Assembly (NCBI GenBank): GCA_035533435.1
Contig: DATLTX010000058.1
Location: forward strand, 27 to 64,026
DNA: 64,000 nt
Reading direction: 5' to 3'
Source of the DNA: Candidatus Binataceae bacterium
Lineage (GTDB): Bacteria > Desulfobacterota > Binatia > Binatales > Binataceae
The notes beneath the pieces are model-generated. The model searched no databases. It worked only from the letters and a program-made list of their open reading frames with translations, and had not been told where the DNA came from. Shown here one piece after another: positions 1 to 64,000 of the stretch. Position numbers and translations under genes: made by a program. The number at the start of each line of letters is the position of its first letter. Within the stretch, counting starts at the first letter, position 1.

Positions 1-1
1 G

Positions 2-517
2 ATGCCGCCAGCGCTGCGATCTCCGGCGATTCCGCCAGGGTTTGTTGGATGCTGGAACGGAGATCCGGGGGGCTTCGACCGTGTTGCGACTGACAGAGGC
101 GATGTAGTAGGTACTCCGGTCCAAATTTATTTTTGCTACGGAAACCATGCGATCGAATTTCAAAGTGCGGATATAGTAATTTCACCGCGGGCGAGAGCTC
201 GCGATATCGCCCACCAATTGGGGCTGGGGTACACGACCCTCATGGCACGCGGCATCAAGACGGAAGTTTACCTCGTGACCGCCGATACGTTGCGCTCACG
301 GACTGACGTCGATGTCGAAGGCATCGAGCATCTGTTCTATCTGGTACCGATTAAGTTTCACGAACAGATGGTCGAAGATGAAGTTAGCAAACTGGTCGGC
401 CCGAACATGCTTACTATACATGCGTGTTTCGTGCTGACCGCGCCGCAGCAACATATGTGGGGAACGTGGCACGCCTACTTTCATCGTGTGGTAAACGTGC
501 CAGGCGTCACTGAATAA
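2..517 (+). CDS. hypothetical protein (no recognisable motifs; may be a remnant or edge gene)
   Basis: 171-aa ORF in a locally lower-GC stretch (approx 100-500). No catalytic or transmembrane signatures recognised. Confidence 0.25.
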   Translation: MPPALRSPAIPPGFVGCWNGDPGGFDRVATDRGDVVGTPVQIYFCYGNHAIEFQSADIVISPRARARDIAHQLGLGYTTLMARGIKTEVYLVTADTLRSRTDVDVEGIEHLFYLVPIKFHEQMVEDEVSKLVGPNMLTIHACFVLTAPQQHMWGTWHAYFHRVVNVPGVTE

Positions 518-721
518 ATGAAATACTCAATGTCGCACAGGAGCATTTCACGCGCGGCGGCGCCGCCGATATGCTGCCGGGGATGCGGCATCATCACCCG
601 CGCGTCACGGCGATTGCAATAATGAGCAATCGCCGCGCCACGCCCCCTCTCCCGGCGGGAGAGGGTATCGCAAAGGGCGTGGCTCGATGCTGGGGCTGGC
701 GAAGGCCTCGGGTTTTTTTGG

Positions 722-2620
722 CTAGGCTTCCAGGCGTTCGCTTGACGAGTCGCCGTGTAGAGCGGATGCGTCGAGCGTCAGGCCGCGGGTCTGCTCGGTG
801 AAGAGCCTTGCGTAGGTTCCGCCGCGGCGGAGCAGCTCGGTGTGCGTTCCGACTTCGACGACGCTGCCCTTGTCGAGCACGACGATCAGATCGGCGGTGA
901 TTGCGCTGCGCAGGCGATGCGCGATCAGGAAGACCGTGCGGCCGTCCATCAGACGCTCCATCGCTTCGTGAATCAGGTTCTCGGACTCGGAGTCAACCGC
1001 AGAGGTCGCCTCGTCGAGGATCACGATCTTCGAGTCTTTCAGGAAGGCGCGCGCGAGCGCCAGGCGCTGACGCTGTCCGCCGGAAATCTTCACGCCGCGC
1101 TCGCCGATAACGGTGTCGAGCCGCTCCGGCAGAGCCTCGACGAAGTCGTCCAGGTTAGCCATCTCGAGCGCTTCCCAGAGCATCGTTTCGCTGGCGTCCG
1201 GCCGCGCATAGAGCAGGTTGTCACGCACGCTGGCGCTGAACAGCAGCGCCTCCTGGGTCACCAGGCTCACGTTGTCGCGCAGCGACTTGAGCGTGAAATG
1301 GCGCACGTCTTTGCCGTCGATCAGAACCCTGCCGGTCGTGGTGTCGTAGAAGCGCGGAATCAGATTGGCCAGCGTCGTCTTGCCCGCGCCGGAACGGCCG
1401 ACCAGCGCCACGCGCGCACCACCCGGCACGCGCAGGTCAATCTGATTGAGCACGTTGCGGCGCTCGCCGCCTTCACGCGGAGTGTAGCTGAAGTTTACGC
1501 CTTCGAAATCGACCGAGCCCTTGCGCACCTTAAACGGACGGGCCAGAGGATGGTCGGTGATTTCGGGCTTGAGGTCCAGGAAGCCGAAGATACGCTCGAT
1601 CGCCGCCGTCGCCGCCGACACGACCACCGAAAGCTGCGCAAAGCGCTCCAGCGGCAGATATACGAATCCAAGATAAGTGAAGAAGGCGACGAGCGTGCCG
1701 AGCGTGATGCTCCCGCGCATGATCATCAGGGCGCCGAACCATACCACTACCACCGGCGCGCTCCGGGTCAGAAGCTGAATCAACATCTCCTGCTTGGCTG
1801 CCAGGCGGACCTTGTCAACCGAACGCGCGTAGAGCCGCTGGCCGCGGCCGCGGAACTGATCAACCTCGTGCGCCTCGCGCCCGAACGATTTGATAGTCGC
1901 CGCTCCGACCACGCGCTCGTGAACTTCGGCGTTGATGTCGGCGACCGCTTCCTGCATCCGATGGCTGACCGCCTTGATGCGCGGCGCAAAGACGCGCATG
2001 AACGTAACCCATACCGGCGCAATCGCGAGCGCAACCAGCGCCAGCCGCCAGTCCATCGCGAACAGCACCAGGATAACCAGGCCGAGCGAGATCGCGTCCA
2101 TCCAGACGTCGATCAGGGCCGAGCTGACGAGTTCGTTGGCCTGCGACACGTCATTGAGCACGCGTGAGACGACCGCACCCGAAGGATTACGGTCGAAGAA
2201 TGAATGCGGCAGCCGCTGCAGGTGCTCGAACAGCTTGCACTGGATGTCGAAGATCAGCCGGTTGCCGGCGATCCCGCCCCAATAATTGCGGTAGTAGCTC
2301 GCGACCGATTGAATCGCGTAAAGCACCAGCATCGCGATGCTCAGGACGGTAAGTTTCGCCTGCGGCGTGGCGCCCATTCCAAGGATCGCCGCGGCATGGA
2401 TGCATAGATGGTCGATCGTGCGGCTGATCGCGTCCATTTTCGGCTGCGAAGCCACCAGAACGTCGATGACGTATTTGAAAGCGAGAGGAAACGCGAGGGG
2501 AAGGGTGAACTTCCCGATGCCCATCAGGGCGGCGCCCGCGACATACCGCAAATGGGGCTGTATGTAGGCTAGAAATCTGACCAGAGGTCGGTCCGAAGCA
2601 GAAATAGTGCTCTTATCCAC
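722..2620 (-). CDS. ABC transporter permease/ATP-binding fusion, MsbA/lipid-exporter type
   Basis: N-terminal multi-TM domain followed by Walker A GRSGAGKTT, ABC signature LSGGQRQRLALARA and Walker B IVILDEATSAVD. Confidence 0.85.
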   Translation of the reverse strand: MDKSTISASDRPLVRFLAYIQPHLRYVAGAALMGIGKFTLPLAFPLAFKYVIDVLVASQPKMDAISRTIDHLCIHAAAILGMGATPQAKLTVLSIAMLVLYAIQSVASYYRNYWGGIAGNRLIFDIQCKLFEHLQRLPHSFFDRNPSGAVVSRVLNDVSQANELVSSALIDVWMDAISLGLVILVLFAMDWRLALVALAIAPVWVTFMRVFAPRIKAVSHRMQEAVADINAEVHERVVGAATIKSFGREAHEVDQFRGRGQRLYARSVDKVRLAAKQEMLIQLLTRSAPVVVVWFGALMIMRGSITLGTLVAFFTYLGFVYLPLERFAQLSVVVSAATAAIERIFGFLDLKPEITDHPLARPFKVRKGSVDFEGVNFSYTPREGGERRNVLNQIDLRVPGGARVALVGRSGAGKTTLANLIPRFYDTTTGRVLIDGKDVRHFTLKSLRDNVSLVTQEALLFSASVRDNLLYARPDASETMLWEALEMANLDDFVEALPERLDTVIGERGVKISGGQRQRLALARAFLKDSKIVILDEATSAVDSESENLIHEAMERLMDGRTVFLIAHRLRSAITADLIVVLDKGSVVEVGTHTELLRRGGTYARLFTEQTRGLTLDASALHGDSSSERLEA

Positions 2621-2849
2621 TAGCCTTTTCCTTCTTTAAGACGCAGCGTGCGCCTTTCGTCAATCCAAGTGATTGATACATCTGCAACAGTCGTACCCTG
2701 CTCGGGCGTCGAAAACCTCAAGAATTTCTCGGTCTTTTCTGAACGATCCGCAGGTCCGACCATACGGTTTCGTAGGTGGCTTGACCCATTTCGGAGAGTC
2801 GCCGAATTGCGTCTGTTGAACGATCTGCGTCCTCCCGCGTCTTCCCCTG

Positions 2850-4283
2850 TTGGCGGCGAGCGAATTAAGAGCGATAGTTATCCTTGCCGGCAGTGGTAAT
2901 CGGGCATCGACGGGGCGACGGATGGGGCAGACGACGGCGGAGCGGGCGGCAACCCAAGCGGACGAGCGTTCCGATAGCGCCGAACGTCCGCCTGCGGCGT
3001 CGTCGGCGATTATCGCCGCCACCGTCATCCTGCTCGTCTATCAGGGTTACACGCTGTCGATCGCCGGGGTTGCCTCGCCCTGGATCGCCAAGAGCTTCGC
3101 CCTCACCCAGCCTGAGCTCGCACGGCTGTTCGCGTGGATGTCGGTCTCGGCGTTTGGATCGCTGATGCTGGCGCGGCTGGCCGACCGGGTCGGGCGGCGC
3201 CGGATTATCGTCGCGAGCCTGTTTCTGACGCCGCTGTGTTCGGCCGGAGCGGCGCTGTCGCCGCATCCGATTTCTTTCGCCGTATTCCAGATCCTCATCT
3301 CGGCGCTCCTAGGCGGATCTGTTTCGTCGGCGATCGTTTTGCTCGCCGAGGAACTACCCGTCGATCGCCGTGCGCAGGGGCAGGGCTTCGCCGCTTTCGC
3401 CAGCGCGGTCGGCGGCGTGCTTGGATATCTGCTAATCCCTTTCCTGCTGAAGTGGGGATACTCGTGGCGATGGCTGTTCGCGCCGTCGGTGGCGGGCGCA
3501 GTCCTGGTTTGGCCGGTCACCCGGATGCTGCCGCCGGAGTTTCGTTTCGCACGCAAGGCCGCAGTCGAGTCGCGCAGCCAAAGTCATTTCTATGACATCC
3601 TGCATCCGCTATACCGGCGCCGATCGCTGACTCTGCTCGCGTGCGCCGCGCTCGACACGATGGCGGGGACGGCAGTCAACGGATGGCTGTATTTCGAGGC
3701 GGTCTCGATAATCGGCCTTGCGCCCGGCAATGCGAGCACGTTGGTCGTCGCGGGGATGGTGGTCGGAATGGTCGGCTTTCCGATTGGCGCATGGACCTCG
3801 GAACGTCTGGGACGGGTTCCGACCGTGGCATGGTTTGGCGGCGCGGCGTGGCTCGGAGCGATCGCCTTTTACTGGGGTCCCGCGGGCACCACGAACCATC
3901 CGATGTACTTTCTGCTTGCGGCGTATTGCTGGTTCAAGGTGGGTTCGTCGGTGATGACGGTGGGCGCCAACGCGGCGGCGACTGAGCTGTTCCCCGCCGA
4001 TCTGCGGACCACGATGGTTGGATGGCAGATGATAACCGGCGCGGTCTTTTCGATGCTGGCGCAGGTGGTGATAGCCGCGCTTATCGCGCCGCTGGGCGGC
4101 CTCGAGAACGTGATCCGCTACTTCGCGCTGCTTGGTATCCCAAGCGCGATCCTGTTCGGCATGTTTATCGACGAGACGCGCGGGATGAAACTCGCGCAGT
4201 CGTCAAAGGAAGCCGAGTGGGATCGGCTGCGCGGGCTTTCGCGAAACCGGCCCGAGGAGCGGGCGGAAAATTCCGGACAATAG
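2850..4283 (+). CDS. MFS transporter
   Basis: About 12 predicted hydrophobic helices. MFS-like loop motif LARLADRVGRRR between TM2 and TM3. The start could instead be the internal Met at 2922. Confidence 0.7.
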   Translation: MAASELRAIVILAGSGNRASTGRRMGQTTAERAATQADERSDSAERPPAASSAIIAATVILLVYQGYTLSIAGVASPWIAKSFALTQPELARLFAWMSVSAFGSLMLARLADRVGRRRIIVASLFLTPLCSAGAALSPHPISFAVFQILISALLGGSVSSAIVLLAEELPVDRRAQGQGFAAFASAVGGVLGYLLIPFLLKWGYSWRWLFAPSVAGAVLVWPVTRMLPPEFRFARKAAVESRSQSHFYDILHPLYRRRSLTLLACAALDTMAGTAVNGWLYFEAVSIIGLAPGNASTLVVAGMVVGMVGFPIGAWTSERLGRVPTVAWFGGAAWLGAIAFYWGPAGTTNHPMYFLLAAYCWFKVGSSVMTVGANAAATELFPADLRTTMVGWQMITGAVFSMLAQVVIAALIAPLGGLENVIRYFALLGIPSAILFGMFIDETRGMKLAQSSKEAEWDRLRGLSRNRPEERAENSGQ

Positions 4284-4350
4284 GAAATCGAGAATCAGAA
4301 CGAATCAATCCTGATCAACTTTCAAATAATCCATCGATTCAGAAAGCCCA

Positions 4351-5889
4351 ATGACGACCAGAGCCAAATTGCCCATCCGGATACCGCTCGCAGCCCTGGT
4401 CGCGCTCCTGCTGATTTGCGGTTTTACCGCATCGGGGAACGCCGCGCGCCGCCGCAAGACGGTGCGAATCACACCCACGCAAAGTCCGTCGCCGACCGCG
4501 ACTCCGACCGTCGCGATGCGACCGCTGGTGCTGGTGACGGGCGGCGTCGGCTCGCTGCGCGTGCTCACCGCGACCAGTCCGTCGGTCCTCGACACGGCGG
4601 AGGTTTACGATCCGGCGGCACAGATATTTATCCCGATTGATCACATGAAATCGCGCGGCGACCGGCAGTTCGCGGTCCGCCTCGGCGACGGCCGCGTGCT
4701 CATCGGCGGCGGCGTCGATACGATCATGGTCCCGTTGATCCTTTTTCCGGGTCCGCCGATGCCTTCGACGCTCGGCTCGACGGAGATCTTCGATCCCGCG
4801 GCCGGCGCGTTCAGCGCCTCCGCGCCGATGATCGATGCGCGCGACGAGCCGACCGGCACGCTGCTGCACGACGGCAAAGTCCTGATCGCTGGCGGCGGCA
4901 CCGCTGACGCGGAACTGTTCGATCCGGCGGCGAATAAATTTATCGCGACCGGAGCGATGCACTTCGCGCGCTTCGGACAAACCGCAACGCTTATTGCCAG
5001 CGGCAAGGTGCTGATGGCCGGGGGTGGCGGCGCCGATGCGGAAATTTACGACCCGGCCACCGGCACATTCGCGGCCGCCGGATCGATGAGCACCGATCGC
5101 ATCTACCATACCGCGACGCTGCTCCAAGACGGCCGCGTGCTGATCGCTGGCGGCAGCCCATACGCGCGCCGCGCGCCGCTGGACTCGACGGATTTATTCG
5201 ACCCGAAGAGCGGCAAGTTCAGTGCAGGACCGAAGATGACCAAGCAGCGCGCCGGTCAGACCGCGACGCTGCTCAAAGATGGCCGTGTGCTGATCGCGGG
5301 CGGCAGCGCGGATACCTCCTCCGAGATATTCGATCCGGCCTCCAACACGTTCACCGCCGCCGCGACGATGAACGAGCGCCGGTACGGGCATTCGGCCAAG
5401 CTCTTGCCCGACGGCCGCGTTCTAATCGCCGGGGGATGGAATGCGAGCTACAGCCCGATGGCGAGTGCCGAGTTGTTCGATCCCGCGACCGGACATTTCA
5501 CCCCGACCGGGGAAATGACGCATGCCCGCGCCGGAGAAACCGCGACGCTGATTTCAGCGCCGCTGCCGATCACCTGGTTCCGTCCAACACCAACCGCAAC
5601 CGCCACTCCAACTGCAACGGCGACCGCCACTGCGACAACCACTGCCACTGGCACTGCGACCGTCACGCCGACAGCCACCGCAACTGTTTCCGCAACGCCC
5701 ACTGCGACTGCATCATCGAGCCCGACGCCGAAGCCCTCGCGCTCGGCAACCCCGTCGCTAACCTCCACGCCTGAACCGACGAAGACCGCAACCGCGAGCC
5801 CGTCGCCTCGCGCGACGCCGTCCGCGACCTCGACACCCGCGCCAAGTCCGACTTCGGGAACGACCGCGACGGCCAGCCCTACCCCCTGA
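4351..5889 (+). CDS. secreted Kelch/galactose-oxidase-type beta-propeller repeat protein with C-terminal Pro/Thr/Ala-rich low-complexity tail
   Basis: N-terminal signal/TM segment. At least six repeats of the form E(L/I)(F/Y)DPA..F...G.M...R..HTATLL.DGRVLIAGG. The last ~120 aa are PTATATATPTATA... low complexity. Confidence 0.65.
   Translation: MTTRAKLPIRIPLAALVALLLICGFTASGNAARRRKTVRITPTQSPSPTATPTVAMRPLVLVTGGVGSLRVLTATSPSVLDTAEVYDPAAQIFIPIDHMKSRGDRQFAVRLGDGRVLIGGGVDTIMVPLILFPGPPMPSTLGSTEIFDPAAGAFSASAPMIDARDEPTGTLLHDGKVLIAGGGTADAELFDPAANKFIATGAMHFARFGQTATLIASGKVLMAGGGGADAEIYDPATGTFAAAGSMSTDRIYHTATLLQDGRVLIAGGSPYARRAPLDSTDLFDPKSGKFSAGPKMTKQRAGQTATLLKDGRVLIAGGSADTSSEIFDPASNTFTAAATMNERRYGHSAKLLPDGRVLIAGGWNASYSPMASAELFDPATGHFTPTGEMTHARAGETATLISAPLPITWFRPTPTATATPTATATATATTTATGTATVTPTATATVSATPTATASSSPTPKPSRSATPSLTSTPEPTKTATASPSPRATPSATSTPAPSPTSGTTATASPTP
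5586..5880 (+). repeat. coding low-complexity tandem region (ACN/GCN codon reiterations) encoding the PT/A-rich tail
   Basis: Reiterated acc-gca-acc-gcc-act-cca-act-gca... units inside the Kelch-repeat gene 3' end. Confidence 0.7.
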
Positions 5890-8158
5890 CTTCGACGGTG
5901 ACTGAGTGGTGCTTTTCGAGCACCTCGACGGCGACGGCGCCGTCGGAGCGGCGCATCAGGAGCGAGACTAATTCGGCGCCGACGCGGAGATCTTCGATCT
6001 TCAGCCATTCGAGCCACGATGGAATCGCGGGCGAGTCGATAATCACGCGCTTGTCGGCGCCGCTGACGCTCAGCCCAAGCATCGCCTGCACGATCGCGAA
6101 GACGCTCGCCGCGGACCACGCCTGCGGATGGCACGCGGTCGGATACGGTACCGGGCCGATTTCGGGACAGCGCTCGAAGCCGCACAGGAGTTCGGGCAGG
6201 CTGCCGATCTGGAGGCGCACGCCGGCATTGAACAGCGCCTCGAGAATTCTTATTACGCCCTGACGATCGCCGGCCCGCCCGATGCCCATCGCGGCGAGCG
6301 CATTGTCGTGCGGCCAGACGGAGCCGTTGTGATAGCTCATCGGATTGTAGCGGCGCTCATTGGCGCTGAGCGTGCGCACGCCCCATCCGGAAAACATATC
6401 GGCGGCGAGCAGCCGCTCGGCCATCGCGGTGGCGTGCTCGCCCTCGACCAGACCGGTAGCCATGCAATGCGCGCCGTTGGAAGCCATCACCTCGCACGGC
6501 CGCTTGTCACCGTCGAGCGCGAGCGCGATCATCGCGCGCCGCTCGATCCAAAAAGCGCGCGTAAAGGCGGCTTTGAGCGTCGCCGCGCGAGAAGTGAGCT
6601 TGGATGCCAGGTCACTCCGGCCCAGGCGCGTGGCCACGTCCGCGATCTTCGTATAGGCGGCGAAGGCGTAGCCCTGCACTTCGGCCAGCGCAATTGGCGC
6701 CTTGGCCAGCGATCCGTCGGCGTGCGAGATGGAATCGAAAGAGTCCTTCCAGCCCTGATTTGACAGCCCGCGCGGAGTCATGCGGCTGTATTCAATCAAG
6801 CCGTCGCCATCGATATCGCCCCATCGCTCGATCCATTCGAGCGCGCGCTCGACGTTGGGCCACAGCTCGCGGGCAATCCCGAGGTCGCCGGTGACGGCGA
6901 CATACTCGCCGACCAGCCACAGGAACAGCGGCGTGGAATCGACCGAGCCGTAATAGCGGCCGAAGGGAACTTCGCCGGTGGTGGCCATCTCTCCGGCGCG
7001 GACTTCATGCACGATCTTGCCGGGTTGCTCGTCGCGCGCGTCGTCGATTCGGGTCCCCTGCATCGCGGCCAGCGCGCGCAGGGTCTGGCCGGCGATATCC
7101 GGGTTGAACGTCAGGAGCGAGAGCGCCGTGATGATGCTGTCGCGGCCGAACAGAGTCGCGAACCACGGAATTCCCGCCATCATGAACGAGCCCGCCGAGT
7201 CGCGCCCGATGATCGAGGTCAGGTCGGCCGTCGAGGCTTTGAGCAAGCGGTTGAAGAGTTCGTCGCTCGAGCTGAGCTTGGCCCATTGGCGGTCGCGCAG
7301 AGCAATATCCTCGCGCCGCTGCTCGAGCGCGTGCTCGAGATTCGGCGCGAAACCGTCGTTTGAAGAAGAGGGCGCCGCGGTGACCCCGGAAACCGCGGCC
7401 GGCGGCGGCTCGAGGCCGCAGCTGATCCGCGTCTCCAAAACGAGCGACTCTTCGGGTTCGAGCTCGACGATGTACGACGCACCCTCGCCGGCGAGCTTGG
7501 TCGGCGGCGGATCGAAAGCAAGCTCGGTGGTTCGGGTCACGTTGTCGAGTCCGCGATAGCGCAGCACGACCGCGCCGCGAGTCACCCTGGTCCGCGCGCG
7601 TTTGCCCTTGTGCTTGCGTTTGACGCCGCGAACCTCGAACAAGTCGGCAAAATCCGAGCCGAATGAAAGATCGAGTGGAAAGCGCACACGCTCGCGCGTG
7701 TAATTGCGCGCCGTGATGCGATGATACAGCGCGGCGTCGACGAGTACCCAGCTTCGTTCGAGCTGGATCGAGGTGCGCGCCACCGAAATCGCGCCGTCGC
7801 GCTCGCGCAGATGCGGATTGGTCAGGTTGATGAGCAGTTCGGCGTTGTCATCGCTCAGGTACGAGTTGAGGAAGCAGGGCGCCTTGGCGTCGATCAGCAG
7901 CTCGAAGCGGGACAGAAAGCGGGTGTCGCGGTAAAACAGCCCCAGCGCCTCGAGCGGCGAGACCGCGATGTCGCCCGTGGTGTCGAATACGGCGAAGCTC
8001 TGCGCGTGGGCGAGCACGCGGCTGGCGCCGGTGGTGGCGCCCGACGAAGCGAGCACGTAATACTCCGAGCCGACCTTCAGCGTTATCGGCGCGGGACGGG
8101 AAGGGACGGCGCCACGGCGGCGCGGTTTCGCCGCGCGCGGCGCTTTGCGCTTTTTCAT
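5879..8158 (-). CDS. amylo-alpha-1,6-glucosidase family glycogen debranching enzyme
   Basis: GDE N-terminal region plus a GDE_C-like six-hairpin glucosidase region (MMAGIPWFATLFGRDSIITALSLL). The size of 759 aa is typical. Confidence 0.8.
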   Translation of the reverse strand: MKKRKAPRAAKPRRRGAVPSRPAPITLKVGSEYYVLASSGATTGASRVLAHAQSFAVFDTTGDIAVSPLEALGLFYRDTRFLSRFELLIDAKAPCFLNSYLSDDNAELLINLTNPHLRERDGAISVARTSIQLERSWVLVDAALYHRITARNYTRERVRFPLDLSFGSDFADLFEVRGVKRKHKGKRARTRVTRGAVVLRYRGLDNVTRTTELAFDPPPTKLAGEGASYIVELEPEESLVLETRISCGLEPPPAAVSGVTAAPSSSNDGFAPNLEHALEQRREDIALRDRQWAKLSSSDELFNRLLKASTADLTSIIGRDSAGSFMMAGIPWFATLFGRDSIITALSLLTFNPDIAGQTLRALAAMQGTRIDDARDEQPGKIVHEVRAGEMATTGEVPFGRYYGSVDSTPLFLWLVGEYVAVTGDLGIARELWPNVERALEWIERWGDIDGDGLIEYSRMTPRGLSNQGWKDSFDSISHADGSLAKAPIALAEVQGYAFAAYTKIADVATRLGRSDLASKLTSRAATLKAAFTRAFWIERRAMIALALDGDKRPCEVMASNGAHCMATGLVEGEHATAMAERLLAADMFSGWGVRTLSANERRYNPMSYHNGSVWPHDNALAAMGIGRAGDRQGVIRILEALFNAGVRLQIGSLPELLCGFERCPEIGPVPYPTACHPQAWSAASVFAIVQAMLGLSVSGADKRVIIDSPAIPSWLEWLKIEDLRVGAELVSLLMRRSDGAVAVEVLEKHHSVTVEVRG

Positions 8159-8244
8159 CGCGCGGCGCTCATCGCGCCGGCGAGGCAGGAAGGCGGGACG
8201 GATTGCCGCGGTGAAAGCATCGCGATACTCACTTCTTCGACTGG

Positions 8245-9339
8245 CTATTTGACTGAGGTTTGAGCCTGCGCTATCAGCCGCCGGTAGAGGCGCTCGTAGT
8301 TATCCACCTGCACCTCGACCGAGAAGCGCGCTTCGAATTCGGCGCGGCATGCCTGGCGCGAAAGTCCCGCCGCCTGCCGGACCCCCGCCGCAAGCTCTTC
8401 GACCGTGTTGGCGATTACGCCCGACACTCCCGGTTTGATGATTTCCGGCACCGAGCCGAACGGCCGCGCCACCACCGGAGTTCCGCACGCCATCGACTCG
8501 ATCATGGTCAGACCAAACGGCTCGGGCCAATCGATCGGGAACATCAGCGCAATCGCATTGCCCAGGAATTCGCTCTTCTCGACCTCGTTGATCTCGCCGA
8601 TATATTCGACATCTGGCGGCGACAGCCGCGGCTCGATAACCGCCTCGAAGTAAGCCCGATCGACGACATCGACTTTGGCCGCCATTTTCAGCGGAATTCC
8701 GACTTTGTGCGCGATCTCAATCGCGAGGTCGGGGCGCTTCTCCGGCGAGATCCGACCCAGAAACGCAAGGTATTTGCCGGGTCCCGGGCTGAAGCGCAGC
8801 AGGTCGCGCGGAAGTCCGTGGTAGATCGTCTCGACCCAGTTCATGAACTGGAGCGGAATGCGCTGCGCATCACTGATCGAGACCGCCGGGACAGCGCGGT
8901 AGCGATAATAGATCGGACGCAGGTCGTCGATATCGAGCCGCCCGTGCATCGTGCTCACGGTGGGCACCTTGACCAGTTCCGCAAACGGAAAGCTCCAGTA
9001 ATCGATATGGGAATGAATTATGTCGAAGCGCTTTTCCGCGCCATAGTACACGTCGCTGATCATCGGAAGCTGAATAAAGGTGCCAAGCTCGGGCTTGCCC
9101 GCCAGGCGCAGCGCGGTCGGATAACCGGGGGAAAGCTTGGCCTTGGTGACCGAATCGCCCGAGGCAAACAGCGTCACGTCATGGCCGCGGCGCACCAATT
9201 CCTCGGTGATATAGGAAACCACGCGCTCGGTGCCGCCGTAAAGCTTGGGAGGAACCCGCTCATAGAGCGGCGCGATCTGCGCGACGCGTAGCGGCCGGGC
9301 ATCGCGGCGGCCGCGCGCTGCATTATCTTTGTTTTCCAA
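8245..9339 (-). CDS. GT4 family glycosyltransferase
   Basis: GT-B fold. The C-terminal EPFGLTMIESMACGTPVV motif is typical of GT4 retaining glycosyltransferases. It sits adjacent to the debranching enzyme. Confidence 0.75.
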   Translation of the reverse strand: MENKDNAARGRRDARPLRVAQIAPLYERVPPKLYGGTERVVSYITEELVRRGHDVTLFASGDSVTKAKLSPGYPTALRLAGKPELGTFIQLPMISDVYYGAEKRFDIIHSHIDYWSFPFAELVKVPTVSTMHGRLDIDDLRPIYYRYRAVPAVSISDAQRIPLQFMNWVETIYHGLPRDLLRFSPGPGKYLAFLGRISPEKRPDLAIEIAHKVGIPLKMAAKVDVVDRAYFEAVIEPRLSPPDVEYIGEINEVEKSEFLGNAIALMFPIDWPEPFGLTMIESMACGTPVVARPFGSVPEIIKPGVSGVIANTVEELAAGVRQAAGLSRQACRAEFEARFSVEVQVDNYERLYRRLIAQAQTSVK

Positions 9340-9623
9340 TCTCCCCTACTCCTTGGTCCAGTATTACGCGGCACGCGAATGATTCGCCAGTGCGTCCGTT
9401 GGCTATCGCGGCACCGGCGCTATCGGGAAAATGAAATATACGGACTTGCGAGGGTGGTTGGCTAGCCCCTGTGCGCGGCGCCAACGCCCCACCCGGGTGC
9501 GCGTCGATCATGTCACCGGAGCGGACGCGTCGAGGTGGCCGCCGCTCTTCACACACCAGATGGCGGAGCGATTGCCGTCCATCACCGACGGCGAGCAGGC
9601 ACGCGCGCGTGCAAAGCCTCGGT

Positions 9624-10190
9624 TCAAGCGGGCTTGCGGGCGCGAAATCGAAATGCGTAGGGGTTCGTGTCCACCTTCGCGTCGATGAATCCGGCGGCTT
9701 CCAGGCGCGCCGGAAAAGTGCGCGGATCAGCCAGGACCATCGTGTCGAAAAGATGCAGAAGGCGCAGCGAAAAACTGTAAACGCTGTCGGAGCCTGCGAA
9801 TGTTCCGCCCGGGCGCAGCACGCGCGCGACTTCTGCCAGCAGGCGGTCTTGCAATTCCGGAGATTGCACGTGATGCAGCATCGTGAAGCTCACCGCGCCG
9901 TCGAAACTTGCCGCCGGAAGCGACATCGCCGTCGCGTCCTCGCGGAGCACCGTTACGTTTTGGCCGGCCATCCGCCGGGCCAGCTCGGCCGCGAGCGCGC
10001 GGTCGGTCTCGACGCAGGTCAGGTGCGCCACGCGGCCGCGCAAGAGATCGGTGGTGACGCCTGGACCCGGCCCGACTTCCAGGACATTTGCGCCGAGATC
10101 GATTCCGTCGAGCGCCCAGGGCAGCGCGAACTTCTCGACCGTATTCTTCCAACGCTTAGAGCGGCAAAGCCTTCGATGGATGAGATTCAT
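9624..10190 (-). CDS. class I SAM-dependent methyltransferase
   Basis: SAM-binding motif I VLEVGPGPGVTT and a Rossmann-fold pattern. Confidence 0.75.
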   Translation of the reverse strand: MNLIHRRLCRSKRWKNTVEKFALPWALDGIDLGANVLEVGPGPGVTTDLLRGRVAHLTCVETDRALAAELARRMAGQNVTVLREDATAMSLPAASFDGAVSFTMLHHVQSPELQDRLLAEVARVLRPGGTFAGSDSVYSFSLRLLHLFDTMVLADPRTFPARLEAAGFIDAKVDTNPYAFRFRARKPA

Positions 10191-10230
10191 AGCGCCTCAC
10201 GCGTCCAGGCAACCGCCGCGGGCGGAATAG

Positions 10231-10614
10231 CTACTTCGGCTGCTGAGTCAGCGACAGGGTATTGCCGTCAGGATCTTTGAACCAGCAAACCTTGGCCTTA
10301 CCGTCGGGGGTCGTCCAGATTCCGGCGTCGTCCTGCTGGAGTTCCGGGTATCGCTCGAACTTGACGCCTCGCCCTGCGAGCGCCGCGACGGCCGCGCCGA
10401 TGTCGGCAACCCTCCATCCGAGCGTCGTGAAAGGCAGCGGCACGAACTCGCGCACCTTTTGAACCATTAGGGTCCGGCCCGCCGCGGTGAAGACGATCGC
10501 GTGCCAGCCGTCTTCCACCAGCTCGAGACCAAGGACCTCGCAATAGAATGCCTTGGCTCGTTCGGGCTGCGTTGTCGCGACAAAACCGATCATCTCGTTT
10601 TCGGCGAGGATCAT
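10231..10614 (-). CDS. VOC (glyoxalase/bleomycin-resistance) family protein
   Basis: 127 aa with the paired beta-alpha-beta-beta-beta module pattern (HxxxxV...DPDGN). Confidence 0.6.
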   Translation of the reverse strand: MILAENEMIGFVATTQPERAKAFYCEVLGLELVEDGWHAIVFTAAGRTLMVQKVREFVPLPFTTLGWRVADIGAAVAALAGRGVKFERYPELQQDDAGIWTTPDGKAKVCWFKDPDGNTLSLTQQPK

Positions 10615-10706
10615 TGTTCCAGGCCTCCTGCGATTGCTTCTACTATCAAGTCAGATGTGAAATAGCATTTCCAGCCACTGGCAGTCTTGCGCTAAAGTGC
10701 CATTAG

Positions 10707-11480
10707 ATGACGAAAAAGCGCCATTGGTTCTTTGATGCAGTCAAGTATCAGGTCCGCGCTGGAACCGTGCCCGAATACGCCAACGGGCGGGTGATCAGGA
10801 CGCATTCGCATCCTTGGCATCAGCTCGTTTACGCGTCGCGGGGCGTGATGACGGTGCGGACCCCGGATGGCGCCTGGGTGGTGCCGCCGCATCGCGGGGT
10901 GTGGGTTCCCGCGCACACGCGCCACTCGATCCAGATGTCGGGCGCGGTGTCGATGCGGACGCTTTATCTGGTGCCGCGCCTGGGTGCTTCGATTCCCAAC
11001 CGATGCCGGGTCGTCGGCATCTCACCGCTGGTTCGGGAGTTGATCCTCCGCATCGTCGAGGTGGACAGCCTGAGCCTTCGCAATCCGGCACACGCGCGGC
11101 TGGTGTCGGTGCTGCTGGATCATTTGCATCCGATGGAGTTGCGGGCATTCCACCTTCCGCTTCCGCGCGACGCGCGCGCGAAACGAATCGCGGCGTTGCT
11201 TCAGGAACTGCCGTGCGACGCGCGATCCCTCGAAGAGCTGTCGAGCGTCGCCGGCGCCAGCAAGCGCACCATCGAACGGCTGTTTTCCCTCGAAACCGGG
11301 CTGGGATTCGGAAAATGGCGGCAGCAGCTCCGGCTGGGACACGCGCTCAGACTGCTGGCGGCGGGCGATGCGGTAACCAACGTTGCGCTCGATGTCGGCT
11401 ACGAGAGCACGAGCGCCTTCATCTCGGCCTTCCGGATGAGCTTCGGACAGACGCCTGGGCAATATTTCCGCGCGCCATGA
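10707..11480 (+). CDS. AraC family transcriptional regulator (cupin sensor + HTH)
   Basis: N-terminal cupin-like region with His-rich motifs. C-terminal dual AraC HTH (SLEELSSVAGASKRTIERLF ... AFISAFRMSFGQTPGQY). Confidence 0.8.
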   Translation: MTKKRHWFFDAVKYQVRAGTVPEYANGRVIRTHSHPWHQLVYASRGVMTVRTPDGAWVVPPHRGVWVPAHTRHSIQMSGAVSMRTLYLVPRLGASIPNRCRVVGISPLVRELILRIVEVDSLSLRNPAHARLVSVLLDHLHPMELRAFHLPLPRDARAKRIAALLQELPCDARSLEELSSVAGASKRTIERLFSLETGLGFGKWRQQLRLGHALRLLAAGDAVTNVALDVGYESTSAFISAFRMSFGQTPGQYFRAP

Positions 11481-11596
11481 ATAATACCGCGAATTTCAAA
11501 CCTGGCTGCTGGATACGCTTGCGCCGAATCGGCATTATGTAGCTTCGGAAGTCACGCTGATCTCGGCAGTCTTGGGCGCGAGGCGCGCCACCGGCC

Positions 11597-14104
11597 TTGC
11601 GGAAGTTCGAGCGCCGAGATGGCTTTTTTCGAGGTTGCGCAAGGATTAACGCAGGCATGGCCGCTCCTTCACTATCCGAAGCCAATAGCAACCTGTTCAA
11701 CGAGCTGATCGAGCATCACATCCGCTTCACCCTGGCGAAGCGGCGCATCGAGCTGACCAAGCACGATTGGTATCGCGCCACGGCGCTGGTGGTGCGCGAC
11801 ATACTGATCGAAAAGATGCTCGCAACCAGCAGGCGCTTCGCGCAGCATCGCTCGAAGAAGCTCTACTACCTTTCGCTCGAGTTTCTGATCGGGCGCTCGC
11901 TCGAGAATAATTTGTTCAATCTCGGCATCATCGATACCTGCCGCGATTTTCTGGCTGAAAACGGACTCGACCTGCAGAACTTGTTTGACGAAGAGCCCGA
12001 CGCGGCGCTCGGCAATGGCGGCCTAGGCCGTCTGGCCGCGTGCTTTCTGGATTCGCTCGCAACCCGCGACCTGCCGGGTTACGCCTACGGAATCAACTAC
12101 GAGTACGGACTGTTCCGGCAGGAGATCCGCGGCGGCTATCAGGTCGAACGGCCCGACGCGTGGCAGCGCGAGACCTCGCCGTGGATGCTGGCGCGGCCGG
12201 AGGAGCATTGCCGGATTCCGGTTTACGGCCGTATCGAGCATCAAATCGACCGCGGCGGCGAGTACGTGCCCGCGTGGGTGGATCAGCGCATCATCGTCGG
12301 CGTGCCGTCGGATTTGCCGATCGCGGGCTTCGGCGGGCGCACGGTCAACTTTGTCCGGCTCTACTCGGCGCACGCCTCGGACGAGTTCGACATGCAGATC
12401 TTCAACGCCGGCGATTATATGAAAGCGGTCGAACAGAAGATGCTCTCCGAGACCATCTCGAAGGTCCTCTACCCATCCGACGCGGTCGCGGCGGGACGCG
12501 AGCTCCGGCTCCTGCAGGAGTACTTCTTCGTGGCCTGCGCGGTGCGCGACATCGTGAGCGCGTTTCTGGGCCGTGGCGAGGACTTGATCGATTTTCCCGC
12601 GCGAGTGGCTATTCAACTCAACGACACGCATCCATCACTGACTATTGCCGAGCTGATGCGCACTTTTATCGATGACTATGATCTCCCGTGGGCCGTCGCC
12701 TGGGATATCACCCGCTCCGCGGTCGCATATACCAATCACACCCTGATGCCGGAGGCGCTCGAGCGATGGCCGGTGGATCTGCTCGGGCGCGTCGTCCCGC
12801 GCCATCTGCAAATCATCTACGAGATCAACCGCCGGTTTCTGGCCGACGCCGAAGCGCGATGGCCCGGCGATGCGGAGAGGTTGAAGCGGGTTTCGATTGT
12901 CGAGGATGGCCGCGAGAATCAGGTCCGGATGGCGCATCTCGCGATCGTCGGCAGCCATTCGGTCAACGGCGTATCGAAACTCCATTCTGAGCTGGTGCGG
13001 ACCCGGCTGGTGCCGGATTTCTACCAGATGTGGCCTGAGCGCTTCAGCAACAAGACCAACGGCGTCACCCAGCGCCGCTGGCTGCTGATGGCGAATCCGG
13101 GGCTCGCGAGCCTGCTCGACGCGTCGATCGGCGCGGGCTGGGTGACCGACCTCGAGCGGCTGCGCGCGGTCGAACGATTTGCCGGCGACAGCGAGTTCCA
13201 GCAAAGCTTCATCGCGATCAAGCGCGCCAACAAGGAGCGGCTCGCCCGGATTGTGAATCGAATCGCCGCCGTGGACTTCGATCCGGCTGCGATTTTCGAT
13301 ATCCAAGCCAAGCGAATTCACGAATACAAGCGGCAATTGCTGATGGCGCTCGGGATCGTGCACGAATATCTGCGCATCGTGGACGACGGCGTGGAAGCGC
13401 CGGCGCCGCGCGCCTATATTCTAGCGGGGAAAGCGGCGCCCGGTTATTGGGCCGCCAAGATGATTATCAAGTTGATCACCAGCCTCGGCGACACAATCAA
13501 TAGCGATCCTAAAGCCCGCGAACTGATCAAGGTGGCCTTTCTGCCGGACTATCGCGTCTCCCTGGCGGAGAAAATCATCCCGGCCGCCGACGTCTCGGAA
13601 CAGATTTCGACCGCCGGCCGCGAAGCCTCGGGCACCGGCAACATGAAATTCGCGCTCAACGGCGCGCTCACGATCGGAACCCTCGACGGCGCAAATATCG
13701 AAATTCGCGAAGCGGTAGGCGCCGAAAATATATTCATTTTCGGGCTGACCGCCGAACAGATAGAATCGGCGACCCTGAGAAATGAGTATCGGCCGCGTGA
13801 TTACTACGAATCCGATCCGCGGCTCAAACGGGTATTGGATGAACTCGCTTCCGATCGCTTCTGTCCGGGCGAGCCGGGGCTGTTCCGATGGGTTCGCGAT
13901 GCGCTGCTGAGCCGCGACGAATATTTTCTGATGGCCGATTTCGCTTCCTATATTGATACTCAGTCGGCAATATCGGAGCAGTATCAGGACCGCGAGCTAT
14001 GGAACCGCAAGGCTATTCTGAACCTCGCGCGAATCGGGCGATTTTCCAGCGACCGGGCGGTGGCGGAGTACGCGCGGGATATCTGGCGGATCACTCCAGC
14101 GTAA
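11597..14104 (+). CDS. glgP: glycogen/alpha-glucan phosphorylase (GT35)
   Basis: Pyridoxal-phosphate Lys motif EASGTGNMKFALNGALTIGTLDGANIEI and a conserved GT35 core. The start may instead be Met at 11657 (MAAPSLSE). Confidence 0.9.
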   Translation: MRKFERRDGFFRGCARINAGMAAPSLSEANSNLFNELIEHHIRFTLAKRRIELTKHDWYRATALVVRDILIEKMLATSRRFAQHRSKKLYYLSLEFLIGRSLENNLFNLGIIDTCRDFLAENGLDLQNLFDEEPDAALGNGGLGRLAACFLDSLATRDLPGYAYGINYEYGLFRQEIRGGYQVERPDAWQRETSPWMLARPEEHCRIPVYGRIEHQIDRGGEYVPAWVDQRIIVGVPSDLPIAGFGGRTVNFVRLYSAHASDEFDMQIFNAGDYMKAVEQKMLSETISKVLYPSDAVAAGRELRLLQEYFFVACAVRDIVSAFLGRGEDLIDFPARVAIQLNDTHPSLTIAELMRTFIDDYDLPWAVAWDITRSAVAYTNHTLMPEALERWPVDLLGRVVPRHLQIIYEINRRFLADAEARWPGDAERLKRVSIVEDGRENQVRMAHLAIVGSHSVNGVSKLHSELVRTRLVPDFYQMWPERFSNKTNGVTQRRWLLMANPGLASLLDASIGAGWVTDLERLRAVERFAGDSEFQQSFIAIKRANKERLARIVNRIAAVDFDPAAIFDIQAKRIHEYKRQLLMALGIVHEYLRIVDDGVEAPAPRAYILAGKAAPGYWAAKMIIKLITSLGDTINSDPKARELIKVAFLPDYRVSLAEKIIPAADVSEQISTAGREASGTGNMKFALNGALTIGTLDGANIEIREAVGAENIFIFGLTAEQIESATLRNEYRPRDYYESDPRLKRVLDELASDRFCPGEPGLFRWVRDALLSRDEYFLMADFASYIDTQSAISEQYQDRELWNRKAILNLARIGRFSSDRAVAEYARDIWRITPA

Positions 14105-14148
14105 TCGCGCTTCGGCGCGTCCGCTGGCGCGGCCCCTCAATAGTCACT

Positions 14149-14889
14149 TCAGCCGGAAAGCGGAGGAGCGACGTGCGCCTCGGGATAGAATGCCTGCGCA
14201 AATGACGGGCGGGCTTGTATTCGCTCGTACCAGTCCTGAAAGTGCGCCAGCCCCTCCCATACACTCTCGATCCGAAGGTCCGACATCCGGACGATTGTCG
14301 GCAATACGCACAGGTCGGCAAGCGAGATCTGCCCACCAGCCAGCCAGCGCGACTCGCCCCCGACCGCGGCGTCAATCCGCTCGACCGTCTGGCGCAGCCG
14401 CTCGAGCGATTCGTCCATCTGCTCCTTCGAAAAGCCCGCGGTCCCGAACCCGCGGTAATGGCCCTTGCGCAGCGGCGTCGCGGCGATATAGCGCGCCCGC
14501 GCCTGCTCGCTCATCGCGCTCCATCCGGCCAGGAACAGCCGGTTGAACGACGGGATTCGGATCGAGGCGGTCGGAACTTCCTCTATGTAGCGCAGCCACG
14601 CGCGCACCTTCGCGCGTCCGTACGGCGTCGCGGGCATCAGGCTGGTTCCCTGACGCGGGGCGATCTCTTCCAGGTATTCGCAGATCACCGAGGAATCGAT
14701 TACCGGGCGTCCGTCATCGACGAGCGTCGGCACCACGCCGTTGGGATTGAGTTTCAGGTAGGACGGCGACAGATGCGCGCCCGTGGCAAAATCGATCGCA
14801 TGGCCAGTCCAGGCGAGGCCTTTTTCGGCCAGGCACAGGCGCACCTTCTGGCTGCACGTTGAAATGTGCGCATGATAAAGCTCGAGCAT
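14149..14889 (-). CDS. glutathione S-transferase family protein
   Basis: N-terminal thioredoxin-like GST domain (LELYHAHISTCSQKVRLCLAEKGL...NPNGVVPTLVDDG) and a C-terminal helical domain. Confidence 0.75.
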   Translation of the reverse strand: MLELYHAHISTCSQKVRLCLAEKGLAWTGHAIDFATGAHLSPSYLKLNPNGVVPTLVDDGRPVIDSSVICEYLEEIAPRQGTSLMPATPYGRAKVRAWLRYIEEVPTASIRIPSFNRLFLAGWSAMSEQARARYIAATPLRKGHYRGFGTAGFSKEQMDESLERLRQTVERIDAAVGGESRWLAGGQISLADLCVLPTIVRMSDLRIESVWEGLAHFQDWYERIQARPSFAQAFYPEAHVAPPLSG

Positions 14890-14943
14890 CGTGTCCTCCG
14901 CATTTCCTCGCCGGCGATGGCGCGAATCGTTGCGGACGGGTCC

Positions 14944-16125
14944 CTAAAGGTTCCGGGCCTCGGGAAATATCCGCAGGAAATTCTCGGAATAGAATCCACT
15001 GCGTATCTGTTCGGAACGATTTCCGAGCGCGGTCTCGAAACGCGCAATCGGATTTCGCCCGCCTTCCGTATGAGGATAGTCACTCGAAAATAGATACAAC
15101 TCCGGATTTGACTGGTCGATCAGGCTGCCCACGTCCTCAAAGACAAAAGGAGTAAACGCCATCTGCCGCGTGAGCTGTTCGGACGGACTGCGCGTGAACC
15201 GCGCCAGGTTGGCGTCGGTTTTGCGCCAGTGCCGCACTACCCAGTCCAGGCGTACCAGCAGCGACGGCACCCATCCGGCGCCCAGTTCGACGCCGGCGCC
15301 GCGCAGATTCGGAAAGCGCTCGAAGACGCCGTCGATTAGCATCATCGACAGGAACGTCTCCGGCCCCTGATGCAGCACGGCGACATCCTTGGTGCGCAGA
15401 TTCTCGCCGCCGCCCATCCAGTCCCTGGTCGGCGCCCTGCCATTGTTCATCCACGCCTTGGCGAGCTGGAGCGGCGACCCGCCAACGTGCAGAACGAACG
15501 GCGTGCCCGACTCGGCAAGCGTTGCCCAGAAGCGATCGAAGGCGACATGGCCGGGCGACTTGTCGGCGCAGGGGCGATGCGGAATCCAAACGGCTTTCAA
15601 TCCGCACTTGAGCGCAAAGTTGAGTTCCTCGAGCGCTAGGTCCGGCTCGTCCAGCGGCACGATCGCGACGCCCAGCAGGCGACTGTCGCGCGAGCAGAAG
15701 TCGGCCATGTGCCGGTTGTGGGCGCGGGTTGCGCCGTAACGAAGCCGCGGCAATAGCTTCGAACTGGGCGAAAACGGCATCGCGACGCTGTGCGTGGCGA
15801 ACACGAGCTGGCTGCGGAAGCCCAGCATGTCGAGCGCGATCGAACGTTCGGGGCTGTCGAAGGCGCCCAATGCCTGAATCTCCTTGGCACGCTCGATCAA
15901 GCGATCGCCCAGACCCAGCAGCTCGGCGACATGCGCCTGGCTGTGGCGGCCGCCGCGGGCCATGATCTCGGCGACTTCCTCATCGGTGACAATCGAAGCG
16001 CTGTAGCTCACCGCCGGAAGCTCCTCGCGCAGTTCCGGATCGGCGTAGCGCTTGAGAAAATCCGGCAGCTCCATGATATGGCTATCGGCGTCGTAATAAG
16101 GCCGGTTGTCGGGTGCGTAGGCCAT
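14944..16125 (-). CDS. amidohydrolase-2 family metal-dependent hydrolase
   Basis: TIM-barrel amidohydrolase pattern (DADSH...H...D). Start corrected to the internal ATG at 16125, which is preceded by GGAGG-N8. The ORF-track start at 16176 lacks an RBS. Confidence 0.7.
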   Translation of the reverse strand: MAYAPDNRPYYDADSHIMELPDFLKRYADPELREELPAVSYSASIVTDEEVAEIMARGGRHSQAHVAELLGLGDRLIERAKEIQALGAFDSPERSIALDMLGFRSQLVFATHSVAMPFSPSSKLLPRLRYGATRAHNRHMADFCSRDSRLLGVAIVPLDEPDLALEELNFALKCGLKAVWIPHRPCADKSPGHVAFDRFWATLAESGTPFVLHVGGSPLQLAKAWMNNGRAPTRDWMGGGENLRTKDVAVLHQGPETFLSMMLIDGVFERFPNLRGAGVELGAGWVPSLLVRLDWVVRHWRKTDANLARFTRSPSEQLTRQMAFTPFVFEDVGSLIDQSNPELYLFSSDYPHTEGGRNPIARFETALGNRSEQIRSGFYSENFLRIFPEARNL

Positions 16126-16234
16126 CGCGCTACCTCCGGGCCCAAATCGCGGTGGGCGTCTCGGCGCCCGATTCAATCACTATCGCTCCGATCCGTCCAC
16201 TTGGCCGGCCGCCGGCGGCGCGCGGCGCGAGCCT

Positions 16235-17092
16235 TTAGCGGCGCTTCATCGCCTCGAATCCGCCGATCAGCTCCAGCACCTCAGTGGTGACCGCCTCCTG
16301 ACGCATCCGGCGCATGGTCCGATTGAGCTCCTTGGCTTTGTTGTCGATATTTTCGTGCGCCGCGTCCATCGTGCGAAACCGCGCCGCGTTCTCGCTTGCA
16401 AACGAATCCATGGCTCCCGCCTCGAGCATCGCGAACATATATTCCGCGGCGAGTTCGTCGAACAGGCGACGCGGGCTCAAGTTCACAATTGGCGGTAATC
16501 CGGGATGATTCGCTTCGACGGCCGGCGCTTCCAGGGGAAGTAGTTTCAGGCGATTGAGACTGGCGCGCTGCCCAGTTGCTTCGCGGGTGAAGATCATCTC
16601 GACGCTGGTCAACGCCTGCGCCATAAACCTGCGATACAACTCGGCGGCGACCTTGCGCGCAACCGCGGTGACCCCGCCGCTATGCGTCGCCATCGAAAGA
16701 GTGAGAGCCGGGCGCAGCCCGCGCTCAGAGGCTCGCTGGGCGCCGCGTGTGCCGACGAAGATGAGTTGAAGGTTCCGCTGGCTCTTTGCGGCGTCGGCGG
16801 CGGCGCGGATCAGCGGATCATTGAAGGACCCGCAAAATCCGTGTTCGGAGCAGAAAACCACAAGCCCGGGCCGGCGCGGATTGCCGACGGCCGAGCCGTC
16901 ACCGTCTTCGGGAAGCAGCGTGGCAGCTTCGGCCAGCGCGCGGCGAATTATTTCGGCGTAGTCGCGAATCGCATCTAGCGAGCGCTGGCTTTGCTGCATT
17001 TGCACCGCGGCGATAGCGCGCAGCGCCGCAACAATCTCCAGCAGCTCATTGAGCGAACCTATTTGCTCGGTGATTTCCTGTGCTCGCGCCAT
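16235..17092 (-). CDS. atpG: ATP synthase gamma subunit (N-ATPase operon)
   Basis: Gamma-subunit N- and C-terminal coiled-coil helices. Last gene of the atpDCQRBEFAG cluster. Confidence 0.9.
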   Translation of the reverse strand: MARAQEITEQIGSLNELLEIVAALRAIAAVQMQQSQRSLDAIRDYAEIIRRALAEAATLLPEDGDGSAVGNPRRPGLVVFCSEHGFCGSFNDPLIRAAADAAKSQRNLQLIFVGTRGAQRASERGLRPALTLSMATHSGGVTAVARKVAAELYRRFMAQALTSVEMIFTREATGQRASLNRLKLLPLEAPAVEANHPGLPPIVNLSPRRLFDELAAEYMFAMLEAGAMDSFASENAARFRTMDAAHENIDNKAKELNRTMRRMRQEAVTTEVLELIGGFEAMKRR

Positions 17093-17101
17093 CGAGGTCA
17101 G

Positions 17102-18655
17102 CTACCCCGCCGCAGCGCCGGCGGCGCCGCTGACCTGCGCGACCAATGCCGCCATCGAACGTTTCAACGCCGCCCGCGTCGCCCCGTCGAGTTCACCGGT
17201 CGATCTGATTCGTTCGATCGCCGCGGCGGCGTTTTCGCCGAGCCACTGGGCAAGCGAGTTGCGCAGCCCCGCCACCTTCTCCAGGGGCAACGAATCGAGC
17301 ATTCCCTCGCCGAGCGCGAGCAGCAGCGCCACCTGATGCGGCATCGCAAGCCCGGAACACTGCGGTTGGGTGAGCACGGCCCGGATCCGGCGGCCATGTT
17401 CGATTATGCGGTGCGTGCGGTCGTCCACCATCCCGCCGAAGCGGGTAAAGATTTCCAGTTCGAGGAACTGGGTGTATTCGAGGCGCAAATTTTCCGCCAG
17501 CTCACGCATCGCGGGCGCCTGGGTTTTGCCGCCAACGCGAGAGACGCTCTTGCCAACATTGATGGCGGGTTTTTGGCCCTCCTGGAACAGGCGCGGCTCC
17601 AGGACAATCTGGCCGTCGGTAATCGAAATGAGGTTGGTCGGAATGTAAGCCGAGATATTGCCCTCCTCGGTCGCGGCAATCGGCAGCGCCGTCAGCGAGC
17701 CGCCGCCGCGCTCATGGCTCAACCTGGCCGCGCGTTCGAGCAGGCGGGAATGAATGTAGAAGATATCGCCCGGATAGGCTTCACGCCCCGGCGGATTCCT
17801 CAGCAGCAATGAAAGCTGGCGGTAGATGACCGCATGGCTGGTCAGGTCGTCGATGACCAGGAGCGCGTCGCCGCCGCGTTCGCTGAAATACTCCGCCATC
17901 GTGCAGGCCGCGTACGGCGCGAGCCATTGCAGTCCGGGAGGATCATCCGAAGCGGCGACGACAAAGATGCATCGCTCGGGCGCGCCGAAACGGCGCACGG
18001 TTTCAATCACCTGGGTGACGGAAGAGGTCTTCTGCCCGACTGCGCAGTACACGCAGATCACGCCGGAATCGCGCTGGTTGACGATTGTATCGACGGCGAT
18101 CGCGGTCTTGCCGGTTTCGCGGTCGCCGATTATCAACTCGCGCTGACCCCGCCCCAACGCCAGCATCGAATCGATCGCGACCAGGCCGGTCTGGAGCGCC
18201 TGGCTGACGAGATCGCGCTCGATGATGCCAGGGGCGGGCCGTTCGACGGGTTCGAAACCTTTTTGGGCTAGTTCCGCGCCGCCATCGAGCGGTATTCCAA
18301 GTGGGTTGACCACGCGCCCGAGGAGCATCTCGCCAACTGGCACGCTGGCCACCAAACCCGTTCCATGCACGCGATTGCCGGCGGCAATTTCTTCCGCCGG
18401 ACCCAGCATCGCACAACCGATCAGTCCCGGATCGAGCGCGAGCACCATCGCGGTCACGGGTTCGCCACCGCCTTTGCGCTCGAATAGCAGCAGTTCATTG
18501 AGCCGCGCTCGTGGCAGGCCGGAGACGGTCGCGACGTCGTCGCCGATACTCTCGACGCGGCCGAGCATATCGAGCGCGGGTCCTGGCTTAAGCCGCTCGA
18601 CGCGCCGCACGGCTTCATCGAGCTTTAGCGCCAGGTTCTCAGCCAGGGTGCTCAT
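17102..18655 (-). CDS. atpA: ATP synthase alpha subunit
   Basis: Walker A GDRETGKTAIAV and an alpha-type catalytic core. 517 aa. Confidence 0.95.
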   Translation of the reverse strand: MSTLAENLALKLDEAVRRVERLKPGPALDMLGRVESIGDDVATVSGLPRARLNELLLFERKGGGEPVTAMVLALDPGLIGCAMLGPAEEIAAGNRVHGTGLVASVPVGEMLLGRVVNPLGIPLDGGAELAQKGFEPVERPAPGIIERDLVSQALQTGLVAIDSMLALGRGQRELIIGDRETGKTAIAVDTIVNQRDSGVICVYCAVGQKTSSVTQVIETVRRFGAPERCIFVVAASDDPPGLQWLAPYAACTMAEYFSERGGDALLVIDDLTSHAVIYRQLSLLLRNPPGREAYPGDIFYIHSRLLERAARLSHERGGGSLTALPIAATEEGNISAYIPTNLISITDGQIVLEPRLFQEGQKPAINVGKSVSRVGGKTQAPAMRELAENLRLEYTQFLELEIFTRFGGMVDDRTHRIIEHGRRIRAVLTQPQCSGLAMPHQVALLLALGEGMLDSLPLEKVAGLRNSLAQWLGENAAAAIERIRSTGELDGATRAALKRSMAALVAQVSGAAGAAAG

Positions 18656-19397
18656 TGTGATTCAAATCCCGTTGCGCATCGGCCAGAGTGTCGCGCCAAC
18701 TGAAGCGAAGGATCGCGTGAGGGAAGCCGAGTTCCGCGCCGGCAATAAGCTCCTTGTCGGTGGCAAAAGCAATTTGCGCGCGGGCGCCGAGTCGTTCGCC
18801 AAGCGTTGCGCGCCATTTGGATTCGGCGTCGGAGCTGAGCGGATGCGCGGTTGTGACGAGCAAACGCGCGCCGTCGCGTCCGAACTCGCCGAGCAATGCT
18901 GTACGCTCGGCCGCGGATAGATGATCCAGATGGTCGAGCACGCGGTCGAGGAATAGTTCTTCGAGGCGCGGCGCCGAAAATTGCTCGAGCAGGCGCTGCG
19001 CGAGCCGGACCGCAATTTGTATCGATCGCGCGAACACCTCGCGAGCGGCGGTTTCCCGCTCTTCGTCCACACGGGTCCGGGCGGCGGCTTTGAGTTTTTC
19101 GATATCGGCGCGCGCGTCTTCGATCATCCTGGCCCGTTCATCGCCAATCTGTGCGCGCGCCCGATCGATAATCTCCTGGCGCCCGGCTTCGATTTCGGCT
19201 TGGCGCGACTCGAAATCCTTGCGCGCCTGTTCGGCGCGCTGGCGCAGGCTCTCGGCGTCGGCCAGCGCGCGCGAAATCTCATCCTTGCGCTGAGCGATAA
19301 TCGCGGCGACCGGCTTGAACAGAAAGCGCTTGAGCAGCCACACCAGAACCAGAAAATTGACCGCCTGGAGCGCGAATGTGGTCCAGCTAAACGACAT
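18639..19397 (-). CDS. atpF: ATP synthase subunit b, long form with delta-like C-terminal region
   Basis: Single N-terminal TM followed by a long charged coiled coil. At 252 aa it is about 90 aa longer than canonical b. No separate atpH gene is present. Confidence 0.8.
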   Translation of the reverse strand: MSFSWTTFALQAVNFLVLVWLLKRFLFKPVAAIIAQRKDEISRALADAESLRQRAEQARKDFESRQAEIEAGRQEIIDRARAQIGDERARMIEDARADIEKLKAAARTRVDEERETAAREVFARSIQIAVRLAQRLLEQFSAPRLEELFLDRVLDHLDHLSAAERTALLGEFGRDGARLLVTTAHPLSSDAESKWRATLGERLGARAQIAFATDKELIAGAELGFPHAILRFSWRDTLADAQRDLNHNEHPG

Positions 19398-19642
19398 CAG
19401 CGTGTTGCGTATGGATTGGCGAACAGCAGCAGCAGAGCCACCACGAGGCAGTAAATCGCCATCGTTTCGATCATCGCAAGTCCGACAAACAGCGTGCGCG
19501 ACAGCGCGCCGGCCGATTCCGGCTGCCTTGCGATACCGTCCATCGCGGCGGCAATCGCGCGCCCTTCCGCCAGCGCCGGGCTGATCGACCCGACCACCAC
19601 GGCCAGCACGGCGCCAATTATGCTTATCATCTGCACGGTCAT
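19397..19642 (-). CDS. atpE: ATP synthase subunit c (two membrane carboxylates)
   Basis: 81-aa helical hairpin with the ARQPE loop. Glu is present in helix 2 (MIETMAIY) and also at the helix-1 position equivalent to Gln32 of Na+-binding c subunits. The start is an ATG preceded by GGAGG; the ORF-track start is too far upstream. Confidence 0.8.
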   Translation of the reverse strand: MTVQMISIIGAVLAVVVGSISPALAEGRAIAAAMDGIARQPESAGALSRTLFVGLAMIETMAIYCLVVALLLLFANPYATR

Positions 19643-19658
19643 ACCTGATCCTCCCTGA

Positions 19659-20327
19659 CTACTTCTCGATCGAACCGACGGCGCCGCCGATATAGACCGC
19701 GGCCAGCACCGTGAATATGTAGGCCTGCACCAGCCCGACCAGTATTTCGAACGCCATGAATGGAATCGGCACCAGCAGCCCGGCCAGCGCCACAACTATC
19801 GCGATTACCAGTTCGTCGCTCATGATGTTGCCGAACAGCCGCATCATCAAGGAGAACGAGCGGGTGAATTCAGAAAGTATGTTTAGCGGCAGGAGCATCG
19901 GGTTGGGTCTCAGATAGCCCTTGAGATAGCCACCGAGTCCGTGAAGCTTCACGCCGAAAACGTGCACCGAAAAAAAGACAATCGTAGTCAGCGCCGCCGG
20001 AGTTTCGAGCGAAGCGGTGGGCGCGCGGACCCCGGGCAGAATTCCCGAGAGATTGGCAACCACAAGGAAAATGAACAACGTTCCCAGCATCGGCAGAAAT
20101 TCCGACGGATCGTGATTGACTATTCCCCGAACCTGTTCCTCGATCTCCGTCACCAGCGTTTCAAGCATCGCCTGGAGACTATTTGGAACCACGCGCAAAT
20201 GACGTGTCGCGAGACGGCAGGCGATCGCGAGCGCCGCTATCAGCACCCAAGTCGTTACCACGGGACCGGTAATGATAACCGGACCGATATGAAACACGAC
20301 GGCTACTTCGAGCGGAGAACGACTCAT
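19659..20327 (-). CDS. atpB: ATP synthase subunit a
   Basis: Five-TM a-subunit with the conserved Arg in the penultimate helix (LSEFTRSFSLMMRLFGNI). Start corrected to the internal Met (MSRSPLEV), which overlaps the atpR stop as ATGA. Confidence 0.8.
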   Translation of the reverse strand: MSRSPLEVAVVFHIGPVIITGPVVTTWVLIAALAIACRLATRHLRVVPNSLQAMLETLVTEIEEQVRGIVNHDPSEFLPMLGTLFIFLVVANLSGILPGVRAPTASLETPAALTTIVFFSVHVFGVKLHGLGGYLKGYLRPNPMLLPLNILSEFTRSFSLMMRLFGNIMSDELVIAIVVALAGLLVPIPFMAFEILVGLVQAYIFTVLAAVYIGGAVGSIEK

Positions 20328-20608
20328 CGCACCGCCTCTGTCGCCGAAGCTTTTGCGCGAACGGCGAAGACCCTCGCCAACTGGAGCCCGGCCGCAACGC
20401 AAAGCAGAGGAGCCGCGCCGAATCTGGCGACCCCGGCCAATCCGGCGGCGACGCCGAATAGGCGCAGCGCGTGAATTGGCGCCGCAAGGCGAGATTGGGC
20501 GCTCCCGCAGTAGAGCCGAACGTTCCATTCGAGCGCGCCGAAGAATGCCGCACCGAGCGCCGTTCCCAGGACGAGAAAAAACCCCAGTTTGAGCCCCGCG
20601 ATATTCAT
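20324..20608 (-). CDS. atpR: N-ATPase-specific small membrane protein AtpR
   Basis: 94-aa protein with 3 predicted TMs and membrane-embedded Arg residues. Its position between atpQ and atpB is diagnostic of N-type ATPase operons. Confidence 0.55.
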   Translation of the reverse strand: MNIAGLKLGFFLVLGTALGAAFFGALEWNVRLYCGSAQSRLAAPIHALRLFGVAAGLAGVARFGAAPLLCVAAGLQLARVFAVRAKASATEAVR

Positions 20609-20913
20609 GCCTGCGTGTGCATCCTTTGCCAGACCAGGTAAAAGCCCGCCGCCACGCCAAGGAAAACCAGCGTCGCGCTCCAGAAAACCCCGGAGTCAAA
20701 AACCCCGTCCAGCCAGCGGCCGACGAACGCGCCCAACAGCGGCGGCCCGACGATGGTCCATCCGAACCTGCCCATCATCGCGAGTGCGCGTCCGAGCGGC
20801 CATTCTCCGGTTCGGTCCCAGTATTCGCTTCTGGCTCGCACTTTATCGACAGCCTTGGCGAGCTTGCGCTCCTCCTCGTCGGAAGGTCCGCCGTTCTTGG
20901 AGTCGCCGGTCAT
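20605..20913 (-). CDS. atpQ: N-ATPase AtpQ (AtpI/AtpZ-like) membrane protein
   Basis: About 100-aa protein with two predicted TM helices. It sits immediately after atpC and is translationally coupled (ATGA) on both sides. Confidence 0.5.
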   Translation of the reverse strand: MTGDSKNGGPSDEEERKLAKAVDKVRARSEYWDRTGEWPLGRALAMMGRFGWTIVGPPLLGAFVGRWLDGVFDSGVFWSATLVFLGVAAGFYLVWQRMHTQA

Positions 20914-21338
20914 GGTTTGCGCACCAGCGGATCCCACGGTTGTTCACCTGGACGCAGGTAGCGGTAGAGCTGCTGAATTACGGCTTGCTGAAGACCCAAC
21001 GCTCCGAGCCGCGCGGCCTGTTCCGTCTCTGCGTTTTTCGTCATCTGCGCAAGAACGACCTCGCGCAAAATTTTGAGGCCTTCGCCCAGAACCGCTTCCC
21101 GCGTAGCGACCTCGACCGATTTGCCCTCGCGCACGCGAAGAACGCCGCCACGAACCGCCGCATAGTGTTCCAGGCCGGAGCGGTCGCGCCAGACGAGCAC
21201 ACTGATCGCCAGCGCCGTCAGAAAATCCGCATGTCCCGGCTGTATTCCGAAAGCTCCAGTCGAATCTTCGGCGCGGACGTGGCGCACGTTGTCCGCGCTG
21301 ACGACGATCGCGGTGGGAGTGGTGATGACCAGTTTCAT
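20910..21338 (-). CDS. atpC: ATP synthase epsilon subunit
   Basis: N-terminal beta-sandwich (GAFGIQPGHADFLTAL) and a C-terminal helical hairpin. Confidence 0.8.
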   Translation of the reverse strand: MKLVITTPTAIVVSADNVRHVRAEDSTGAFGIQPGHADFLTALAISVLVWRDRSGLEHYAAVRGGVLRVREGKSVEVATREAVLGEGLKILREVVLAQMTKNAETEQAARLGALGLQQAVIQQLYRYLRPGEQPWDPLVRKP

Positions 21339-21347
21339 CGGCGCGCG

Positions 21348-25368
<4,021 letters not shown>

Positions 25369-25372
<4 letters not shown>

Positions 25373-26541
25373 CCAGACGAGAAAAGCACCCGGTAGGTAT
25401 GCCGGGCGATCATCAGGTCTTCGTTGGTCGGGATGACGCGAACCCGGCAGCGGCTGGCGATCGAGCTGACCGTGTCGGCGTTGGCTTCATTACGCTCGCG
25501 ATCGAGGCTGATACCCAAATGCTCCAGCCCGGCGCAAATCTCCCAGCGTACCGGGGCGGCGCGCTCGCCGATTCCACCGGTGAAAACCAGCAGATCGAGT
25601 CCCTCCAGTGCGGCGGTTAGCGCGCCGATTTGTTTGCGCACCTGGTAGCAGAACATCGCCACGGCCTGGGCGGCGTCGGGTTCCCTGTCTCTGCGTTCCA
25701 GCAGCGTCTTCATGTCCGAGCTGATGCCCGAGACGCCCAGCAGGCCGGACTGATCGTTGACGAGCAGTTCGAGTTGCCGGGAATCGAGATGTTTCGCACC
25801 CTGCAGATAGACCATGATTCCCGGATCAAGATCGCCGCTGCGGGTTCCCATCATGAAACCGCCGCTCGGTGAAAATCCCATCGTGGTATCCAGCGGCCGT
25901 CCGCCGCGCACGGCCGCCATGCTCGCGCCGTTTCCGAGATGAGCTATTATCACCCGCGGAGGAGGACTAATGCCCAGGGTCCGCATGATGTACTCATAGG
26001 AGATACCATGAAATCCGTAGCGGCGGATGCCGTCGTTCCAGAACGCGCGCGGCAGCGCGAAGCGCTCGGCCACTTCAGGCATCGCGCGATGAAAAGCCGT
26101 GTCGAAGCAAGCAACCTGCGGGAGATCGGGAAAGCGCGAAGCGACCGCTTCGATACCGGCAATCTCGTCAGGCAGGTGCAGGGGAGCAAACGGCACCAGA
26201 CTTCGCAGCTCGCCGATAAGAGCGTCGGTGATCCGTTCCGGCGCCGCATGAGCGGGGCCGCCATGTACTATTCGGTGGCCGACCGCGTCAGGAGGCCGAA
26301 TACTCAGTCGCTCGAGTCCGGCAAAGGCAGCCCGCACGCCCGCTTGTGGCTCGAAGAAATCCTCGCCGGTGCTCTCGCTTTTCCCGCTGCCGGAGCTAAT
26401 CCACAGACGGGCGCCGCGCGCGCCGGTGCGCTCGATTGCGCCTTGCGCGAGCAACTCTTCGCCTCCACCGTCAAGCCGATAGAGCGCGAATTTCCGCGAC
26501 GAAGAGCCGCTGTTCAGGCAGAATATATTTTTTGGCGCCAT
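25369..26541 (-). CDS. ackA: acetate kinase
   Basis: ASKHA fold with N-terminal LNSGSSSRKFAL and an acetokinase signature. Overlaps the downstream gene by 4 nt. Confidence 0.9.
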
Positions 26542-26569
26542 CGCACGCCCGCCAGCTCGCAGGTTGTCT

Positions 26570-28978
26570 TTAGTATGGCCATTTCCAGTGCTCGATTTCC
26601 GGCTTGTCGATTCCGTGCTCGAATGCGTATTTCAGGTTCTCGTATATCTGGTCGGTTAGCCATTTCTTGACATGCGCGCCGCTTCCCTGCAGACGCGGCA
26701 CGCGATTGATTACGTCGATCGCAAGATTGAAGCGGTCCACCTGATTACTGATAGCCAGTTGCAGGGGAGTATTGATGCTTCCGAATTCCTTGTAGCCGCG
26801 CACATGCAGGTTGGCGTGATTGGCGCGCCGGTATGCGAGCTTGTGAATCAGCCACGGATAGCCGTGAAAGTTGAATATGACCGGCTTGTCGATCGTGAAC
26901 AAGCTGTCGAAATCGCGATCGCTGAGGCCGTGCGGATGCTCGGTTGACGGTTCGAGCTTGAACAGATCGACGACGTTGACGAAACGAATCTTCAAATCGG
27001 GAAACCGTTCGCGCAGAATCGCGGTCGCCGCCAGCGCCTCAGTCGTCACCACGTCGCCCGCGCTGGCTATTACCACATCAGGCTCGGCGCCCTGATCGGT
27101 GGAAGCCCATTCCCACAGGCCCAGGCCCTGTGCGCAATGGCGCTCGGCCGACTGCATATCAAGAAATTGGATATGCGGCATCTTGTCGGCGACGATCACA
27201 TTTATGTAGTTGGTGCTGCGCAGGCAGTGATCGCCAACGGAGAGCAGGCAATTCGCGTCAGGCGGCAGATAGATTCGCGTCACCAATGCGCTCTTGTTGG
27301 TAACCACGTCGATAAAACCCGGGTCCTGATGGGTAAAGCCGTTGTGATCCTGACGCCAGACCGTCGAGCTGATCAGGATGTTGAGCGACGACACCGCCGC
27401 CCGCCACGCGACTTCGCTGCGGCATTTCTCGAGCCACTTGGCGTGCTGATTGACCATCGAGTCGATCACGTGCGCAAACGCCTCGTAGGTCGAGAACAGC
27501 GCGTGTCTGCCGGTCAGGACGTAGCCCTCCATCCAGCCCTCGAGGTTATGCTCGCTCAGCATTTCCATCACCCTGCCGTCGGGCGACAGGTCGCCGCCGT
27601 CGTCGTCTTCGGGCTTGCGCTCGGCGAGCCAGGTTTTTTTGCTCACTTCGTAGATTGCCTGAAGCCGGTTCGACGCGGTTTCATCGGGACCAAAGACGCG
27701 AAAGCTGTGCATGTTCTCGCGCATCACGTCGCGCAGAAAGGTTCCCAGCACATACGTATTCTCGGCTTCGACGCGGCCCGGATGCTCGACTTTGACGGCG
27801 TAGTCGCGAAATTCCGGCATCCGCAGCGGCTTTCGCAACAGCCCGCCGTTGGCGTGAGGGTTGGCGCTGATCCGGCGGGCGCCGCGTGGCGCAAGCTCGG
27901 CAAGTTCGGCGACGAGTTTTCCCGCGCGATCGAACAACTCCTCGGGACGATAACTGCGCATCCAGCTTTCCAGAATTTTCAGATGCGCGGGATTGGCGGC
28001 AACGTCCAGGATCGGAATCTGATGCGCGCGCCACGAACCCTCGATCCGATGCCCATCGAGCTCTTTTGGCGCCGTCCATCCTTTCGGCGACCGCAGAATT
28101 ATCATCGGCCAACGCGGTCGCCCCGCCACGCCGCTTTGTCGAGCCTGCTCCTGGATCGATCGGATATCGCCGATGCATCGTTCCAGCGTGGCCGCCATCT
28201 TCTGATGCATCGCAAGCGGATCGTCGCCCTCGACGACATGGGGCGCGTACCCATAGCCATTGAATAGCGCCTCGAGTTCCTCGTGCGGAATGCGCGCCAG
28301 CACGGTGGGGTTCGCGATTTTGTATCCGTTCAGATGCAGGATCGGCAAAACCGCGCCGTCGCGGATGGGGTCCAGAAATTTGTTCGAATGCCACGAGGTC
28401 GCGAGCGGGCCGGTCTCCGACTCGCCGTCGCCAACCATCGCAACCACGAGCAGGTCGGGATTGTCGAAGGCCGCGCCGAACCCATGCGAGAGGCTGTAGC
28501 CGAGTTCGCCACCCTCATGAATCGAGCCCGGGGTTTCAGGCGTGCAATGGCTGCCGATACCGCCGGGAAAGGAAAACAATTTGAAAAATTGACGCAGCCC
28601 CTCTTCGTCCTGGCTCCGATCGGGATAGATCTCGGAGTAGGTTCCTTCGAGGTAGCTGTTCGACAGCACCGCGGGCGCTCCGTGGCCCGGGCCGGAGATA
28701 TAGAGCACATTCAGATCGCGCGCTTTGATCAGGCGGTTCAGATGGACCAGGACCAGCGACTGGCCCGGATCGGATCCCCAATGTCCGAGCAGGCGGCGCT
28801 TGATATGTTCGGCGCGAAGCGGCTCCCGCAGAAGAGGATTGTCGCGCAGATACAGCATCCCGACGCACAGGTAATTGCAGGCGCGCCAGTAAGCGTCGAT
28901 CTTGCGCAATTCGTCGGCGCTCAGCGGCGATGCGCCCGCTTTCGGATCGATCTTCTCTCCGTCAGCCATCTGATTCAC
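26570..28978 (-). CDS. xfp: phosphoketolase (xylulose-5-P/fructose-6-P phosphoketolase)
   Basis: 802 aa with the XFP N-terminal signature ([27 protein letters not shown]), TPP-binding motifs, and a C-terminal XFP domain. Confidence 0.9.
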
Positions 28979-29099
28979 CTTTCCGCTCGCGATTCGCCAG
29001 AGATCGTCGATACTATCATTAACGATAGTCCCCGGAGCTGATGTCCAAAACCATTAATCGGTGTGACGCGCCGGAGATTGAGAGCGACGATGTATCGAG

Positions 29100-29115
29100 A
29101 GCAATCGGCGTGCCG
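29100..29115 (-). promoter_or_regulatory. candidate sigma54 -24/-12 promoter for xfp-ackA-phosphorylase-atp unit
   Basis: Minus-strand cGGCACGccgaTTGCt with exact GG-N10-GC spacing, ~120 nt upstream of the xfp ATG. Confidence 0.55.
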
Positions 29116-29268
29116 CTGGTTCGCGCGCGAATTGCGATGTCTCGCAAAGCCGACGGCGCCGCCGCGAACCGACCAAACGGCACAACCGCCAGTCAAGCGA
29201 TGCACCCAAAAGACGCATCGCGCCGCTTGCGCAAGCTCATCGGCACGTGAAACCGCCTTCGTTCGAGT

Positions 29269-29284
29269 TGGCTCGATTTTAGCT
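29269..29284 (+). promoter_or_regulatory. candidate sigma54 promoter for CBS-Dx-metal-ABC operon
   Basis: TGGCtCGatttTaGCt with GG-N10-GC, 50 nt upstream of ATG 29335. It overlaps a 14/15-nt tandem direct repeat. Confidence 0.4.
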
Positions 29285-29300
29285 CCTCGATTCTAGCTCG
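29272..29300 (+). repeat. tandem direct repeat CTCGATTTTAGCTC / CTCGATTCTAGCTCG
   Basis: Two adjacent 14/15-nt copies with a single mismatch, overlapping the -12 element of the 29269 promoter candidate. Confidence 0.6.
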
Positions 29301-29334
29301 ATGATGAGAGTGCAAAGCAACGGAGGATGACGCG

Positions 29335-29817
29335 ATGAAAGTCGAAAACATGATGAATCGCGAGGTCAAAACCTGTCATCCGCAGGACCGCCTCAACCAG
29401 GGCGCCCAAGTCATGTGGGAAAATACCTGTGGCGCCGTTCCGGTCGTTGACCAGCAATCCCGCCCGGTCGGATTCCTCACCGACCGCGACATCTGCATGG
29501 CCGCCTACACGCAGGGCAAGCGCCTTCAGGAGATGACCGTCGAGGGCGCGATGTCGCATAAGATTGTCACCTGCCACGCCGATGACGACCTGTCGGCCGC
29601 GATGAGAACGATGGCCGAGACGGGACTTCGCAGGCTGCCGGTGACCGGCCAGGACGGCTCACTGGTCGGGATCCTGTCGCTCGATGATATTGCTTGCGAA
29701 GCGGGAAGAACGATGCGGGGCGGCGTGAATTTGGAGTTGCGCTCGCAGGTCGCCGACATCACAATCGCGGTCTGTCGAGGCCGGGTTAAGGCCCGTGCTC
29801 CAATCAAATCTGACTGA
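29335..29817 (+). CDS. CBS domain pair protein
   Basis: Two CBS motifs (VKTCHPQDRLNQGAQVMWENTCGAVPVVD... and IVTCHADDDLSAAMRTMAETGLRRLPVTG...). Confidence 0.8.
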   Translation: MKVENMMNREVKTCHPQDRLNQGAQVMWENTCGAVPVVDQQSRPVGFLTDRDICMAAYTQGKRLQEMTVEGAMSHKIVTCHADDDLSAAMRTMAETGLRRLPVTGQDGSLVGILSLDDIACEAGRTMRGGVNLELRSQVADITIAVCRGRVKARAPIKSD

Positions 29818-29825
29818 GGGTACTT

Positions 29826-29966
29826 ATGCCGACGCTTGGAAAACGGTATCTATGCGAGAAGTGCGGAACCGAAGTTCTGTGCAACAAGGCCGGCGCCGGC
29901 ACCCTCGAATGCTGCGACGCGCCGATGAAGATCAAAGAAGCAAAGCCACTGCCCTCGTCCGACTAG
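29826..29966 (+). CDS. desulforedoxin-like small metal-binding protein (not in ORF track, 46 aa)
   Basis: The ORF is MPTLGKRYLCEKCGTEVLCNKAGAGTLECCDAPMKIKEAKPLPSSD. The motif C-x2-C ... GTLxCC matches the Cys4 pattern of desulforedoxin. A GAGGG RBS lies 7 nt upstream. Confidence 0.55.
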   Translation: MPTLGKRYLCEKCGTEVLCNKAGAGTLECCDAPMKIKEAKPLPSSD

Positions 29967-30003
29967 GCGCGCGCAAATCCCGACTTGCCGGGGCATCCGC
30001 AGC

Positions 30004-30714
30004 GTGAAGAATTCGACGATTCTCGAGGTTGAGCGGCTGGCGGTCCGTTTCGGCTCGGCTGAAGTTTTCTCCAATCTGACCTTTCAGGTCGCGCGCGGCA
30101 GTTCTTTGGCGGTCATCGGACCCAACGGCGCGGGCAAGACGGTCCTGTTCCGGGCGCTGATCGGAGTTCAGCAGTACGCGGGATCCGTACGCTGGACGCC
30201 GGGAACCAAAATCGGTTACGTGCCGCAGAAGCTTGATATCGAGCGCGATCTTCCCATCACCGCGAACGATTTTCTGCGCGCAAGAACTTCTGTCGCGCGC
30301 GCAAGCAGGGACGAGCCGCTGCGCGTGCTGGCTCGGGTAGGGTTGGAACCCGCCCTGCTCCATCAGCAGATCGGCACGATGTCGGGCGGACAGTTTCAGC
30401 GGCTGCTCATTGCGTTCGCGCTAATTGGGCATCCCGATGCATTGCTGCTCGACGAACCTGCAGCCGGGATGGACGCGCCCGGGCAGGAGAAGCTCAATGA
30501 TACGCTGCGTTCGCTCCAGACCGATGACGGGGTGACGATCCTGTTCATCTCCCATGACTTGAGCGTCGTTTACGGCTACGCCTCACAGGTGCTGTGCCTG
30601 CGACGCGGAGACTCTCGTATGGGCCCACCCGAAGAAGTTCTTACCCCCGATCGACTGAAAGAAATCTACGGCACGCCGATCGCCTTCCACATTCACGAGA
30701 GCAATGGAAACTAG
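30004..30714 (+). CDS. metal (Zn/Mn) ABC transporter ATP-binding protein
   Basis: Walker A GPNGAGKT, signature MSGGQFQRLLIA, Walker B LLLDEP. ZnuC/MntA-like size. GTG start. Confidence 0.8.
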   Translation: MKNSTILEVERLAVRFGSAEVFSNLTFQVARGSSLAVIGPNGAGKTVLFRALIGVQQYAGSVRWTPGTKIGYVPQKLDIERDLPITANDFLRARTSVARASRDEPLRVLARVGLEPALLHQQIGTMSGGQFQRLLIAFALIGHPDALLLDEPAAGMDAPGQEKLNDTLRSLQTDDGVTILFISHDLSVVYGYASQVLCLRRGDSRMGPPEEVLTPDRLKEIYGTPIAFHIHESNGN

Positions 30715-31456
30715 GGCACTGGTGCTTTCAACCGAGATGGCAGTCGCGGCCGGGACGGTCGGATGCTTTGCCGTGATGCGCAAAATGACGCTGGCAGCCG
30801 ACGCGTTTTCGCACGTCGCCCTGCCCGGCATCGGTTTGGCCCTTGTCATGCGGCTTAATCCGCTGCTCGGCGCGGTCGCGGCCCTGATGCTCGGCGCGTT
30901 AATCATTTGGGGAGTCGAGAACCGCACCGGAATATCGACCGAAACCATCACCGGTGTGGTGTTTTCGCTCGCGCTGGCGATCGGCAGCATGATGGCTTCG
31001 GGTGAGGAGTTGATCGATGCGTTGTTTGGCGCCCCGGGCGCGCTGTCGAACACCGAGGCGACGGTGGGTCTGGTGGGCGGAGCGGCAGTCATCGCGTTCA
31101 TGCTGTTCGCCAGAGATCGACTGCTGATCTCGATGGTCTCGGCGGAAGTCGCGGCCACCTCCGGAATCAACGTGCGACGCCTGAACCTGGCCTATCTTGC
31201 CGCTTTCGCGCTGACCGTCGCACTCGGTCTGCGTTACCTTGGGGTTCTGCTGATGGGTTCGTTAATAATCATCCCGGCCGCAACCGCAAAGCGCATCGCC
31301 CGCAACATCAATGGAATGCTGGCGATCGCCGTGGGTGTTTCGGTCGCTTCCACGCTTCTCGGAACCTTGATCGCCGCTTCGATTCATCGCCCGACCGGCC
31401 CGATAATCATCACGATCGCGGGCGCGCTGTTTTTCCTGAGCCTTGCATGGCGCTGA
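30704..31456 (+). CDS. metal ABC transporter permease (ZnuB/MntB family)
   Basis: Eight-TM ABC-3 permease pattern (DAFSHVALPGIGLAL). Overlaps the ATPase gene. Confidence 0.8.
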   Translation: METRALVLSTEMAVAAGTVGCFAVMRKMTLAADAFSHVALPGIGLALVMRLNPLLGAVAALMLGALIIWGVENRTGISTETITGVVFSLALAIGSMMASGEELIDALFGAPGALSNTEATVGLVGGAAVIAFMLFARDRLLISMVSAEVAATSGINVRRLNLAYLAAFALTVALGLRYLGVLLMGSLIIIPAATAKRIARNINGMLAIAVGVSVASTLLGTLIAASIHRPTGPIIITIAGALFFLSLAWR

Positions 31457-31592
31457 AAGCGGTCGTCGCGGCGGCCGCCAGGTCCCCGATCTCGAGTGCA
31501 TTGGATGTATCGATCGGAGTCATCGGACGGTTTGATCCGCGATTGAAGGGCGTCGGGCCGGCGCTTATTGCACCGGCGACCAGTCACGCCAT

Positions 31593-31608
31593 TGGCATCG
31601 CCGTTGCT
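31593..31608 (+). promoter_or_regulatory. candidate sigma54 promoter for HlyD/ABC-2 efflux operon
   Basis: TGGCATcgccgTTGCT, ~15-25 nt upstream of the HlyD start codons. Confidence 0.4.
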
Positions 31609-31621
31609 CCTCTTGACCGAT

Positions 31622-32737
31622 ATGGACGTTCCCATGAGTCCCGAAACGGCTCAGGAATCCCGATTCAGCCGACGTCGAGTGGTGTTGTCGATCGCGGCGG
31701 CGGCGATCCTGGCGGGCGCTGCGACTTACGGGTTCCTGATTTGGCAGTATGCCGGAGCGCAGAAGTCGCTGACGCTTTACGGCAATGTCGATATCCGCGA
31801 AGCCCAGCTCGCATTCAACGACAACGAACGCATCACGCGGATGCTGGTGCAGGAAGGCGATTATGTCCATCCGGGTGAGTTGATCGCCGAACTGGAAACC
31901 GTGCGCTACGCGGCCGCCGCGCAGCAGGCCGAAAAGCAGGCGGCCAACCAGCGCCAGGTTCTGACCCGGATGCTAAACGGCTCGCGCCCGGAAGAGATTG
32001 TACAGGCGCGCTCAACGATGCAGGCGCTGGAGGCGACGCTTCGCGACGCCGAGATTACCTATCATCGCAATCTCGAACTCCGGCGGCATCTTGTCATCCC
32101 GGAGCAGACCCTCGACGACTCGATCGCGCAGATGAATTCGGCTCGGGGAAATTACGAAGCCGCGCACCAAGCCTATATCCTGGCCGTCAAAGGACCGCGG
32201 ATCGAAGATATCAACGCCGCCAGCGAGCTGCTCAAAGCCGACGAGGCGGCGCTGGCGCTGGCTGAGCGCGAACTCCACGACACGAAACTTTACGCGCCGT
32301 CGGTCGGCGTAATCGAAGACCGCATCCTCGAGCCGGGCGATATGGCGTCGCCGGGAGTGCCGGTCTTCACGATGGCGCTGACCAATCCGCTATGGGTGCG
32401 CGCATACGTTCCGGAGATTTACCTGGGCAGAATCTATCTGGGTATGAAGGCGTCGATCACGACCGACAGCTTTCCCGGCAAGATTTTTAATGGATGGATC
32501 GGCTACATATCGCCGACCGCCGAATTCACGCCCAAGAACGTCGAGACGCCCGAGCTGCGGACGCGGCTCGTTTACCAAGTGCGCGTATACGCCTGCAATC
32601 CGCAAAATGAACTCAGGCTCGGGATGCCCGCGACGGTGACGGTCGCGCTCGATCAACCGATCCCGAACGCAAACCAGGTAAACGGCCTTGGATGCGGAAA
32701 CCAAAGTCAGCGCGACGGACAAGCCGAAATCCGCTGA
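31622..32737 (+). CDS. HlyD-family membrane fusion protein
   Basis: N-terminal TM, a biotinyl/lipoyl-like hairpin and a long coiled coil, followed by a beta-barrel C-terminal domain. The start is uncertain (31622 or 31634). Confidence 0.7.
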   Translation: MDVPMSPETAQESRFSRRRVVLSIAAAAILAGAATYGFLIWQYAGAQKSLTLYGNVDIREAQLAFNDNERITRMLVQEGDYVHPGELIAELETVRYAAAAQQAEKQAANQRQVLTRMLNGSRPEEIVQARSTMQALEATLRDAEITYHRNLELRRHLVIPEQTLDDSIAQMNSARGNYEAAHQAYILAVKGPRIEDINAASELLKADEAALALAERELHDTKLYAPSVGVIEDRILEPGDMASPGVPVFTMALTNPLWVRAYVPEIYLGRIYLGMKASITTDSFPGKIFNGWIGYISPTAEFTPKNVETPELRTRLVYQVRVYACNPQNELRLGMPATVTVALDQPIPNANQVNGLGCGNQSQRDGQAEIR

Positions 32738-34493
32738 AGTCGCGCTGCGGCTCGAGTCCGTCAGCAAGCGTTTTCAGGAAGCCGCGCACACGGCTCAGGC
32801 GCTCGACCAGGTTAGTATCGTGGCCAAGCGCGCGATCATAACCGGACTGATTGGTCCCGACGGCGCGGGCAAAACCACCCTGATGCGCCTGGCCGCCGGG
32901 CTGCTCGCTGCCGACGCCGGAAAAATCACGGTGCTCGGAATAGACGTCGCCGCCGAGCCGCAGCGTGTTCAATCGATAATCGGATACATGCCGCAACGCT
33001 TCGGCCTGTACGATGACCTGAGCGTGCAGGAGAACCTTGACCTGTACGCCGACCTGCACGGCGTCGGCCCCGCCGAGCGGCCTGATCGATACGCCGATCT
33101 GATGCGGATGACCGGGCTTGCACCTTTCACAACCCGGCTTGCCGGCCGTCTGTCCGGTGGAATGAAGCAGAAGCTGGGCCTTGCCTGCGCGCTGGTCGGC
33201 TCGCCGCCGCTGCTGCTGCTGGACGAACCCACGGTTGGCGTCGATCCGGTCTCGCGCCGCGAACTGTGGGCGATAATCCATCGCCTCGTCGCCGATCGCG
33301 GCGCAACGGTCCTGCTCAGCACCGCGTACCTTGACGAAGCCGAGCGCTGTACCGAGGTCATCCTGATGCATGACGGCAAGCTGCTCGGCCAGGACGATCC
33401 GGCCGCGTTCACGAGCAAGCTCGCGGGCCGGAGCTTTCAAGTCTTCGCGCCGGGCATCTCAAAGCGCGCGCTCCAGGAGCGGGTGAGCAGAGCGCCGGGA
33501 GTTCTGGACGCGATAATTCAGGGCTCTCGAGTTCGCGTCGTTACCGAACAGGCGACGCCGCCAACCGCCGAGCAATTGGTCGGTGGCGAATACGCGGTCG
33601 AGATCGCGCCGGTTGCCCCGCGCTTCGAAGACAGCTTCGTAAGCCTGCTCAAAGGACCCGACGGTCGTGACATACCCGTCGCGAATCACGCGCCCGGCGC
33701 AGCGCCGCGAGCGAGCGGAGCTGGGGCGCCTGACGTGATCGCGGTGCGCAACCTGACCCGCCGCTTCGGGGATTTTTACGCCGTCCGCGACGTAACTTTC
33801 ACGGTCCGGCGCGGGGAAATTTTCGGTCTTTTGGGCGCCAACGGCGCTGGCAAATCGACCACGTTCCGGATGCTGTGCGGTCTGCTGCCGGCTTCGGAAG
33901 GCACCGTGCAGGTTGCGGGGCTCGATCTGCGCCGCGCGGCGGCGCGCGCGCGCGGGCGCATTGGTTACATGGCGCAGAAATTCTCGCTGTATGGCGACCT
34001 TTCGGTGTTGCAGAACCTGCGCTTCTTCAGCAGCGTCTATGGACTTTCCGGAGACCATCAGCGCGCGCGTCTCGCATGGGCGCTCGAGGAATTCGAGCTC
34101 GCTCCGTTCGCCGACGCGACCAGCCGCGATCTTCCGCTTGGTTTCAAGCAGCGCCTCGCGCTCGCGGTGGCGCTGATGCACCAGCCCGACATCCTGTTTC
34201 TCGACGAGCCGACCTCCGGCGTCGATCCGCTCGGACGGCGCGACTTCTGGCGCCGGATCAACGCGCTCGCCGAGAGCGGAATCACGATCATGGTCACTAC
34301 TCACTTCATGGAAGAAGCCGAGTATTGCGACCGATTAGTCATAATGGCGCAGGGCCGGATTCTCGCCGAAGGAACCTCCGAGGAAATGAAGGCGCGCTTC
34401 ACCACCGATGCGCTCCCGAACCCGACCATGGAGGACGCCTTTGTCGCGCTCATTACCGAGTCCGAGAGTCATCGCGTCGAGGCCGCCGCATGA
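32688..34493 (+). CDS. ABC transporter ATP-binding protein with duplicated ATPase domains (RbbA/YhiH-like)
   Basis: Two Walker A motifs (GPDGAGKTT, GANGAGKST) and two ABC signatures. The start may be a non-ATG codon downstream of 32688, since the called start overlaps the HlyD gene by 50 nt. Confidence 0.85.
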   Translation: MDAETKVSATDKPKSAEVALRLESVSKRFQEAAHTAQALDQVSIVAKRAIITGLIGPDGAGKTTLMRLAAGLLAADAGKITVLGIDVAAEPQRVQSIIGYMPQRFGLYDDLSVQENLDLYADLHGVGPAERPDRYADLMRMTGLAPFTTRLAGRLSGGMKQKLGLACALVGSPPLLLLDEPTVGVDPVSRRELWAIIHRLVADRGATVLLSTAYLDEAERCTEVILMHDGKLLGQDDPAAFTSKLAGRSFQVFAPGISKRALQERVSRAPGVLDAIIQGSRVRVVTEQATPPTAEQLVGGEYAVEIAPVAPRFEDSFVSLLKGPDGRDIPVANHAPGAAPRASGAGAPDVIAVRNLTRRFGDFYAVRDVTFTVRRGEIFGLLGANGAGKSTTFRMLCGLLPASEGTVQVAGLDLRRAAARARGRIGYMAQKFSLYGDLSVLQNLRFFSSVYGLSGDHQRARLAWALEEFELAPFADATSRDLPLGFKQRLALAVALMHQPDILFLDEPTSGVDPLGRRDFWRRINALAESGITIMVTTHFMEEAEYCDRLVIMAQGRILAEGTSEEMKARFTTDALPNPTMEDAFVALITESESHRVEAAA

Positions 34494-35614
34494 ATCGCGA
34501 GTTGATAATGAGACTGCGCGGACTGCTGCGCAAGGAGTCGCTCCAGATACTGCGCGATCCCTCGAGCATCGCGATCGCCTTCGTGATGCCGGTGGTGCTG
34601 CTTCTGCTTTTCGGCTATGGCGTTTCGCTCGATGCCAAGCGGGTGCCGCTCGCGCTGGTGGTTGAGCAGCCCAATCGCGACACTGCGAACTTCATCGCGG
34701 GATTCTTTCAGTCGCCCTACTTCGTGCCGGTCCGCTTCGCGACCATCCAGGAGGCCGACGCCGCGATGAACACGCGACGCGTCGAAGGGATCGTATGGCT
34801 GCGCAGCAACTTCAGCCGCCAGATGCTGAGCGGGGGCAATGCCCCGATTGGGCTGATCGTCAACGGCGTTGACGCCAACAACGCGCGCATTATCGAGGGC
34901 TACATCCAGCAGGTCTGGGCTAACTGGATCGCGCAGTTCTATGCCAGCCAGGGGCTGCGGCTGAAGACCCCGGTCCAGGCCGACGTGCGGATCTGGTTCA
35001 ACCCCGCCGTGGCCAGCACCGACTTTATCGTCCCCGGCCTCATCGCGGTCATCATGACTCTGACCGGAGCACTGCTGACCGCGATGGTGGTGGCACGCGA
35101 ATGGGAACGCGGCACGATGGAGGCACTGCTGGTCACTCCCGCCAGCATTCACGAGATTATCCTGAGCAAGCTCGTTCCATACTTCGTTCTCGGCATGGGC
35201 GGAATGATTCTGTCGGTAATGATGGCGTTGTGGCTATTCGCGGTCCCGTTGCGCGGCTCGATATGGGTATTGATGGCGTCGTCGGGAGCGTTTCTGTTGT
35301 GCGCGCTCGGGATGGGGCTGGTGATATCGACGGTCAGCAAGAACCAGTTCGTGGCCGGTCAAATCGCGATCATAGTAACCTACCTGCCGGCGTTCATGCT
35401 GTCCGGTTTCATATTCGATCTCCACAGCATGCCTGTCGTTATACAGTGGATTACTCATATTGTCGCGGCGCGCTATTTCGTGACTATCCTGCAGAGTGTA
35501 TTCCTTGCCGGCAACGTATGGTCCGTGACCGTGCCGAATATCATCGCATTGCTGGTAATGGCGGCGATCTTCCTCGGTATGGCGCGGCTTATGGCCCGCA
35601 AGAGTCTCGAGTGA
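34490..35614 (+). CDS. ABC-2 family transporter permease
   Basis: Six-TM ABC-2 permease. The start ATGA overlaps the ATPase gene stop. Confidence 0.8.
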   Translation: MNRELIMRLRGLLRKESLQILRDPSSIAIAFVMPVVLLLLFGYGVSLDAKRVPLALVVEQPNRDTANFIAGFFQSPYFVPVRFATIQEADAAMNTRRVEGIVWLRSNFSRQMLSGGNAPIGLIVNGVDANNARIIEGYIQQVWANWIAQFYASQGLRLKTPVQADVRIWFNPAVASTDFIVPGLIAVIMTLTGALLTAMVVAREWERGTMEALLVTPASIHEIILSKLVPYFVLGMGGMILSVMMALWLFAVPLRGSIWVLMASSGAFLLCALGMGLVISTVSKNQFVAGQIAIIVTYLPAFMLSGFIFDLHSMPVVIQWITHIVAARYFVTILQSVFLAGNVWSVTVPNIIALLVMAAIFLGMARLMARKSLE

Positions 35615-36732
35615 TGAAGGCGATGCTGAACCGGGTCGTCGCACTGGTCATCAAGGAACTGCTCGCCCTGCTAAGGGATTCCAGGAGCCGCTTCGTCCTG
35701 CTGGCGCCGCCGATCATCCAGCTCATGGTGTTCGGTTACGCGGCTACGTTTGACCTGAACCACGTCCCGTTCGCGATCTACAACGAGGATCCAAGCGAGG
35801 CGTCGCGCGATCTGGTCGCACGCTTCGAGGGCGCCCCGACGTTCCAGGAGATCGCGCGCCTCCACAGCGACGCCGAAGTCGCGCCGCTAATCGACCGGCG
35901 CCAGGCGCTGATGGTCTTGCACATCGACCGGCGCTTCAGCCGCGATCTGCTGACCGGCACGCCGGGTCGCGTGCAGATTATCCTTGACGGGCGCAACTCC
36001 AACACCGCGCTCTTGGTGATGGGCTACGCGAGCACGATCCTCGCCGATTTCGACACCCAATGGGCTGCAGACCATGGCGGATTCAATCCGCCGGCCACAC
36101 TGGATATTCGCGCCCGCTACAACGCGAATCTCGAATCGCGATGGTTCATCATTCCCGGCATCGTGGCGCTCCTGACCCTGGTGGTTACGCTCGTCGTCAT
36201 CGCGCTCTCGGTTGCGCGCGAGCGCGAAGCCGGGACCTTCGATCAATTGCTGGTAACACCGTTGCGCCCGATCGACATCCTGCTCGGCAAAAGCATCCCG
36301 GGCTTTCTCATCGGAAGCTTCGAGGCGAGCGTCATCATCGCCGCTGGCGTGCTGTGGTTCGGCGTGCCGCTGCGCGGAGGATTTGCACCGCTGTACATCG
36401 GGATGTTCCTGTTCCTGCTGTCAGTAATCGGGGTTGGGCTGATGATCTCGTCACTCGCGGTGACACAGCAGCAAGCGTTGCTCGGCACTTTCATGTTCCT
36501 GGTGCCCGCGGTCATCCTTTCGGGCTTCGCCACTCCGATCGCCAACATGCCGCCGGCGGTGCAGTATATGACCTACATCAATCCGATGCGCTACTTCCTG
36601 ATAGTGGTACGGGGGGTCTTTTTGGAGCGCGCTTCGACCTATTCGCTCTTGCCATTGTACTGGCCGATGTTGCTAATCGGGCTCGCGACCCTGACGATGG
36701 CGGGATGGCTCTTTCGCAGGCGGCTTTACTAA
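35614..36732 (+). CDS. ABC-2 family transporter permease (paralogue)
   Basis: Paralogous to the preceding permease. The TGATG overlap indicates translational coupling. Confidence 0.8.
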   Translation: MKAMLNRVVALVIKELLALLRDSRSRFVLLAPPIIQLMVFGYAATFDLNHVPFAIYNEDPSEASRDLVARFEGAPTFQEIARLHSDAEVAPLIDRRQALMVLHIDRRFSRDLLTGTPGRVQIILDGRNSNTALLVMGYASTILADFDTQWAADHGGFNPPATLDIRARYNANLESRWFIIPGIVALLTLVVTLVVIALSVAREREAGTFDQLLVTPLRPIDILLGKSIPGFLIGSFEASVIIAAGVLWFGVPLRGGFAPLYIGMFLFLLSVIGVGLMISSLAVTQQQALLGTFMFLVPAVILSGFATPIANMPPAVQYMTYINPMRYFLIVVRGVFLERASTYSLLPLYWPMLLIGLATLTMAGWLFRRRLY

Positions 36733-36754
36733 GATCGAGACGATGCGGCGAATT

Positions 36755-38770
36755 TTACTTCACTTGCCGGACGGACTCCGGACGCGCGCGCTGCGCGGGT
36801 TCATCCGCCGCTGGCCGGGCACCGAGGATCTGAGCTAACTCCTCGGGACCGACGGTCTCTTCGCGCAGCAGCGCCGCGGCCAGCGCGTCGAGCAGCGCTC
36901 GCGCATCAGTCAGTCGGCGGCGAACGTCGTCGTGAGCTTCCTCGATCAGGCGTTGAACGTCCTGGTCGATACGGGCCGCGGTGGCTTCGCTGTAGTCGCG
37001 ACCCTGCGAAATCTCATAGCCCAGAAACGGCTGCTGCTCGTCGGTCTTGAACGCCACCGGGCCAAGTGTGCCCATACCCCATCGCGTGACCATCCGCCGC
37101 GCAAGCCGGGTAGCCTCAACGAGGTCGTTCTCGGCTCCGGTGGTCACCTCGTTGAATACTAACTCCTCGGCCGAGCGTCCGCCGAGCATCACCGCCAGCC
37201 GCGCCTTGAGGTAGGCGAGGCTGAGGTTGTGCCGCTCCTCGCCGGGAATCTGCTCGGTCAGGCCCAGCGCCTGCCCGTGAGGTACGATCGTAATCTTGTG
37301 TACGGCGTCGGCCTGGGGCGTGAGCCACGCCACGAGTGCGTGCCCCGATTCGTGATAGGCGATAACGCGGCGCTCCGCGGGATCGACCAGATGCGGCTGC
37401 GCGGCGCCGAGGCGGACCTGATCTTGCGCCTCTTCGAAATCCGCCATGGTGACGGTTTCGTGATTGTGCCTGGCGGCGGTAAGCGCGGCCTCGTTACAGA
37501 GATTGCCCAGGTCGGCGCCGCTCATCCCGATCGTGCTGCGGGCCAGAGTAGCGAGATCCACGCTTGCGTCCAGATGCAGCCTGCGCGAGTGGATGCGCAA
37601 AATGCCTTCGCGCCCTTTGCGATCCGGCAATCCGATAACCACCTGGCGATCAAAGCGCCCCGGCCGCAGCAGCGCCGGATCGAGAACGTCGGGCCGATTG
37701 GTGGCGGCCAGAATGATCACCTCGATTCGCTCATCGAAGCCATCGAGTTCGCCGAGCAACTGGTTAAGAGTCTGTTCGCGCTCGTCGTTGACGGTGCCAA
37801 GGCCCGCGCCGCGCCGCCGTCCGACCGCATCGAGTTCGTCGATAAATACGATTGCGGGAGCGGATGCCTTGGCCTGGCGAAACAAATCCCGCACGCGGCT
37901 GGCGCCCACTCCAACGAACATCTCGACGAACTCCGAAGCGTTCAGGCTGAAGAATGGAACTCCCGCTTCTCCGGCGACAGCGCGCGCCAGCAGCGTTTTT
38001 CCAGTCCCGGGCGCTCCGACCAGCAGGACTCCTTTTGGGATGCGCGCTCCGAGGTCATGGTATTTCTTCGGGTGCTTTAGAAAATCGACCTCCTCCTGCA
38101 ACTCGGCTTTGGCTTCGTCGGCACCGGCCACGTCGTCGAAGGTCACCTTCGGAGCTTCGCTACTATAGCGTCGGGCCTTCATCCGGCCGATGCCGAACAT
38201 TCCGGATTGTCCGCGACCCGCGCGGCTGCTCATCCACCAGAAAAATCCAATCAACAGCATTACGGGCAGCCATTCGAGCAGGAATCCGACAAACCATGGC
38301 GCAGAGCTCGGCGACACGTCGACCAGGACCTTGTGGCTTAAGAACAGCGCCATCAGGCCGGGATCGCCGACCGCAACAGGGAAGGTGGTATGAAAGGCGA
38401 GGTAGGAAATCGCGGGTTCCGATGGTGTCGGCGGGGGCGCAGGCTTCGCCGGTACCGCAGGCTCGGGAGCAGGCGCGGGCTCGACCTTTGGCGGCTGCGC
38501 CGCTTTAGGCGCGGGCGAGAGCACAGGTTTCAAGAATGTGCCGGTGATCGAATCACCAACAATATGTACCTTTGCAACGTTATCGGCACGCACCTGCGCG
38601 ACAAACCCCGAGTAGGGAATTTCAAGTTCGGGTTTCGAGCGCGGCCACAGCGAAATCGCGTTCCAAATCAGGAACGCGGTCAGAATCAGCCACCACCACC
38701 AGACCCCCTGGGGAGGCGTCTGGCGCGGCGCCGGTGGCTTTGGCGCGGTATCGTCTTGCTGGACTGCCAT
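36755..38770 (-). CDS. ftsH: ATP-dependent zinc metalloprotease FtsH
   Basis: N-terminal TMs, AAA+ Walker A GAPGTGKT and SRH, and the HEXXH zinc motif (HESGHA). Confidence 0.9.
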
Positions 38771-38877
38771 GCGCGTCTGCTGAACGTTACCATTTCATCG
38801 CAAACGCACAATCCGCACCACTGCCATGCGCCAATGATTTTTCAGCGAGGCTCCGAGATTGCTCGCGAACTGGCGGT

Positions 38878-39807
38878 TCAGGCCGCCGCCCAGCGGGGAC
38901 TCGCGCCGATACGGGCTAGCACCTCCATCACGCGATGCGGCTCGCCCAGATCGCTCCAGTCCACTCCGCGCATCGGCAGCACCCCCAGGTTGAATGATGT
39001 GCGCTCAAGTATCTGCTTGGAGAAGTTGATGGGCTCCAGGCTGGCATAGAGCGCGGCAATTGCGCGCTCCTCGAACGGCGTGCCAAGGCGGCTGCGAATC
39101 TGTGCGAACGAGGCATACAGCGGCGGCGCCGCCACCATGATCAAGCCCAGCAGGGTCGAGACGCGCGCCACGATCACAAAGCTGTTCCACAGGCATCCGC
39201 GGTTGAACAACTCCAGCGCGAGTTCGCGCGACGGCTTTTCCCAGAAACGCCGGACCCGGAACACCGCCGCCGCATCTCCTCCAAACGACTGCGCGGGTTC
39301 GATCCATCCATACCCGATCTCTGGTCCGGTTGGCGCGACACCGATCAACACGGTCAACTCCGGTCGAACCCGGGTGGCGTTGAATGCGAGCGCGATCTGT
39401 TCGGCGAATTTGCGGTCGTCGCTGACGTAATGATCCGACGGGAGCAGCGCGACGGTCGCGGCCGGCATCGTTCGCGCTATGCGCAGCAGCGCGTAGAGAA
39501 TCGCCGGCGCGGTGCCGCGATTCTCGGGCTGTATCACCATGCTATCAGCCAGAGCATCGGCGAGAATCGGCGCGTAGAAGCGTTCGTGCGCGCGGGTAAG
39601 CACCGTCAACGTCCGCGACCGTCCTGCTATCAGGGACGCGCGATGACGCGTCTGCTCGAGCAGCGTGGTTGCGCCGAGCACCGGGCAGAATTGTTTAGGC
39701 ACCTCCTGACCCGAAATTTTCCTGGTCAGAGACCGCAGCCGCGTCCCGTCACCGCCCGCCAGGATAATCGCCACATTATCCGCCGCTCGGTTACCCGACG
39801 CTTCCAT
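38878..39807 (-). CDS. sugar-phosphate nucleotidyltransferase (mannose-1-P guanylyltransferase-like)
   Basis: N-terminal AIILAGGDGTRLRSLT pyrophosphorylase signature. Confidence 0.7.
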   Translation of the reverse strand: MEASGNRAADNVAIILAGGDGTRLRSLTRKISGQEVPKQFCPVLGATTLLEQTRHRASLIAGRSRTLTVLTRAHERFYAPILADALADSMVIQPENRGTAPAILYALLRIARTMPAATVALLPSDHYVSDDRKFAEQIALAFNATRVRPELTVLIGVAPTGPEIGYGWIEPAQSFGGDAAAVFRVRRFWEKPSRELALELFNRGCLWNSFVIVARVSTLLGLIMVAAPPLYASFAQIRSRLGTPFEERAIAALYASLEPINFSKQILERTSFNLGVLPMRGVDWSDLGEPHRVMEVLARIGASPRWAAA

Positions 39808-39997
39808 GAGATGTACCTCGGCTTATCCCGGGCAGTCAGACGCAAGGAGTCTGCCAATTGCAATAGTGCCGCGGCGCACGATTCCGCGTGGTGCGTATTG
39901 CAGGGTGAGAGCGATGGCTGTGGCGATCAGCGCCACAGTGTGGCTCCATTCTGTAGCTGTAAGAGGCAGCTCGACCGAAAAATCTCCACGCTCGCGA

Positions 39998-40013
39998 TGG
40001 CACGACCTTCGCT
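39998..40013 (+). promoter_or_regulatory. candidate sigma54 promoter for Usp-CBS gene 1
   Basis: TGGCACGaccTTcGCt. Shares CGATGGCACGAC with the paralogue promoter. Confidence 0.55.
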
Positions 40014-40041
40014 CACTTCGAGATTGAAGGAGTTCGTCAGG

Positions 40042-40845
40042 ATGCCGAGCTTGAGGAAAATTCTTTGCCCCGTTGATCTGGACGACAACGTCGCGATTGC
40101 CCTCGATATCGCCGAGCCGCTCGCGCGCCAGAACGACGCGAAGATCGTCGTTCTTCATGTGGTTCCTGTCGTGCTCAGGCCGGAGGCCATTGCGTTATCC
40201 GCTGAATTGTACAAGTCGCAAGTGGACGCCGCCCGCTGGAAGCTCGCCGAACTGGCGCACAAGCATCTCGGCGGCCTCAAAAGCGAGATCGTCGTCGAGC
40301 TTGGCGATCCGGCCGCGATAATCATCGCGACCGCGAATCAACTTCCCGCCGACCTGCTGGTGATGACCACGCACGGACGGCGCGGACTCTCGCGCCTGAT
40401 ACTCGGCAGCGTCGCCGAGACGGTGATGCGCAGGGTTCGGTGCCCAATCATGACGGCCAGAGATTCGCACATCGACCGGCTCGCAGTCGGCCACTGGATG
40501 ACCGCGCATCCGGTCACCGCCTCGCCAGACGATAACTTGTCCACGGTCTCGGTAAAGATGCACGAGGGACGATTCCGCACGATGCCGGTCGTGAGCGCGG
40601 GTAAGCTGGTCGGCGTCATCACCGATCGCGACGTGAGGGCAAATCACAGCCAAACGATACCCATTAAAGTCGGAAAGGTTATGACCCGCGAAGTTCTGAC
40701 CGTAACACCGTCAACTTCAATTCTGGATGCGGCGCGGCTGGTCAGCGAACGCAAGATCGGCGCGCTGCCGGTCCTGAAGGATGGAGATCTGGTGGGAATT
40801 ATCTCGACTGGAGATCTCCTCCATGCGTTCGTTGAGATGCAGTGA
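40042..40845 (+). CDS. universal stress protein (UspA) domain fused to CBS pair
   Basis: Usp ATP-binding motif region (VMTTHGRRGLSRLILGSVAE) followed by two CBS motifs. The start is an ATG with AGGAG-N9; the ORF-track start at 39430 is antisense-overlapping and rejected. Confidence 0.8.
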   Translation: MPSLRKILCPVDLDDNVAIALDIAEPLARQNDAKIVVLHVVPVVLRPEAIALSAELYKSQVDAARWKLAELAHKHLGGLKSEIVVELGDPAAIIIATANQLPADLLVMTTHGRRGLSRLILGSVAETVMRRVRCPIMTARDSHIDRLAVGHWMTAHPVTASPDDNLSTVSVKMHEGRFRTMPVVSAGKLVGVITDRDVRANHSQTIPIKVGKVMTREVLTVTPSTSILDAARLVSERKIGALPVLKDGDLVGIISTGDLLHAFVEMQ

Positions 40846-40852
40846 ACGCTGA

Positions 40853-40876
40853 TGCCGATTGAGGCATCGCATAGCG
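40853..40876 (+). terminator. hairpin downstream of Usp-CBS gene 1
   Basis: GATGCC-gattga-GGCATC stem-loop (6-7 bp stem) 8 nt after the stop codon. No U-tract, which is usual in high-GC genomes. Confidence 0.3.
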
Positions 40877-41036
40877 CGCGAAATGTCGCCATCGGCAACA
40901 TCTCATGAGAGATTTGCACTTTAGCATGATCGATTTTGTTGATGTTTCAACGTCCAATCAGTATAGCTGGGCAACATCAGCAAGCGATTTCTTTCGGGAC
41001 CGTGAAACGCGCAAGCAACTGTAATGATCCGGGGGA

Positions 41037-41052
41037 AGGCACGGTTGTTGCT
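41037..41052 (+). promoter_or_regulatory. candidate sigma54 promoter for porin/cytochrome/Rieske-cyt b operon
   Basis: aGGCACGgttgTTGCT, near-perfect consensus, 47 nt upstream of ATG 41099. Confidence 0.6.
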
Positions 41053-41098
41053 CCCCCCGGCAGTGAGCCAAATCCATGATCGCCACGGGGGAGTCAGT

Positions 41099-42661
41099 AT
41101 GCGAACAAGGCGCTTTCTCATCACGCTTTCGATGGTATTGAGCCTCGCCGTTTTCGCGGGAGCGGGGCGCGCACTGGCGCAGGATTCAGGCGCGGGCGAT
41201 GCGGCCTCGCTTAAGGAGATCCAGCGCGAGATGCGTCAGATGCGCGCGGAGCGCAAAACCGATCGCGCACTGATCCAGCATCTCGAATCGCAGGTGAACG
41301 AACTCGAAACGCACAACGCGAAAACTCAGCCGACGGCCGATCAGTTGCGCAACACCGATCAAAAGCTGCAGGCGACGACCCTCGAGCTGCAGCAGACCAC
41401 CGCGCAGGTCAAGACTCTGCAAGCCAAGGTTAACGCGCCGATTCCGCCGGCCGACTTCAGTGAAGCGTTCAACCGCTACGTCGGCTCTCATTCGTTCACA
41501 ATAACCGGCGCCGCGGCGGGGCAGTTCGTCTATGATCAGCAGAGCAGCTCGATCGACGGTCTTCATCACGCCAGTCAGAACACTTTCATGTTCGACTGGG
41601 AGCCGATGATTCTGTACCGGCCAACCGACTGGATACTGTTCCAGGGTGTTTTTAGCGCTGGCTTCGGAAGCAGTGGAACCGGAACCGATCTTTCGACCGC
41701 CGACTTCCAGATTTTTCTCAACAAGTACATGACGCTGGTCGCGGGTCTCTACGATCAACCGTTCGGCGATTGGTACGAAGCGCAAAGCCCAATGTGGGTG
41801 AACCGCTTTATCACAGCCCCGCTCCCGTTCGGCGTTGAAGCGGTCGTTCCGGGCGGCGAGATCGGGCTCCAGCTCCGCGGCGGGATGCAGTGGGGAAAGC
41901 TCGGCCAGGATTTCGACTACACGGTCTGGGGCGGAAACGGTCCGACCTTCAGCGAGCCGGTGATGGGCGCGGCGGTCGGCGGACCTTCGTCGGTGGCGTC
42001 GAGCCAGACTAACGGCAAATCAATCGGCGCGCGGTTGCGCGTTTATCCGTTGCCGATCGAGGCCGAGATGGGCCGGCTCGAGCTGGGCGCATCGACCTAT
42101 AACGGCAAATGGATGAATGGCAACTGGTTCAATTCCTGGGGTGTCGATTTCAATTACTTCAAGGACTCTTTCCAGGCTCGCGGCGAATGGCTCGAGGCAT
42201 ACCGGCAGATGCCCTCCGGAATGGGCACGGATCATCGCCAGGGATGGTACCTGCAATTCGGCTACTTCCTGAACCAGGTTAATGCACCGATGGTTCCGAC
42301 CGAGGTCAACGACTTTATTCATCGGCTGGAACCGCTGGTACGCTACTCGGGCGTCAATCAACGCGGCGTTGCCAGCGACGATATCGCGGGCGCGACCGGG
42401 ACCGGATTCGGCGGCACCCAAGTGGGCCTTGTCCCCGACTTTGGAATAACCGGATCGCCGGCGTTGTACGCTCCCCATTCGCGCGAAGTTGCGCTCGGAC
42501 TTGACTATTGGATCGCACCTTCGATCGTGTGGCAGAACGAATTCGATATCGAACTACCGCACGCGGGTGGTCTGTTCGTCTCCTCGACCGGAGTCGAGAC
42601 GCCGGTCGGTTCGGTGCCCAACGATCGCGCATTCCTGAGCCAGTTCACGATCGGATTCTGA
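41099..42661 (+). CDS. putative outer-membrane porin with N-terminal coiled coil
   Basis: Signal peptide (ALA-QD), an ~90-aa coiled coil, then alternating amphipathic beta-strand pattern ending in a C-terminal Phe (TIGF). The start has GGGGAG-N6-ATG. Confidence 0.5.
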   Translation: MRTRRFLITLSMVLSLAVFAGAGRALAQDSGAGDAASLKEIQREMRQMRAERKTDRALIQHLESQVNELETHNAKTQPTADQLRNTDQKLQATTLELQQTTAQVKTLQAKVNAPIPPADFSEAFNRYVGSHSFTITGAAAGQFVYDQQSSSIDGLHHASQNTFMFDWEPMILYRPTDWILFQGVFSAGFGSSGTGTDLSTADFQIFLNKYMTLVAGLYDQPFGDWYEAQSPMWVNRFITAPLPFGVEAVVPGGEIGLQLRGGMQWGKLGQDFDYTVWGGNGPTFSEPVMGAAVGGPSSVASSQTNGKSIGARLRVYPLPIEAEMGRLELGASTYNGKWMNGNWFNSWGVDFNYFKDSFQARGEWLEAYRQMPSGMGTDHRQGWYLQFGYFLNQVNAPMVPTEVNDFIHRLEPLVRYSGVNQRGVASDDIAGATGTGFGGTQVGLVPDFGITGSPALYAPHSREVALGLDYWIAPSIVWQNEFDIELPHAGGLFVSSTGVETPVGSVPNDRAFLSQFTIGF

Positions 42662-42675
42662 GGGGAGCAACGATC

Positions 42676-42960
42676 ATGAGAAAGATATTCTTTGCGATTG
42701 TGCTAATGGTGGTGACCGTTGGTTCTCTCGGTGGTATCGTTTGGGCTGACGAACCGATATCTCCGGCGGAACATCGAAAGCTGTTCCGCGAGGGCGCGGA
42801 GTTGTGGCCGATCTATTGCAACCAGTGCCACAACGCGCGTCCCGGTTCCGAAAAGGCGCCTTATGAATGGGACCAAATCATGATGCACATGCGGACGCTC
42901 GGAAATCTCCCGCCGGAAGATGCGCAGGCGATCCTCGAGTACCTCAAAGCCGGCCGCTGA
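42676..42960 (+). CDS. small monohaem c-type cytochrome
   Basis: Signal peptide plus a single CNQCH haem-binding motif. 94 aa. AGGGGAG RBS. Confidence 0.6.
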   Translation: MRKIFFAIVLMVVTVGSLGGIVWADEPISPAEHRKLFREGAELWPIYCNQCHNARPGSEKAPYEWDQIMMHMRTLGNLPPEDAQAILEYLKAGR

Positions 42961-42987
42961 ACCGACCGCGGTCAATTCAACCCTTCG

Positions 42988-43356
42988 ATGGAGGATATAG
43001 TGAAGCGACTGATCCCAATCCTTGCCGCCGCCGCAATCGTCGCATGTGCAAGCGCTTCCGTGCGCGCCGCTGACATGGCCGCGGCCAAGCAGAACTACGA
43101 AACCTTTTGCGTCAAATGCCACGGCCCCGGCGGCAAGGGCGACGGACCCGCCGCGGCGACGCTGAGCACGCATCCGCGCGATTTCACCGATTGCGCGCGG
43201 ATGGAAAAGGAATCCGACGACAAACTGTTCAACGTAATCAAGAACGGCGGCGCCGCCAACGGCTTGAGCGCCGATATGCAGGCCTGGAGCAACGGCTTCG
43301 AGGACAGCGAGATCAAAGACCTGGTCGCGTACGTACGCACCTTCTGCAAGAAGTAG
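42988..43356 (+). CDS. class I c-type cytochrome
   Basis: Signal peptide and a CVKCH haem motif, with a distal Met ligand region (ADMQAW). Confidence 0.7.
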   Translation: MEDIVKRLIPILAAAAIVACASASVRAADMAAAKQNYETFCVKCHGPGGKGDGPAAATLSTHPRDFTDCARMEKESDDKLFNVIKNGGAANGLSADMQAWSNGFEDSEIKDLVAYVRTFCKK

Positions 43357-43358
43357 CG

Positions 43359-45272
43359 ATGAGTGCGGCGGCGAAGATCGATGCGCGGCCACGCGACCTG
43401 TGGTGGTTCCGGAAAAATGTCCCGTGCCTTGACGCCTGCCCGGTCAAGACCGACGCGGGCCGCTACGTGCAGTTGATTGCCGAGGGGCGCTTCGCCGAAG
43501 CTTACCGCGTCGCGCGCGCTCCCAACCCTATCGCCTCGATCTGCGGCCACGCGTGCGGCGCCCCGTGCGAGGACGCGTGCCGACGCGGCAAGATCGACGC
43601 GCCGGTAACGATTCGCGCGCTCAAGCGATTCGTCGCCGAGCAGTTCGGCCCCGAGTCTCTTTCCGCGAGCGATCTGCGCGAAATCCTGGCCGGCTCGATG
43701 GGCGGCGGCAGCACGACCCCGGGCCATGCCAGGATGTCCGCGGCGGCTCCCGCAGCCGACGCCGCGAAAGTCGCAGTAGTCGGCGCAGGCCCGTCGGGAC
43801 TCGCGTGCGCGCATGATCTCGCGATGCTCGGGTGGCGCGTCACGATCTTCGAAGCGATGCCGCATCCGGGCGGGATGCTGCGCTACGGAATTCCCGCCTA
43901 CCGGCTGCCACGCGACGTAATCGACTATCAGGTCGCGGAAATCGAATCGCTCGGAGTCGAGATTCGCTACTCGACGCCGCTTGGCCCGGGCTTCGGAATC
44001 GCTGAGCTGCGCGCGCAGGGCTTCGCCGCGGTGTTCCTCGCGGTCGGCGCCGGCCGCGGACGCGCGGTGAAAATCGACGGCTCCGACGCCGACGGCGTGA
44101 TCAAGGCAATCGATTATCTGCTCAACATCAATCGCGGCTATCGCACCCGGATCGGCAAACGCGTCGTCGTCATCGGCGGAGGCCTGGTTGCGATCGATGC
44201 CGCGCGCATCGCCGTGCGCGCGATGGTTCCGGGACTCGCGATGGCTTCCGACGACGAACACGTCGTCGAAATTGGCACCATGCGGGTCGCACTCGACGCC
44301 GCGCGCGAGGCGGCAAGGCGCGGCGCGCTCGAAGTTACCGTGGTCAGTCTGGAATCTGGCGCGGAGATGCCGGCGATGAAATCGGCGCAGGGCCGCGAAG
44401 AACTCGATATCGCCCGCGACGAAGGGGTCAAGTTCCTGGCCGGATGGGGCCCCAGGCGCGTGCTGGTGAAAGAGCGCAGCGCGACCGGAATCGAGCTGGT
44501 CCGATGCACCCGCGTGTTCGATGACGCGGGCCGGTTCCATCCGGAGTTCAACGACGCCGACCGTATGACCCTCGACACGGATACGGTCATTCTGGCGATT
44601 GGCCAGGCGCCGGATTTGTCGTTTCTGGGCGCTGCCGACGGCGTGGGTGCGACGCCCGGCGGAACGATCAAAATCGATCCGCTGACGCTCGCAACCGAGG
44701 CGCCCGGGATCTTTGCCGGCGGCGACGCCGCGTTTCCACCCGGGATGCTGATTACCGCCGCCCAGCAGGGCAAGCTCGCCGCGCGATCGATCGACGCGTA
44801 TCTGCGCGGAGCTCCAGCCGGAACACCGCATCTCCATGTGAATATAGAAGAGCTGCCCACTGATACGTATTCGATGATTCCGCAGTACGAGCAGATTGCG
44901 CGCGAAATTCCGATCGTCGAGCTTGGGCGGCGGACCGGAATTACCGAAGTCGAGTCGCGGCTCTCGGTCGAGCAGGCGCGCGAGCAGGCCTCGCGATGCC
45001 TCTACTGCCACGTGCATCCGATCTATAACTCGCAGGCCTGCATCCTGTGCAACCGATGCGTTGACGTGTGCCCCGAGCACTGTCTGCACTTCGGCGACGC
45101 GGCCAATATCGCCGACCCGGGCCTGCTCGCGGGCGTCGCGGTGGCGCCGGTGGCGAGCCTGTTTTTGTATGACGAGGCCAAATGCATCCGCTGCGGGCTG
45201 TGCGCGGTGCGATGTCCGACCTCGGCCATAAAAATGGAACGCTTTGAGTTCGAGGAGACTAACGAGCGGTGA
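43359..45272 (+). CDS. GltD-like FAD/NAD(P)H oxidoreductase with N- and C-terminal iron-sulfur cluster domains
   Basis: N-terminal Cys cluster (CGHACGAPCEDACRRG), a dinucleotide motif VAVVGAGPSGLACAH and a second GGGLVAID motif. The C-terminus carries 2x[4Fe-4S] ferredoxin motifs (CLYCHV..CILCNRCVDVCP ; CIRCGLCAVRCP). Starts 3 nt after the preceding stop. Confidence 0.75.
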   Translation: MSAAAKIDARPRDLWWFRKNVPCLDACPVKTDAGRYVQLIAEGRFAEAYRVARAPNPIASICGHACGAPCEDACRRGKIDAPVTIRALKRFVAEQFGPESLSASDLREILAGSMGGGSTTPGHARMSAAAPAADAAKVAVVGAGPSGLACAHDLAMLGWRVTIFEAMPHPGGMLRYGIPAYRLPRDVIDYQVAEIESLGVEIRYSTPLGPGFGIAELRAQGFAAVFLAVGAGRGRAVKIDGSDADGVIKAIDYLLNINRGYRTRIGKRVVVIGGGLVAIDAARIAVRAMVPGLAMASDDEHVVEIGTMRVALDAAREAARRGALEVTVVSLESGAEMPAMKSAQGREELDIARDEGVKFLAGWGPRRVLVKERSATGIELVRCTRVFDDAGRFHPEFNDADRMTLDTDTVILAIGQAPDLSFLGAADGVGATPGGTIKIDPLTLATEAPGIFAGGDAAFPPGMLITAAQQGKLAARSIDAYLRGAPAGTPHLHVNIEELPTDTYSMIPQYEQIAREIPIVELGRRTGITEVESRLSVEQAREQASRCLYCHVHPIYNSQACILCNRCVDVCPEHCLHFGDAANIADPGLLAGVAVAPVASLFLYDEAKCIRCGLCAVRCPTSAIKMERFEFEETNER

Positions 45273-45727
45273 ATACCGATCGACGCAGACTGTTGCGAAT
45301 CGTCGGCAAGGGTTCCGTGCTCGCGGCCTTTCTGGCGCAAATTGGCGCCGCCGGGCGCGCGTTTTTTCCTAATGTGCTCTACGAGCCGCCGCGCAAGTTC
45401 AAGCTCAAGCGGCCGCAGGACTATCCGCCCGGATACACCTTTGACGCAACGCATCGCCTGTACGTGATCCGCGATGCCAACGCGTTCCACGTCATCTCGG
45501 CGATCTGTACTCATCTCGGATGCAACGTGCAGTGGAAGGGCACCGAGTTCGATTGCCCATGCCACGGCAGCCGCTTCAATCCCGATGGCACTGTGATCGG
45601 CGGTCCCGCGCCCGCGCCGCTGCCGTGGTTCGAAGCCAATGAGTCGCCCGATGGATTCCTGCAAGTTGATACCGCCGAACCGGTCGCACGCGGCTTCCGC
45701 TTCGTGCCGCCAACCCTGAAGGCATAG
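45269..45727 (+). CDS. Rieske [2Fe-2S] iron-sulfur protein (Tat-exported)
   Basis: Twin-arginine RRRLLRIV, with box I CTHLGC and box II CPCHGS. Confidence 0.85.
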   Translation: MNTDRRRLLRIVGKGSVLAAFLAQIGAAGRAFFPNVLYEPPRKFKLKRPQDYPPGYTFDATHRLYVIRDANAFHVISAICTHLGCNVQWKGTEFDCPCHGSRFNPDGTVIGGPAPAPLPWFEANESPDGFLQVDTAEPVARGFRFVPPTLKA

Positions 45728-45733
45728 CCGGCG

Positions 45734-47035
45734 ATGCGCGAACGAATGGCGAAATTGTGGCGTATGGTTTCGTGGTCGTGGTCTCCGGCCAGTGACCGCG
45801 AGTCGTCTGAGGCGATCGTCAGCAACTTCTGGCTGCACTGGTTTCCGGCCAAAGTCGCGCGCGCCAGCATGGACTTCAACTACTCGTTCTGGCTCGGAAC
45901 CGCGTCGGCGGCGTTATTCGCGATCCTGACAATCACCGGCGTGATGCTGATGTTCTTCTACGTGCCGTCAACCGAACGCGCGTACGGAAGCATCAAGGAT
46001 CTCGAGTACGCGGTCAGCTTCGGCCGCCTGCTCCGCAATCAGCATCGTTGGGCCGCCGAAGGGATGGTCGCGGTGGTGTTCATCCATATGGCGCGGGTGT
46101 TCTTCACCGGGGCCTATCGCGGACCGCGCGCGATGAACTGGCTGATGGGAATCGCGCTGTTGTTCGCGACGCTGCTGCTCTCATTCACCGGCTATCTGCT
46201 GCCGTGGGATCAGCTCGCCTACTGGGCGGTCACGGTAGGGACCGGAATCGCGCGGCAGGCGCCCGTCGTCGGTAATACGCTCGCGCTGATTCTCCTGGGC
46301 GGCACCGAGATCGGCCAGCAGACGCTGCTCCGATTCTATGTGATGCACGTATTCTTTCTGCCCGTATTCGCGTGGATCCTGTTTGGCTATCACATGTGGC
46401 GAGTGCGCAAGGACGGGGGCCTTGCCGCAATCGAGCCGCTGCGCCACGCCCGCGTTTCAGCGCCGCGCGAAACTCCGGCGGCGAAGAGCTATTCAATCTT
46501 CGGAGTCACTCCCGGCACCTCGCTCGCGGTACGCAGCTCGATGCAGCTCGAGGAGCGCGATCAGGTCGCGTCGTCGCCGAATCTTACCCGGCGCCTGATG
46601 CTGGTGTTCCTGGGGGTGTTCAACCTGACGCTGGCCGCCGCGCTGCTGTTCAACGCGCCGCTCGAGGGGCCGGCAAATCCCTCCGTGACGCCCAACCCCG
46701 CCAAGGCGCCGTGGTATTTCGTGTGGCTGCAGGAGCTAGTCGCCTCAACGACGATCCATCTGGGCCCTTACACTGTAAGCGGCGCGCTGCTGGGCGGCAT
46801 CCTGGTGCCGGGAATCCTGTTCGCGGTGCTTGCGATATGGCCCTTCCTTGACCGCGCGCCGCTCACGGCCGAGGGCGTGTGGTTCGCACGGACGCGGCGC
46901 CGCCAGAACCTGATCTTTGCCGCGATCTCGGTCCTAGTCATCATCCTGATATTCGTCGGCGTGTTTCTGCGGGGACCGTACTGGCGGCTGTATTGGCTGG
47001 GGACGCCCCGACCCGTAATGCCGACCATGATGTAA
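45734..47035 (+). CDS. cytochrome b (b6/bc-type, long form)
   Basis: Haem-ligand histidines in helices B and D (HRW...H ; YVMHVFFLP) and the PWDQ motif. 433 aa. Confidence 0.85.
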   Translation: MRERMAKLWRMVSWSWSPASDRESSEAIVSNFWLHWFPAKVARASMDFNYSFWLGTASAALFAILTITGVMLMFFYVPSTERAYGSIKDLEYAVSFGRLLRNQHRWAAEGMVAVVFIHMARVFFTGAYRGPRAMNWLMGIALLFATLLLSFTGYLLPWDQLAYWAVTVGTGIARQAPVVGNTLALILLGGTEIGQQTLLRFYVMHVFFLPVFAWILFGYHMWRVRKDGGLAAIEPLRHARVSAPRETPAAKSYSIFGVTPGTSLAVRSSMQLEERDQVASSPNLTRRLMLVFLGVFNLTLAAALLFNAPLEGPANPSVTPNPAKAPWYFVWLQELVASTTIHLGPYTVSGALLGGILVPGILFAVLAIWPFLDRAPLTAEGVWFARTRRRQNLIFAAISVLVIILIFVGVFLRGPYWRLYWLGTPRPVMPTMM

Positions 47036-47060
47036 CCAGATTCGAGGCGCACATCAATTC

Positions 47061-48032
47061 ATGGAACAGCCGCAAAAGTCACCTCCGGAATCTTACGAGT
47101 CGCGCGACTTCGGATGGTTAGTCGCAATGTCGCTGCTTTTTTTTGGACTGGTCGTGATCGGTTTCTGGCACGAGTACGACACGCAGTGGGCTCCGTATCA
47201 GCGCGAATTCCCCGCCATGCTCGGCCACTATGGCAAGGGCGATGAGGCGCGCAAATTCACCGCCGGAATCAAGCAAATCTGGATTCCGCAGATCGGCGTC
47301 ACCGACCGTTGCATCACCTGCCATCTCGGCTACGACTGGAGCGCGGTGCTGCCGCCGACGCTCGGACAGCCACTAACGCCTCATCCAGCCGGCGATCTGA
47401 TTGCGCGGCATCCGTTTGAAAAATTCGGATGCACTCCGTGCCACGGCGGCCAGGGATGGGCGACCAACGCGCAAGCCGCTCACGTCGGCGGCGCGGGATG
47501 GATCGATCCGATGATCTCGCCGGCGCTGGCCGCCTCTGCCGGGCTGACGATGAGCGAGATGATGCAGATGCGGTGCAATTTCTGTCACCGCCACGACGAA
47601 GCCACCCCGGGCATGGACGAGATCAATCGGGCCAAGCTGCTGCTGCGCAAGCGCAAATGCATGCTCTGCCACAGTATCGAGGGACGCGGAGGCAACGCCG
47701 GGCCGGAGCTGACCTATGAAGGCGACGCCAACCCGGAGCTCTACGATTTCTCGCACGTGACCGGACCCAAGACGTTTTTCAACTGGAACGTGCAGCATCT
47801 GATGCACGCGAGCCGGATTTCACCGGCCACGCAGATGCCCGACTACAACATGCCAGTCGAAGACGCGCGGGCGCTGACCTTGCTCTTGCTAAGCTGGCGG
47901 CGGCAGACTTTCCCGCCCGACTATATTCCCGCGGCGGCGGAGGCGGCCGCCGCTATGCAACCGACGCCGACTCCCGCTCCGACTCCCGCTCCGACTCCCG
48001 CGCCGGCATCGCCCGCACCGGAGCATCACTGA
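47061..48032 (+). CDS. membrane-anchored tetrahaem c-type cytochrome with C-terminal (PTPA)n tail
   Basis: N-terminal TM and four CxxCH motifs (CITCH, CTPCH, CNFCH, CMLCH). The C-terminal low-complexity tail is PTPTPAPTPAPTPAPASPAPEHH. Confidence 0.75.
   Translation: MEQPQKSPPESYESRDFGWLVAMSLLFFGLVVIGFWHEYDTQWAPYQREFPAMLGHYGKGDEARKFTAGIKQIWIPQIGVTDRCITCHLGYDWSAVLPPTLGQPLTPHPAGDLIARHPFEKFGCTPCHGGQGWATNAQAAHVGGAGWIDPMISPALAASAGLTMSEMMQMRCNFCHRHDEATPGMDEINRAKLLLRKRKCMLCHSIEGRGGNAGPELTYEGDANPELYDFSHVTGPKTFFNWNVQHLMHASRISPATQMPDYNMPVEDARALTLLLLSWRRQTFPPDYIPAAAEAAAAMQPTPTPAPTPAPTPAPASPAPEHH
47967..48002 (+). repeat. 12-nt x3 tandem repeat ccgactcccgct encoding (PTPA)3
   Basis: Three adjacent copies with 1 mismatch in the last, at the 3' end of the tetrahaem cytochrome gene. 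Confidence 0.8.
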
Positions 48033-48034
48033 GC

Positions 48035-48065
48035 GGCGGGCGTCCAATCGCCAAGGACGCCCGCC
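48035..48065. terminator. bidirectional intrinsic-terminator-like hairpin between convergent genes
   Basis: Perfect 11-bp stem GGCGGGCGTCC / GGACGCCCGCC with a 9-nt loop. A second 7-bp stem CTGAGCC-GG-GGCTCAG follows at 48088..48103. Confidence 0.5.
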
Positions 48066-48099
48066 GCGAGTGTGAATGGTGCCGGAGCTGAGCCGGGGC

Positions 48100-48585
48100 T
48101 CAGTGGACGGTTGCGGATTCGGCGACCGGCTCGGAGCGCCCGGCGCCGTCGAAAAATTCCTGCAGGTTCTGCTGATAGCGATAGAATAAATCCGCGTCGA
48201 GCTGATTGTCCGCCTCGATCCGCAGGGGAGTGTCGAGCAGCGTAAGCGTGTTCAGCGTATGCCCGAGATCGGCGTGTCCGTTGGCGGCGATATTCTCGAT
48301 CATTTCACGCCATCCCGAATACGGCCCCGAGACGACAATCGAGCCCTTGGCGGCGTCCGCGACGCTGGCCAGATGGCGCACACCGGTGCAGCGATAGCCG
48401 CTGAACACGATCTCGAAGCAGTCGCTCGAATCGTCGTAATCGATCTTCACGACCAGAGTCATGTCCACCGTGCCGAGGCGCCGGAAGAGATCGGGGTCGG
48501 CGTTGACGCGCGTGCGCAGCTCTTCAAAAAACTCTTTCGAGGGATACCAGGTCATAGTCGTTGCCTCCGTAAGCGGATAACCCAT
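48100..48585 (-). CDS. hypothetical small protein, partner of the diiron protein (possibly SCP2/NTF2-like)
   Basis: 161-aa acidic ORF. Its start is 11 nt downstream of the diiron gene stop. No motif recognised. Confidence 0.4.
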   Translation of the reverse strand: MGYPLTEATTMTWYPSKEFFEELRTRVNADPDLFRRLGTVDMTLVVKIDYDDSSDCFEIVFSGYRCTGVRHLASVADAAKGSIVVSGPYSGWREMIENIAANGHADLGHTLNTLTLLDTPLRIEADNQLDADLFYRYQQNLQEFFDGAGRSEPVAESATVH

Positions 48586-48596
48586 TCGCCAGGCGT

Positions 48597-49676
48597 TCAG
48601 ATTGGCAGCTCGAGTGGAATCGCGAGGCGGCTCGTGCGATCGATTCCCGCCATCTTGAGCCGATGCAGGTACTCGTGGATCTGCTTCTTGAACAGGTAGC
48701 CCAGCTTCGCAAAGCCTTCGTCAATATGCTCGAGGCCGCCGCCGGCCAGAATCGCGCGCGCTTCGACGGTGTCCTGGGTCTGGTTGAGGCTGAATGTCGC
48801 TTCCTCTCCGCGTTGCAGGATGTCATGAATCTCGGGCTCGCGCTCGGGATGCTTCTCGAGGAAATACTTCAGATGCATCGTGCCGTACGCGACGTGGCGC
48901 GCTTCGTCCTGCATGCAGAGCCGGAAGATTTTCTTTTCCACCGCGGACAGCGCAAACATCTCGCCGTTGCGGAACAGGGTCAGCACAAAGCCCTCGCCCA
49001 GGATGTGCATCAGCGCGCTGGCGGTGGTGAAGTTCGGCGCTTCCAGGATCACGCGCAGCAATTCCTCGGAGTCGGGTGAGGAGCGCAGCAGGCCGCCGCC
49101 GTTGGCCAGCGCGCGTTTGCGGAACACCTCCATATGCCGCGCCTCATCGAAGATTTGCGAGGCCAAAAACAATTTCACTTCGTGAAAGTCGTGGTTGATG
49201 CGATGCAGCCATTTGGCGGGCATGTCGCCGGCGACGAACTCGATCTCGGCAAGGTTGGTGCACACCTGGCACATCGCCTTCTCGAGATCATCGCGCTGCG
49301 GCCGAAGCTCATCCCACGGAATGTCGCGCGCCGAACTCCATTGCCGCGCCACCGCTTCGTCGTAAAGGTGGGCAACGTTTTCGGCCCATACCAGGGATTT
49401 GTCGTTGATGTCGTAGCAGCCGAGCGAGGGCATATCGTCGGGAATCTCTGAACCGCGCGGCGCCATGCTGCCGTATATCGATCCGTGGTCCGGCACGGCG
49501 CCATACTGTCCGACCAGGTTGATGTCTTCCAGCCCGAGGCCGCGCTCGTCGCGCGGCGTCGCCCTGACGCCCCAACCGGTGGGATTCGAGTTCATCCAGC
49601 TCAAATCCAGCTTCCCCTTGCGTACGTCGCTCAGGGTATCAAGGGCTTTCTCGACGCTTGGACTGACATGCGGCAT
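48597..49676 (-). CDS. ferritin-like diiron-carboxylate protein (AurF/CmlI-like oxygenase family, tentative)
   Basis: Two E-x(~30)-DEARH motifs (AEIEF...DEARHMEVF ; GEGF...QDEARHVAYG), typical of carboxylate-bridged di-iron four-helix-bundle enzymes. Confidence 0.5.
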   Translation of the reverse strand: MPHVSPSVEKALDTLSDVRKGKLDLSWMNSNPTGWGVRATPRDERGLGLEDINLVGQYGAVPDHGSIYGSMAPRGSEIPDDMPSLGCYDINDKSLVWAENVAHLYDEAVARQWSSARDIPWDELRPQRDDLEKAMCQVCTNLAEIEFVAGDMPAKWLHRINHDFHEVKLFLASQIFDEARHMEVFRKRALANGGGLLRSSPDSEELLRVILEAPNFTTASALMHILGEGFVLTLFRNGEMFALSAVEKKIFRLCMQDEARHVAYGTMHLKYFLEKHPEREPEIHDILQRGEEATFSLNQTQDTVEARAILAGGGLEHIDEGFAKLGYLFKKQIHEYLHRLKMAGIDRTSRLAIPLELPI

Positions 49677-49724
49677 GGCACTGCTCTCCTTGGCGGTAAT
49701 CGGAATAGATGCGTTTCCCGATAA

Positions 49725-49740
49725 CGCAAAGGACGTGCCA
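49725..49740 (-). promoter_or_regulatory. candidate sigma54 promoter for diiron-protein operon
   Basis: Minus-strand TGGCACGtcctTTGCg, perfect consensus. The adjacent 6-bp inverted repeat TGCGTT-N7-AACGCA (49710..49728) overlaps -12/+1. Confidence 0.6.
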
Positions 49741-49907
49741 TCGCGATTACGTCCGGCCTCGGCAGCTGGCGGGGGAACCGCCCGCTTTATCCGAACTTAC
49801 TAACCGTTCGGTAGATTACCGCGCCAATTGCGACGATGCCGGGATGACGCCGATCGAATCAAGTGTGTCCGATCGAACCGCCCGCCGCCCGATCGTCTCT
49901 GGACCTT

Positions 49908-50732
49908 TCAATCGTTCGCCACGGTCTCCTCGTCGCCGGCCAGCGCCTCAAGCACGTCGGTGGTGGTGATAATGCCGGCCAGCGTGCCGTCTTCGATCAC
50001 GAGCAATGCGCCGATTTTGCGTTCGCGCAACAGTCGTGCCGCATCGCGGATCGAGCTGTCGGGCGCCACCGTGATTAGCTGCTGAGTCATCGCCTTTGCC
50101 GCCTCGACACTATCGAGGCGGCCGGTATGGCTGCGCACATCGCGGTCGGTCACGATCCCGACCGGCTTCCCGTCCTTGACGATCGGAATGCTTCGGAAGC
50201 CGCCTTCGATCATCTTGTTTTCGAGTTCGGACAGTTTGTCCCCGGGAGCGCCGACGATCGGGTTGGCCGTCATCCAGGTCCTGACCCGGTCGCGATCGGG
50301 CGCTTCCTGGCGAGTGGTCAGAACGGGGCAATTCGCTTCGCGCAGGACGATTTCTGCAATACTGCCGAGAAAGAAATGCTTGAACCCGCGCCGCCCGTGC
50401 GTTGCCATCACGATCACGTCGGCGCGCACCTTGCGCGCGGCCTTGAGGATCGCGCCGGCCGGTTCGCCGATCTGGGTCATCAGTTCGTACTTCAATCCGG
50501 CCAGCCGCTTGCGCGCGATTTCCAGGAGTTTGCGATGCGCCGCGTCCTCCTGGCCCTTGTACAAATCCACATAGACCGGCATCGCAGTCGGCTGCACGAT
50601 CAGCGGAACCACGTGAAGTACGTACACCGTTCCATCATGCTCGCGGGCCAGCTCGGCCGCGGTCGAGAGCGCCGATAGCGAGTTTTCGTCGAAATCAATC
50701 GGGCAAAGAATTCTGCGATATGGAAAAGGCAT
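49908..50732 (-). CDS. universal stress protein domain fused to CBS pair (paralogue of 40042..40845)
   Basis: Same Usp(VMATHGRRGFKHFFLGSIAE)+2xCBS architecture as the first Usp-CBS protein. The N-termini are near-identical (ILCPVDLDDN / ILCPIDFDEN). Confidence 0.8.
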   Translation of the reverse strand: MPFPYRRILCPIDFDENSLSALSTAAELAREHDGTVYVLHVVPLIVQPTAMPVYVDLYKGQEDAAHRKLLEIARKRLAGLKYELMTQIGEPAGAILKAARKVRADVIVMATHGRRGFKHFFLGSIAEIVLREANCPVLTTRQEAPDRDRVRTWMTANPIVGAPGDKLSELENKMIEGGFRSIPIVKDGKPVGIVTDRDVRSHTGRLDSVEAAKAMTQQLITVAPDSSIRDAARLLRERKIGALLVIEDGTLAGIITTTDVLEALAGDEETVAND

Positions 50733-50787
50733 TGTCGTGCCTCCTTGATGGCATTCAGCTCGTCTCTGTCATCACAATAGTAGTGAT

Positions 50788-50803
50788 AGCGATTGTCGTG
50801 CCA
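50788..50803 (-). promoter_or_regulatory. candidate sigma54 promoter for Usp-CBS gene 2
   Basis: Minus-strand TGGCACGacaaTcGCt. Identical 12-mer CGATGGCACGAC as the 39998 site. Confidence 0.55.
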
Positions 50804-50975
50804 TCGAGGACGTGCGCGAGCAAAGGCGCAGCACACGAATCTTGCTCGCAATTCAGCGACTCGCCCAGTCAGGCGCAGCCTCCAAGCCAGAAATGTATCC
50901 GAACGCGCCAGTTATCGCGACGCTTGCTGATTCCAACCGGCCCCGGGATCCTCCTCCTCCGGACAAGCAGGCTCT

Positions 50976-52253
50976 TCACCCCAGATAAGCAAAGTCGCCA
51001 TGAGCATTGATGCTGAGCGTGTTCGCGATTGGAGAACCGGCAAAACCCATGCGCTGTTCGTTGTACTCGATTTGGTAAATCACGCCGCTCGAACCCGGAA
51101 CGAACAGCCCGCCCTCTGGCGCGAGCACGAAGATCTTGTTCCTCCCATCCGAATCGGAAGCCCCCAAATAGAGCGCTCCAGCGTCGGTCAGGGAAGGATC
51201 GCCGAGCCATCGGAACTCGGATCCGAATGGTGTGAGTTGCCCGCGCTGGATGGGAAGACTCAGACTGCCGTCGCGAATGGTGATAATTGCAGGCAGCCGG
51301 GCGCACACGGCAAGCACGGCCATCATCCCGCCCGGAGTCAGAGCAGGCCGGTCCAACGACAGATGCGAAATTGGCGCAAGAGCGGTGAGAGTGCCTGTCG
51401 TAAGTACCCGGGTCATCTCGCCTTCGTGGTACAGAAACAGCGCCTGACCTGTGGGCGTGTTGCTCACAAAGGCAACCTTCACGCCATTGGGAGAGGAAAC
51501 CGCGCGGGGAAGTCCAAACGCATCGAAACGAGTCCGATCAGGCCCGAGTTTCCCTTGTACTGCCACTTCGCTGGTGCCCGCCGATGACGCGAGCAGCACC
51601 GCCTGCCGTTCCGCGGAATCGCTCGCGCCCGCATCGGCGCCGATCCAGGCGTTGAATGCAACCGCGCCATTTCCGGCGGGTCCTTGACTACCATATCCGA
51701 TTACCCGGATCCGGTGATGCTGGAGTGTGTAGTCACCGGCATGCGCAAGGCAGGAGATAACACCCTTCGAATACAGGAACAGGGTGTCCGCGCCGGATGC
51801 CTCGGTGGCCATGAAAGCGATCTCACCTGAGCCGCCGGCGGTGGGACGGGGATCCACCCGCAGGACCGGAGAGCATCCCGACTTCGCGTGAACCGAATCC
51901 AACAACCGCCGGAGCCGGAAGGGTGGCGAGTCAGCAGGCTTGGCGATAAAGATTTCCCAATGCGGAGCTTTAGGGGCCGCGCGTAACTCGGCGGCGAACA
52001 CCACGCTTCCGTCCGGCATCATCGAGGGCAAGCCCAGGTCGTCAATTGTTTCGCCGGCGATTTGTGTTACTCCAGTCGACGCGACTGCGGCGATCTTTCC
52101 GTTAGCATCGCTGGCATAGAGCACTTGACCGATTTTCCTGCTGAGCCCGGCACCGTCGAGGCCCTGCAGGGAGAGAACAAAGGCACTGGCGGTGGCAGCC
52201 CATACGAGCACCGCCACCGTCACGATACCGACCAATCCGCGCTTGATACTCAT
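50976..52253 (-). CDS. secreted repeat (beta-propeller-like) protein of unknown function
   Basis: Signal peptide (AATASA). Repeating Gly/aromatic beta-strand units. No catalytic motif. Confidence 0.45.
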   Translation of the reverse strand: MSIKRGLVGIVTVAVLVWAATASAFVLSLQGLDGAGLSRKIGQVLYASDANGKIAAVASTGVTQIAGETIDDLGLPSMMPDGSVVFAAELRAAPKAPHWEIFIAKPADSPPFRLRRLLDSVHAKSGCSPVLRVDPRPTAGGSGEIAFMATEASGADTLFLYSKGVISCLAHAGDYTLQHHRIRVIGYGSQGPAGNGAVAFNAWIGADAGASDSAERQAVLLASSAGTSEVAVQGKLGPDRTRFDAFGLPRAVSSPNGVKVAFVSNTPTGQALFLYHEGEMTRVLTTGTLTALAPISHLSLDRPALTPGGMMAVLAVCARLPAIITIRDGSLSLPIQRGQLTPFGSEFRWLGDPSLTDAGALYLGASDSDGRNKIFVLAPEGGLFVPGSSGVIYQIEYNEQRMGFAGSPIANTLSINAHGDFAYLG

Positions 52254-52288
52254 CAGTTACTCCTGGCTCGAGCCGCCACCGCGTCCGC

Positions 52289-53626
52289 TTAGTTTCCCGT
52301 AACCCAGCGGCCGCCTTCGGCGCTTGCCGCTACCTGCTCGGGCAGGAACCAGTTGCGCTGTACCGCTCCCATGTTGATGAACCATGAATCGTGGGCTTGT
52401 TCGTCGCGCGACGGATGATAACAGACGCTCGAGAAGCCGGTCTGGATGTTGACCGTCGAGGAACCAACCTGGAACTCGCGCTTGAACGGGTAGATCGCGA
52501 TCCGGGCGCCCGGCTCCGGCCGATCGCTATAGGCCATCCACGAAGTGTAATTCAGGAACAACTGGCCAGTACGGTCGTAGAGATCCACGGACATCGGAAA
52601 GTCGGCCTCTGAATCGACGTAAATGATTTCCTTCGAGTAGAGACTTTGATTGAACCGCGCCACGGCCTGCACGATATAGTAATGGCGTGGGGCCCACTCG
52701 TCGGGGCAGTGACTGGCGCCGCCGTCGGTTGGGCATCGGCGATCCGGCACTTCAGAGACCGCCACCGCGCCGAGCATCGTCTTCTCGCCCAGGAACTTGA
52801 AGTCGTAGAATTGGTTTTTGCCGCTCCATCCTTCCCAATGATTTGGATCGTAAATGTTTGGGCCTGACGCGGTGTCGCTCAACTGGTAATTGAGGCGGCG
52901 CAGACGCCGTGATCCGGGCGTCCAGCTCCAGATATCGTCGGAACGTTTCGCGTCGGCGTAGCGGAACTTCAACTCCAGGCCGCCGCGGTCGGTCGCGGGC
53001 GCGAGAATTGGCCCGTTGAAGGTCATGTACAAGCGCCCGGTTGTCAGGAAGTCCGGGTCGGTGGGAATAGGATCGACCTCGGTGCGGCCAACCTCGTTGT
53101 AGCCGGCATAGTGGCCCACCGCGACGTCATAAATGGAAAAGTGAGGCTTGTTTCTGCCCCAATTCACACTGTCGCAGTCATAGTAGCGAAGGTCGTAATC
53201 ATCGGTCGAAATTGGGCGGAACATTTCGTTCCACATGACCTTTACGCCCGCGTCCCGATCGTTGGCGTCCACCGCGGGGAAGGGTTCGCCCGAGACGTAT
53301 CCGATCAGGCTTCGCCGATCGGGAGAGAGCCGGACCTGGCTTGCGTATTTCTCGGTTGCCTCCTGGTAAGGCGGCGGCCAGTCAATCCGCGCCGACGGAA
53401 CAACTTTGATCGTCATCCCGTTCAGCACGCGCGGATATTGGCCTGGGCTGAGCAGGTCTTTTACCTTGTAAGCGTTATCCGGGGTAATGAAATCACCCGG
53501 CTTCACCTGCGCAAGCGCGCTCTTGACCGGAAGGCCGATTAACATAACCAGCGCCACAGCCAAGGCGATGGTCCAATCGATCGCACCCCGCGCTCGCCAC
53601 GAATCTGATATGTCCATTCGGTGCAT
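52289..53626 (-). CDS. DUF1329-like (LolA-fold) periplasmic protein
   Basis: Start corrected to ATG at 53626, preceded by AAGGAGG-N8. N-terminal signal/TM. The ITPDNAYKVKDLLSPGQY region resembles the DUF1329 N-terminal motif as remembered. Confidence 0.5.
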   Translation of the reverse strand: MHRMDISDSWRARGAIDWTIALAVALVMLIGLPVKSALAQVKPGDFITPDNAYKVKDLLSPGQYPRVLNGMTIKVVPSARIDWPPPYQEATEKYASQVRLSPDRRSLIGYVSGEPFPAVDANDRDAGVKVMWNEMFRPISTDDYDLRYYDCDSVNWGRNKPHFSIYDVAVGHYAGYNEVGRTEVDPIPTDPDFLTTGRLYMTFNGPILAPATDRGGLELKFRYADAKRSDDIWSWTPGSRRLRRLNYQLSDTASGPNIYDPNHWEGWSGKNQFYDFKFLGEKTMLGAVAVSEVPDRRCPTDGGASHCPDEWAPRHYYIVQAVARFNQSLYSKEIIYVDSEADFPMSVDLYDRTGQLFLNYTSWMAYSDRPEPGARIAIYPFKREFQVGSSTVNIQTGFSSVCYHPSRDEQAHDSWFINMGAVQRNWFLPEQVAASAEGGRWVTGN

Positions 53627-53684
53627 GTTTTTCGCCTCCTTGGAGAGTTGGCGCCTCGTCACACGCATTAGGGTCAATACCGCG

Positions 53685-53700
53685 AGCATCGGCTGTGCCA
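53685..53700 (-). promoter_or_regulatory. candidate sigma54 promoter for DUF1329/secreted-protein operon
   Basis: Minus-strand TGGCACagccgaTGCt, ~60 nt upstream of the corrected ATG 53626. Confidence 0.45.
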
Positions 53701-54030
53701 ATACCGCCGGCCGGGATTTATCCAGATTCTAACGGGTGTTAGATTGACTCGGCGGCGCGCTCTGCACTGCGACGATGGCGCATTTAGCGTCACTTTTCGC
53801 CGACCTGATTCCTCCGGTTACACCTTTGCGCCGCAAAGCTGGGCGCGCCGGCTCGATCGCGCGATGATCGCCCTCGACCGCGGGATGCGGCCCGGCGCTC
53901 GTTACAGCGCGCCGCCGATGTATCCGAATGCACCATCGCGGGTTGAACTCGCTGATTCCGACCGGCATCCTAATCTCAGCCTGTCCCTCTGCCAGCCTCG
54001 GAATCCTATGGGTTCGTCATCCGCCGTCGG

Positions 54031-54046
54031 TGGCAGCCTAATTGCT
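54031..54046 (+). promoter_or_regulatory. candidate sigma54 promoter for CBS/P-type ATPase 7-gene operon
   Basis: TGGCAGcctaaTTGCT with GG-N10-GC, 36 nt upstream of ATG 54082. Confidence 0.55.
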
Positions 54047-54081
54047 CTGTATGATCGCGTTCTCGACCGGAGGTGGCTGTA

Positions 54082-54474
54082 ATGAGAATCGCAAACCTGA
54101 TGACGCGGGAGCCGGTGAGGGTTGGCCCGCGTGATACGCTGGAAAAGGTTCAAGGCCTGATGAAGCAAGGCGGCTTTCGCCGCGTGCCAGTGGTCGATAA
54201 CGACTCGATAGTTGGAATCCTGACTGAACGTGACCTGCGCGCGCATCACAGCACCATGGCGGAAACGCGGGTCAACGCCGTGATGAGCGCACCGGTGGTG
54301 ACGCTCGAATCGGGCGCTTCAGTCGAGGAAGCCGCGCGCGTGATGCTGCGCAACAAGATCGGCGGGCTGCCGATTGTCGAGCGGGGAAAACTCGTCGGGA
54401 TTCTGACCTCGAGCGACGTTCTGAAGGCGTTTCTGCATGTTGTTGATGCGGCAAAAAAGATCATGGAGCCGTGA
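54082..54474 (+). CDS. CBS domain pair protein
   Basis: Two CBS motifs. ATG start with GGAGG-N8 RBS, so 54082 is preferred over the GTG at 54073. Confidence 0.8.
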   Translation: MRIANLMTREPVRVGPRDTLEKVQGLMKQGGFRRVPVVDNDSIVGILTERDLRAHHSTMAETRVNAVMSAPVVTLESGASVEEAARVMLRNKIGGLPIVERGKLVGILTSSDVLKAFLHVVDAAKKIMEP

Positions 54475-54537
54475 CCGGTCCCGGAATATCGTCAGGAATC
54501 GGCGGCACGAACCAGCAAAACAACTAAAGAGGACTCT

Positions 54538-55068
54538 GTGATGACAGGCGAGCGACTCGAAACCGGCAAGGGAAAAATCCGCAGTCTCAACAGGCGCGGC
54601 ACGCGCTCGGACAAGAGTCCGCCCGTGGTGCGCAAGGCGCGCAGCTACTCTGACCCTTCGATCTGCGAAAAGTGCGGCTCGGTTTATACCTCGAAAACCT
54701 GGCGCGAGCGCCGCCCCCTTACGCGTGCGCTGATGAATCAGGCCACCTGGGCGACCTGTCCCGCCTGCGAACAAGTGGACAAGGGACAGTACTTTGGCCG
54801 AGTCTCGCTGTCCGGGCCGTATCTGATCGGCCACGTCGATGCGATCCGCGCGCGTATCGCGAACGTCGAGCGGCGGGCGCGCTTCACGCAACCCGAACGC
54901 CGCGTGGTCGCGGCGGACTTCGACGGATCGACCCTCGAGGTGCTGACCAGCTCGCAGAAGCTGGCGCATCGCATCGCCCACGAAATCGAGAAAGCTTTCG
55001 GTGGCAGCGTGACCTATTCGTGGTCGGATAGCGACGGCACCCTGGCGGCGACCTGGCATCGAGAGTAG
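54538..55068 (+). CDS. zinc-ribbon (2x CxxC) protein of unknown function
   Basis: CEKCG...(24 aa)...CPAC Cys4 ribbon at the N-terminus with a conserved-looking C-terminal domain. No family assignment possible by eye. Confidence 0.45.
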   Translation: MMTGERLETGKGKIRSLNRRGTRSDKSPPVVRKARSYSDPSICEKCGSVYTSKTWRERRPLTRALMNQATWATCPACEQVDKGQYFGRVSLSGPYLIGHVDAIRARIANVERRARFTQPERRVVAADFDGSTLEVLTSSQKLAHRIAHEIEKAFGGSVTYSWSDSDGTLAATWHRE

Positions 55069-57668
55069 TGGCCGACGTGGGCGCGGCGGGCGAATCGGGC
55101 GAGCTTGCGCGCGCAGCCACGCGAACCGGCGACCAACGCTCGTATCGCGGCCTTGACCGTGCCGAGGCCGCGCGCCGCCTTGCGCGACTGGGCCCCAATG
55201 AGTTCGTGCGGCTTCGATGGTGGGATCCGGTGGTGCGTTTTCTTCGCACCGCTGCGGATCCGATGGCGCTGATGCTGGCCGCCGCCGCCGCCGCGTACTA
55301 TGCGCTCGGCGAGCGCACCGATTCATATGTCCTTCTCGCGGCGATTGTTCCGGTGCTGGCGGTCGATGTGCTCCTTGCGGCGCGCTCGCGGGCGGCGCTG
55401 CGCAAACTGGCCGGCGCGGTCGCGGCGCGCGCACGCGTCATCCGCGACGGAACCGAAGTGGATATTCCCACCCGGGAAGTCGTTCCCGGCGACGCGTTGC
55501 TGCTCGAACAGGGCGACGTGGTGCACGCCGACGCGATCGTCCGCGCCAGCTCGAATCTGATCGCCGATGAGTCCCAATTGAGCGGCGAATCCGAGCCGGT
55601 CGCCAAGCTGCCGATTGCCGGCGCACCCGGCGACCCGAACCGCGTGTACGCGGGTTCGCGCGTCCTCGAGGGCAATGCACTGGTCGAAGTCACCGCAACC
55701 GGACCGAAAACCCGCTATGGCGATCTCGCGCGACTGACCGCCGCGGTTACGCGCCGCTCGACCCCGCTCGAGCGCAGGACCGCGCGGATCGTCGGCTGGA
55801 TGATCGCGGCGGCGATCGTTGTCGCGACGCTCGTGTTCGCGTTGCGAATACTGGCAGGCGTGCCCGCGGCGAGCGCGTTCCTCTACGCGATCAGCCTTGC
55901 GATGTCCGCCGCCGGCGAAGAATTCCTGCTCGTGCTGACCCTGTTCCTCAGCCTTGGCGCGTACCGGCTCGGCCGTCACGGAGTTCTGGTGCGCCGGTTG
56001 GCGAGCGTTGAAACCCTCGGTTCCACAACCGTCATATGCCTGGACAAAACCGGTACGCTGACCGCTGGCGAGTTCGCGCTCGAGACACATGATGCTCTCG
56101 ACCGCGACGGCACCGACGCGGCACTCTTGGAAGCCGCCGCGCTGGCGTGCGAGGCGCGTCCCGCCGATGCAATGGAACGCGAGATTCTGGCGCATTGCGT
56201 AACGCACGGAGTTGACGCGGACGCGTTGCATGCGCGATGGCGGCTGGTCCACGATTACTCATTCGATCCGGCCGGCAAACACATGTCGCACGTCTGGATC
56301 GAACGCGCGCAAAGCTCCGCCGCGGCCGCCGGGAAAATCGTGGCCAAAGGAGCGCTCGAGGGTATCCTCGAGCACTGCGACATCGCACCTGATCAAGCTG
56401 ACCGCGCCAAACGCGAAAACGCCCGGATGGCCTCGGTCGGGATGCGCGTGCTGGCGGTCGCCGGACGTGACGGACTGGCGCGCGAGTTCACCGGCGCACG
56501 CTGGCAAGACGAACGCGGGCTGCATCTGTTCGGACTGCTGGGATTTCGCGATCCATTGCGGCCCGCGGTTCCCGCCGCAGTCGCGCTATGCTACCGCGCG
56601 GGTATCAAGCTCAAGTTGATCACGGGGGACCATGCGCTAACCGCGCACGCGGTTGCCGAAGCCGCCGGGATGGGCGGCCACGCGTCGGAGATCATCACCG
56701 GATCGCAGCTCGACGCGCTGAGCCCGTCCGCTTTCGATCGCGCCGTGGACCGCTGCACGATTTTCGCGCGCACCCGGCCCGAGCAGAAGTACGCAATTGT
56801 CGAGGCGCTCAGACGCGCCGGCGAAGTGGTCGCGATGACCGGCGACGGGATCAATGACGCGCCGGCTCTCAGGCGCGCCGACCTGGGCGTTGCGATGGGG
56901 CGGCGCGGCACCGAAATCGCCCGTACAGCGGCGGATATCGTCCTGCTCGACGACGATTTCTCGGCGTTGGCGGTCACGATCCGCGAAGGCCGCAGGCTGC
57001 TCGAATCTATTCAGCGCGCGTTCCTATATCTGATCGGCTTCAAAGTGATGCTGGTGCTGGTTGCTTTCAGCGCGCCGATTCTGGGCCTGCCGCTGCTGCT
57101 CGTGCCAGTGACTCTTGTGTGGCTCGAACTAATTGTCCATCCGGTTTCCGCGCTGGCCTTCGAGGGCGGTATCCCCGACGAAGACGTGATGGCGCGGCCG
57201 CCGACTCGGCCCTCGGCTCCGCTGGTCGATCGATCGAGCGCCATCCGCGCTGCTATCGCGGGCGCGCTGCTCGCGGCGGCGGCGCTGAGCCTGTTCGCGA
57301 TGCGGATGCGTGCGGGAGAGAATTATGCGCGGACCGTTGCGATGGTGGTAATCGTGGCGGGCAGCGTGATGCTGGTAATTGCCGAGATGGCGGGTGCGCA
57401 GCCCTGGTCGCGTCTGCACGTGCCGCGGAGCCTTCGCTTCTGGACCGTGATGCTTGCCGTCGCGGCGAGCCTGCCCATCTTCATTTCGATCAAACCGATC
57501 GCGTCGCTGTTGATGCTACAATCGATTAGGCCGGCGGATTGGTCTATAGCATTGGCCGCCGCGGCCGCCGCCGTCGGCTGGCGCGCATGCGGCGCTCCCT
57601 CCTCCCGAGACTCGAGCGACGCACGATATGACGCCTCGGTCGCGAGTAGTCGCGGGGATGTCCGCTGA
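55068..57668 (+). CDS. P-type cation-transporting ATPase (P2/Ca2+-Mg2+-like)
   Basis: Phosphorylation motif DKTGTLT, hinge MTGDGINDAPAL, and 8-10 TMs. The GTG start overlaps the preceding stop. Confidence 0.85.
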   Translation: MADVGAAGESGELARAATRTGDQRSYRGLDRAEAARRLARLGPNEFVRLRWWDPVVRFLRTAADPMALMLAAAAAAYYALGERTDSYVLLAAIVPVLAVDVLLAARSRAALRKLAGAVAARARVIRDGTEVDIPTREVVPGDALLLEQGDVVHADAIVRASSNLIADESQLSGESEPVAKLPIAGAPGDPNRVYAGSRVLEGNALVEVTATGPKTRYGDLARLTAAVTRRSTPLERRTARIVGWMIAAAIVVATLVFALRILAGVPAASAFLYAISLAMSAAGEEFLLVLTLFLSLGAYRLGRHGVLVRRLASVETLGSTTVICLDKTGTLTAGEFALETHDALDRDGTDAALLEAAALACEARPADAMEREILAHCVTHGVDADALHARWRLVHDYSFDPAGKHMSHVWIERAQSSAAAAGKIVAKGALEGILEHCDIAPDQADRAKRENARMASVGMRVLAVAGRDGLAREFTGARWQDERGLHLFGLLGFRDPLRPAVPAAVALCYRAGIKLKLITGDHALTAHAVAEAAGMGGHASEIITGSQLDALSPSAFDRAVDRCTIFARTRPEQKYAIVEALRRAGEVVAMTGDGINDAPALRRADLGVAMGRRGTEIARTAADIVLLDDDFSALAVTIREGRRLLESIQRAFLYLIGFKVMLVLVAFSAPILGLPLLLVPVTLVWLELIVHPVSALAFEGGIPDEDVMARPPTRPSAPLVDRSSAIRAAIAGALLAAAALSLFAMRMRAGENYARTVAMVVIVAGSVMLVIAEMAGAQPWSRLHVPRSLRFWTVMLAVAASLPIFISIKPIASLLMLQSIRPADWSIALAAAAAAVGWRACGAPSSRDSSDARYDASVASSRGDVR

Positions 57669-57708
57669 TGGCGAACCTGGATTCACGAATGCGCGAGGAG
57701 AATTCGGC

Positions 57709-58173
57709 ATGCCGAAAAAAGTTTTCGAAAATGCGAGTCATAAACCGCACGCCGCAAACGCGGCGCGAAGGTGTGCGACCGGCGCTATCGCAGTAGCCGC
57801 GATCCTGGCGATTGCGATCGGCTCCGCACGCGCCGCCCAACCCGCCGGGCAGGCCGACTATCAGCAGTATTGCTCCGACTGCCACGGCAAGGACGCGAGG
57901 GGCAATGGCCCACTGGTGAAGCAAATCCCGATGGCGCCGCCACCGAGCGACCTGACCCTGCTCGCGAGCGCGCGCGGCGGAAAGTTTCCGTTCGATGACG
58001 TGGTCGATGTAATCGACGGGCGCAAGGCAATACCGTCCCACGCGCGTATCCAGATGCCGTTTTGGGGCGTTACGCTGCAGAAACCCGGTCAGGAATTTTC
58101 GCCTGCGAGCGACGCCGCGGTAAAGCAACGGATTCAGGCAATCGCGCGCTATCTCGAAGGCCTTCAGCGATGA
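57709..58173 (+). CDS. periplasmic monohaem c-type cytochrome
   Basis: Signal peptide and a CSDCH haem motif. GAGGAG RBS. Confidence 0.65.
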   Translation: MPKKVFENASHKPHAANAARRCATGAIAVAAILAIAIGSARAAQPAGQADYQQYCSDCHGKDARGNGPLVKQIPMAPPPSDLTLLASARGGKFPFDDVVDVIDGRKAIPSHARIQMPFWGVTLQKPGQEFSPASDAAVKQRIQAIARYLEGLQR

Positions 58174-59054
58174 CGAGCCGTGCTGCGCGAGTGCACTGCT
58201 TTCCCCGCGACGCCCGTCTGGCGCGCAGGGTCGCGGCACGCGCAGGTCTGGCCTGCGCGAAGATTCGCGTGCACCGCTTCCCCGACGGCGAGTCGATGCC
58301 GCTGGTTGCGTCAGCGCCGGGCAAGAATGCGATCCTGGTGCGCGCGCTCGACGGTCAGGGCGCCAACCTGTTCGATACTCTTCTGGCCGCCGACGCGTTG
58401 CGGCGCGCGGGCGCGCGGCGCGTAACGCTGGTCGCGCCGTATCTTCCCTACATGCGCCAGGACAAGGTCTTCCGCCCGGGCGAACCGATCTCGCAACGCG
58501 TGATTGGCGACTTGCTCGGCCGCTCTTTCGACCGCGTGATCACGGTCGAGCCGCATCTGCATCGCATCGCGCGCCTGGGAGAGGTCGTCGCCTGCCAGGC
58601 GGATTCAATCACGGCGGCGCCGGCGATTGCCGAGTGGGTAAAGCGCAATCGGCGCGACAGCCTGGTGGCCGGCCCGGATGCGGAATCACGTTCCTGGATT
58701 GAATCGATCGCGCGCCAGGCGGACACGGCGTCAGCGGTTGGCGTAAAGCATCGCGATAGCGACCGGCGGGTGCGGGTGCGCTTCGCCGCGCTCGCGCGTC
58801 GCTCGCGCGCGATTATTGTCGACGATATTGCAAGTTCGGGAGCGACGCTCGCCGCCGCCGCGCGGGCATTGCGCACGCGGGGAATCGCGGCGATCGATGT
58901 AATCGTGGTGCACGCGATTTTCGCCCCGGGCGCCATCGCGCGGATTCGGCGCGCGGGCGTGCGCCGGATCATCTCGTGCGACACGATCCGCCATCCGACC
59001 AACGCCATCAGCATCGCGCCGCTGCTGGCGGCGGCGCTCGAGAGGAAGACTTGA
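58170..59054 (+). CDS. ribose-phosphate pyrophosphokinase-like phosphoribosyltransferase
   Basis: Prs-like N-domain and PRPP-binding motif IIVDDIASSGATL. Start ATG overlaps the preceding stop (ATGA). Confidence 0.7.
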   Translation: MTSRAARVHCFPRDARLARRVAARAGLACAKIRVHRFPDGESMPLVASAPGKNAILVRALDGQGANLFDTLLAADALRRAGARRVTLVAPYLPYMRQDKVFRPGEPISQRVIGDLLGRSFDRVITVEPHLHRIARLGEVVACQADSITAAPAIAEWVKRNRRDSLVAGPDAESRSWIESIARQADTASAVGVKHRDSDRRVRVRFAALARRSRAIIVDDIASSGATLAAAARALRTRGIAAIDVIVVHAIFAPGAIARIRRAGVRRIISCDTIRHPTNAISIAPLLAAALERKT

Positions 59055-60458
59055 ATGCGCGAGCAAGGCACCGGCCATCCCTCCATTCTGCGCTTTCTGG
59101 GCGCGGCCGGCACGGTTACGGGAAGCAGGTTTTTGCTCACTGGCGGCGGACGCAGGGTACTGATCGATTGCGGCTTGTTCCAGGGACTCAAGGAACTTCG
59201 GCTGCGCAACTGGGAGCGGTTTGCGGCGGATCCGAAGAGCCTCGATGCGATCGTGATTACGCATGCGCATCTTGATCACAGCGGATACCTTCCGTCGATC
59301 GTGCGCGACGGCTATCGCGGGCGGATTCACGCCACGGCTTCGACCGTTGATCTGTGCCGAATCCTGTTGCCCGACAGCGGACACTTGCAGGAAGAGGAAG
59401 CGGAATACGCCAATCACGCGGGCTATTCCAAACACGCGCCGGCGCTGCCGCTGTACACTGAAGAAGACGCGCTTCGCACTCAGCAATATTTCACGCCGGC
59501 GCAGTTCGCTGAGCGCGTAGAAGTGGCAAACCGCATTCACGCGACGTTTCGCAGCGCGGGGCACATTCTCGGCTCCGCCAGCATCCTGCTTGAAACCCCT
59601 TCGCGCCGCCTGCTATTCAGCGGCGATCTCGGGCGCCCCAGCCATCCGCTGATGCGGCCACCCGCGCCGCTGCCCGAGGCGGAAATCGTCGCCGTCGAAT
59701 CGACTTACGGCGATCGGATCCACGAGGATCAGAAGTCCCTCGACGCGTTCGCCGAATCGATCGCGCAGACCGCCGCGCGCGGCGGTGTGATCGTTATCCC
59801 GTCGTTCGCCGTCGATCGCACTGAGGTTCTGCTGTTCCATTTGCGCGCGATGATCCAATCCGGCCGCATTCCGGGATTGCCCATTTACGTCGATAGTCCA
59901 ATGGCGCTGGCCGCGCTCAAGCTGTACAAGCGAGCCATCCTGAGCGGCGGCGCCGAGATTCGCCCTGAAGTCGCCGGCCGGCCCGAGGTGCTCGATCCCG
60001 GCCTGACCTCGGAAGTAACCTCGCGCGACGAATCGATCGCGCTCAACGGCCTCGACGGACCGATGATCATCATCTCGGCGTCCGGGATGGCCACCGGCGG
60101 CCGGGTGTTGCATCATCTTTCGCGCCGCCTGCCCGACGCGCGCAACGCGGTCATCCTGGTTGGCTACCAGGCCGAAGGAACCCGCGGGCGCGCGCTGCTC
60201 GAGGGTGCATCGTCGGTGAAGATGCTGGGCCGCTATGTCCCGGTGCGCGCGCAGGTGGTTAACGTGCCGGCGTTTTCGGTGCACGCCGACCGCGCTGAAA
60301 TTCTGGCGTGGCTCGCGACCGCTCCGCGGCGCCCGGAGCTGGCGTTTATCGTGCACGGCGATCCGGCCGCGGCGCAGTCGCTGTGCGCGGCGGTGCGCAA
60401 GGAGCTCGGCTGGAACGCCGTGGTTCCACGCCATCTCGAACAGGTTCGAATCGACTGA
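59055..60458 (+). CDS. MBL-fold metallo-hydrolase of the beta-CASP family
   Basis: HxHxDH motif (ITHAHLDHSG), beta-CASP motifs, and a C-terminal RNA-specificity-like domain. Confidence 0.75.
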   Translation: MREQGTGHPSILRFLGAAGTVTGSRFLLTGGGRRVLIDCGLFQGLKELRLRNWERFAADPKSLDAIVITHAHLDHSGYLPSIVRDGYRGRIHATASTVDLCRILLPDSGHLQEEEAEYANHAGYSKHAPALPLYTEEDALRTQQYFTPAQFAERVEVANRIHATFRSAGHILGSASILLETPSRRLLFSGDLGRPSHPLMRPPAPLPEAEIVAVESTYGDRIHEDQKSLDAFAESIAQTAARGGVIVIPSFAVDRTEVLLFHLRAMIQSGRIPGLPIYVDSPMALAALKLYKRAILSGGAEIRPEVAGRPEVLDPGLTSEVTSRDESIALNGLDGPMIIISASGMATGGRVLHHLSRRLPDARNAVILVGYQAEGTRGRALLEGASSVKMLGRYVPVRAQVVNVPAFSVHADRAEILAWLATAPRRPELAFIVHGDPAAAQSLCAAVRKELGWNAVVPRHLEQVRID

Positions 60459-60468
60459 GGAGGACGCG

Positions 60469-61974
60469 ATGTTTCGGCTGCGGCATCTATGCCTGGATAC
60501 TCTGCGCGAGCACGTGATCGTGATTCACGAACACGCGGTGCGAGCGGGCAATCTTGGCTTCAGTCCGCTGGATCGCGCGGTAGTGATGGGCCTGGTACCG
60601 GGCGGCGGCGCGCGCCACGAGATCACCGGCGTACTGAATTTCTGCCTCGACGACCTGATCGCGCCCGATGAAATCGGCGTCTCGGACCAGGCCTTTCGCG
60701 ATCTCGGCCTGCCCGAAGGAGCGCCGGTCGAAGCGACGCTGGCGGCCGCGCCGCGCAGCGTCGATCATGTGCGCGCGAAACTTGGCGGTACGCGGCTCGA
60801 CCGCGCCGCGTTTGACGCGATCCTGTCCGACGTCGTGCGGCATCGGTACTCGCGCGTCGAGCTCACGATGTTCGTGCTGGCGTGCGCGCTCAGACGCCTC
60901 GACCTCGACGAGCTCTGCTATTACACGCAGGCGATGATCGCGACCGGCGAGTCGCTGGATTTCGGCGGTGCGAAGGTCGCCGACAAGCACTCGATCGGCG
61001 GAGTTCCAGGCAATCGGACCACGATGATCGTGGTTCCGATCGTCGCGGCGCTCGGAGTCCTGATGCCCAAAACCTCGTCGCGCGCGATCACCAGCCCGGC
61101 GGGCACCGCGGACACGATGGGTGCAATCGCCATTGTCGAACTGAACCCGGCGCGGATGCGCGAGATCGTCGGCCGCGTCGGCGGCTGCATCGGATGGGGC
61201 GGTTCGCTCAGCCTTGCGCCCGCCGACGATATTCTGATCACCGTCGAGCGGCCGATGGAGATCGATACGGAAGCGCAGATGGTGGCTTCAATTCTGGCCA
61301 AGAAGAAAAGCGTCGGCGCAACCGATGTCGTGATCGATATTCCCGTCGGACCCACCGCCAAGGTTCGCAGCCAGGCCGCTGCCGAGCATCTGGCGGGGCT
61401 GTTCCACAGCATCGCCGAGCGGATCGGATTGCGTATCGAGGTCGAGAGCACGCTCGCACTTGGGCCGATCGGACGCGGAATCGGGCCGCGGCTCGAGGCG
61501 CTGGACGTGCTCTCGGTGCTTGGCGGCGAAAGCGTTCAGCTTGCCGATCTGCGGGAAAAATCGCTCTACCTTGCCGCGCGGATTCTCGAGATGACTGGCG
61601 CGGTCGCGCCGCACGGCGGTTACCGTGCGGCCCAGCGCACGCTCGACTCGGGAGCGGCGCGCAAAAAATTCCAGGAAATCGTCGCCGCGCAAGGCGCGCG
61701 CGAGCTGGCGCCCGAGGCTCCATATCGATGCGAGATCGCGTCGGAAGCCGACGGCAGAATCAGGGACATCGATTGCCTCGAGATCGCGCGAGTGGCAAAA
61801 CGCGCCGGGGCGCCAGCCAATATCAGCGCGGGAATCAGGCTTTTGAAGACCGTCGGAGAAGTGGTTGGCCGCGCCGAGCCGCTGTTTGAGATTCATGCCG
61901 CAAGCGCGGCGCAATTGGAGTTTGCACGGCAATACGCGGCGTCGCATCCGGGGATGTTCAGATTCGGTTTTTGA
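60469..61974 (+). CDS. thymidine/AMP phosphorylase family protein (glycosyl transferase family 3 fold)
   Basis: DKHSIGGVPGNRTT and TSSRAITSPAGTADTM motifs of pyrimidine-nucleoside phosphorylases. Start ATG with GAGGAGGA RBS. Confidence 0.75.
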   Translation: MFRLRHLCLDTLREHVIVIHEHAVRAGNLGFSPLDRAVVMGLVPGGGARHEITGVLNFCLDDLIAPDEIGVSDQAFRDLGLPEGAPVEATLAAAPRSVDHVRAKLGGTRLDRAAFDAILSDVVRHRYSRVELTMFVLACALRRLDLDELCYYTQAMIATGESLDFGGAKVADKHSIGGVPGNRTTMIVVPIVAALGVLMPKTSSRAITSPAGTADTMGAIAIVELNPARMREIVGRVGGCIGWGGSLSLAPADDILITVERPMEIDTEAQMVASILAKKKSVGATDVVIDIPVGPTAKVRSQAAAEHLAGLFHSIAERIGLRIEVESTLALGPIGRGIGPRLEALDVLSVLGGESVQLADLREKSLYLAARILEMTGAVAPHGGYRAAQRTLDSGAARKKFQEIVAAQGARELAPEAPYRCEIASEADGRIRDIDCLEIARVAKRAGAPANISAGIRLLKTVGEVVGRAEPLFEIHAASAAQLEFARQYAASHPGMFRFGF

Positions 61975-61992
61975 GCGTTTGACCGTGCGGCG

Positions 61993-63498
61993 CTATTCGA
62001 GACCGTACTTAGCGATCTTCGCATAGAGCTTCTTGCGCGAGATCTTGAGCAGCTTGGCCGCGGCGACTTTGTTGCCGCCGGTGCTCTCGATCGCGCGGCC
62101 AATCAGATCGCGCTCGGCGTCGGCGAAGCTACCCACGCTTTCACCGCCGAACCCGGCGGGAGCCGCCGCGCGCACCCCGGAGATCGCTTCGGGCAAATCA
62201 ACCAGGCGCAGCTCGGATGCGCGGCCAAAGGTAAAGGCGCTCTCGATCGCGTTGGCCAGTTCGCGCACGTTTCCCGGCCACTGATATGCGCTCATCGCCT
62301 CGAGCGCCGCTCGCTCGATTCCCACCACCGGCGCCAGGCGCATCCCGCGTTCGTTCATCACCTCGACAAAGTGATCGACGAGCAGCCCTATGTCCTCGAG
62401 CCGGTCGCGCAGCGGAGGCACCGCAAGCACGCTGGCCTGAAGCCGGTAGTACAGATCTTGCCGCAAGAGACCCACGCGGAGGGCTTCTTCAGGATCGCGA
62501 TTGGTCGAGGCGATCAGCCGCGCGTTGACTGCAATCTCGCGGGTTGCGCCGACAGGACGCACAGTCCGTTCCTGCAGGACGCGCAAGAGCTTGCTCTGGG
62601 TCTCGGCGCTCATCTCGGTAACTTCATCGAGCAGCAGCGTCCCACCCTCAGCGGCGCGAAACAGGCCCTCGTACTCGTTGTTCGCGCCGCTGAACGCGCC
62701 GCGTTTGTAGCCGAACAATTCGCTTTCGATCAGATCGCGCGGAATCGCGGCGCAATTCAGCGCGACGAACGGCGCGTTCGGCTTGGCGCCGCATTCGTGA
62801 ATTGCGCGCGCCACCAATTCTTTCCCCGTCCCGCTCTCCCCCACGATCAGCACGGTCCCGCGCGTCGCGCCCACCGCCTCGATCCGCTCGTACAGCTTGC
62901 GCATCGCAGGGCTCGCGCCGACCAGGCCGTGAAAGCGCGTGCGCTCGCCGGCGGGCAGCGCTGTCGCCTCGCGCTCGAGCGCCTGGATTCGCGCACCCGA
63001 GACCGCGGTGGTCGAGCGAAAGTAGGTGTCCGCCAGGATGATCATCCGGCAATGACTCAGCTTGTCGAAGGAAAGGTAGGTCTTGGGCAGCGACGGTGGA
63101 AAGACCGGAAACACCGCGGTCGCGCTTTCCTCGAACAGATGCATCGAAATGATCAGCTCGGAAAACGGAACTCCCCGGTCGGCCAGCGTGCGCCCAACCC
63201 GGCGGATATCCGCGGCGAAGCCCTCCATGTCGCGGGCCAGCAGATCGCGCAAAGTAGTGTCCAGCTCGGAGCCGAAGATCTCGAGGAACTCGGTCCTGGT
63301 CAGGGCGCGTGAATCACCGAAGTGCAGTACATAGAGGTTGTACCAGTTGGCCATCACTTCGTCGCGGTGGCGGCGAATCGACTCGAAGACTGGCGTCAGA
63401 GCCTCCAGCTCCTCGTCCCATAGAAGGTGGAAATATCGGGGCGCGGTGGACTGCGTTTTTGCGGGGTTTGAAGATTCAGACGGTGGCTTCATGCGCAA
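61993..63498 (-). CDS. sigma54-dependent transcriptional activator (bEBP) with non-receiver N-terminal sensory domain
   Basis: AAA+ Walker A GESGTGKE, GAFSGA (GAFTGA variant) sigma54-contact loop, and a C-terminal Fis-type HTH. The N-terminal ~190 aa lack the receiver Asp signature. Confidence 0.85.
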   Translation of the reverse strand: MRMKPPSESSNPAKTQSTAPRYFHLLWDEELEALTPVFESIRRHRDEVMANWYNLYVLHFGDSRALTRTEFLEIFGSELDTTLRDLLARDMEGFAADIRRVGRTLADRGVPFSELIISMHLFEESATAVFPVFPPSLPKTYLSFDKLSHCRMIILADTYFRSTTAVSGARIQALEREATALPAGERTRFHGLVGASPAMRKLYERIEAVGATRGTVLIVGESGTGKELVARAIHECGAKPNAPFVALNCAAIPRDLIESELFGYKRGAFSGANNEYEGLFRAAEGGTLLLDEVTEMSAETQSKLLRVLQERTVRPVGATREIAVNARLIASTNRDPEEALRVGLLRQDLYYRLQASVLAVPPLRDRLEDIGLLVDHFVEVMNERGMRLAPVVGIERAALEAMSAYQWPGNVRELANAIESAFTFGRASELRLVDLPEAISGVRAAAPAGFGGESVGSFADAERDLIGRAIESTGGNKVAAAKLLKISRKKLYAKIAKYGLE

Positions 63499-63673
63499 GT
63501 CTCAATGGTGACGGGGAGTGCCGTGTCCAACGGCTTAGTGTCGCCGATCGTAACACGCGACGCGCTCGTTGTACCCATCGAACGCATGTGACGCAACGAC
63601 AACATGTTCGTCCGAGGTAATCTTGCGCAAATGCATGCCGATTTTCGGACTCGCTTCAATCGGACCGCCATGC

Positions 63674-63689
63674 TGGCACGATTCGCGCA
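63674..63689 (+). promoter_or_regulatory. candidate sigma54 promoter divergent from bEBP gene
   Basis: TGGCACGattcgcGCa. -24 perfect, -12 GC only. 22 nt upstream of ATG 63711. Confidence 0.35.
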
Positions 63690-63710
63690 TCCCATGATTG
63701 CGTAGAGTAT

Positions 63711-64000
63711 ATGCAAGCCGCGCGAAAACGAACAGTGACCGATCAGGTGGCTACAACACACCATCTTGTTCGGGGCCGAGCCGCAAAACGCGGCGGGCAG
63801 GAGTTGGAGGCGGGGCTTGGACCGACCTTGGTCGTGCTGTCCGAAGACGACTCGGTACTGGCAATCGTCGGCGAGGCCGACTTTCGCAATTGGCGTGTCG
63901 AAGGCCACGGCGCATCGCCAGACGGCCGCGATCTACTGACCCTTCCAAATATCAGGTTGGTCATCTTCGATGACGAGAAGGTCGAGTTGAGCGATCGCGG
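63711..64000 (+). CDS. hypothetical protein, 5' partial (runs off window end)
   Basis: Open frame from ATG 63711 to the window end with no stop (MQAARKRTVTDQV...LVIFDDEKVELSDR). It is missed by the ORF track and is preceded by a sigma54-like promoter. Confidence 0.3.
   Translation, partial: MQAARKRTVTDQVATTHHLVRGRAAKRGGQELEAGLGPTLVVLSEDDSVLAIVGEADFRNWRVEGHGASPDGRDLLTLPNIRLVIFDDEKVELSDR

Follow-up and report, generated by a model that had tools for sequence, protein, structure and literature searches.

A flavoprotein-containing Rieske/cytochrome b operon in Candidatus Binataceae: a candidate bifurcating menaquinol:NAD+/cytochrome c complex

What might a Rieske/cytochrome b complex do with a flavoprotein built like an NAD(P)H oxidoreductase? 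The question is raised by an operon in a 64,000-nucleotide stretch of DNA (the window) from a Candidatus Binataceae bacterium (contig DATLTX010000058.1). An earlier note on this DNA had described seven co-directional genes behind a sigma54 promoter, and both the promoter motif and all seven open reading frames, which occupy positions 41099 to 48032 of the plus strand, were located where it had placed them (Table 1). Its gene identities were all judged right; that of the porin lacked confirmation by sequence profiles and was backed by AlphaFold2 and Foldseek.

Table 1. Features of the operon, with positions in the window
Feature	Position	Strand	Basis
Sigma54-type -24/-12 promoter element (predicted), AGGCACGGTTGTTGCT	41037..41052	+	One mismatch to TGGCACG-N4-TTGCW
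Outer-membrane porin-like protein, 520 aa	41099..42661	+	AlphaFold2 (AF2) model, Foldseek
Small monohaem cytochrome c, 94 aa, CNQCH, N-terminal signal/anchor	42676..42960	+	
Monohaem class I cytochrome c, 122 aa, CVKCH	42988..43356	+	Pfam Cytochrome_CBB3/Cytochrom_C
Cytoplasmic FeS flavoprotein, 637 aa	43359..45272	+	Fer4_20, Pyr_redox_2, two Fer4 (Pfam/NCBIfam)
Tat-exported Rieske [2Fe-2S] protein, 152 aa, GTG start	45269..45727	+	PF00355; DRRRLL; CTHLGC...CPCHGSRF
Fused cytochrome b6 + subunit IV, 433 aa, ~7 TM	45734..47035	+	Pfam Cytochrome_B + Cytochrom_B_C
Membrane-anchored tetrahaem cytochrome c, 323 aa	47061..48032	+	CITCH, CTPCH, CNFCH, CMLCH
GC-rich hairpin, probable operon 3' end	48033..48067	+	13-bp perfect stem, directly past last stop codon

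Operon layout and subunits

The spacing of 3 to 27 nt with overlaps given by the earlier note was essentially right. Measured in gene order, the intergenic distances were 14, 27, 2, -4, 6, and 25 nt, the negative value representing the GTGA sequence in which the stop codon of the flavoprotein gene overlaps the Rieske start codon. The ATG of the porin gene lies 46 nt downstream of the predicted promoter. Six sigma54-type sites were found in the window (0.57 expected), a number reached by none of 100 shuffles, and 32 of 46 related Binataceae loci have a GGCAC-N5-TTGCT element about 60 nt 5' of the porin gene. A scan of the operon interior found no promoter or terminator signal. The hairpin that probably marks the 3' end has a folding energy of -32.9 kcal/mol (z -5.45; 0 of 200 shuffles equally stable) and was missed by the terminator scan because it is not followed by a T-run. 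The operon is surrounded by sigma54-driven USP-CBS genes, glycogen phosphorylases, and a phosphoketolase.

The first gene encodes a protein with a signal peptide, a coiled coil of about 100 residues, a beta-barrel, and a C-terminal Phe. It had no Pfam match, and sequence profiles detected only the coiled coil. Its AlphaFold2 model (pLDDT 68) combines N-terminal helices with a beta-barrel, and the top Foldseek matches of the model were trimeric porins, led by OmpM1 (1e-12) and followed by OprO, OmpU, and DcaP. PF07396 (Porin_O_P) is present in some homologues. The predicted fold, not sequence profiles, supports the assignment as a porin. Of the two monohaem cytochromes c, both kept in Binataceae loci and both matched by Pfam Cytochrome_CBB3/Cytochrom_C, the 122-aa protein matched only generic class I cytochromes in the PDB and is possibly a lipoprotein (IVAC). 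Locus comparison restricted the porin and the 94-aa cytochrome to Binataceae, unlike the universal core of the last four genes.

In the flavoprotein, an N-terminal Fer4_20 Cys domain precedes FAD and NAD(P)-type Rossmann domains and a C-terminal 2x[4Fe-4S] ferredoxin domain. The best PDB matches were NfnABC (9bov/9bp5, 4e-76), followed by NfnA, StnC, NfnB, and GltD. Against GltD models it scored 160 bits (cutoff, 448), and its NCBIfam scores were under every family cutoff; no gene for GltB or a formate dehydrogenase catalytic subunit was found nearby. Homologues are automatically annotated as "formate dehydrogenase beta subunit" or "glutamate synthase beta subunit-like." Its two hydrophobic stretches are weak (scores 1.67 to 1.68) and neither is N-terminal, so there is no apparent signal peptide. 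The AF2 model was poor in the FeS domains (pLDDT 61). The protein is 41% identical to its homologue in the related cluster L078 and falls into a clade of Binataceae, Acidimicrobiia, and L078; outgroup NfnB-like homologues without Rieske/cytochrome b neighbors fall outside, and the Kuenenia flavoprotein branches on its own.

The flavoprotein has kept the glycine-rich motif GGGxxAxDxAR and the EMPA segment. The NAD(P) domain contains a 34-residue insertion, and SLES replaces the NADPH-type YRR with loss of both Arg residues; YRR is lost throughout the non-anammox group. In Rossmann folds, Glu in place of the second Arg is the classic NADH-binding signature, and the replacement suggests NADH rather than NADPH as the nucleotide. 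Because of the insertion and the lost arginines, we infer nucleotide binding and specificity only indirectly.

The best PDB matches of the Rieske protein were 9rk4 (Kuste4569, 4e-20) and 9rk3 (Kustd1480, 1e-19), with b6f Rieske proteins behind (7e-15). Its S-F signature is the same as that of Kustd1480 (+335 mV) and was classed as about +260 mV by Kao & Hunte (PMC4122944). Read from this signature, the window protein would be of the high-potential type. In cytochrome b, the haem-b His ligands are H104, H118, H205, and H220. A further His residue, His35, lies in an N-terminal extension and is invariant across all 20 aligned cytochromes b, which represent six lineages. The Qo motif APWY was found in all members compared, the CxGG (haem cn) cysteine is absent, and in our alignment Arg takes the place of the bc1-type Qi His. 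The best PDB match was b6 (1e-40), and the NCBIfam ExtP score of 256 bits was under the cutoff of 290. The tetrahaem cytochrome c has one N-terminal TM helix, a Pro/Thr/Ala-rich tail (PTPAP), and weak c7 and class I matches in Pfam. It is 26% identical to the multihaem subunits of L078 and Kuenenia and stands in for cytochrome c1/f; no cytochrome c1 is encoded in the operon.

Distribution and relation to the anammox complexes

All seven genes occur in the same order in about 55 species-level Binataceae genomes, an arrangement far beyond chance. The order flavoprotein-Rieske-cytochrome b-multihaem cytochrome c is kept in every sufficiently long locus among 80 metagenome loci, including those of Acidobacteriota (Vicinamibacterales), Bacteroidota, and Ca. 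Kryptonia, and Acidimicrobiia loci have the same core genes. The multihaem cytochrome c is always the fourth gene of the core, which is common in other soil and sediment bacteria. The earlier note had asked for this comparison with related genomes. Overall, more than 130 loci, drawn from at least five phyla, have the flavoprotein in synteny with Rieske/cytochrome b; it is not a chance neighbor. Oxidases adjoin some related clusters (cbb3 in L078; COX1 in L060 and L090).

The earlier note was right that the flavoprotein is linked to a bc-type complex. Its word "unusual" was an overstatement, as the linkage is widespread and already in the literature (PMC5600118, PMC4122944). The class has been described bioinformatically as cytochrome b "subfamily G," whose members occur beside a large FeS oxidoreductase that binds NAD(P) (Dibrova 2013/2017, PMC5600118), and as the "APWY clade," set apart from conventional complexes (Kao & Hunte 2014, PMC4122944). 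The window operon belongs to it by shared features, not by placement in the published trees: co-occurrence of cytochrome b with a large, Cys-rich, NAD(P)-binding oxidoreductase, a clade of mixed taxonomy with Ca. Kryptonia and Planctomycetes among its members, a long cytochrome b form that correlates with CxGG loss, the APWY motif, and an S-F/S-Y type Rieske signature. Both papers are phylogenomic descriptions with Binatota outside their sampling, and the insertion/SLES sub-type, tetrahaem subunit, porin module, and sigma54 control are absent from them.

As analogues the earlier note had named the anammox Rieske/cytochrome b complexes, with Kuenenia kuste4569-4574 as the set to compare. The comparison, made with the complexes Kuste4569-4574 and Kustd1480-1485 of Kuenenia stuttgartiensis (Kartal 2013; de Almeida 2016; Hauser 2025, PMC12954380), held. 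There, too, an NfnB-like FeS flavoprotein is encoded inside the Rieske/cytochrome b operon; the kuste4570 homologue is 33% identical over its full length (E 8e-99). Kuste4569 and Kustd1480 are the closest solved Rieske proteins, and the window cytochrome b is 47% identical to the b6-like subunit and 31% to subunit IV. The APWY motif, a multihaem cytochrome c instead of c1/f, and the pairing of menaquinone with a high-potential-type Rieske signature are also shared. His35 aligns with Kuste4571 His43, the proposed ligand of an extra haem b, and flavoprotein Arg566 matches Kuste4570 Arg511, which approaches this haem in an AF3 model (Hauser 2025, PMC12954380). Six N-terminal Cys residues, a CxxC pair, and the first CxxCxxCxxxC ferredoxin motif occupy matching positions in the flavoproteins of the window, Kuenenia, and L078, whereas in the second C-terminal four-Cys motif the window and L078 have CxxCxxCxxxC and Kuenenia has CxxCxxCxxC.

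In contrast to Kuenenia, cytochrome b and subunit IV are fused in the window, the subunit IV part has about three TM helices instead of five, and the haem cn cysteine is absent (FWLGT versus WCMGG). The flavoprotein carries the 34-residue insertion with SLES in place of YRR, and the haems of the cytochrome c number four, against six or eight in Kuenenia. The operon lacks an HAO-like octahaem enzyme and adds the porin and the two monohaem cytochromes c, and it comes from an aerobic soil bacterium that has no anammoxosome. Judged from sequence, the window complex is of the same kind as the two Kuenenia complexes and a distinct sub-type of it.

Candidate routes of electrons

Starting from the observed gene content, homology, synteny, and conserved ligands, we ranked as most likely, with a probability of about 0.5, a bifurcating menaquinol:NAD+ + cytochrome c oxidoreductase that is Qo-based, pmf-independent, and in principle reversible. 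We infer this function, as has been done for the Kuenenia complexes, where it is a proposal resting on redox potentials and AF3 models (Hauser 2025, PMC12954380). The operon proteins would assemble into a single Rieske/cytochrome b membrane complex of the kind that contains a flavoprotein. Its Qo site, to which the fused cytochrome b and the Tat-exported Rieske protein both contribute, would oxidize menaquinol. From there, one electron would move uphill in potential to the Rieske cluster, then via the anchored tetrahaem cytochrome c to the two small periplasmic cytochromes c, and end on a high-potential acceptor, presumably a terminal oxidase in this organism; the cbb3 and COX1 oxidases next to related clusters speak for such a high-potential end. 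The other would run along haems bP and bN, probably next to a further haem b that the dimer's two His35 residues would hold between them, and then by way of the C-terminal ferredoxin domain and the N-terminal clusters to the FAD of the flavoprotein, where NAD+ would be reduced. Expression would be driven by the sigma54 promoter within a local stress or energy regulon.

Menaquinone is the probable quinone, as Binatota genomes encode its biosynthesis (10.1101/2020.09.14.296780). According to the argument of Hauser 2025 (PMC12954380), a high-potential Rieske protein paired with a low-potential quinone allows bP to fall to a potential at which it can reduce NAD(P)+. The anammox complexes have haem cn and this one lacks it, so its N-side geometry may not be the same. 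Against this reading, Binatota have complex I (10.1101/2020.09.14.296780), and it is not obvious why a second NADH-quinone route would be needed. ACIII has been reported for Binatales in a study that also noted ISP+cytB lacking cyt c1 (10.1101/2020.09.14.296780); the window operon is not the housekeeping complex III.

Alternatively, the flavoprotein could be an NADH dehydrogenase module that passes electrons downhill along its own FeS clusters and then the N-side haems, with menaquinone reduced in a site of the Qi type and an ordinary Q-cycle performed by the rest. Put differently, an NDH-2-like entry fused to complex III would give an NADH:cytochrome c oxidoreductase that works with a high-affinity oxidase when oxygen is scarce or the cell is under energy stress. 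Thermodynamically, haem bN lies downhill of NADH, the SLES residues suggest this nucleotide, and NADH reoxidation would matter in the setting of USP-CBS, glycogen phosphorylase, and phosphoketolase genes. The oxidases adjoining related clusters point the same way, and nearness to oxidases and USP/CBS stress genes fits NADH oxidation as well as bifurcation. In published models, the N-side haem would still be accessible to a quinone (Hauser 2025, PMC12954380). However, the haem cn cysteine that makes up the Qi site of b6-type complexes is missing, and the bc1-type Qi His is replaced by Arg. Such a route has no need for an invariant APWY motif or for a high-potential-type Rieske protein paired with menaquinone, and it would waste about 250 mV, though NDH-2 enzymes do likewise. 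We consider this reading tenable but doubtful. Reverse, confurcating operation is unlikely. Here, a periplasmic donor would feed the Rieske cluster through the small cytochromes c and the tetrahaem cytochrome, the porin would let in the periplasmic substrate, and these electrons together with those from NADH would reduce menaquinone at Qo. The NADH and cytochrome c potentials probably average out near the menaquinone potential, which would bring the reaction close to equilibrium, and the operon includes a porin and two soluble cytochromes c. For reverse function of APWY complexes, the Geobacter metallireducens p-cresol case has been cited as a proposal (PMC4122944). Yet it encodes no periplasmic substrate-oxidizing enzyme, the porin and 94-aa cytochrome are confined to Binataceae whereas the core is universal, and the reverse function of APWY complexes is itself a putative assignment.

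It is quite improbable that the altered Rossmann domain binds no pyridine nucleotide, with the flavoprotein linking the b haems to ferredoxin or another partner or acting as an FeS/FAD sink or sensor. The insertion lies inside the nucleotide-binding domain, YRR is lost in the non-anammox group, and the closest solved relatives (NfnABC, Nfn, Stn) are ferredoxin-linked bifurcating enzymes; against this, GGGxxAxDxAR and EMPA are conserved, and the Glu residue at the second-Arg position would be an NADH signature. Scarcely credible is a conventional bc-type complex beside an unrelated gene, a stand-alone GltD or formate dehydrogenase beta subunit as homologue annotations would have it. The earlier note had set its proposal against this picture, which is contradicted by the GTGA overlap, the synteny across phyla, the GltD scores far under cutoff, and the absence of GltB, a formate dehydrogenase catalytic subunit, and cytochrome c1. 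NfnB-like homologues lacking Rieske/cytochrome b neighbors also lie outside the Binataceae/Acidimicrobiia/L078 clade.

Other known systems

With NfnB/NfnABC/Stn, which bind NADPH, and GltD, the flavoprotein shares its core fold and cofactors (Fer4_20 clusters, FAD, and nucleotide Rossmann domain). It differs from them in the replaced YRR, in NCBIfam scores below cutoffs, in the lack of an NfnA, GltB, or formate dehydrogenase partner, and in its C-terminal 2x[4Fe-4S] domain, which is proposed to dock on the membrane cytochrome b.

The extHIJKLMNOPQS cluster of Geobacter sulfurreducens (PMC5877670) encodes the OprP-like porin ExtI with c-type cytochromes, the Rieske protein ExtO, the b6-type ExtP, and the subunit IV-like ExtQ. 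The likeness drawn here is one of gene content; ExtP and ExtQ are the best NCBIfam matches of the window cytochrome b, both under cutoff. The Ext cluster lacks a flavoprotein and has 4- to 12-haem cytochromes, a rhodanese, and a selenoprotein. Complexes of the b6f and Bacillus bc types share the four-helix b6 core, the best solved-structure match, and a b6f-type Rieske protein. Unlike these, the window has no haem cn and neither cytochrome f nor c1, and it has a fused subunit IV, the His35-bearing N-terminal extension, and a cytoplasmic flavoprotein.

Operon layout and regulatory elements

Seven co-directional genes on the plus strand encode a porin-like protein, two monohaem cytochromes c, an FeS flavoprotein, a Rieske protein, a cytochrome b, and a tetrahaem cytochrome c, with spacings of 14, 27, 2, -4, 6, and 25 nt. 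The small proteins of the operon have class I cytochrome c domains (Pfam/NCBIfam). With regard to the source taxon, an NCBI protein from Candidatus Binataceae matches the porin at 100% identity, and the flavoprotein homologues are named Binataceae or Binatus. The unit opens with a sigma54-type element, AGGCACGGTTGTTGCT, which has one mismatch to TGGCACG-N4-TTGCW and ends 46 nt before the ATG of the porin gene. Consensus scans found no sigma70-like promoter on the plus strand within the operon. Five terminator-like sites in the scanned region were no commoner than in shuffled sequence; neither the sigma70 nor the intrinsic-terminator counts exceeded the shuffled expectation or gave an internal signal, and an Rfam scan across the window returned no match. 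The last stop codon is followed by a hairpin with a perfect 13-bp GC stem (-32.9 kcal/mol, z = -5.45).

The earlier note had described these genes as one operon behind a sigma54 promoter. This observation was confirmed. In 32 of 46 related loci, the element GGCAC-N5-TTGCT precedes the porin gene at a distance of about 60 nt; this conservation is a phylogenetic footprint, which marks a putative promoter rather than proving its function.

Coordinates of the operon and of the surrounding features in the window
Feature	Position	Strand	Family match or remark
Whole unit	41037-48067	+	promoter element to terminal hairpin
Porin-like protein gene	41099-42661	+	AF2/Foldseek
94-aa monohaem cytochrome c gene	42676-42960	+	CNQCH
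122-aa monohaem cytochrome c gene	42988-43356	+	CVKCH
637-aa flavoprotein gene	43359-45272	+	Fer4_20 + Pyr_redox_2 + 2xFer4 (Pfam/NCBIfam)
152-aa Rieske protein gene	45269-45727	+	PF00355
433-aa cytochrome b gene	45734-47035	+	Cytochrome_B + Cytochrom_B_C
323-aa tetrahaem cytochrome c gene	47061-48032	+	four CxxCH motifs
Sigma54-type motif	39998-40013	+	around operon
Sigma54-type motif	41037-41052	+	around operon
Sigma54-type motif	49725-49740	-	around operon
Sigma54-type motif	50788-50803	-	around operon
Further sigma54-type motif	625-640	-	
Further sigma54-type motif	29100-29115	-	
USP+CBS gene	40030-40845	+	sigma54 motif 5'
R2lox-like di-metal protein gene	49676-48597	-	weak match; sigma54 motif 5'
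Second USP+CBS gene	50732-49908	-	sigma54 motif 5'
Sigma54 enhancer-binding protein gene	61993-63498	-	Sigma54_activat + HTH_8
Neighbourhood energy gene	5879-8158	-	
Neighbourhood energy gene	11597-14104	+	
Neighbourhood energy gene	17102-18655	-	
Neighbourhood energy gene	21348-22955	-	
Neighbourhood energy gene	22832-25372	-	
Neighbourhood energy gene	26570-28978	-	
Neighbourhood energy gene	55068-57668	+	

The Rieske/cytochrome b core and its flavoprotein

The operon probably encodes a flavoprotein-containing Rieske/cytochrome b complex of the APWY/subfamily G kind, a reading to which we assign a probability of about 0.9; the APWY motif was observed directly, and the link to subfamily G is an indirect one, through relatives of the flavoprotein cluster in Candidatus Kryptonia, which belong to subfamily G according to PMC5600118. 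The Rieske protein has the cluster boxes CTHLGC...CPCHGS (PF00355, E = 3e-12) and a twin-arginine signal, DRRRLL. Rieske proteins of the members read CPCHGS(R/K)(F/Y), and the window protein shares the S-F signature with Kustd1480. The cytochrome b matches PF00033 and PF00032 and has the invariant haem ligands H104, H118, H205, and H220 in helices B and D. It is fused to subunit IV, as in 104 of the 113 loci scored (a further 10 were not scorable). Its Qo motif is the APWY variant, within the NPAKAPWYF found in all members, including subunit IV of Kuenenia. The tetrahaem protein combines its four CxxCH motifs (five haems in some relatives) with one N-terminal transmembrane helix and a Pro/Thr/Ala tail; it had no significant match in the PDB and no match to cytochrome c1. 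A canonical bc1 complex was ruled out by this third redox subunit and by APWY in place of PEWY or PDWY.

The earlier note had pointed to the Rieske/cytochrome b complexes of anammox bacteria as the best-known analogues. A search of the whole PDB with the Rieske protein ranked 9rk4 (4e-20) and 9rk3 (1e-19) first; these entries are Kuste4569 and Kustd1480 (Hauser et al. 2025, PMC12954380), and the best b6f Rieske protein scored 7e-15. The Kuenenia sp. locus reached from Kuste4569 encodes a Rieske protein, a 581-aa flavoprotein, cytochrome b6, subunit IV, a hexahaem cytochrome c, and an HAO-like protein. As with Kuste4570 and Kustd1483, an NfnB-like FeS flavoprotein is encoded within a Rieske/cytochrome b operon, and BLASTP aligned residues 13 to 632 of the window protein, essentially its full length, with the 581-aa homologue at 33% identity (E = 8e-99). 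Identity was 47% for cytochrome b, 31% for its C-terminal part against subunit IV, and 26% for the tetrahaem protein against the start of the hexahaem protein (BLASTP). In the AF3 model of Hauser et al. (2025, PMC12954380), an extra haem b sits between the monomers with Kuste4571 His43 as its ligand, and Kuste4570 Arg511 approaches this haem. The alignment counterparts in the window are His35 of cytochrome b, invariant in 20 of 20 cytochromes b, and Arg566 of the flavoprotein; by analogy, we propose His35 as a putative ligand of an extra inter-monomer haem b.

The anammox analogy is supported, among other features by the flavoprotein and the His43 equivalent, and differences were found in cytochrome b, the c subunit, and gene content. 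Unlike in Kuenenia, cytochrome b and subunit IV are fused and lack the cysteine of the haem cn CxGG motif (FWLGT in the window, WCMGG in Kuenenia), the c subunit has four haems where the anammox complexes have six or eight, and an HAO-like gene is absent. The operon also resembles Geobacter extHIJKLMNOPQS in being a porin-cytochrome-Rieske/b cluster, but its scores stayed below the cutoffs for ExtP (256 versus 290 bits) and ExtQ (66 versus 150). In the Nitrospina genome paper, a bc-like operon includes an octahaem protein, and no flavoprotein is mentioned.

When compared with the GltD and Nfn families, as the earlier note had advised, the flavoprotein proved NfnB-like by similarity (E = 1e-57). 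Scores below the family cutoffs, the lack of partner genes, and the loss of YRR ruled out membership of NfnB, of GltD, and of the formate dehydrogenase beta subunits. For GltD, scores were 160 bits for TIGR01317 (cutoff, 448) and 193 bits for TIGR01318 (cutoff, 483), the C-terminal ferredoxin domain is foreign to the family, and no GltB gene occurs in the operon or the related loci; for NfnB, there is no NfnA-like gene, and SLES replaces YRR. The alternative that the flavoprotein is a stand-alone GltD beside an unrelated complex fails on the lack of GltB, on the GTGA overlap that joins its gene to that of the Rieske protein, and on the conserved synteny. Positions agree between the window, Kuenenia, and the related locus L078 (GCA_964620445.1) for the six N-terminal Cys, for the CxxC pair, and for the first CxxCxxCxxxC; the second C-terminal four-Cys motif reads CxxCxxCxxxC in the window and L078 and CxxCxxCxxC in Kuenenia. 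Hydrophobicity analysis gave two weak stretches only, neither of them N-terminal, on which basis the flavoprotein is expected to be cytoplasmic, with the cytochromes c and the Rieske head periplasmic.

In contrast to Kuenenia, the flavoproteins of all non-anammox members carry an insertion of about 34 residues directly after GGGxxAxDxAR. In the window (44178-44336, residues about 274 to 326), the insertion echoes the preceding helix (AIDAARIAVR and ALDAAREAAR), and HMMER placed both helix copies on one segment of NfnABC. It looks like an internal duplication common to all non-anammox members. The same proteins read SLE(S/N/Q) where Kuenenia and NfnB-like outgroups have YRR. By the rules for Rossmann folds, the loss of two Arg and gain of a Glu favor NADH over NADPH, which argues for NADH as the probable nucleotide of the insertion-type flavoproteins. 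For the flavoprotein, AF2 modelling with 46 close homologues reached a pLDDT of 61 (<50 in the FeS domains), and this model was kept out of the fold search and site analysis.

The class is known bioinformatically from the literature. Large, Cys-rich oxidoreductases that bind NAD(P) accompany subfamily G cytochromes b in planctomycetes and "in many other cases"; subfamily G includes Candidatus Kryptonia, long cytochromes b correlate with the loss of CxGG, and a clade G' of long cytochromes b occurs in conserved operons of unknown function (Dibrova et al. 2017, PMC5600118). The APWY clade is uncharacterised and taxonomically mixed, with mid-to-high-potential Rieske signatures (S-F, about +260 mV), and reverse operation was suggested for it (Kao and Hunte 2014, PMC4122944). 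A survey of Binatota found ISP and cytB but no cytochrome c1 in Binatales, ACIII in most genomes, and menaquinone biosynthesis in all (10.1101/2020.09.14.296780); the operon explains this combination of ISP and cytB without cytochrome c1. This literature covers neither the Binataceae operon nor the insertion/SLES sub-type.

Distribution and proposed electron path

Taking one genome per species (GTDB) yielded 73 loci. All seven genes occur in the same order in about 55 Binataceae/Binatus genomes; among the loci compared, the porin and the 94-aa cytochrome were restricted to Binataceae. A few lineages (L002, L033, and L050) lack these two genes and keep the core of flavoprotein, Rieske protein, cytochrome b, and multihaem cytochrome c. 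In a metagenome scan, 580 of 600 stretches among the matches listed were confirmed, and 80 loci were kept; among these matches, the core order was found in every kept locus with enough downstream DNA. A search of 1.84 billion cluster representatives returned several dozen 50%-identity clusters with a single full-length alignment. As far as genomics can tell, the flavoprotein is part of the Rieske/cytochrome b system. Since a neighbor-joining tree of the flavoprotein did not resolve the sister relation of the Kuenenia and insertion types, we make no claim of a single origin of the linkage. Vicinamibacterales (Acidobacteriota), Bacteroidota, and Candidatus Kryptonia belong to a large group with about 50% identity. 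In the Rieske proteins of this group (L099 to L157), some 18 additional residues separate the two cluster-binding boxes; Binataceae, Kuenenia, and b6f lack this insertion.

Oxidase genes adjoin the core in some lineages. The Acidimicrobiia cluster consists of flavoprotein, cytochrome b6, subunit IV, Rieske protein, and cytochrome c, and adjoins COX1, which precedes the cluster at L060:3715-12638. At L078:5812-16353, a full set of cbb3 oxidase genes (COX1, FixO, FixG-like) lies directly downstream of the core.

From the homology, synteny, conserved ligands, and predicted topology shown here, we infer that the four core proteins would form one complex in which menaquinol is oxidised at Qo. The first electron would pass from the Rieske protein through the tetrahaem cytochrome and the small cytochromes c to a high-potential acceptor. 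The second would travel via bP, bN, the putative His35 haem, four FeS clusters, and FAD to NAD+, the direction being reversible and set by the redox state of the pools. Menaquinone, the S-F Rieske signature, and the APWY motif argue for bifurcation, as does ACIII as the ordinary quinol:cytochrome c route. The anammox Rieske proteins have measured Em values of +303 and +335 mV, and it was argued that menaquinone (about -70 mV) can bring haem bP low enough for NAD(P)+ reduction (Hauser et al., PMC12954380). In the main rival reading, NADH would pass electrons downhill to the b haems and the quinone pool, as an NDH-2-like entry on a complex III; the adjacency of oxidase genes and the stress-gene context fit such NADH input equally well. 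We put a bifurcating or confurcating mechanism at, or just short of, even odds, and the function of the complex is plausible but unproven.

Somewhat more tentatively, bifurcation or confurcation at Qo may constitute a third general route of NAD/quinone coupling, pmf independent, in aerobic and microaerobic soil bacteria of the Binatota, Acidobacteriota, Bacteroidota/Kryptonia, and Acidimicrobiia. It would rest on a distinct, widespread sub-type of complex in which cytochrome b is fused and lacks haem cn, a further haem is ligated by His, and the flavoprotein is of the NADH type with a characteristic insertion. If true, menaquinol, NADH, and cytochrome c would be interconverted beside complex I and NDH-2, and this would not be an anammox speciality. 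The question of Qo-driven NAD(P)+ reduction has so far been raised for anammox complexes only. Anammox organisms are slow-growing and hard to manipulate. Judged from the loci compared here, the flavoprotein-Rieske/b design of "anammox type" occurs widely and can be had in simpler forms: a homologous module of four core genes, with four haems c, no HAO, and probably NADH, occurs in hundreds of environmental genomes and keeps the proposed extra-haem ligand. These genomes offer many alternative sources for expression, structure, and assay, and a comparative set on the insertion, SLES versus YRR, and haem cn.

Accessory genes and genomic surroundings

By sequence, the porin-like protein gave coiled-coil noise only (Pfam at E <= 10; profile versus PDB). 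An AlphaFold2 model from 45 homologues, with a pLDDT of only 68, shows N-terminal helices followed by a beta-barrel. With this model, Foldseek retrieved trimeric porins at a probability of 1.0, the coiled-coil-stalked OmpM1 (1e-12) ranking before OprO, OmpU, and DcaP; at this pLDDT, target-normalised TM scores were 0.60 to 0.66 for OmpM1 and 0.48 for OprO. The protein itself has no Pfam match, a few homologues have PF07396 (Porin_O_P), and its last residue is Phe. Because of the predicted barrel, the Foldseek porins, Porin_O_P in the few homologues, and the C-terminal Phe, we consider the label "coiled-coil porin" reasonable, with moderate confidence. A Cyc2-like role in Fe(II) oxidation was ruled out, as the porin has neither Cys nor a haem motif. 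The 122-aa cytochrome c gave only generic class I matches in the PDB, and a weak NCBIfam match to "cytochrome 579" (38 bits; cutoff, 280) was rejected as evidence of membership.

In the closest relative, L003 (88% identity), an insert of about 3 kb (L003:3613-6553), also found in L082, separates the two small cytochrome genes. Its products are one more cytochrome c, cupredoxin-like proteins, and a two-domain copper protein resembling NirK. The best PDB matches of the latter are all copper nitrite reductases (down to 1.7e-44), with a TIGR02376 score of 142 (cutoff, 296). Its copper ligands look conserved in the alignment; Asn replaces both catalytic residues, namely Asp in HxxDFH and His in FHVVG, which makes nitrite reduction doubtful. 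Beside the core, cupredoxin-like genes (L002) or oxidase genes occur in other lineages. In these loci, a constant four-gene core is accompanied by putatively high-potential, variable partners, a pattern that parallels the HAO-like Kuste4574 of Kuenenia and Geobacter extHIJKLMNOPQS.

The window contains 6 sigma54-type motifs versus 0.57 expected, and the four near the operon each lie 30 to 70 nt upstream of a gene, which suggests a local sigma54 regulon. The enhancer-binding protein, with an N-terminal sensor region of about 190 residues without Pfam match, is a candidate regulator of these sites. USP-CBS genes flank the operon in other Binataceae loci (L080, L085, L087, L096, and L097), and the Acidimicrobiia cluster is followed by genes for a CBS protein and a GAF-HisKA_3 sensor kinase (L060:10623-11450), so that an association with stress genes of the energy or hypoxia type recurs. 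Genes of energy storage and conversion are abundant in the neighbourhood: they encode a glycogen debranching enzyme, two proteins of the glycogen phosphorylase type, ATP synthase alpha/beta-type subunits, a P-type cation ATPase, and a phosphoketolase, whose gene follows a sigma54-like site. A regulon for energy stress or low oxygen around the operon is a lead rather than a result; for Binatota, the operon points to a sigma54-controlled respiratory module tied to stress and energy genes. Convergent with the operon (48100-49676, minus strand), a gene pair lies behind a sigma54-like site; one product, of 359 aa, matches R2-like ligand-binding oxidase only faintly (25 bits), and the other, of 161 aa, has no family match.

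What the first reader, a model, noticed from the sequence alone, without database searches (positions are those of the whole stretch)
48100..49740. Ferritin-like diiron protein plus small partner under a consensus sigma54 promoter with overlapping palindrome
The 359-aa protein has two E-x(30-35)-DEARH motifs, the signature of carboxylate-bridged di-iron four-helix-bundle enzymes such as the AurF/CmlI N-oxygenases and other O2-activating enzymes. It is followed after 11 nt by an acidic 161-aa protein with no recognisable family. The pair is driven by a perfect-consensus sigma54 site (TGGCACGtcctTTGCg) whose -12/+1 region overlaps a 6-bp inverted repeat TGCGTT-N7-AACGCA (49710..49728). That layout would fit an additional repressor layer. 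An O2-dependent diiron enzyme in an island otherwise geared to anaerobic energy conservation is worth a look, for example as an O2-scavenging or signalling enzyme.
Basis: partly seen in the sequence, partly recalled or inferred. Interest (0 to 1): 0.55.

Follow-up and report, generated by a model that had tools for sequence, protein, structure and literature searches.

The report
Diiron oxidase with SCP2-like partner
This is a tightly linked two-gene cassette, an R2-like dimetal oxidase followed by a small protein with a lipid-carrier (SCP2-like) fold; it is common in uncultured bacteria, has never been studied, and here sits behind a real sigma-54 promoter among low-oxygen and stress genes, while the proposed repressor palindrome is probably chance.

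Summary
The sequence features are real. There is a 359-aa gene (48597-49676, minus strand). The partner gene is 151 aa (48100-48555), not 161. A TGGCAC-N5-TTGC site lies at 49726-49740 and a 6-bp inverted repeat at 49710-49728.

- **Diiron protein.** It keeps a full E/ExxH/E/ExxH ligand set. By sequence and fold it sits nearest VlmB and the R2-like ligand-binding oxidases (R2lox), not AurF/CmlI. No Pfam or NCBIfam model reaches threshold.
- **Partner.** It has no detectable sequence family, but a confident model matches SCP2 and UbiJ-SCP2 carriers.
- **Linkage.** The partner lies directly downstream in 76 of 81 loci from Binatia, Myxococcota, Gammaproteobacteria, Acidimicrobiia and Chloroflexota. 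Other neighbours vary.
- **Promoter.** The -24/-12 element is invariant in 11 Binataceae orthologues and recurs in 25 of 81 loci. Three gammaproteobacterial loci carry FNR-type boxes instead.
- **Context.** Six loci follow the pair with a quinol NO reductase. Others hold NnrS, a protoglobin kinase, nitroreductase or wax-ester synthase genes.
- **Palindrome.** It is not conserved and is no rarer than chance.

Best reading: a low-oxygen/NO-induced dimetal oxidase acting on a hydrophobic substrate handed over by the partner. The chemistry is unknown. This is a new variant of a known kind, of moderate interest.

The parts
48597..49676 (-). Gene for a 359-aa R2-like dimetal-carboxylate protein. Ligands are E146, E178, H181, E228, E258 and H261. 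Phe185 sits at the position of the RNR radical tyrosine.
   Evidence: ORF. Family alignment with invariant ligands. Co-variation of E146 with the other ligands. PDB sequence and profile matches to VlmB, R2lox and RNR R2. AF2 model with pLDDT 72 and Foldseek matches.
48100..48555 (-). Gene for a 151-aa acidic partner with an SCP2-like fold. Its start codon lies 41 nt after the stop of the first gene, behind GGAGG at 48564-48568.
   Evidence: Homologue lengths. Independent gene calls giving 151 aa. AF2 model with pLDDT 88. Foldseek best matches are UbiJ-SCP2 6h6n, SCP2-like 2nbm and SCP2 1c44. Found directly downstream in 76 of 81 loci.
49726..49740 (-). Sigma-54 type promoter, TGGCAC (-24) N5 TTGC (-12). 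It starts 64 nt upstream of the ATG at 49676. The ribosome-binding site AGGAG lies at 49686-49690.
   Evidence: Only exact match in the window. Invariant in 11 orthologous upstream regions. A similar site occurs in 25 of 81 loci, against 0.01 expected per locus.
49710..49728 (.). Inverted repeat TGCGTT-N7-AACGCA overlapping the -12 element. Most likely a chance feature.
   Evidence: Present. Background frequency is 7.4 per kb, and 14% of 40-bp windows hold such a repeat. Not conserved. There is a weak post-hoc signal for repeats anchored at -12.
49845..49877 (-). Tandem direct repeats TTCGATCGG-N3-CA, two copies 19 nt apart, starting 132 nt upstream of the -24 element. Candidate enhancer (activator-binding) site.
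   Evidence: The only two exact TTCGATCGG copies in the window. The same paired motif lies at -131 to -135 in L007, L008 and L010, against a background of 0.003 per 200 nt. Degenerate copies are visible in other orthologues. The function is inferred.
49797..49817 (-). Conserved element AATCTACCGAACGGTTAGTAA between the repeats and the promoter. Role unknown; it could be a DNA-bending protein site or a second regulator site.
   Evidence: Conserved in the window, L008, L009, L010, L011 and L016 within an otherwise divergent spacer.
48033..48067 (-). GC-rich hairpin with a 13-bp stem in the 67-nt gap between the convergent partner gene and the cytochrome c gene. Likely a bidirectional terminator that closes the two-gene operon.
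   Evidence: Sequence. RNA fold gives -44.3 kcal/mol with z = -4.6 and 0 of 200 shuffles as stable. It has no T-run, so the consensus scan missed it.

Best explanation
The two genes form a self-contained operon. It encodes a cytosolic R2-like dimetal (Fe/Fe or Mn/Fe) oxidase and a small SCP2-fold protein.

Shown:
- The enzyme keeps all six metal ligands.
- It belongs to the VlmB/R2lox/RNR-R2 branch of the ferritin-like superfamily.
- The partner is almost always encoded directly downstream, while all other neighbours vary.
- The operon is read from a conserved sigma-54 promoter and ends at a strong hairpin.

Inferred:
- The partner binds a hydrophobic molecule (a fatty acyl or other lipid, or an isoprenoid quinol) and presents it to the dimetal site.
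- That site uses O2 to oxidise the bound molecule.
- The cassette is switched on when oxygen is scarce or nitric oxide is present. In Binataceae this happens through a sigma-54 activator bound to the upstream tandem repeats, and in some Gammaproteobacteria through an FNR/DNR-type regulator.

The actual substrate and product are unknown.
For: Fold and ligands:
- phmmer against the PDB finds the VlmB homologue 6d9f/8wvr at 5e-6.
- A family profile finds VlmB at 1.9e-9, Geobacillus R2lox at about 5e-6, and then other R2lox and RNR R2 chains.
- Foldseek ranks the same proteins first, with TM 0.5-0.6.
- The ligands are invariant across 22 homologues of 61-86% identity. E146 co-occurs with E178, E228 and E258.

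Partner:
- The model has pLDDT 88.
- Foldseek gives UbiJ-SCP2, SCP2-like 2 and SCP2 at E = 4.5e-4 to 7e-3 with probability 1.0.

Linkage:
- The partner is directly downstream in 76 of 81 loci from five phyla or classes.
- No other neighbour occurs in more than 10 loci.

Low-O2/NO link:
- One Binatia locus has a protoglobin histidine kinase and a sigma-54 response regulator just upstream, with NnrS, hemerythrin-CBS and Usp genes close by. A -24/-12-like site lies in front of the small gene that precedes the pair there.
- A quinol NO reductase follows the pair within 23-142 nt in six loci, and a seventh locus has one about 2.4 kb further on.
- NnrS occurs in three loci and Crp/Fnr-family regulators in four.
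- TTGAT-N4-ATCAA boxes lie at -68 to -77 in three gammaproteobacterial loci, against about 0.1 expected over all loci.
- In the window a Usp-CBS gene with its own sigma-54-type site lies directly upstream.

Lipid link:
- Recurrent neighbours include WS/DGAT wax-ester/triacylglycerol synthase, acyltransferase, acyl-CoA dehydrogenases, thiolase, SDR, luciferase-like monooxygenases and P450.
Against: - No biochemical data exist for any member, and every member found comes from a metagenome-assembled genome.
- The SCP2 assignment rests on a predicted structure with modest TM scores (0.42-0.59). It has no sequence support.
- The NO/hypoxia neighbours occur in only about 15-20% of loci, and most neighbourhoods are uninformative.
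- No reductase or other electron donor is conserved next to the pair.
- The model of the large protein is only moderate (pLDDT 72). Much of its highly conserved first 110 residues is not confidently modelled (pLDDT below 50 over residues 34-68 and 86-109).
- Physical contact between the two proteins was not tested. No fusion of the two was found among 425 retrieved proteins.
Confidence: 0.55

Rival explanations
1. Nitric-oxide handling. The dimetal site reduces or traps NO, or repairs NO damage, and works beside the membrane quinol NO reductase. This would resemble the small di-iron protein NorA encoded with norB under the sigma-54 activator NorR in Ralstonia eutropha (recalled from the literature, not checked here).
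For: - The order diiron, SCP2-like gene, qNOR, about-140-aa gene appears in six loci.
- NnrS occurs in three loci.
- Crp/Fnr-family regulators and FNR/DNR-type boxes are present.
- The cassette uses sigma-54 promoters.
Against: - The qNOR linkage is seen in only 7 of 81 loci.
- A lipid-carrier-like partner has no obvious role in NO chemistry.
- The nearest relatives are O2-activating oxidases.
- The family is not related by sequence to hemerythrin-type RIC/YtfE/NorA proteins or to flavodiiron proteins; no such match appeared.
Confidence: 0.15
2. Quinone-directed enzyme. The SCP2-like partner would hold an isoprenoid quinol or a quinone precursor, as UbiJ does. The dimetal protein would hydroxylate it, as Coq7 does with the lipid-binding Coq9, or oxidise it with O2, as alternative oxidase does. 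The second option would amount to the O2-scavenging role the first reader suggested.
For: - The best fold match of the partner is the SCP2 domain of UbiJ.
- The window cassette lies next to a Rieske/cytochrome b/multihaem cytochrome c complex.
- The recurrent neighbour qNOR also uses quinol.
- The regulation appears linked to low oxygen.
Against: - The protein shows no sequence or fold similarity to Coq7 or alternative oxidase.
- No quinone-biosynthesis genes recur nearby.
- The UbiJ match is barely better than the matches to generic SCP2 proteins.
Confidence: 0.12
3. Natural-product tailoring enzyme, an N-oxygenase or azoxy synthase of the AurF/CmlI or VlmB type.
For: VlmB is the best solved relative, with E = 5e-6 for the single sequence and 1.9e-9 for the profile at about 20% identity. 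VlmB is a di-iron oxygenase that forms the azoxy group of valanimycin (PMC11705231).
Against: - No biosynthetic cluster surrounds the pair in any of 81 loci. The most frequent neighbouring Pfam families include no NRPS, PKS, tRNA-synthetase-like or other cluster-typical genes. No single neighbour family recurs in more than 10 loci, so no conserved VlmO-type membrane partner is present.
- The Pfam AurF model does not match.
- Identity of 60% or more across phyla, and a very wide spread in soil and marine genomes, are unlike a specialised-metabolite enzyme.
Confidence: 0.04
4. Non-catalytic ferritin-like protein used for iron storage or detoxification, or a ribonucleotide reductase small subunit.
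For: There are weak sub-threshold hits to Ribonuc_red_sm and R2 structures.
Against: - The protein has about 360 aa and an R2-type architecture, not a 4-helix ferritin. The Pfam Ferritin model does not match.
- Phe185 is invariant at the radical-tyrosine position.
- No RNR large subunit is among the most frequent neighbouring families.
Confidence: 0.03

Closest known systems
R2-like ligand-binding oxidases (R2lox; Geobacillus kaustophilus 4hr0, M. tuberculosis Rv0233 3ee4/4ac8)
   Same: - It has the R2 fold with four Glu and two His ligands.
- Glu, not Asp, is the first ligand, and Phe replaces the radical Tyr.
- It is a stand-alone enzyme with no RNR large subunit.
- The family profile matches R2lox at about 5e-6, beginning at the conserved W-x6-LYE-A-x4-W segment.
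- R2lox carries a fatty-acid ligand in its crystal structures (from my own knowledge), which fits a lipid-carrier partner here.
   Different: - Identity is only about 16-18%.
- The NCBIfam R2lox models score 13-25 bits, against cut-offs of 194-315.
- It has an extra N-terminal segment of about 90 residues that is highly conserved.
- It has an obligate SCP2-like partner gene, which to my knowledge is not a feature of R2lox loci.
- The Tyr-Val cross-link residues of R2lox were not examined.
VlmB / 'Protein 60' of Kitasatospora setae (6d9f, 8wvr), azoxy synthase of valanimycin biosynthesis
   Same: It is the best solved relative by sequence and by fold. The two DExRH helices align residue for residue.
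   Different: - Identity is about 20%.
- VlmB sits in a biosynthetic cluster and works after the membrane protein VlmO (PMC11705231), and nothing of that kind recurs here.
- VlmB is not reported to have an SCP2-like partner.
AurF / CmlI arylamine N-oxygenases
   Same: Both have a dimetal helix bundle with two E...DExxH motifs.
   Different: - The Pfam AurF model does not match.
- The extra His ligand of AurF (from my own knowledge) corresponds to Cys254 here.
- The genomic setting is different.
Coq7 with Coq9, the UbiJ/UbiT SCP2 proteins of ubiquinone synthesis, and bacterial multicomponent monooxygenase hydroxylases with their small effector protein
   Same: The working principle is shared. 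A dimetal or other hydroxylase depends on a small cofactor-less protein that binds the hydrophobic substrate or gates access to the active site. The partner's best fold match is UbiJ-SCP2.
   Different: - There is no homology of the large protein to Coq7 or to monooxygenase alpha subunits beyond the superfamily level. Phenol hydroxylase scores only E = 0.05.
- The partner's fold is SCP2-like, and no MmoB/DmpM-type effector appears among its fold matches.
- No reductase or ferredoxin genes are conserved nearby.
norA-norB under NorR in Ralstonia eutropha, and the DosR hypoxia/NO regulon of mycobacteria (both from my own knowledge)
   Same: - A small cluster of stress genes responds to low O2 or NO.
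- A di-iron protein is encoded with a quinol NO reductase.
- Sigma-54 control is used.
- The company is similar: Usp, CBS, nitroreductase, WS/DGAT, ferredoxin and P-type ATPase genes.
   Different: - NorA is a hemerythrin-type protein, which is unrelated.
- DosR is a LuxR-type regulator that works with sigma-70-type promoters.
- The regulator acting here has not been identified. The one activator gene in the window lies 12 kb away, and an activator gene lies within 6-8 kb of the pair in only one locus.

Membership tests
Ferritin-like superfamily, R2-like (RNR small subunit / R2lox / VlmB) branch | Helix bundle with two E...ExxH ligand pairs on four helices | tested here: met
   E146, E178-x2-H181, E228 and E258-x2-H261 are invariant in the close family and co-vary in the wider family. 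The model is all-helical, with long helices at 129-157, 165-191, 216-240 and 245-275.
Ferritin-like superfamily, R2-like (RNR small subunit / R2lox / VlmB) branch | Significant sequence or fold similarity to solved members | tested here: met
   VlmB scores 1.9e-9, and R2lox chains score from about 5e-6 to 2.5e-4, with a family profile. Foldseek gives probability 1.0 and TM 0.5-0.6 to VlmB, RNR R2 and R2lox.
R2-like ligand-binding oxidase (R2lox) proper | Reaches the curated family score | tested here: not met
   The NCBIfam R2lox equivalog and subfamily models score 13-25 bits, against cut-offs of 194-315.
R2-like ligand-binding oxidase (R2lox) proper | Mn/Fe cofactor, bound fatty-acid ligand, Tyr-Val ether cross-link | not testable with these tools
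   This needs metal analysis, a crystal structure or mass spectrometry.
Class I ribonucleotide reductase small subunit | Radical tyrosine four residues after the first ExxH histidine (or a class-specific substitute), together with a large subunit | tested here: not met
   Phe185 is invariant at that position. Pfam Ribonuc_red_sm scores 15 bits against a cut-off of 33.6. No RNR large subunit is among the most frequent neighbouring families.
AurF / CmlI N-oxygenases | Match to Pfam PF11583, and a third His ligand four residues before the second ExxH Glu | tested here: not met
   PF11583 gave no hit at E up to 1. The corresponding residue is Cys254, and it is Ala, Cys or Val in the wider family. 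The position of the AurF His is taken from my own knowledge.
VlmB-type azoxy synthases | Encoded in an azoxy biosynthetic cluster with a VlmO-type membrane partner | tested here: not met
   No neighbouring gene family other than the SCP2-like partner recurs in more than 10 of 81 loci. The most frequent neighbouring Pfam families are qNOR, SDR, radical SAM, WS/DGAT and acyl-CoA dehydrogenase. The pairing of VlmB with VlmO is taken from PMC11705231.
SCP2 sterol-carrier fold (partner protein) | Alpha/beta fold of a five-stranded sheet packed by helices, similar to solved SCP2 domains | tested here: met
   The model has pLDDT 88 with the element order H-H-E-E-E-E-H-H-E-H-H. Foldseek gives 6h6n at E = 4.5e-4, 2nbm at 4.8e-4, 4uei at 2.9e-3 and 1c44 at 3.7e-3, with TM 0.42-0.59. 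The evidence comes from fold prediction only.
SCP2 sterol-carrier fold (partner protein) | Sequence match to the Pfam SCP2 family, and a hydrophobic ligand tunnel | tested here: not met
   No SCP2 hit appeared for any of 20 members at E up to 1 or against PDB sequences. The tunnel and ligand binding are not testable here.
Sigma-54-dependent promoter | GG and GC dinucleotides ten bases apart within TGGCAC-N5-TTGC, conserved in orthologues, at a suitable distance from the start codon | tested here: met
   There is an exact consensus starting 64 nt before the ATG. It is invariant in 11 orthologues. A similar site occurs in 25 of 81 loci, against a background of 0.01 per 250 nt.
Sigma-54-dependent promoter | Dependence on RpoN and on an enhancer-binding activator | not testable with these tools
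   One activator gene is present in the window at 61993-63498. Candidate enhancer repeats lie 132 nt upstream. Neither link is demonstrated.

The most novel reading that the evidence does not exclude
The cassette is a previously unrecognised two-protein oxidase system. It combines a new family of R2-like Mn/Fe or Fe/Fe enzymes with a dedicated SCP2-fold substrate carrier. It would form part of a conserved low-oxygen/nitric-oxide survival programme in widespread uncultured soil and marine bacteria. In that programme it would remodel storage or membrane lipids, or quinols, when O2 becomes limiting. This would give the long-orphan R2lox-type chemistry a physiological setting.
Probability: 0.3. 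Interest if true: 0.65.

Novelty: new variant of a known kind. Interest (0 to 1): 0.45.

Why it matters
R2-like oxidases have been well studied as metal cofactors, but to my knowledge their biological role is still unclear. This is a large sister family: more than 3000 sequence clusters at 90% identity, and 968 clusters at 50% identity that match the query at E up to 0.001. It is 60% or more identical across phyla and has no database model.

Two further clues come with it. It is always encoded with a lipid-carrier-like protein, and it sits repeatedly in low-oxygen and nitric-oxide gene sets. Together these make the question "what do such enzymes act on, and when?" open to experiment.

The finding also points to a sigma-54-driven stress regulon in Binataceae, a lineage with no cultured member among the genomes retrieved here.

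Tried and rejected
- **Family libraries.** Pfam and NCBIfam on both proteins gave nothing above cut-off. Scanning 20 partner homologues against Pfam gave no SCP2 hit. A partner profile against PDB sequences found nothing.
- **Fusions.** I looked for fusions of the two proteins among 425 retrieved sequences as a sign of physical interaction. None were found. The long homologues carry unrelated N-terminal extensions.
- **Gene calling.** A first neighbourhood analysis that picked the longest ORF failed on this high-GC DNA. I replaced it with a codon-position log-odds caller, which reproduced the public gene calls of L001.
- **Activator genes.** I looked for an activator gene next to the pair in other loci. 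Only one locus has one, so the regulator cannot be named from synteny.
- **Shared enhancer motif.** I searched for a motif common to the other sigma-54-type sites of the window. TTCGATCGG with one mismatch is no more frequent than chance.
- **Operator test for the palindrome.** I tested it as a conserved operator and rejected it.
- **Literature.** Searches for this pairing, or for a di-iron protein encoded with qNOR, found nothing.
- **Cultured members.** Every genome hit listed and every cluster member listed that names an organism comes from a metagenome assembly.
Full report
**The observation**

The minus strand carries a 359-aa ORF (48597..49676) followed by a second ORF that ends at 48100. 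The mechanical ORF list gives 161 aa for the second gene. However, 92 homologues are 145-162 aa and align from the internal Met (MTWYPS). That Met is preceded by GGAGG at 48564-48568. Independent gene calls on three contigs carrying the identical first gene give 151 aa. The partner gene is therefore 48100..48555 and the gap between the genes is 41 nt.

The first protein contains D177-E-A-R-H181 and D257-E-A-R-H261, with upstream E146 and E228. TGGCACgtcctTTGC lies at 49726-49740, starting 64 nt before the ATG. It is the only exact match to TGGCAC-N5-TTGC in the window. The inverted repeat TGCGTT-N7-AACGCA lies at 49710-49728. A 13-bp GC hairpin at 48033-48067 (-44.3 kcal/mol, z = -4.6) fills the gap to the convergent cytochrome c gene. 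The transcription unit is therefore the two genes only.

**The large protein**

No Pfam or NCBIfam model reaches its cut-off. The best sub-threshold hits are DUF455, Ribonuc_red_sm and the R2lox equivalogs at 13-25 bits, against cut-offs of 194-315.

Against PDB sequences, the single sequence finds the VlmB homologue 6d9f/8wvr at 5e-6. A profile of 48 diverse homologues finds VlmB at 1.9e-9, then Geobacillus R2lox at about 5e-6, other R2lox and RNR R2 chains, and phenol hydroxylase and aldehyde decarbonylase only at the noise level. An AlphaFold model (pLDDT 72, and below 50 over residues 34-68 and 86-109) gives the same ranking by Foldseek, with TM 0.5-0.6.

The R2lox alignment left the helix-1 ligand ambiguous between E144 and E146. 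Co-variation settles it. All 22 representatives that keep E178, E228 and E258 also have E146, while E144 varies among them (Q, G, S, T or M in seven).

Phe185 occupies the position of the RNR radical tyrosine (H181+4) and is invariant in the close family. Cys254 sits where, as I recall, AurF has its third histidine. The Pfam AurF model does not match.

The protein is therefore a complete-ligand member of the R2-like branch. It is closest to VlmB and R2lox, belongs to neither, and is neither an AurF-type enzyme nor an RNR subunit. Four Glu ligands with Phe at the radical site is the pattern of the Mn/Fe proteins of this branch (my own knowledge). A Mn/Fe cofactor is therefore possible but untested.

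**The partner**

The partner has no sequence family. Every listed homologue that carries a source name is a "hypothetical protein", and none has a Pfam domain on record. Its model is confident (pLDDT 88), with the element order H-H-E-E-E-E-H-H-E-H-H. Foldseek places UbiJ-SCP2 (6h6n, 4.5e-4), mosquito SCP2-like 2 (2nbm), and insect and rabbit SCP2 (4uei, 1c44) at the top with probability 1.0 and TM 0.42-0.59. I read it as an SCP2-like carrier of a hydrophobic ligand. This rests on a predicted fold only.

**Family and linkage**

The large protein has more than 3000 relatives at the 90% clustering level. In the 50%-identity library, 968 representatives match at E up to 0.001 and 133 at E up to 1e-30. 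Identity stays at 60-68% between Binataceae, other Binatia, Myxococcota and marine Gammaproteobacteria. It is 49-56% to Acidimicrobiia and Chloroflexota. All records found are metagenome-assembled.

I called genes in 81 non-redundant loci with a codon-position model that reproduces the public calls and clustered the products. The partner is the next gene on the same strand in 76 of 81 loci. No other cluster occurs in more than 10 loci. The pair is an autonomous cassette. The window itself matches a 642,668-bp contig on record in ENA and NCBI, and its closest relatives are Binataceae MAGs.

**Regulation**

Eleven upstream regions from Binataceae orthologues (73-92% protein identity) align poorly, with 48% mean column identity. 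Even so, they keep T-G-G-(C)-A and T-G-C ten bases apart as invariant or nearly invariant columns. Across all loci, a TGG[CT]A[CT]-N5-nTGC site lies within 250 nt upstream in 25 of 81, against a background of 0.01 per 250 nt. All 25 are in Binatia or proteobacteria-type MAGs, and none are in Acidimicrobiia or Chloroflexota.

Starting 132 nt upstream of the -24 element are two copies of TTCGATCGG-N3-CA, 19 nt apart (49845-49877). They are the only exact TTCGATCGG copies in the window. The same pair occurs at -131 to -135 in three close relatives, against a background of 0.003 per 200 nt. This is the usual position of an activator-binding enhancer, but that role is inferred. A further element, AATCTACCGAACGGTTAGTAA (49797-49817), is conserved in the closest relatives.

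The palindrome is a different matter. Such repeats occur 7.4 times per kb here, and 14% of 40-bp windows hold one. None of the other 23 distinct orthologous promoters has a 6-bp repeat there. Five of the 24 have a repeat of at least 5 bp anchored on the -12 element, against 1.1 expected (P = 0.005). I defined that test after seeing the data. The arm sequences also differ between loci, and the two closest relatives lack the repeat. I record it as unexplained, not as an operator.

**When it is expressed**

- In one Binatia species the pair is preceded by a Usp gene, a sigma-54 response regulator, a protoglobin histidine kinase and a small helical protein. It is followed by a radical-SAM gene, NnrS, a beta-CASP hydrolase, hemerythrin-CBS and Usp. 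-24/-12-like sites lie in front of the small gene and in front of the diiron gene.
- In six loci a quinol NO reductase (COX1 plus the NorB cytochrome-c-like domain) follows the partner after 23-142 nt, with a further gene of about 140 aa. A seventh locus has one about 2.4 kb downstream. This is the commonest immediate neighbour.
- NnrS occurs in three loci and Crp/Fnr-family regulators in four. One locus reads nitroreductase, Crp, TetR, acyltransferase, WS/DGAT, the pair, qNOR. Another has a glycyl-radical enzyme, and another a ferredoxin and a PAS-LuxR regulator.
- Three gammaproteobacterial loci have TTGAT-N4-ATCAA-like boxes at -68 to -77, against about 0.1 expected over all loci.
- In the window, the gene directly upstream is a Usp-CBS protein with its own sigma-54-type site (50789-50803). 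Further such sites precede a second Usp-CBS gene, a CBS gene and others.
- The rest of the window encodes glycogen phosphorylases, a debranching enzyme, phosphoketolase, F-type ATP synthase subunits, a Rieske/cytochrome b/multihaem c complex, a P-type ATPase and one sigma-54 activator.

This resembles the mycobacterial DosR set (my own knowledge). It supports, but does not prove, induction under low oxygen or NO. Most loci give no hint.

**What it does**

The recurrent metabolic neighbours are lipid enzymes: WS/DGAT, acyltransferase, acyl-CoA dehydrogenases, thiolase, SDR, enoyl-CoA hydratase, luciferase-like monooxygenases and P450.

I combine this with the SCP2-like partner and with the fatty-acid ligand seen in R2lox crystals (my own knowledge). 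The reading I favour is an O2-activating dimetal oxidase that acts on a lipid or other hydrophobic molecule delivered by the partner, made when oxygen is scarce (confidence 0.55 for this general statement). The reaction itself is unknown.

Rivals are a role in NO handling next to qNOR (0.15), a quinol- or quinone-directed enzyme resembling Coq7/Coq9, UbiJ or alternative oxidase (0.12), a natural-product N-oxygenase (0.04), and iron storage or RNR (0.03). No conserved electron donor was found, and contact between the two proteins is untested. No fusions exist among the sequences retrieved.

**Novelty and score**

I found no paper on this pairing and no curated model. The fold and the chemistry class are known. 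The obligate SCP2-like partner, the conserved N-terminal extension and the regulatory setting are new, so I rate it a new variant of a known kind.

A specialist would find it a good lead rather than a surprise, so I score interest at 0.45.

Noticed in passing
window 50789-50803(-), 39998-40012(+), 39842-39856(-), 54031-54045(+), 53686-53700(-): There are further sigma-54-type -24/-12 sites, each one mismatch from TGGCAC-N5-TTGC. They lie in front of two Usp-CBS genes, an NTP-transferase gene, a CBS-pair gene (54073-54474) and near the DUF1329 gene. The window holds 11 such sites, against 4.5 expected. Three of them share CGATGGCACG with the site studied here, which suggests one sigma-54 stress regulon.
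   Followed up: partly
window 61993-63498 (-): This is the only sigma-54 enhancer-binding activator in the window (501 aa). Its N-terminal sensor domain of about 170 residues matches no Pfam family. It is a candidate regulator of the island but lies 12 kb from the pair.
   Followed up: partly
window 1-36000 and 55000-62000: The island also encodes two glycogen phosphorylases, a debranching enzyme, phosphoketolase, F-type ATP synthase subunits, a P-type cation ATPase, a PRPP-synthetase-like protein, a beta-CASP hydrolase and a thymidine-phosphorylase-like protein. This set is reminiscent of dormancy or hypoxia regulons.
   Followed up: partly
family-wide (alignment A6; proteins P0218-P0313): About half of the 50%-identity clusters of the wider family have lost E146, E178, E228 and E258, while keeping D177, R180, D257, R260 and three invariant Trp. 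This is a ligand-less sister clade of unknown role.
   Followed up: partly
L013 4515-5594(-), 6001-7080(+), 11922-12917(-); L017 499-1488(-), 5998-7080(+); L068 4815-5903(+), 5917-7011(+): Some genomes carry two or three paralogues close together. All but one have complete ligand sets; L017 499-1488 has Ala at position 146 and Leu at position 185.
   Followed up: partly
L029, L032, L037, L040, L041, L054 (about 7570-10590 in locus coordinates; about 1950-4900 in L037): A quinol NO reductase and a conserved protein of about 140 aa with no family follow the pair in operon-like order.
   Followed up: partly
L047 (-69), L049 (-77), L052 (-68) relative to the start codon: FNR/DNR-type boxes (TTGAT-N4-ATCAA or one mismatch) lie upstream of the pair in marine gammaproteobacterial MAGs, in place of a sigma-54 site.
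   Followed up: partly
L014 7612-8172, L018 7615-8205: A further small (186-aa) ferritin-like gene with a weak AurF/Ferritin match lies directly after the pair in two Binataceae loci.
   Followed up: no
window 49710-49728 and the orthologous promoters of L009, L011, L013, L023: Inverted repeats of 5-6 bp anchored on the -12 element occur in 5 of 24 promoters, against 1.1 expected (post-hoc P = 0.005). The arm sequences are not conserved.
   Followed up: yes
residues 1-92 of the 359-aa protein (window 49401-49676): The N-terminal extension is very highly conserved (WM-x2-N-x2-GWG and GSMAPRG motifs). Much of it is modelled with low confidence, and it is absent from R2lox and VlmB. It may be the docking surface for the partner.
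   Followed up: no

Follow-up and report, generated by a model that had tools for sequence, protein, structure and literature searches.

A putative sigma-54-dependent operon with a proposed nucleotide-recycling module in a probable stress-survival island of Candidatus Binataceae

RESULTS

Seven genes lie between a sigma-54-type promoter motif and a convergent activator gene

We analyzed a 64,000-nucleotide stretch of DNA (hereafter the window) from Candidatus Binataceae, an uncultured soil bacterium. Near its end, seven co-directional genes occupy the + strand from 54082 to 61974 (Table 1). The ORF listing and the independent gene calls for the same contig in public records (L091; ENA ERZ25039477 contig_68110, a Candidatus Binataceae MAG, 642,668 bp) agree on all seven, which confirms the operon of the original prediction, and Pfam and NCBIfam bear out all of its domain labels. 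The predicted intergenic gaps of -1, 40, -4, 0 and 10 nt were reproduced, but the first gap measures 66 nt (63 nt from the alternative GTG start) and not 64 nt. In line with a single unit, a check of the + strand of 53600-63700 for internal promoters and terminators returned no sigma-70-like site and 7 terminator-like hairpins versus 7.9 expected, that is, chance level. Among the public loci used for comparison (L numbers), L081-83 carry an orthologous seven-gene operon, with the last gene product 83% identical.

Table 1. Genes and putative regulatory elements of the window
Feature	Position	Strand	Remarks
Phosphoketolase	26570-29053	-	
Further CBS gene	29308-29817		
Putative enhancer palindrome TGTATCGATCGGAGTCA	31506-31522	+	upstream of HlyD/ABC/ABC-2 operon
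Sigma-54 site TGGCATCGCCGTTGC	31593-31607	+	upstream of HlyD/ABC/ABC-2 operon
Sigma-54 site	39842-39856	-	for NTP-transferase/FtsH; divergent from 39998-40012
Perfect 21-bp palindrome CTGTGGCGCTGATCGCCACAG	39918-39938		between the divergent sigma-54 sites 39842-39856 and 39998-40012
Sigma-54 site	39998-40012	+	for Usp-CBS; divergent from 39842-39856
Usp-CBS gene 1	~40000-40845	+	
Sigma-54 site TGGCACGTCCTTTGC	49726-49740	-	upstream of ferritin-like ORF
Putative enhancer palindrome TGATTCGATCGGCGTCA	49845-49861	-	upstream of ferritin-like ORF
Usp-CBS gene 2	49908-50768	-	
Variant sigma-54 site TGGCACGACAATCGCT	50788-50803	-	upstream of second Usp-CBS gene
Degenerate 17-bp enhancer-like palindrome TGTATCCGAATGCACCA	53919-53935	+	10/17 matches; 112 nt 5' of -24 element
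Sigma-54 -24/-12 element TGGCAGCCTAATTGCT	54031-54046	+	near-consensus; upstream of operon
CBS pair	54082-54474	+	130 aa; single Bateman module
Zn-ribbon, BCAM0308-family	54541-55068	+	175 aa; alternative GTG start at 54538
P2-type P-type ATPase	55068-57668	+	866 aa
Monohaem cytochrome c	57709-58173	+	154 aa
Prs-like ribose-phosphate diphosphokinase, PRK07199	58170-59054	+	294 aa
Beta-CASP MBL ribonuclease	59055-60458	+	467 aa
AMP-phosphorylase-like TP-family enzyme	60469-61974	+	501 aa
Sigma-54 enhancer-binding protein	61993-63498	-	globin-fold-like N-domain (~aa 20-165), AAA+, Fis-type HTH

The first genes encode a CBS pair, an NMD3-like protein, an ATPase and a cytochrome

The CBS-pair protein (Pfam CBS, 110.9 bits) has the same length in the L091 and L081 calls, and its gene adjoins the Zn-ribbon gene in L001, L005, L008, L081 and L090. 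The Zn-ribbon protein has two CxxC pairs and scores 93.9 bits against NCBIfam NF040826 lxa_BCAM0308 (cut-off 100); elsewhere, its homologues have Usp, HSP20 and CBS genes and a sigma-54 activator as neighbors. Precomputed NMD3 Pfam matches exist for many BCAM0308-family members, and the top four Foldseek PDB matches of its AF2 model (pLDDT 79) are pre-60S particle chains. Sequence and fold signals thus recall NMD3, a large-ribosomal-subunit-binding factor, which at 350-500 aa is longer than the window protein. CBS-domain proteins silence archaeal ribosomes in dormancy (PMC13454478, PMC13324472). Like these hibernation factors (Sri, Dri, HibA), the protein encoded directly before the NMD3-like gene is a CBS-domain protein, but it has two CBS domains instead of four and lacks an HPF domain, and the authors of the Sri study place most bacterial CBS matches outside the Sri and HibA clades. 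Any ribosomal role would be hypothetical for the window pair.

The ATPase matches Pfam E1-E2_ATPase, Hydrolase and Cation_ATPase_N/C, and in NCBIfam the generic TIGR01494 alone exceeds its cut-off. Although it is closest in the PDB to LMCA1, a Ca-ATPase of Listeria (E = 4e-92), the ion-site residues deviate from that pump in both M4 (IPEAL to AGEEF) and M6 (NLVND to ELIVH). Neither the proposed likeness to CtpF nor a Ca2+ pump could be demonstrated; we describe the enzyme as a P2-type ATPase whose ion site is non-canonical. The cytochrome c has one CSDCH motif and a hydrophobic N-terminus, scores 27.3 bits against Pfam Cytochrome_CBB3, right at the cut-off, and is equally long in the L091 and L081 calls.

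The last three genes encode a Prs-like, a beta-CASP and an AMP-phosphorylase-like protein

The product first labeled a PRTase is one in kind, but more exactly a Prs-like PRPP synthase of subfamily PRK07199 (NF005537, 336.3 bits, cut-off 322). In the PDB it is most similar to 1U9Y, the class III Prs of M. jannaschii (E = 1.4e-36), and it keeps the YxRQDK and DDIxSxG motifs. The beta-CASP protein (Pfam Beta-Casp, RMMBL and Lactamase_B) is closest in the PDB to the Thermus ribonuclease TTHA0252 (E = 6e-83). The last protein scores 581 bits against PRK04350 (cut-off 434) and 511 bits against TIGR02645 (cut-off 434.6); since its 445 bits against AMP_phos TIGR03327 fall below the equivalog cut-off of 535, we assigned it to the sister family TIGR02645. 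In the PDB it matches the Thermococcus kodakarensis AMP phosphorylase 4GA5 at E = 2e-86, versus 4e-34 for true thymidine phosphorylases, so the enzyme appears to be of the AMP-phosphorylase type, as originally proposed, and not an ordinary thymidine phosphorylase. No deo genes occur in any neighborhood inspected.

The archaeal enzyme (TK0353, PDB 4GA4-6) has the same architecture, an N-terminal extra domain (~95 aa in the window protein) followed by the TP fold, and the aligned core shares its active-site motifs with the window enzyme. The route proposed in archaea leads from ribose-5-phosphate via PRPP and AMP to ribose-1,5-bisphosphate and includes a PRPP synthase. Here, in contrast, the host is bacterial, the partner is an RNase, and no ribose-1,5-bisphosphate isomerase or RuBisCO, type III included, was seen among the window ORFs scanned.

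The original prediction asked whether the three genes travel together. For TP and Prs this is broadly so: of 80 loci, 67 have Prs no more than 10 kb from TP, and in 62 the two are direct neighbors on one strand. Such loci come from Binatia, Alpha-, Beta- and Gammaproteobacteria, Acidobacteriota, Bacteroidota and Thermodesulfobacteriota. It is not so for the beta-CASP gene, present in about a fifth of the TP loci (18/80). TP-like genes also occur on 124 plasmids, 49 of them conjugative, and Acidovorax plasmid p1-T1 holds the complete trio. We conclude that the seven-gene operon is a lineage-specific fusion of modules found separately in relatives. The first would comprise the CBS pair, the NMD3-like BCAM0308 protein and the P2-type ATPase, the second the periplasmic cytochrome c, and the third the widespread, horizontally mobile AMP-phosphorylase-like/Prs-like pair, here joined by the TTHA0252-type RNase.

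Sigma-54 promoter motifs and a lineage-specific palindrome are conserved

From the position of TGGCAGCCTAATTGCT, transcription would be expected to start near 54057, ~25 nt before the ATG of the CBS gene, which is preceded by GGAGG. The motif TGGCA-N6-TTGC occurs four times in the window (0.44 expected; 0 of 100 shuffles reached 4), always in the correct orientation and directly 5' of a gene, and several variant sigma-54 sites accompany these four exact ones. The orthologous operon of L081-83 keeps the promoter as TGGCAGCCGAATTGCT. In L001, L005 and L008, TGGCAGG-N4-CTTGCA stands ~43 nt 5' of the CBS gene, ahead of the CBS-Zn-ribbon pair, even though the CBS protein is merely ~50% identical there. 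In other Binatia, where the trio is separated from this pair, L084 is the one case with a strong sigma-54 site ahead of the trio.

Every copy of the palindrome TGnnnCGATCGnnnYCA in the window, L001, L005, L008 and L081-83 lies 49-122 bp from a sigma-54 element; L009 has a single copy without such an element nearby, and 1.14 Mb of non-Binatia loci contain only 2 copies. TCGC, the -12 variant of TGGCACGACAATCGCT, is also found beside the palindrome in L001, L005 and L008. We regard the 17-bp palindrome as lineage-specific and as a putative enhancer. Upstream of the L081 promoter, at 122 nt, it is perfect (TGACGCGATCGGCGTCA), and the matching position of TGTATCCGAATGCACCA suggests that the window copy may be functional too. 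Since that copy is degenerate (10/17), activation by the convergent regulator is less secure for the window operon than for L081.

The convergent gene encodes a sigma-54 activator with a predicted sensor-globin fold

Among the ORFs scanned across the window, the convergent gene encodes the sole sigma-54 activator (Pfam Sigma54_activat, AAA_lid_14 and HTH_8). It has the same position in L081 and L091, and in L002, L003 and L006 sigma-54-activator-like fragments precede the TP locus. This protein is most likely the operon's activator. Promoter conservation, the lineage-specific palindrome and the conserved adjoining activator gene together support the predicted sigma-54 wiring.

The N-domain, whose family is rare (164 cluster representatives among 1.84 billion proteins), was modeled by AF2 with a pLDDT of 85. 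Its top Foldseek matches are all globin folds, including the globin-coupled sensors 5OHF and 2W31, at weak E values of 4e-3 or worse, and one homologue has a weak Pfam Protoglobin match. A sensor-globin fold is therefore predicted. The layout, an N-terminal sensor globin, a long helix and an output domain, would be that of globin-coupled sensors (HemAT, AfGcHK, DosC, haem-binding RsbR), from which the window protein differs in its output, a sigma-54 AAA+ activator, and in that no proximal His was identified. Because the fold match is weak, the helix equivalent to the globin F helix contains no His, and the conserved His residues vary across the wider family, haem or gas sensing is a candidate property only.

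The operon belongs to a probable stress-survival island resembling known low-oxygen loci

The neighboring Usp-CBS, CBS, phosphoketolase and glycogen-enzyme genes cited earlier are all present in the window, the glycogen enzymes being two glucan phosphorylases and one debranching enzyme; an acetate kinase gene is present too. We read the operon as one of at least four sigma-54 transcription units, and probably of eight or more, within a stress-survival island that measures 35 kb or more. Its families (Usp-CBS/CBS, BCAM0308, FtsH, beta-CASP RNase, P-type ATPase, cytochrome c, HlyD/ABC exporter, acetate kinase, phosphoketolase and glycogen phosphorylases) match those of low-oxygen and energy-starvation loci, for example Burkholderia lxa and the Bradyrhizobium microoxic proteome. 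The stress/low-oxygen flavor noted before is thus supported.

The closest known system is the low-oxygen-activated (lxa) locus of Burkholderia cenocepacia, BCAM0275a-BCAM0323 (Sass et al. 2013, PMC3721108), and not DosR. Both lxa and the window contain a BCAM0308-family protein, FtsH, a metal-dependent (MBL) RNase, a cation P-type ATPase, a cytochrome c, ABC transport with an adaptor protein, acetate kinase and many Usp proteins. Table 4 of that paper lists the RNase (30-fold), FtsH (130-fold), the ATPase (15-fold), the cytochrome c (146-fold), ABC transport and six Usp proteins; its text makes no mention of a thymidine-phosphorylase-family or PRPP synthase gene (PMC3721108). Whereas expression of lxa depends on an Anr/FNR-type motif (TGA-N6-TCA) and regulators of the CRP family, the window pairs sigma-54 promoters with an AAA+ activator and has another palindrome; its three FNR/Anr boxes (1.09 expected), all at or within coding sequence, are no enrichment. 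The window also differs in its phylum (Binatota), in the fusion of Usp domains to CBS, and in the addition of phosphoketolase, glycogen enzymes and an N-ATPase.

The trio has a probable counterpart in Bradyrhizobium diazoefficiens, where the consecutive genes bll3115 (MBL hydrolase), bll3116 (Prs) and bll3117 (TP family), the same three families by annotation, are all induced by microoxia at 0.5% O2, with protein log2 values of 2.9, 4.4 and 2.1 and transcript increases of 15.4-, 7.7- and 5.1-fold (PMC6515984, Table 2). Their order is TP-Prs-MBL, compared with Prs-betaCASP-TP in the window, and they are absent from the listed NifA+RpoN or FixK2 targets.

The proposed likeness to DosR/DevR regulons, a parallel that the lxa authors had already drawn in 2013 (PMC3721108), stands for the kinds of genes: the M. 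tuberculosis regulon has Usp proteins, the CBS pair Hrp1/Rv2626c, the CtpF P-type ATPase, nucleotide-related enzymes and sugar kinases. It fails for regulation and specific orthology. DosR, DosS and DosT are lacking in the window, the regulator class differs, and Rv2626c is no closer to the CBS protein (E = 4e-7) than generic CBS pairs are; identity with a DosR regulon was rejected. The novelty lies in the sigma-54 regulation, the gene content being akin to known low-oxygen survival loci.

DISCUSSION

From the gene identities, the conserved promoter and enhancer motifs and the synteny statistics obtained here, and from the published low-oxygen induction of homologues, we favor, with a probability of roughly 0.6, a sigma-54-dependent operon in a low-oxygen/energy-starvation island of Binataceae that includes a nucleotide-recycling module. 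The low-oxygen part draws by analogy on homologues in two Proteobacteria with other regulators, and we infer the signal, which protein acts as activator, and every biochemical step. Sigma-54 RNA polymerase would bind TGGCAG-N5-TTGCT and remain closed until remodeled by an AAA+ activator, presumably the convergent protein bound to palindromes of the type TGnnnCGATCGnnnTCA. The third module would recycle RNA and nucleotides when respiration fails: the RNase would degrade RNA to NMPs, the phosphorylase would convert NMP and Pi to base and ribose-1,5-bisphosphate, and ribose-5-phosphate and PRPP would be interchangeable through the Prs-like enzyme. Substrate-level ATP synthesis could follow if pentose phosphate entered the co-regulated phosphoketolase and acetate kinase steps.

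Possible, but distinctly less probable, is a sigma-54 regulon for starvation or stationary phase in general. Its trigger would be nitrogen, carbon, energy or metal stress and not oxygen, and the N-domain would be a non-haem globin-like ligand sensor as in RsbR/pXO1-118. Nutrient cues are the classical triggers of sigma-54 regulons, and what CBS and Usp domains sense is adenine nucleotides and not O2. The His-free presumed F helix and the variable His residues would fit such a sensor, as would the presence of the non-haem globin-fold sensor 3PMD among the fold matches and a profile match, though non-significant (E = 0.95), to the RsbR-type anti-anti-sigma chain 7O0I. However, the closest studied homologues, the lxa genes and bll3115-bll3117, respond to low oxygen, and fermentative ATP routes and respiratory components abound in the island.

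We consider it rather unlikely that the TP-like/Prs pair is a biosynthetic phosphoribosyltransferase system, in which PRPP is made and its phosphoribose moved to a base or other acceptor, instead of a catabolic NMP phosphorylase system. The tight, ancient adjacency to a PRPP synthase would suit a substrate-product relationship, and anthranilate phosphoribosyltransferase, which uses PRPP, has the TP fold; but the TrpD match is weak, at merely 30 bits, and identity to AMP phosphorylase is high over the active-site motifs HSIGGVPGN and SSRAITSxAGTAD.

An anti-phage or toxin module depleting nucleotides through a nuclease, a nucleotide phosphorylase and a PRTase-fold protein is very improbable. 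Type VII CRISPR includes beta-CASP relatives, with Cas14 as the top NCBIfam match (342 bits, cut-off 800), and the plasmid-borne TP-like genes would agree with such a role. On the other hand, PADLOC matched 0 of the 7 operon proteins, the flanks are metabolic and stress-related, microoxia induces homologues, and housekeeping or transport genes flank the TP-Prs pair in the proteobacterial loci inspected. Least credible, and largely refuted, is an ordinary thymidine phosphorylase of nucleoside catabolism behind a chance sigma-54-like motif, with no single regulated unit: public annotation does read 'thymidine phosphorylase (family protein)', but true thymidine phosphorylases match ~50 orders of magnitude less well than AMP phosphorylase does, deo genes are absent from the inspected neighborhoods, and the promoter motif is kept in orthologous loci and statistically enriched.

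Organization of the seven-gene operon

The original prediction grouped seven co-directional, tightly spaced genes into one operon. The same seven genes were obtained from the ORF list and from independent public gene calls on a 642,668-bp contig of the same layout (ERZ25039477 contig_68110, here L091). We conclude that the operon is real and that the interpretation first placed on it was partly right. The intergenic gaps are 66, -1, 40, -4, 0 and 10 nt; the first, originally given as 64 nt, becomes 63 nt when counted from the alternative GTG start of the Zn-ribbon gene. No sigma-70-like site was found on the + strand of the operon region, and terminator-like hairpins on this strand occurred at chance level only. 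The gene of a sigma-54 enhancer-binding protein (the activator) converges on the operon, 18 nt past the last stop codon.

One protein on record under the name 'Candidatus Binataceae bacterium' matches the Zn-ribbon protein at 100% identity, and the nearest homologues of the thymidine phosphorylase (TP)-like protein also come from Binatia MAGs (phylum Candidatus Binatota). An exact-sequence look-up of the TP-like protein gave no record, and Megablast of the operon against PLSDB plasmids gave no match.

Positions of the operon, its regulatory elements and other features in the window
Feature	Position	Strand	Remark
F-type ATPase operon	16235-23018	-	
17-bp palindrome	31506		
HlyD/double-ATPase/ABC-2 set	31547-36732		
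Region of divergent sigma-54 sites	39842-40012		
Sigma-54 site, NTP-transferase/FtsH	39856	-	
21-bp palindrome	39918-39938		perfect
Sigma-54 site, Usp-CBS	39998	+	
Cytochrome/flavoprotein cluster	42961-48032	+	
ORF with faint di-iron matches	48597-49796	-	
17-bp palindrome	49845		
DUF1329/DUF7453 pair	50976-53701	-	
Variant sigma-54-like site	53685-53700		DUF1329/DUF7453 pair
Short palindrome	53728-53743		
Partial 17-bp palindrome	53919-53935		10/17 copy
Sigma-54 element	54031-54046		
Transcription start	~54057		predicted
CBS pair	54082-54474	+	130 aa
Zn-ribbon	54541-55068	+	175 aa; alternative start GTG
P-type ATPase	55068-57668	+	866 aa
Cytochrome c	57709-58173	+	154 aa
Prs-like	58170-59054	+	294 aa
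Beta-CASP MBL	59055-60458	+	467 aa
TP-family	60469-61974	+	501 aa
Activator	61993-63498	-	
Activator residues 1-170	62989-63498	-	

Sigma-54 elements upstream of the operon and of neighboring genes

The proposed wiring of the operon to sigma-54 is supported by a predicted promoter element that is both enriched in the window and conserved in orthologous loci. This element (TGGCAGCCTAATTGCT, of the form TGGCAG-N5-TTGCT) has GG at -24 and GC at -12 at the exact spacing of TGGCAC-N5-TTGC, and would place the transcription start about 25 nt 5' of the first ATG, which is preceded by GGAGG. The 64 kb contain four copies of TGGCA-N6-TTGC where 0.44 would be expected, and 0 of 100 shuffles reached this number. 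Each of the four exact copies is correctly oriented, 30-55 nt 5' of a start codon; they precede the HlyD/ABC/ABC-2 operon, the NTP-transferase/FtsH operon, a ferritin-like ORF and the seven-gene operon. Further sites, of variant sequence, emerged from a weighted scan: 5' of each of the two Usp-CBS genes (TGGCACGAC-N-TCGC), of phosphoketolase/acetate kinase and of the DUF1329/DUF7453 pair.

In the three loci with an orthologous seven-gene operon (L081-83; TP 83% identical), the promoter reads TGGCAGCCGAATTGCT. L001, L005 and L008, in which the CBS/Zn-ribbon pair is separate from the Prs-like/beta-CASP/TP-like trio and the CBS protein is only ~50% identical, carry TGGCAGG-N4-CTTGCA ~43 nt before the CBS gene. 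A search directly 5' of the stand-alone trio in nine Binatia loci returned one weak site (L084).

The DUF1329 (LolA-like)/DUF7453 pair lies directly upstream of the operon and divergent from it, an arrangement kept in L081 and L091. The best sigma-54 site of the window (TGGCACGTCCTTTGC), together with an enhancer palindrome, belongs to the ORF at 48597-49796, whose family matches are faint only (ferritin-like/di-iron; DUF455, ribonucleotide reductase small chain).

Putative enhancer palindromes and the leader region

A 17-bp palindrome, TGnnnCGATCGnnnYCA, was found 49-122 bp from a sigma-54 element in all Binatia loci that have it except L009, whose copy has no sigma-54 element nearby. The window holds two copies. 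A perfect one (TGACGCGATCGGCGTCA) stands 122 bp 5' of the orthologous operon in L081-83, and in L001, L005 and L008 the palindrome is flanked by divergent sigma-54 sites; 1.14 Mb of non-Binatia loci contained only two copies. At the equivalent position before the window's own operon only a 10/17 copy is present, and the link between enhancer and activator is therefore weaker for this operon. Collectively, the data place a predicted sigma-54 operon within a stress island rich in sigma-54 elements, with promoter, putative enhancer and adjacent activator conserved.

A perfect 21-bp palindrome (CTGTGGCGCTGATCGCCACAG) lies between the divergent sigma-54 sites of the NTP-transferase/FtsH and Usp-CBS genes, ~60-80 bp from each. 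Its difference from the TGnnnCGATCGnnnTCA palindrome is suggestive of either a second activator or a variant of the binding site.

An Rfam scan of the whole window detected no RNA family, and thus no riboswitch in the 350-nt leader; an inverted-repeat search of 53650-54100 returned nothing of 12 nt or more. The window and L081 have in common the short palindrome TCTAAC-N4-GTTAGA and the block TTCCGGTTACA, at about -300 and -220 from the promoter in the window and about -170 and -85 in L081, and these differing distances point to an insertion in the window's leader.

The activator likely carries a globin-like sensor domain

Over residues 190-500 the activator has the standard arrangement of Sigma54_activat, AAA_lid and HTH_8 (Pfam), and the synteny of its gene with the operon is kept in orthologous loci. 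Residues 1-170 matched no Pfam family, and a PDB profile search with this N-domain gave no significant sequence match. Only 164 cluster-representative homologues were found among 1.84 billion proteins; ten of them, scanned with Pfam, comprised seven sigma-54 activators, one PAS-histidine kinase and two GAF proteins, with the matched region N-terminal in all ten.

The AlphaFold model of the N-domain is all-helical (pLDDT 85), and its top Foldseek PDB matches, weak as they are (E 4e-3 or worse, TM-scores 0.43-0.78), are exclusively globin folds, including the globin-coupled sensors AfGcHK and GsGCS. One homologue also has a weak Pfam Protoglobin match. On the strength of the model and these matches, the N-domain likely adopts a globin-like sensor fold. 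No His is present in the putative F helix, assigned by order to residues 91-107. Among close (Binatia) homologues H149 is invariant, and H24, H59 and H120 nearly so; across the wider family none of the four is. Of 74 literature matches on sigma-54 activators, none of the 15 listed carried the term 'globin-coupled'.

Proteins encoded by the operon

The Zn-ribbon protein scored 93.9 bits against the NCBIfam model lxa_BCAM0308 (NF040826; cut-off 100), covering 144 of 153 model positions. Many of its relatives carry precomputed Pfam NMD3 (PF04981) matches; the window protein itself reached 17.7 bits, under the cut-off of 24.9, and a PDB profile search with the family gave no significant sequence match. 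The four best fold matches of its structural model, all weak, are chains in pre-60S particles, entries that contain Nmd3; the hits carry no chain names. Elsewhere, Zn-ribbon homologues neighbor Usp, HSP20 and CBS genes and a sigma-54 activator. BCAM0308, the namesake of this model in the Burkholderia cenocepacia low-oxygen-activated (lxa) locus, had one incidental mention only in the literature searched.

The protein first described as a PRTase is specifically a Prs-like PRPP synthase: it scored 336.3 bits against PRK07199 (cut-off 322), and in the PDB it matches M. jannaschii class III Prs (1U9Y) best, with its RQDK and DDIxSxG motifs aligned. In the beta-CASP protein, the MBL (52.8 bits), Beta-Casp (105.2) and RMMBL (64.2) domains of Pfam all exceeded their cut-offs, and the nearest PDB entry is Thermus ribonuclease TTHA0252 (E = 6e-83).

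As had been proposed, the TP-like enzyme appears from sequence to be of AMP-phosphorylase type. It matched T. kodakarensis AMP phosphorylase (4GA5) at 2e-86 versus 4e-34 for true thymidine phosphorylases; its motifs HSIGGVPGN and SSRAITSxAGTAD align with 4GA5, and an N-terminal region of ~95 aa before Glycos_trans_3N gives it the same architecture of extra domain plus TP fold. Scores were 511 bits for TIGR02645 (cut-off 434.6), 581.1 for PRK04350 'putative thymidine phosphorylase' (cut-off 434) and, under the cut-off of 535, 445.1 for the AMP_phos equivalog TIGR03327. Neither ribose-1,5-bisphosphate isomerase nor type III RuBisCO was among the window ORFs scanned.

The ATPase is P2-like, with Listeria LMCA1 as its best PDB match. 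In the LMCA1 alignment M4 reads AGEEF instead of IPEAL/PEGL, and M6 reads ELIVHP, with His at the ion-binding Asp position. Because these residues deviate from the P2A ion site (PEGL, Asn/Asp), a 'CtpF-type' assignment is unsupported. L081 shows the same deviation, L002 has SEEL with the same M6 His, and relatives beside TP-Prs in Sphingomonadaceae (L004, L044, L078) have PEEFP and DP. None of the NCBIfam Ca-ATPase models reached its cut-off. The subfamily recurs near TP-Prs in 8/80 of the loci compared below.

A defence function was rejected because a PADLOC scan gave no defence-system match for the seven proteins. Membership of the CBS protein in Sri/HibA was likewise rejected, as it has two CBS domains rather than four and no HPF domain.

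The TP-like and Prs-like genes form the core pair

Scanning one genome per species showed that at least 594 loci encode a TP-like relative, of which 80 were kept. A Prs-like gene lies within 10 kb of TP in 67 of these 80, and in 62 it is the immediate neighbor and runs on the same strand. Such loci span Binatia, Alpha-, Beta- and Gammaproteobacteria, Acidobacteriota, Bacteroidota and Thermodesulfobacteriota. That the PRTase, beta-CASP and TP genes travel together thus holds for Prs and TP but not for beta-CASP, present in only 18/80: TP-like and Prs-like are the core pair, and the RNase is optional. TP precedes Prs in Proteobacteria; in Binatia the series runs Prs, beta-CASP, TP. No bacterial characterization of the TP-like/Prs pair was found in the literature searched.

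When 42 other window proteins were compared by tblastn with the 80 TP loci, almost none accompanied TP outside Binatia, so the island is conserved not as a whole but only as modules. Since these modules occur separately in relatives, the seven-gene operon is a lineage-specific fusion. The TP-like family occurs on 124 plasmids, in the order MBL-TP-Prs on Acidovorax p1-T1.

On an Azospirillum oryzae plasmid (L087, NZ_CP054617.1, 372496-380812), genes for a TP-family protein, an MBL hydrolase (540 aa), HlyD, RbbA and an ABC permease are consecutive. The HlyD/double-ATPase/ABC-2 set is found in the window behind a sigma-54 promoter and enhancer, and in lxa as BCAM0302-0305. The nucleotide module and the RbbA-type exporter appear to be recurrently linked. 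In L084-86, L089 and L090, loci carrying the TP trio or a BCAM0308 homologue, an AAA_33 (zeta-toxin-like kinase) protein of ~540 aa is encoded beside Usp/Usp-CBS genes.

Relation to known low-oxygen and dormancy loci

The likeness to DosR/DevR regulons had been a central element of the original prediction, and it extends to kinds of genes only: a Pfam scan of 50 window ORFs detected no DosR (NarL-type) or DosS/DosT-type regulator, the regulators being AraC and the sigma-54 activator, and there was no specific orthology. The CBS protein matched Rv2626c (Hrp1; 1XKF/1Y5H) at E = 4e-7, below more than 50 other CBS proteins, and orthology was rejected because many generic CBS proteins match better.

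The closer parallel is lxa, whose authors already compared it with the DosR regulon (PMC3721108). FtsH, a metal-dependent (MBL) RNase, a cation ATPase, cytochrome c, ABC transport, acetate kinase and Usp are present both in lxa and in the window, and the Zn-ribbon protein is a candidate for a further common family, BCAM0308 (PMC3721108). The lxa locus has an Anr/FNR-type motif (PMC3721108), whereas the window has sigma-54 elements and no enrichment of FNR/Anr boxes (TTGAT-N4-ATCAA, at most one mismatch; 3 versus 1.09 expected, none in a promoter region). Three genes in a row in B. diazoefficiens, bll3115 (MBL), bll3116 (Prs) and bll3117 (TP family), respond to 0.5% O2 with raised protein and transcript levels, and are absent from the NifA+RpoN and FixK2 target listings (PMC6515984). 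By published accounts, then, homologues respond to low oxygen, an analogy that may extend to the window. We conclude that the locus is probably a sigma-54-wired version of a known low-oxygen/dormancy locus type, in which the sigma-54 wiring is new: gene families common to lxa-type 'persistence' loci have apparently been moved from FNR/DosR to sigma-54 control.

A possible route from RNA to energy

In the mechanism that we propose, the activator would sense a redox, gas or energy signal through its globin-like domain. The beta-CASP RNase would supply NMPs, from which the phosphorylase would make base and ribose-1,5-bisphosphate; the Prs-like enzyme could link ribose-5-phosphate and PRPP, as in a route discussed for archaea (PMC5113843), and pentose phosphate would feed phosphoketolase and acetate kinase. 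Ribosomes may be the target of the CBS and NMD3-like pair, for which the CBS hibernation factors of archaea offer a recent precedent (PMC13454478), although the CBS protein falls outside those families.

The most extensive reading, to which we give roughly one chance in eight, is an oxygen- or gas-responsive sigma-54 dormancy regulon with a new class of globin-coupled activator, a conserved CBS/NMD3-like pair as bacterial energy-sensing silencer of the large ribosomal subunit, and a trio that turns RNA into ATP in anoxia. The trio would then be a bacterial counterpart of the archaeal NMP-to-pentose-bisphosphate route, working via phosphoketolase and acetate kinase.

Binatota are abundant uncultured bacteria of soil and sediment, and the locus bears on their survival under oxygen and energy fluctuation. 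It draws attention to three widespread unstudied families, the TP-like/Prs pair, the beta-CASP RNase and BCAM0308/NMD3-like proteins, and to an activator whose sensor domain is rare and uncharacterized. Since the trio in Bradyrhizobium and the lxa locus in Burkholderia are hypoxia-induced yet have no assigned function, tests in these two models are feasible, which brings the three function-less families of the operon within experimental reach.

Other energy-related clusters in the window

The F-type ATPase operon encodes beta, epsilon, ATPase_gene1 (AtpQ/I-like), ..., b, alpha and gamma, with no delta subunit detected, which is the layout of the laterally transferred 'N-ATPase'. It is flanked by an amidohydrolase/GST pair and a DUF3417 glucan phosphorylase. 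The cluster at 42961-48032 is an unusual respiratory module of bc type, partnered by an Fe-S flavoprotein: it encodes cytochrome c, a GltD-like flavoprotein containing several 4Fe-4S domains, Rieske, cytochrome b and a multihaem cytochrome c.
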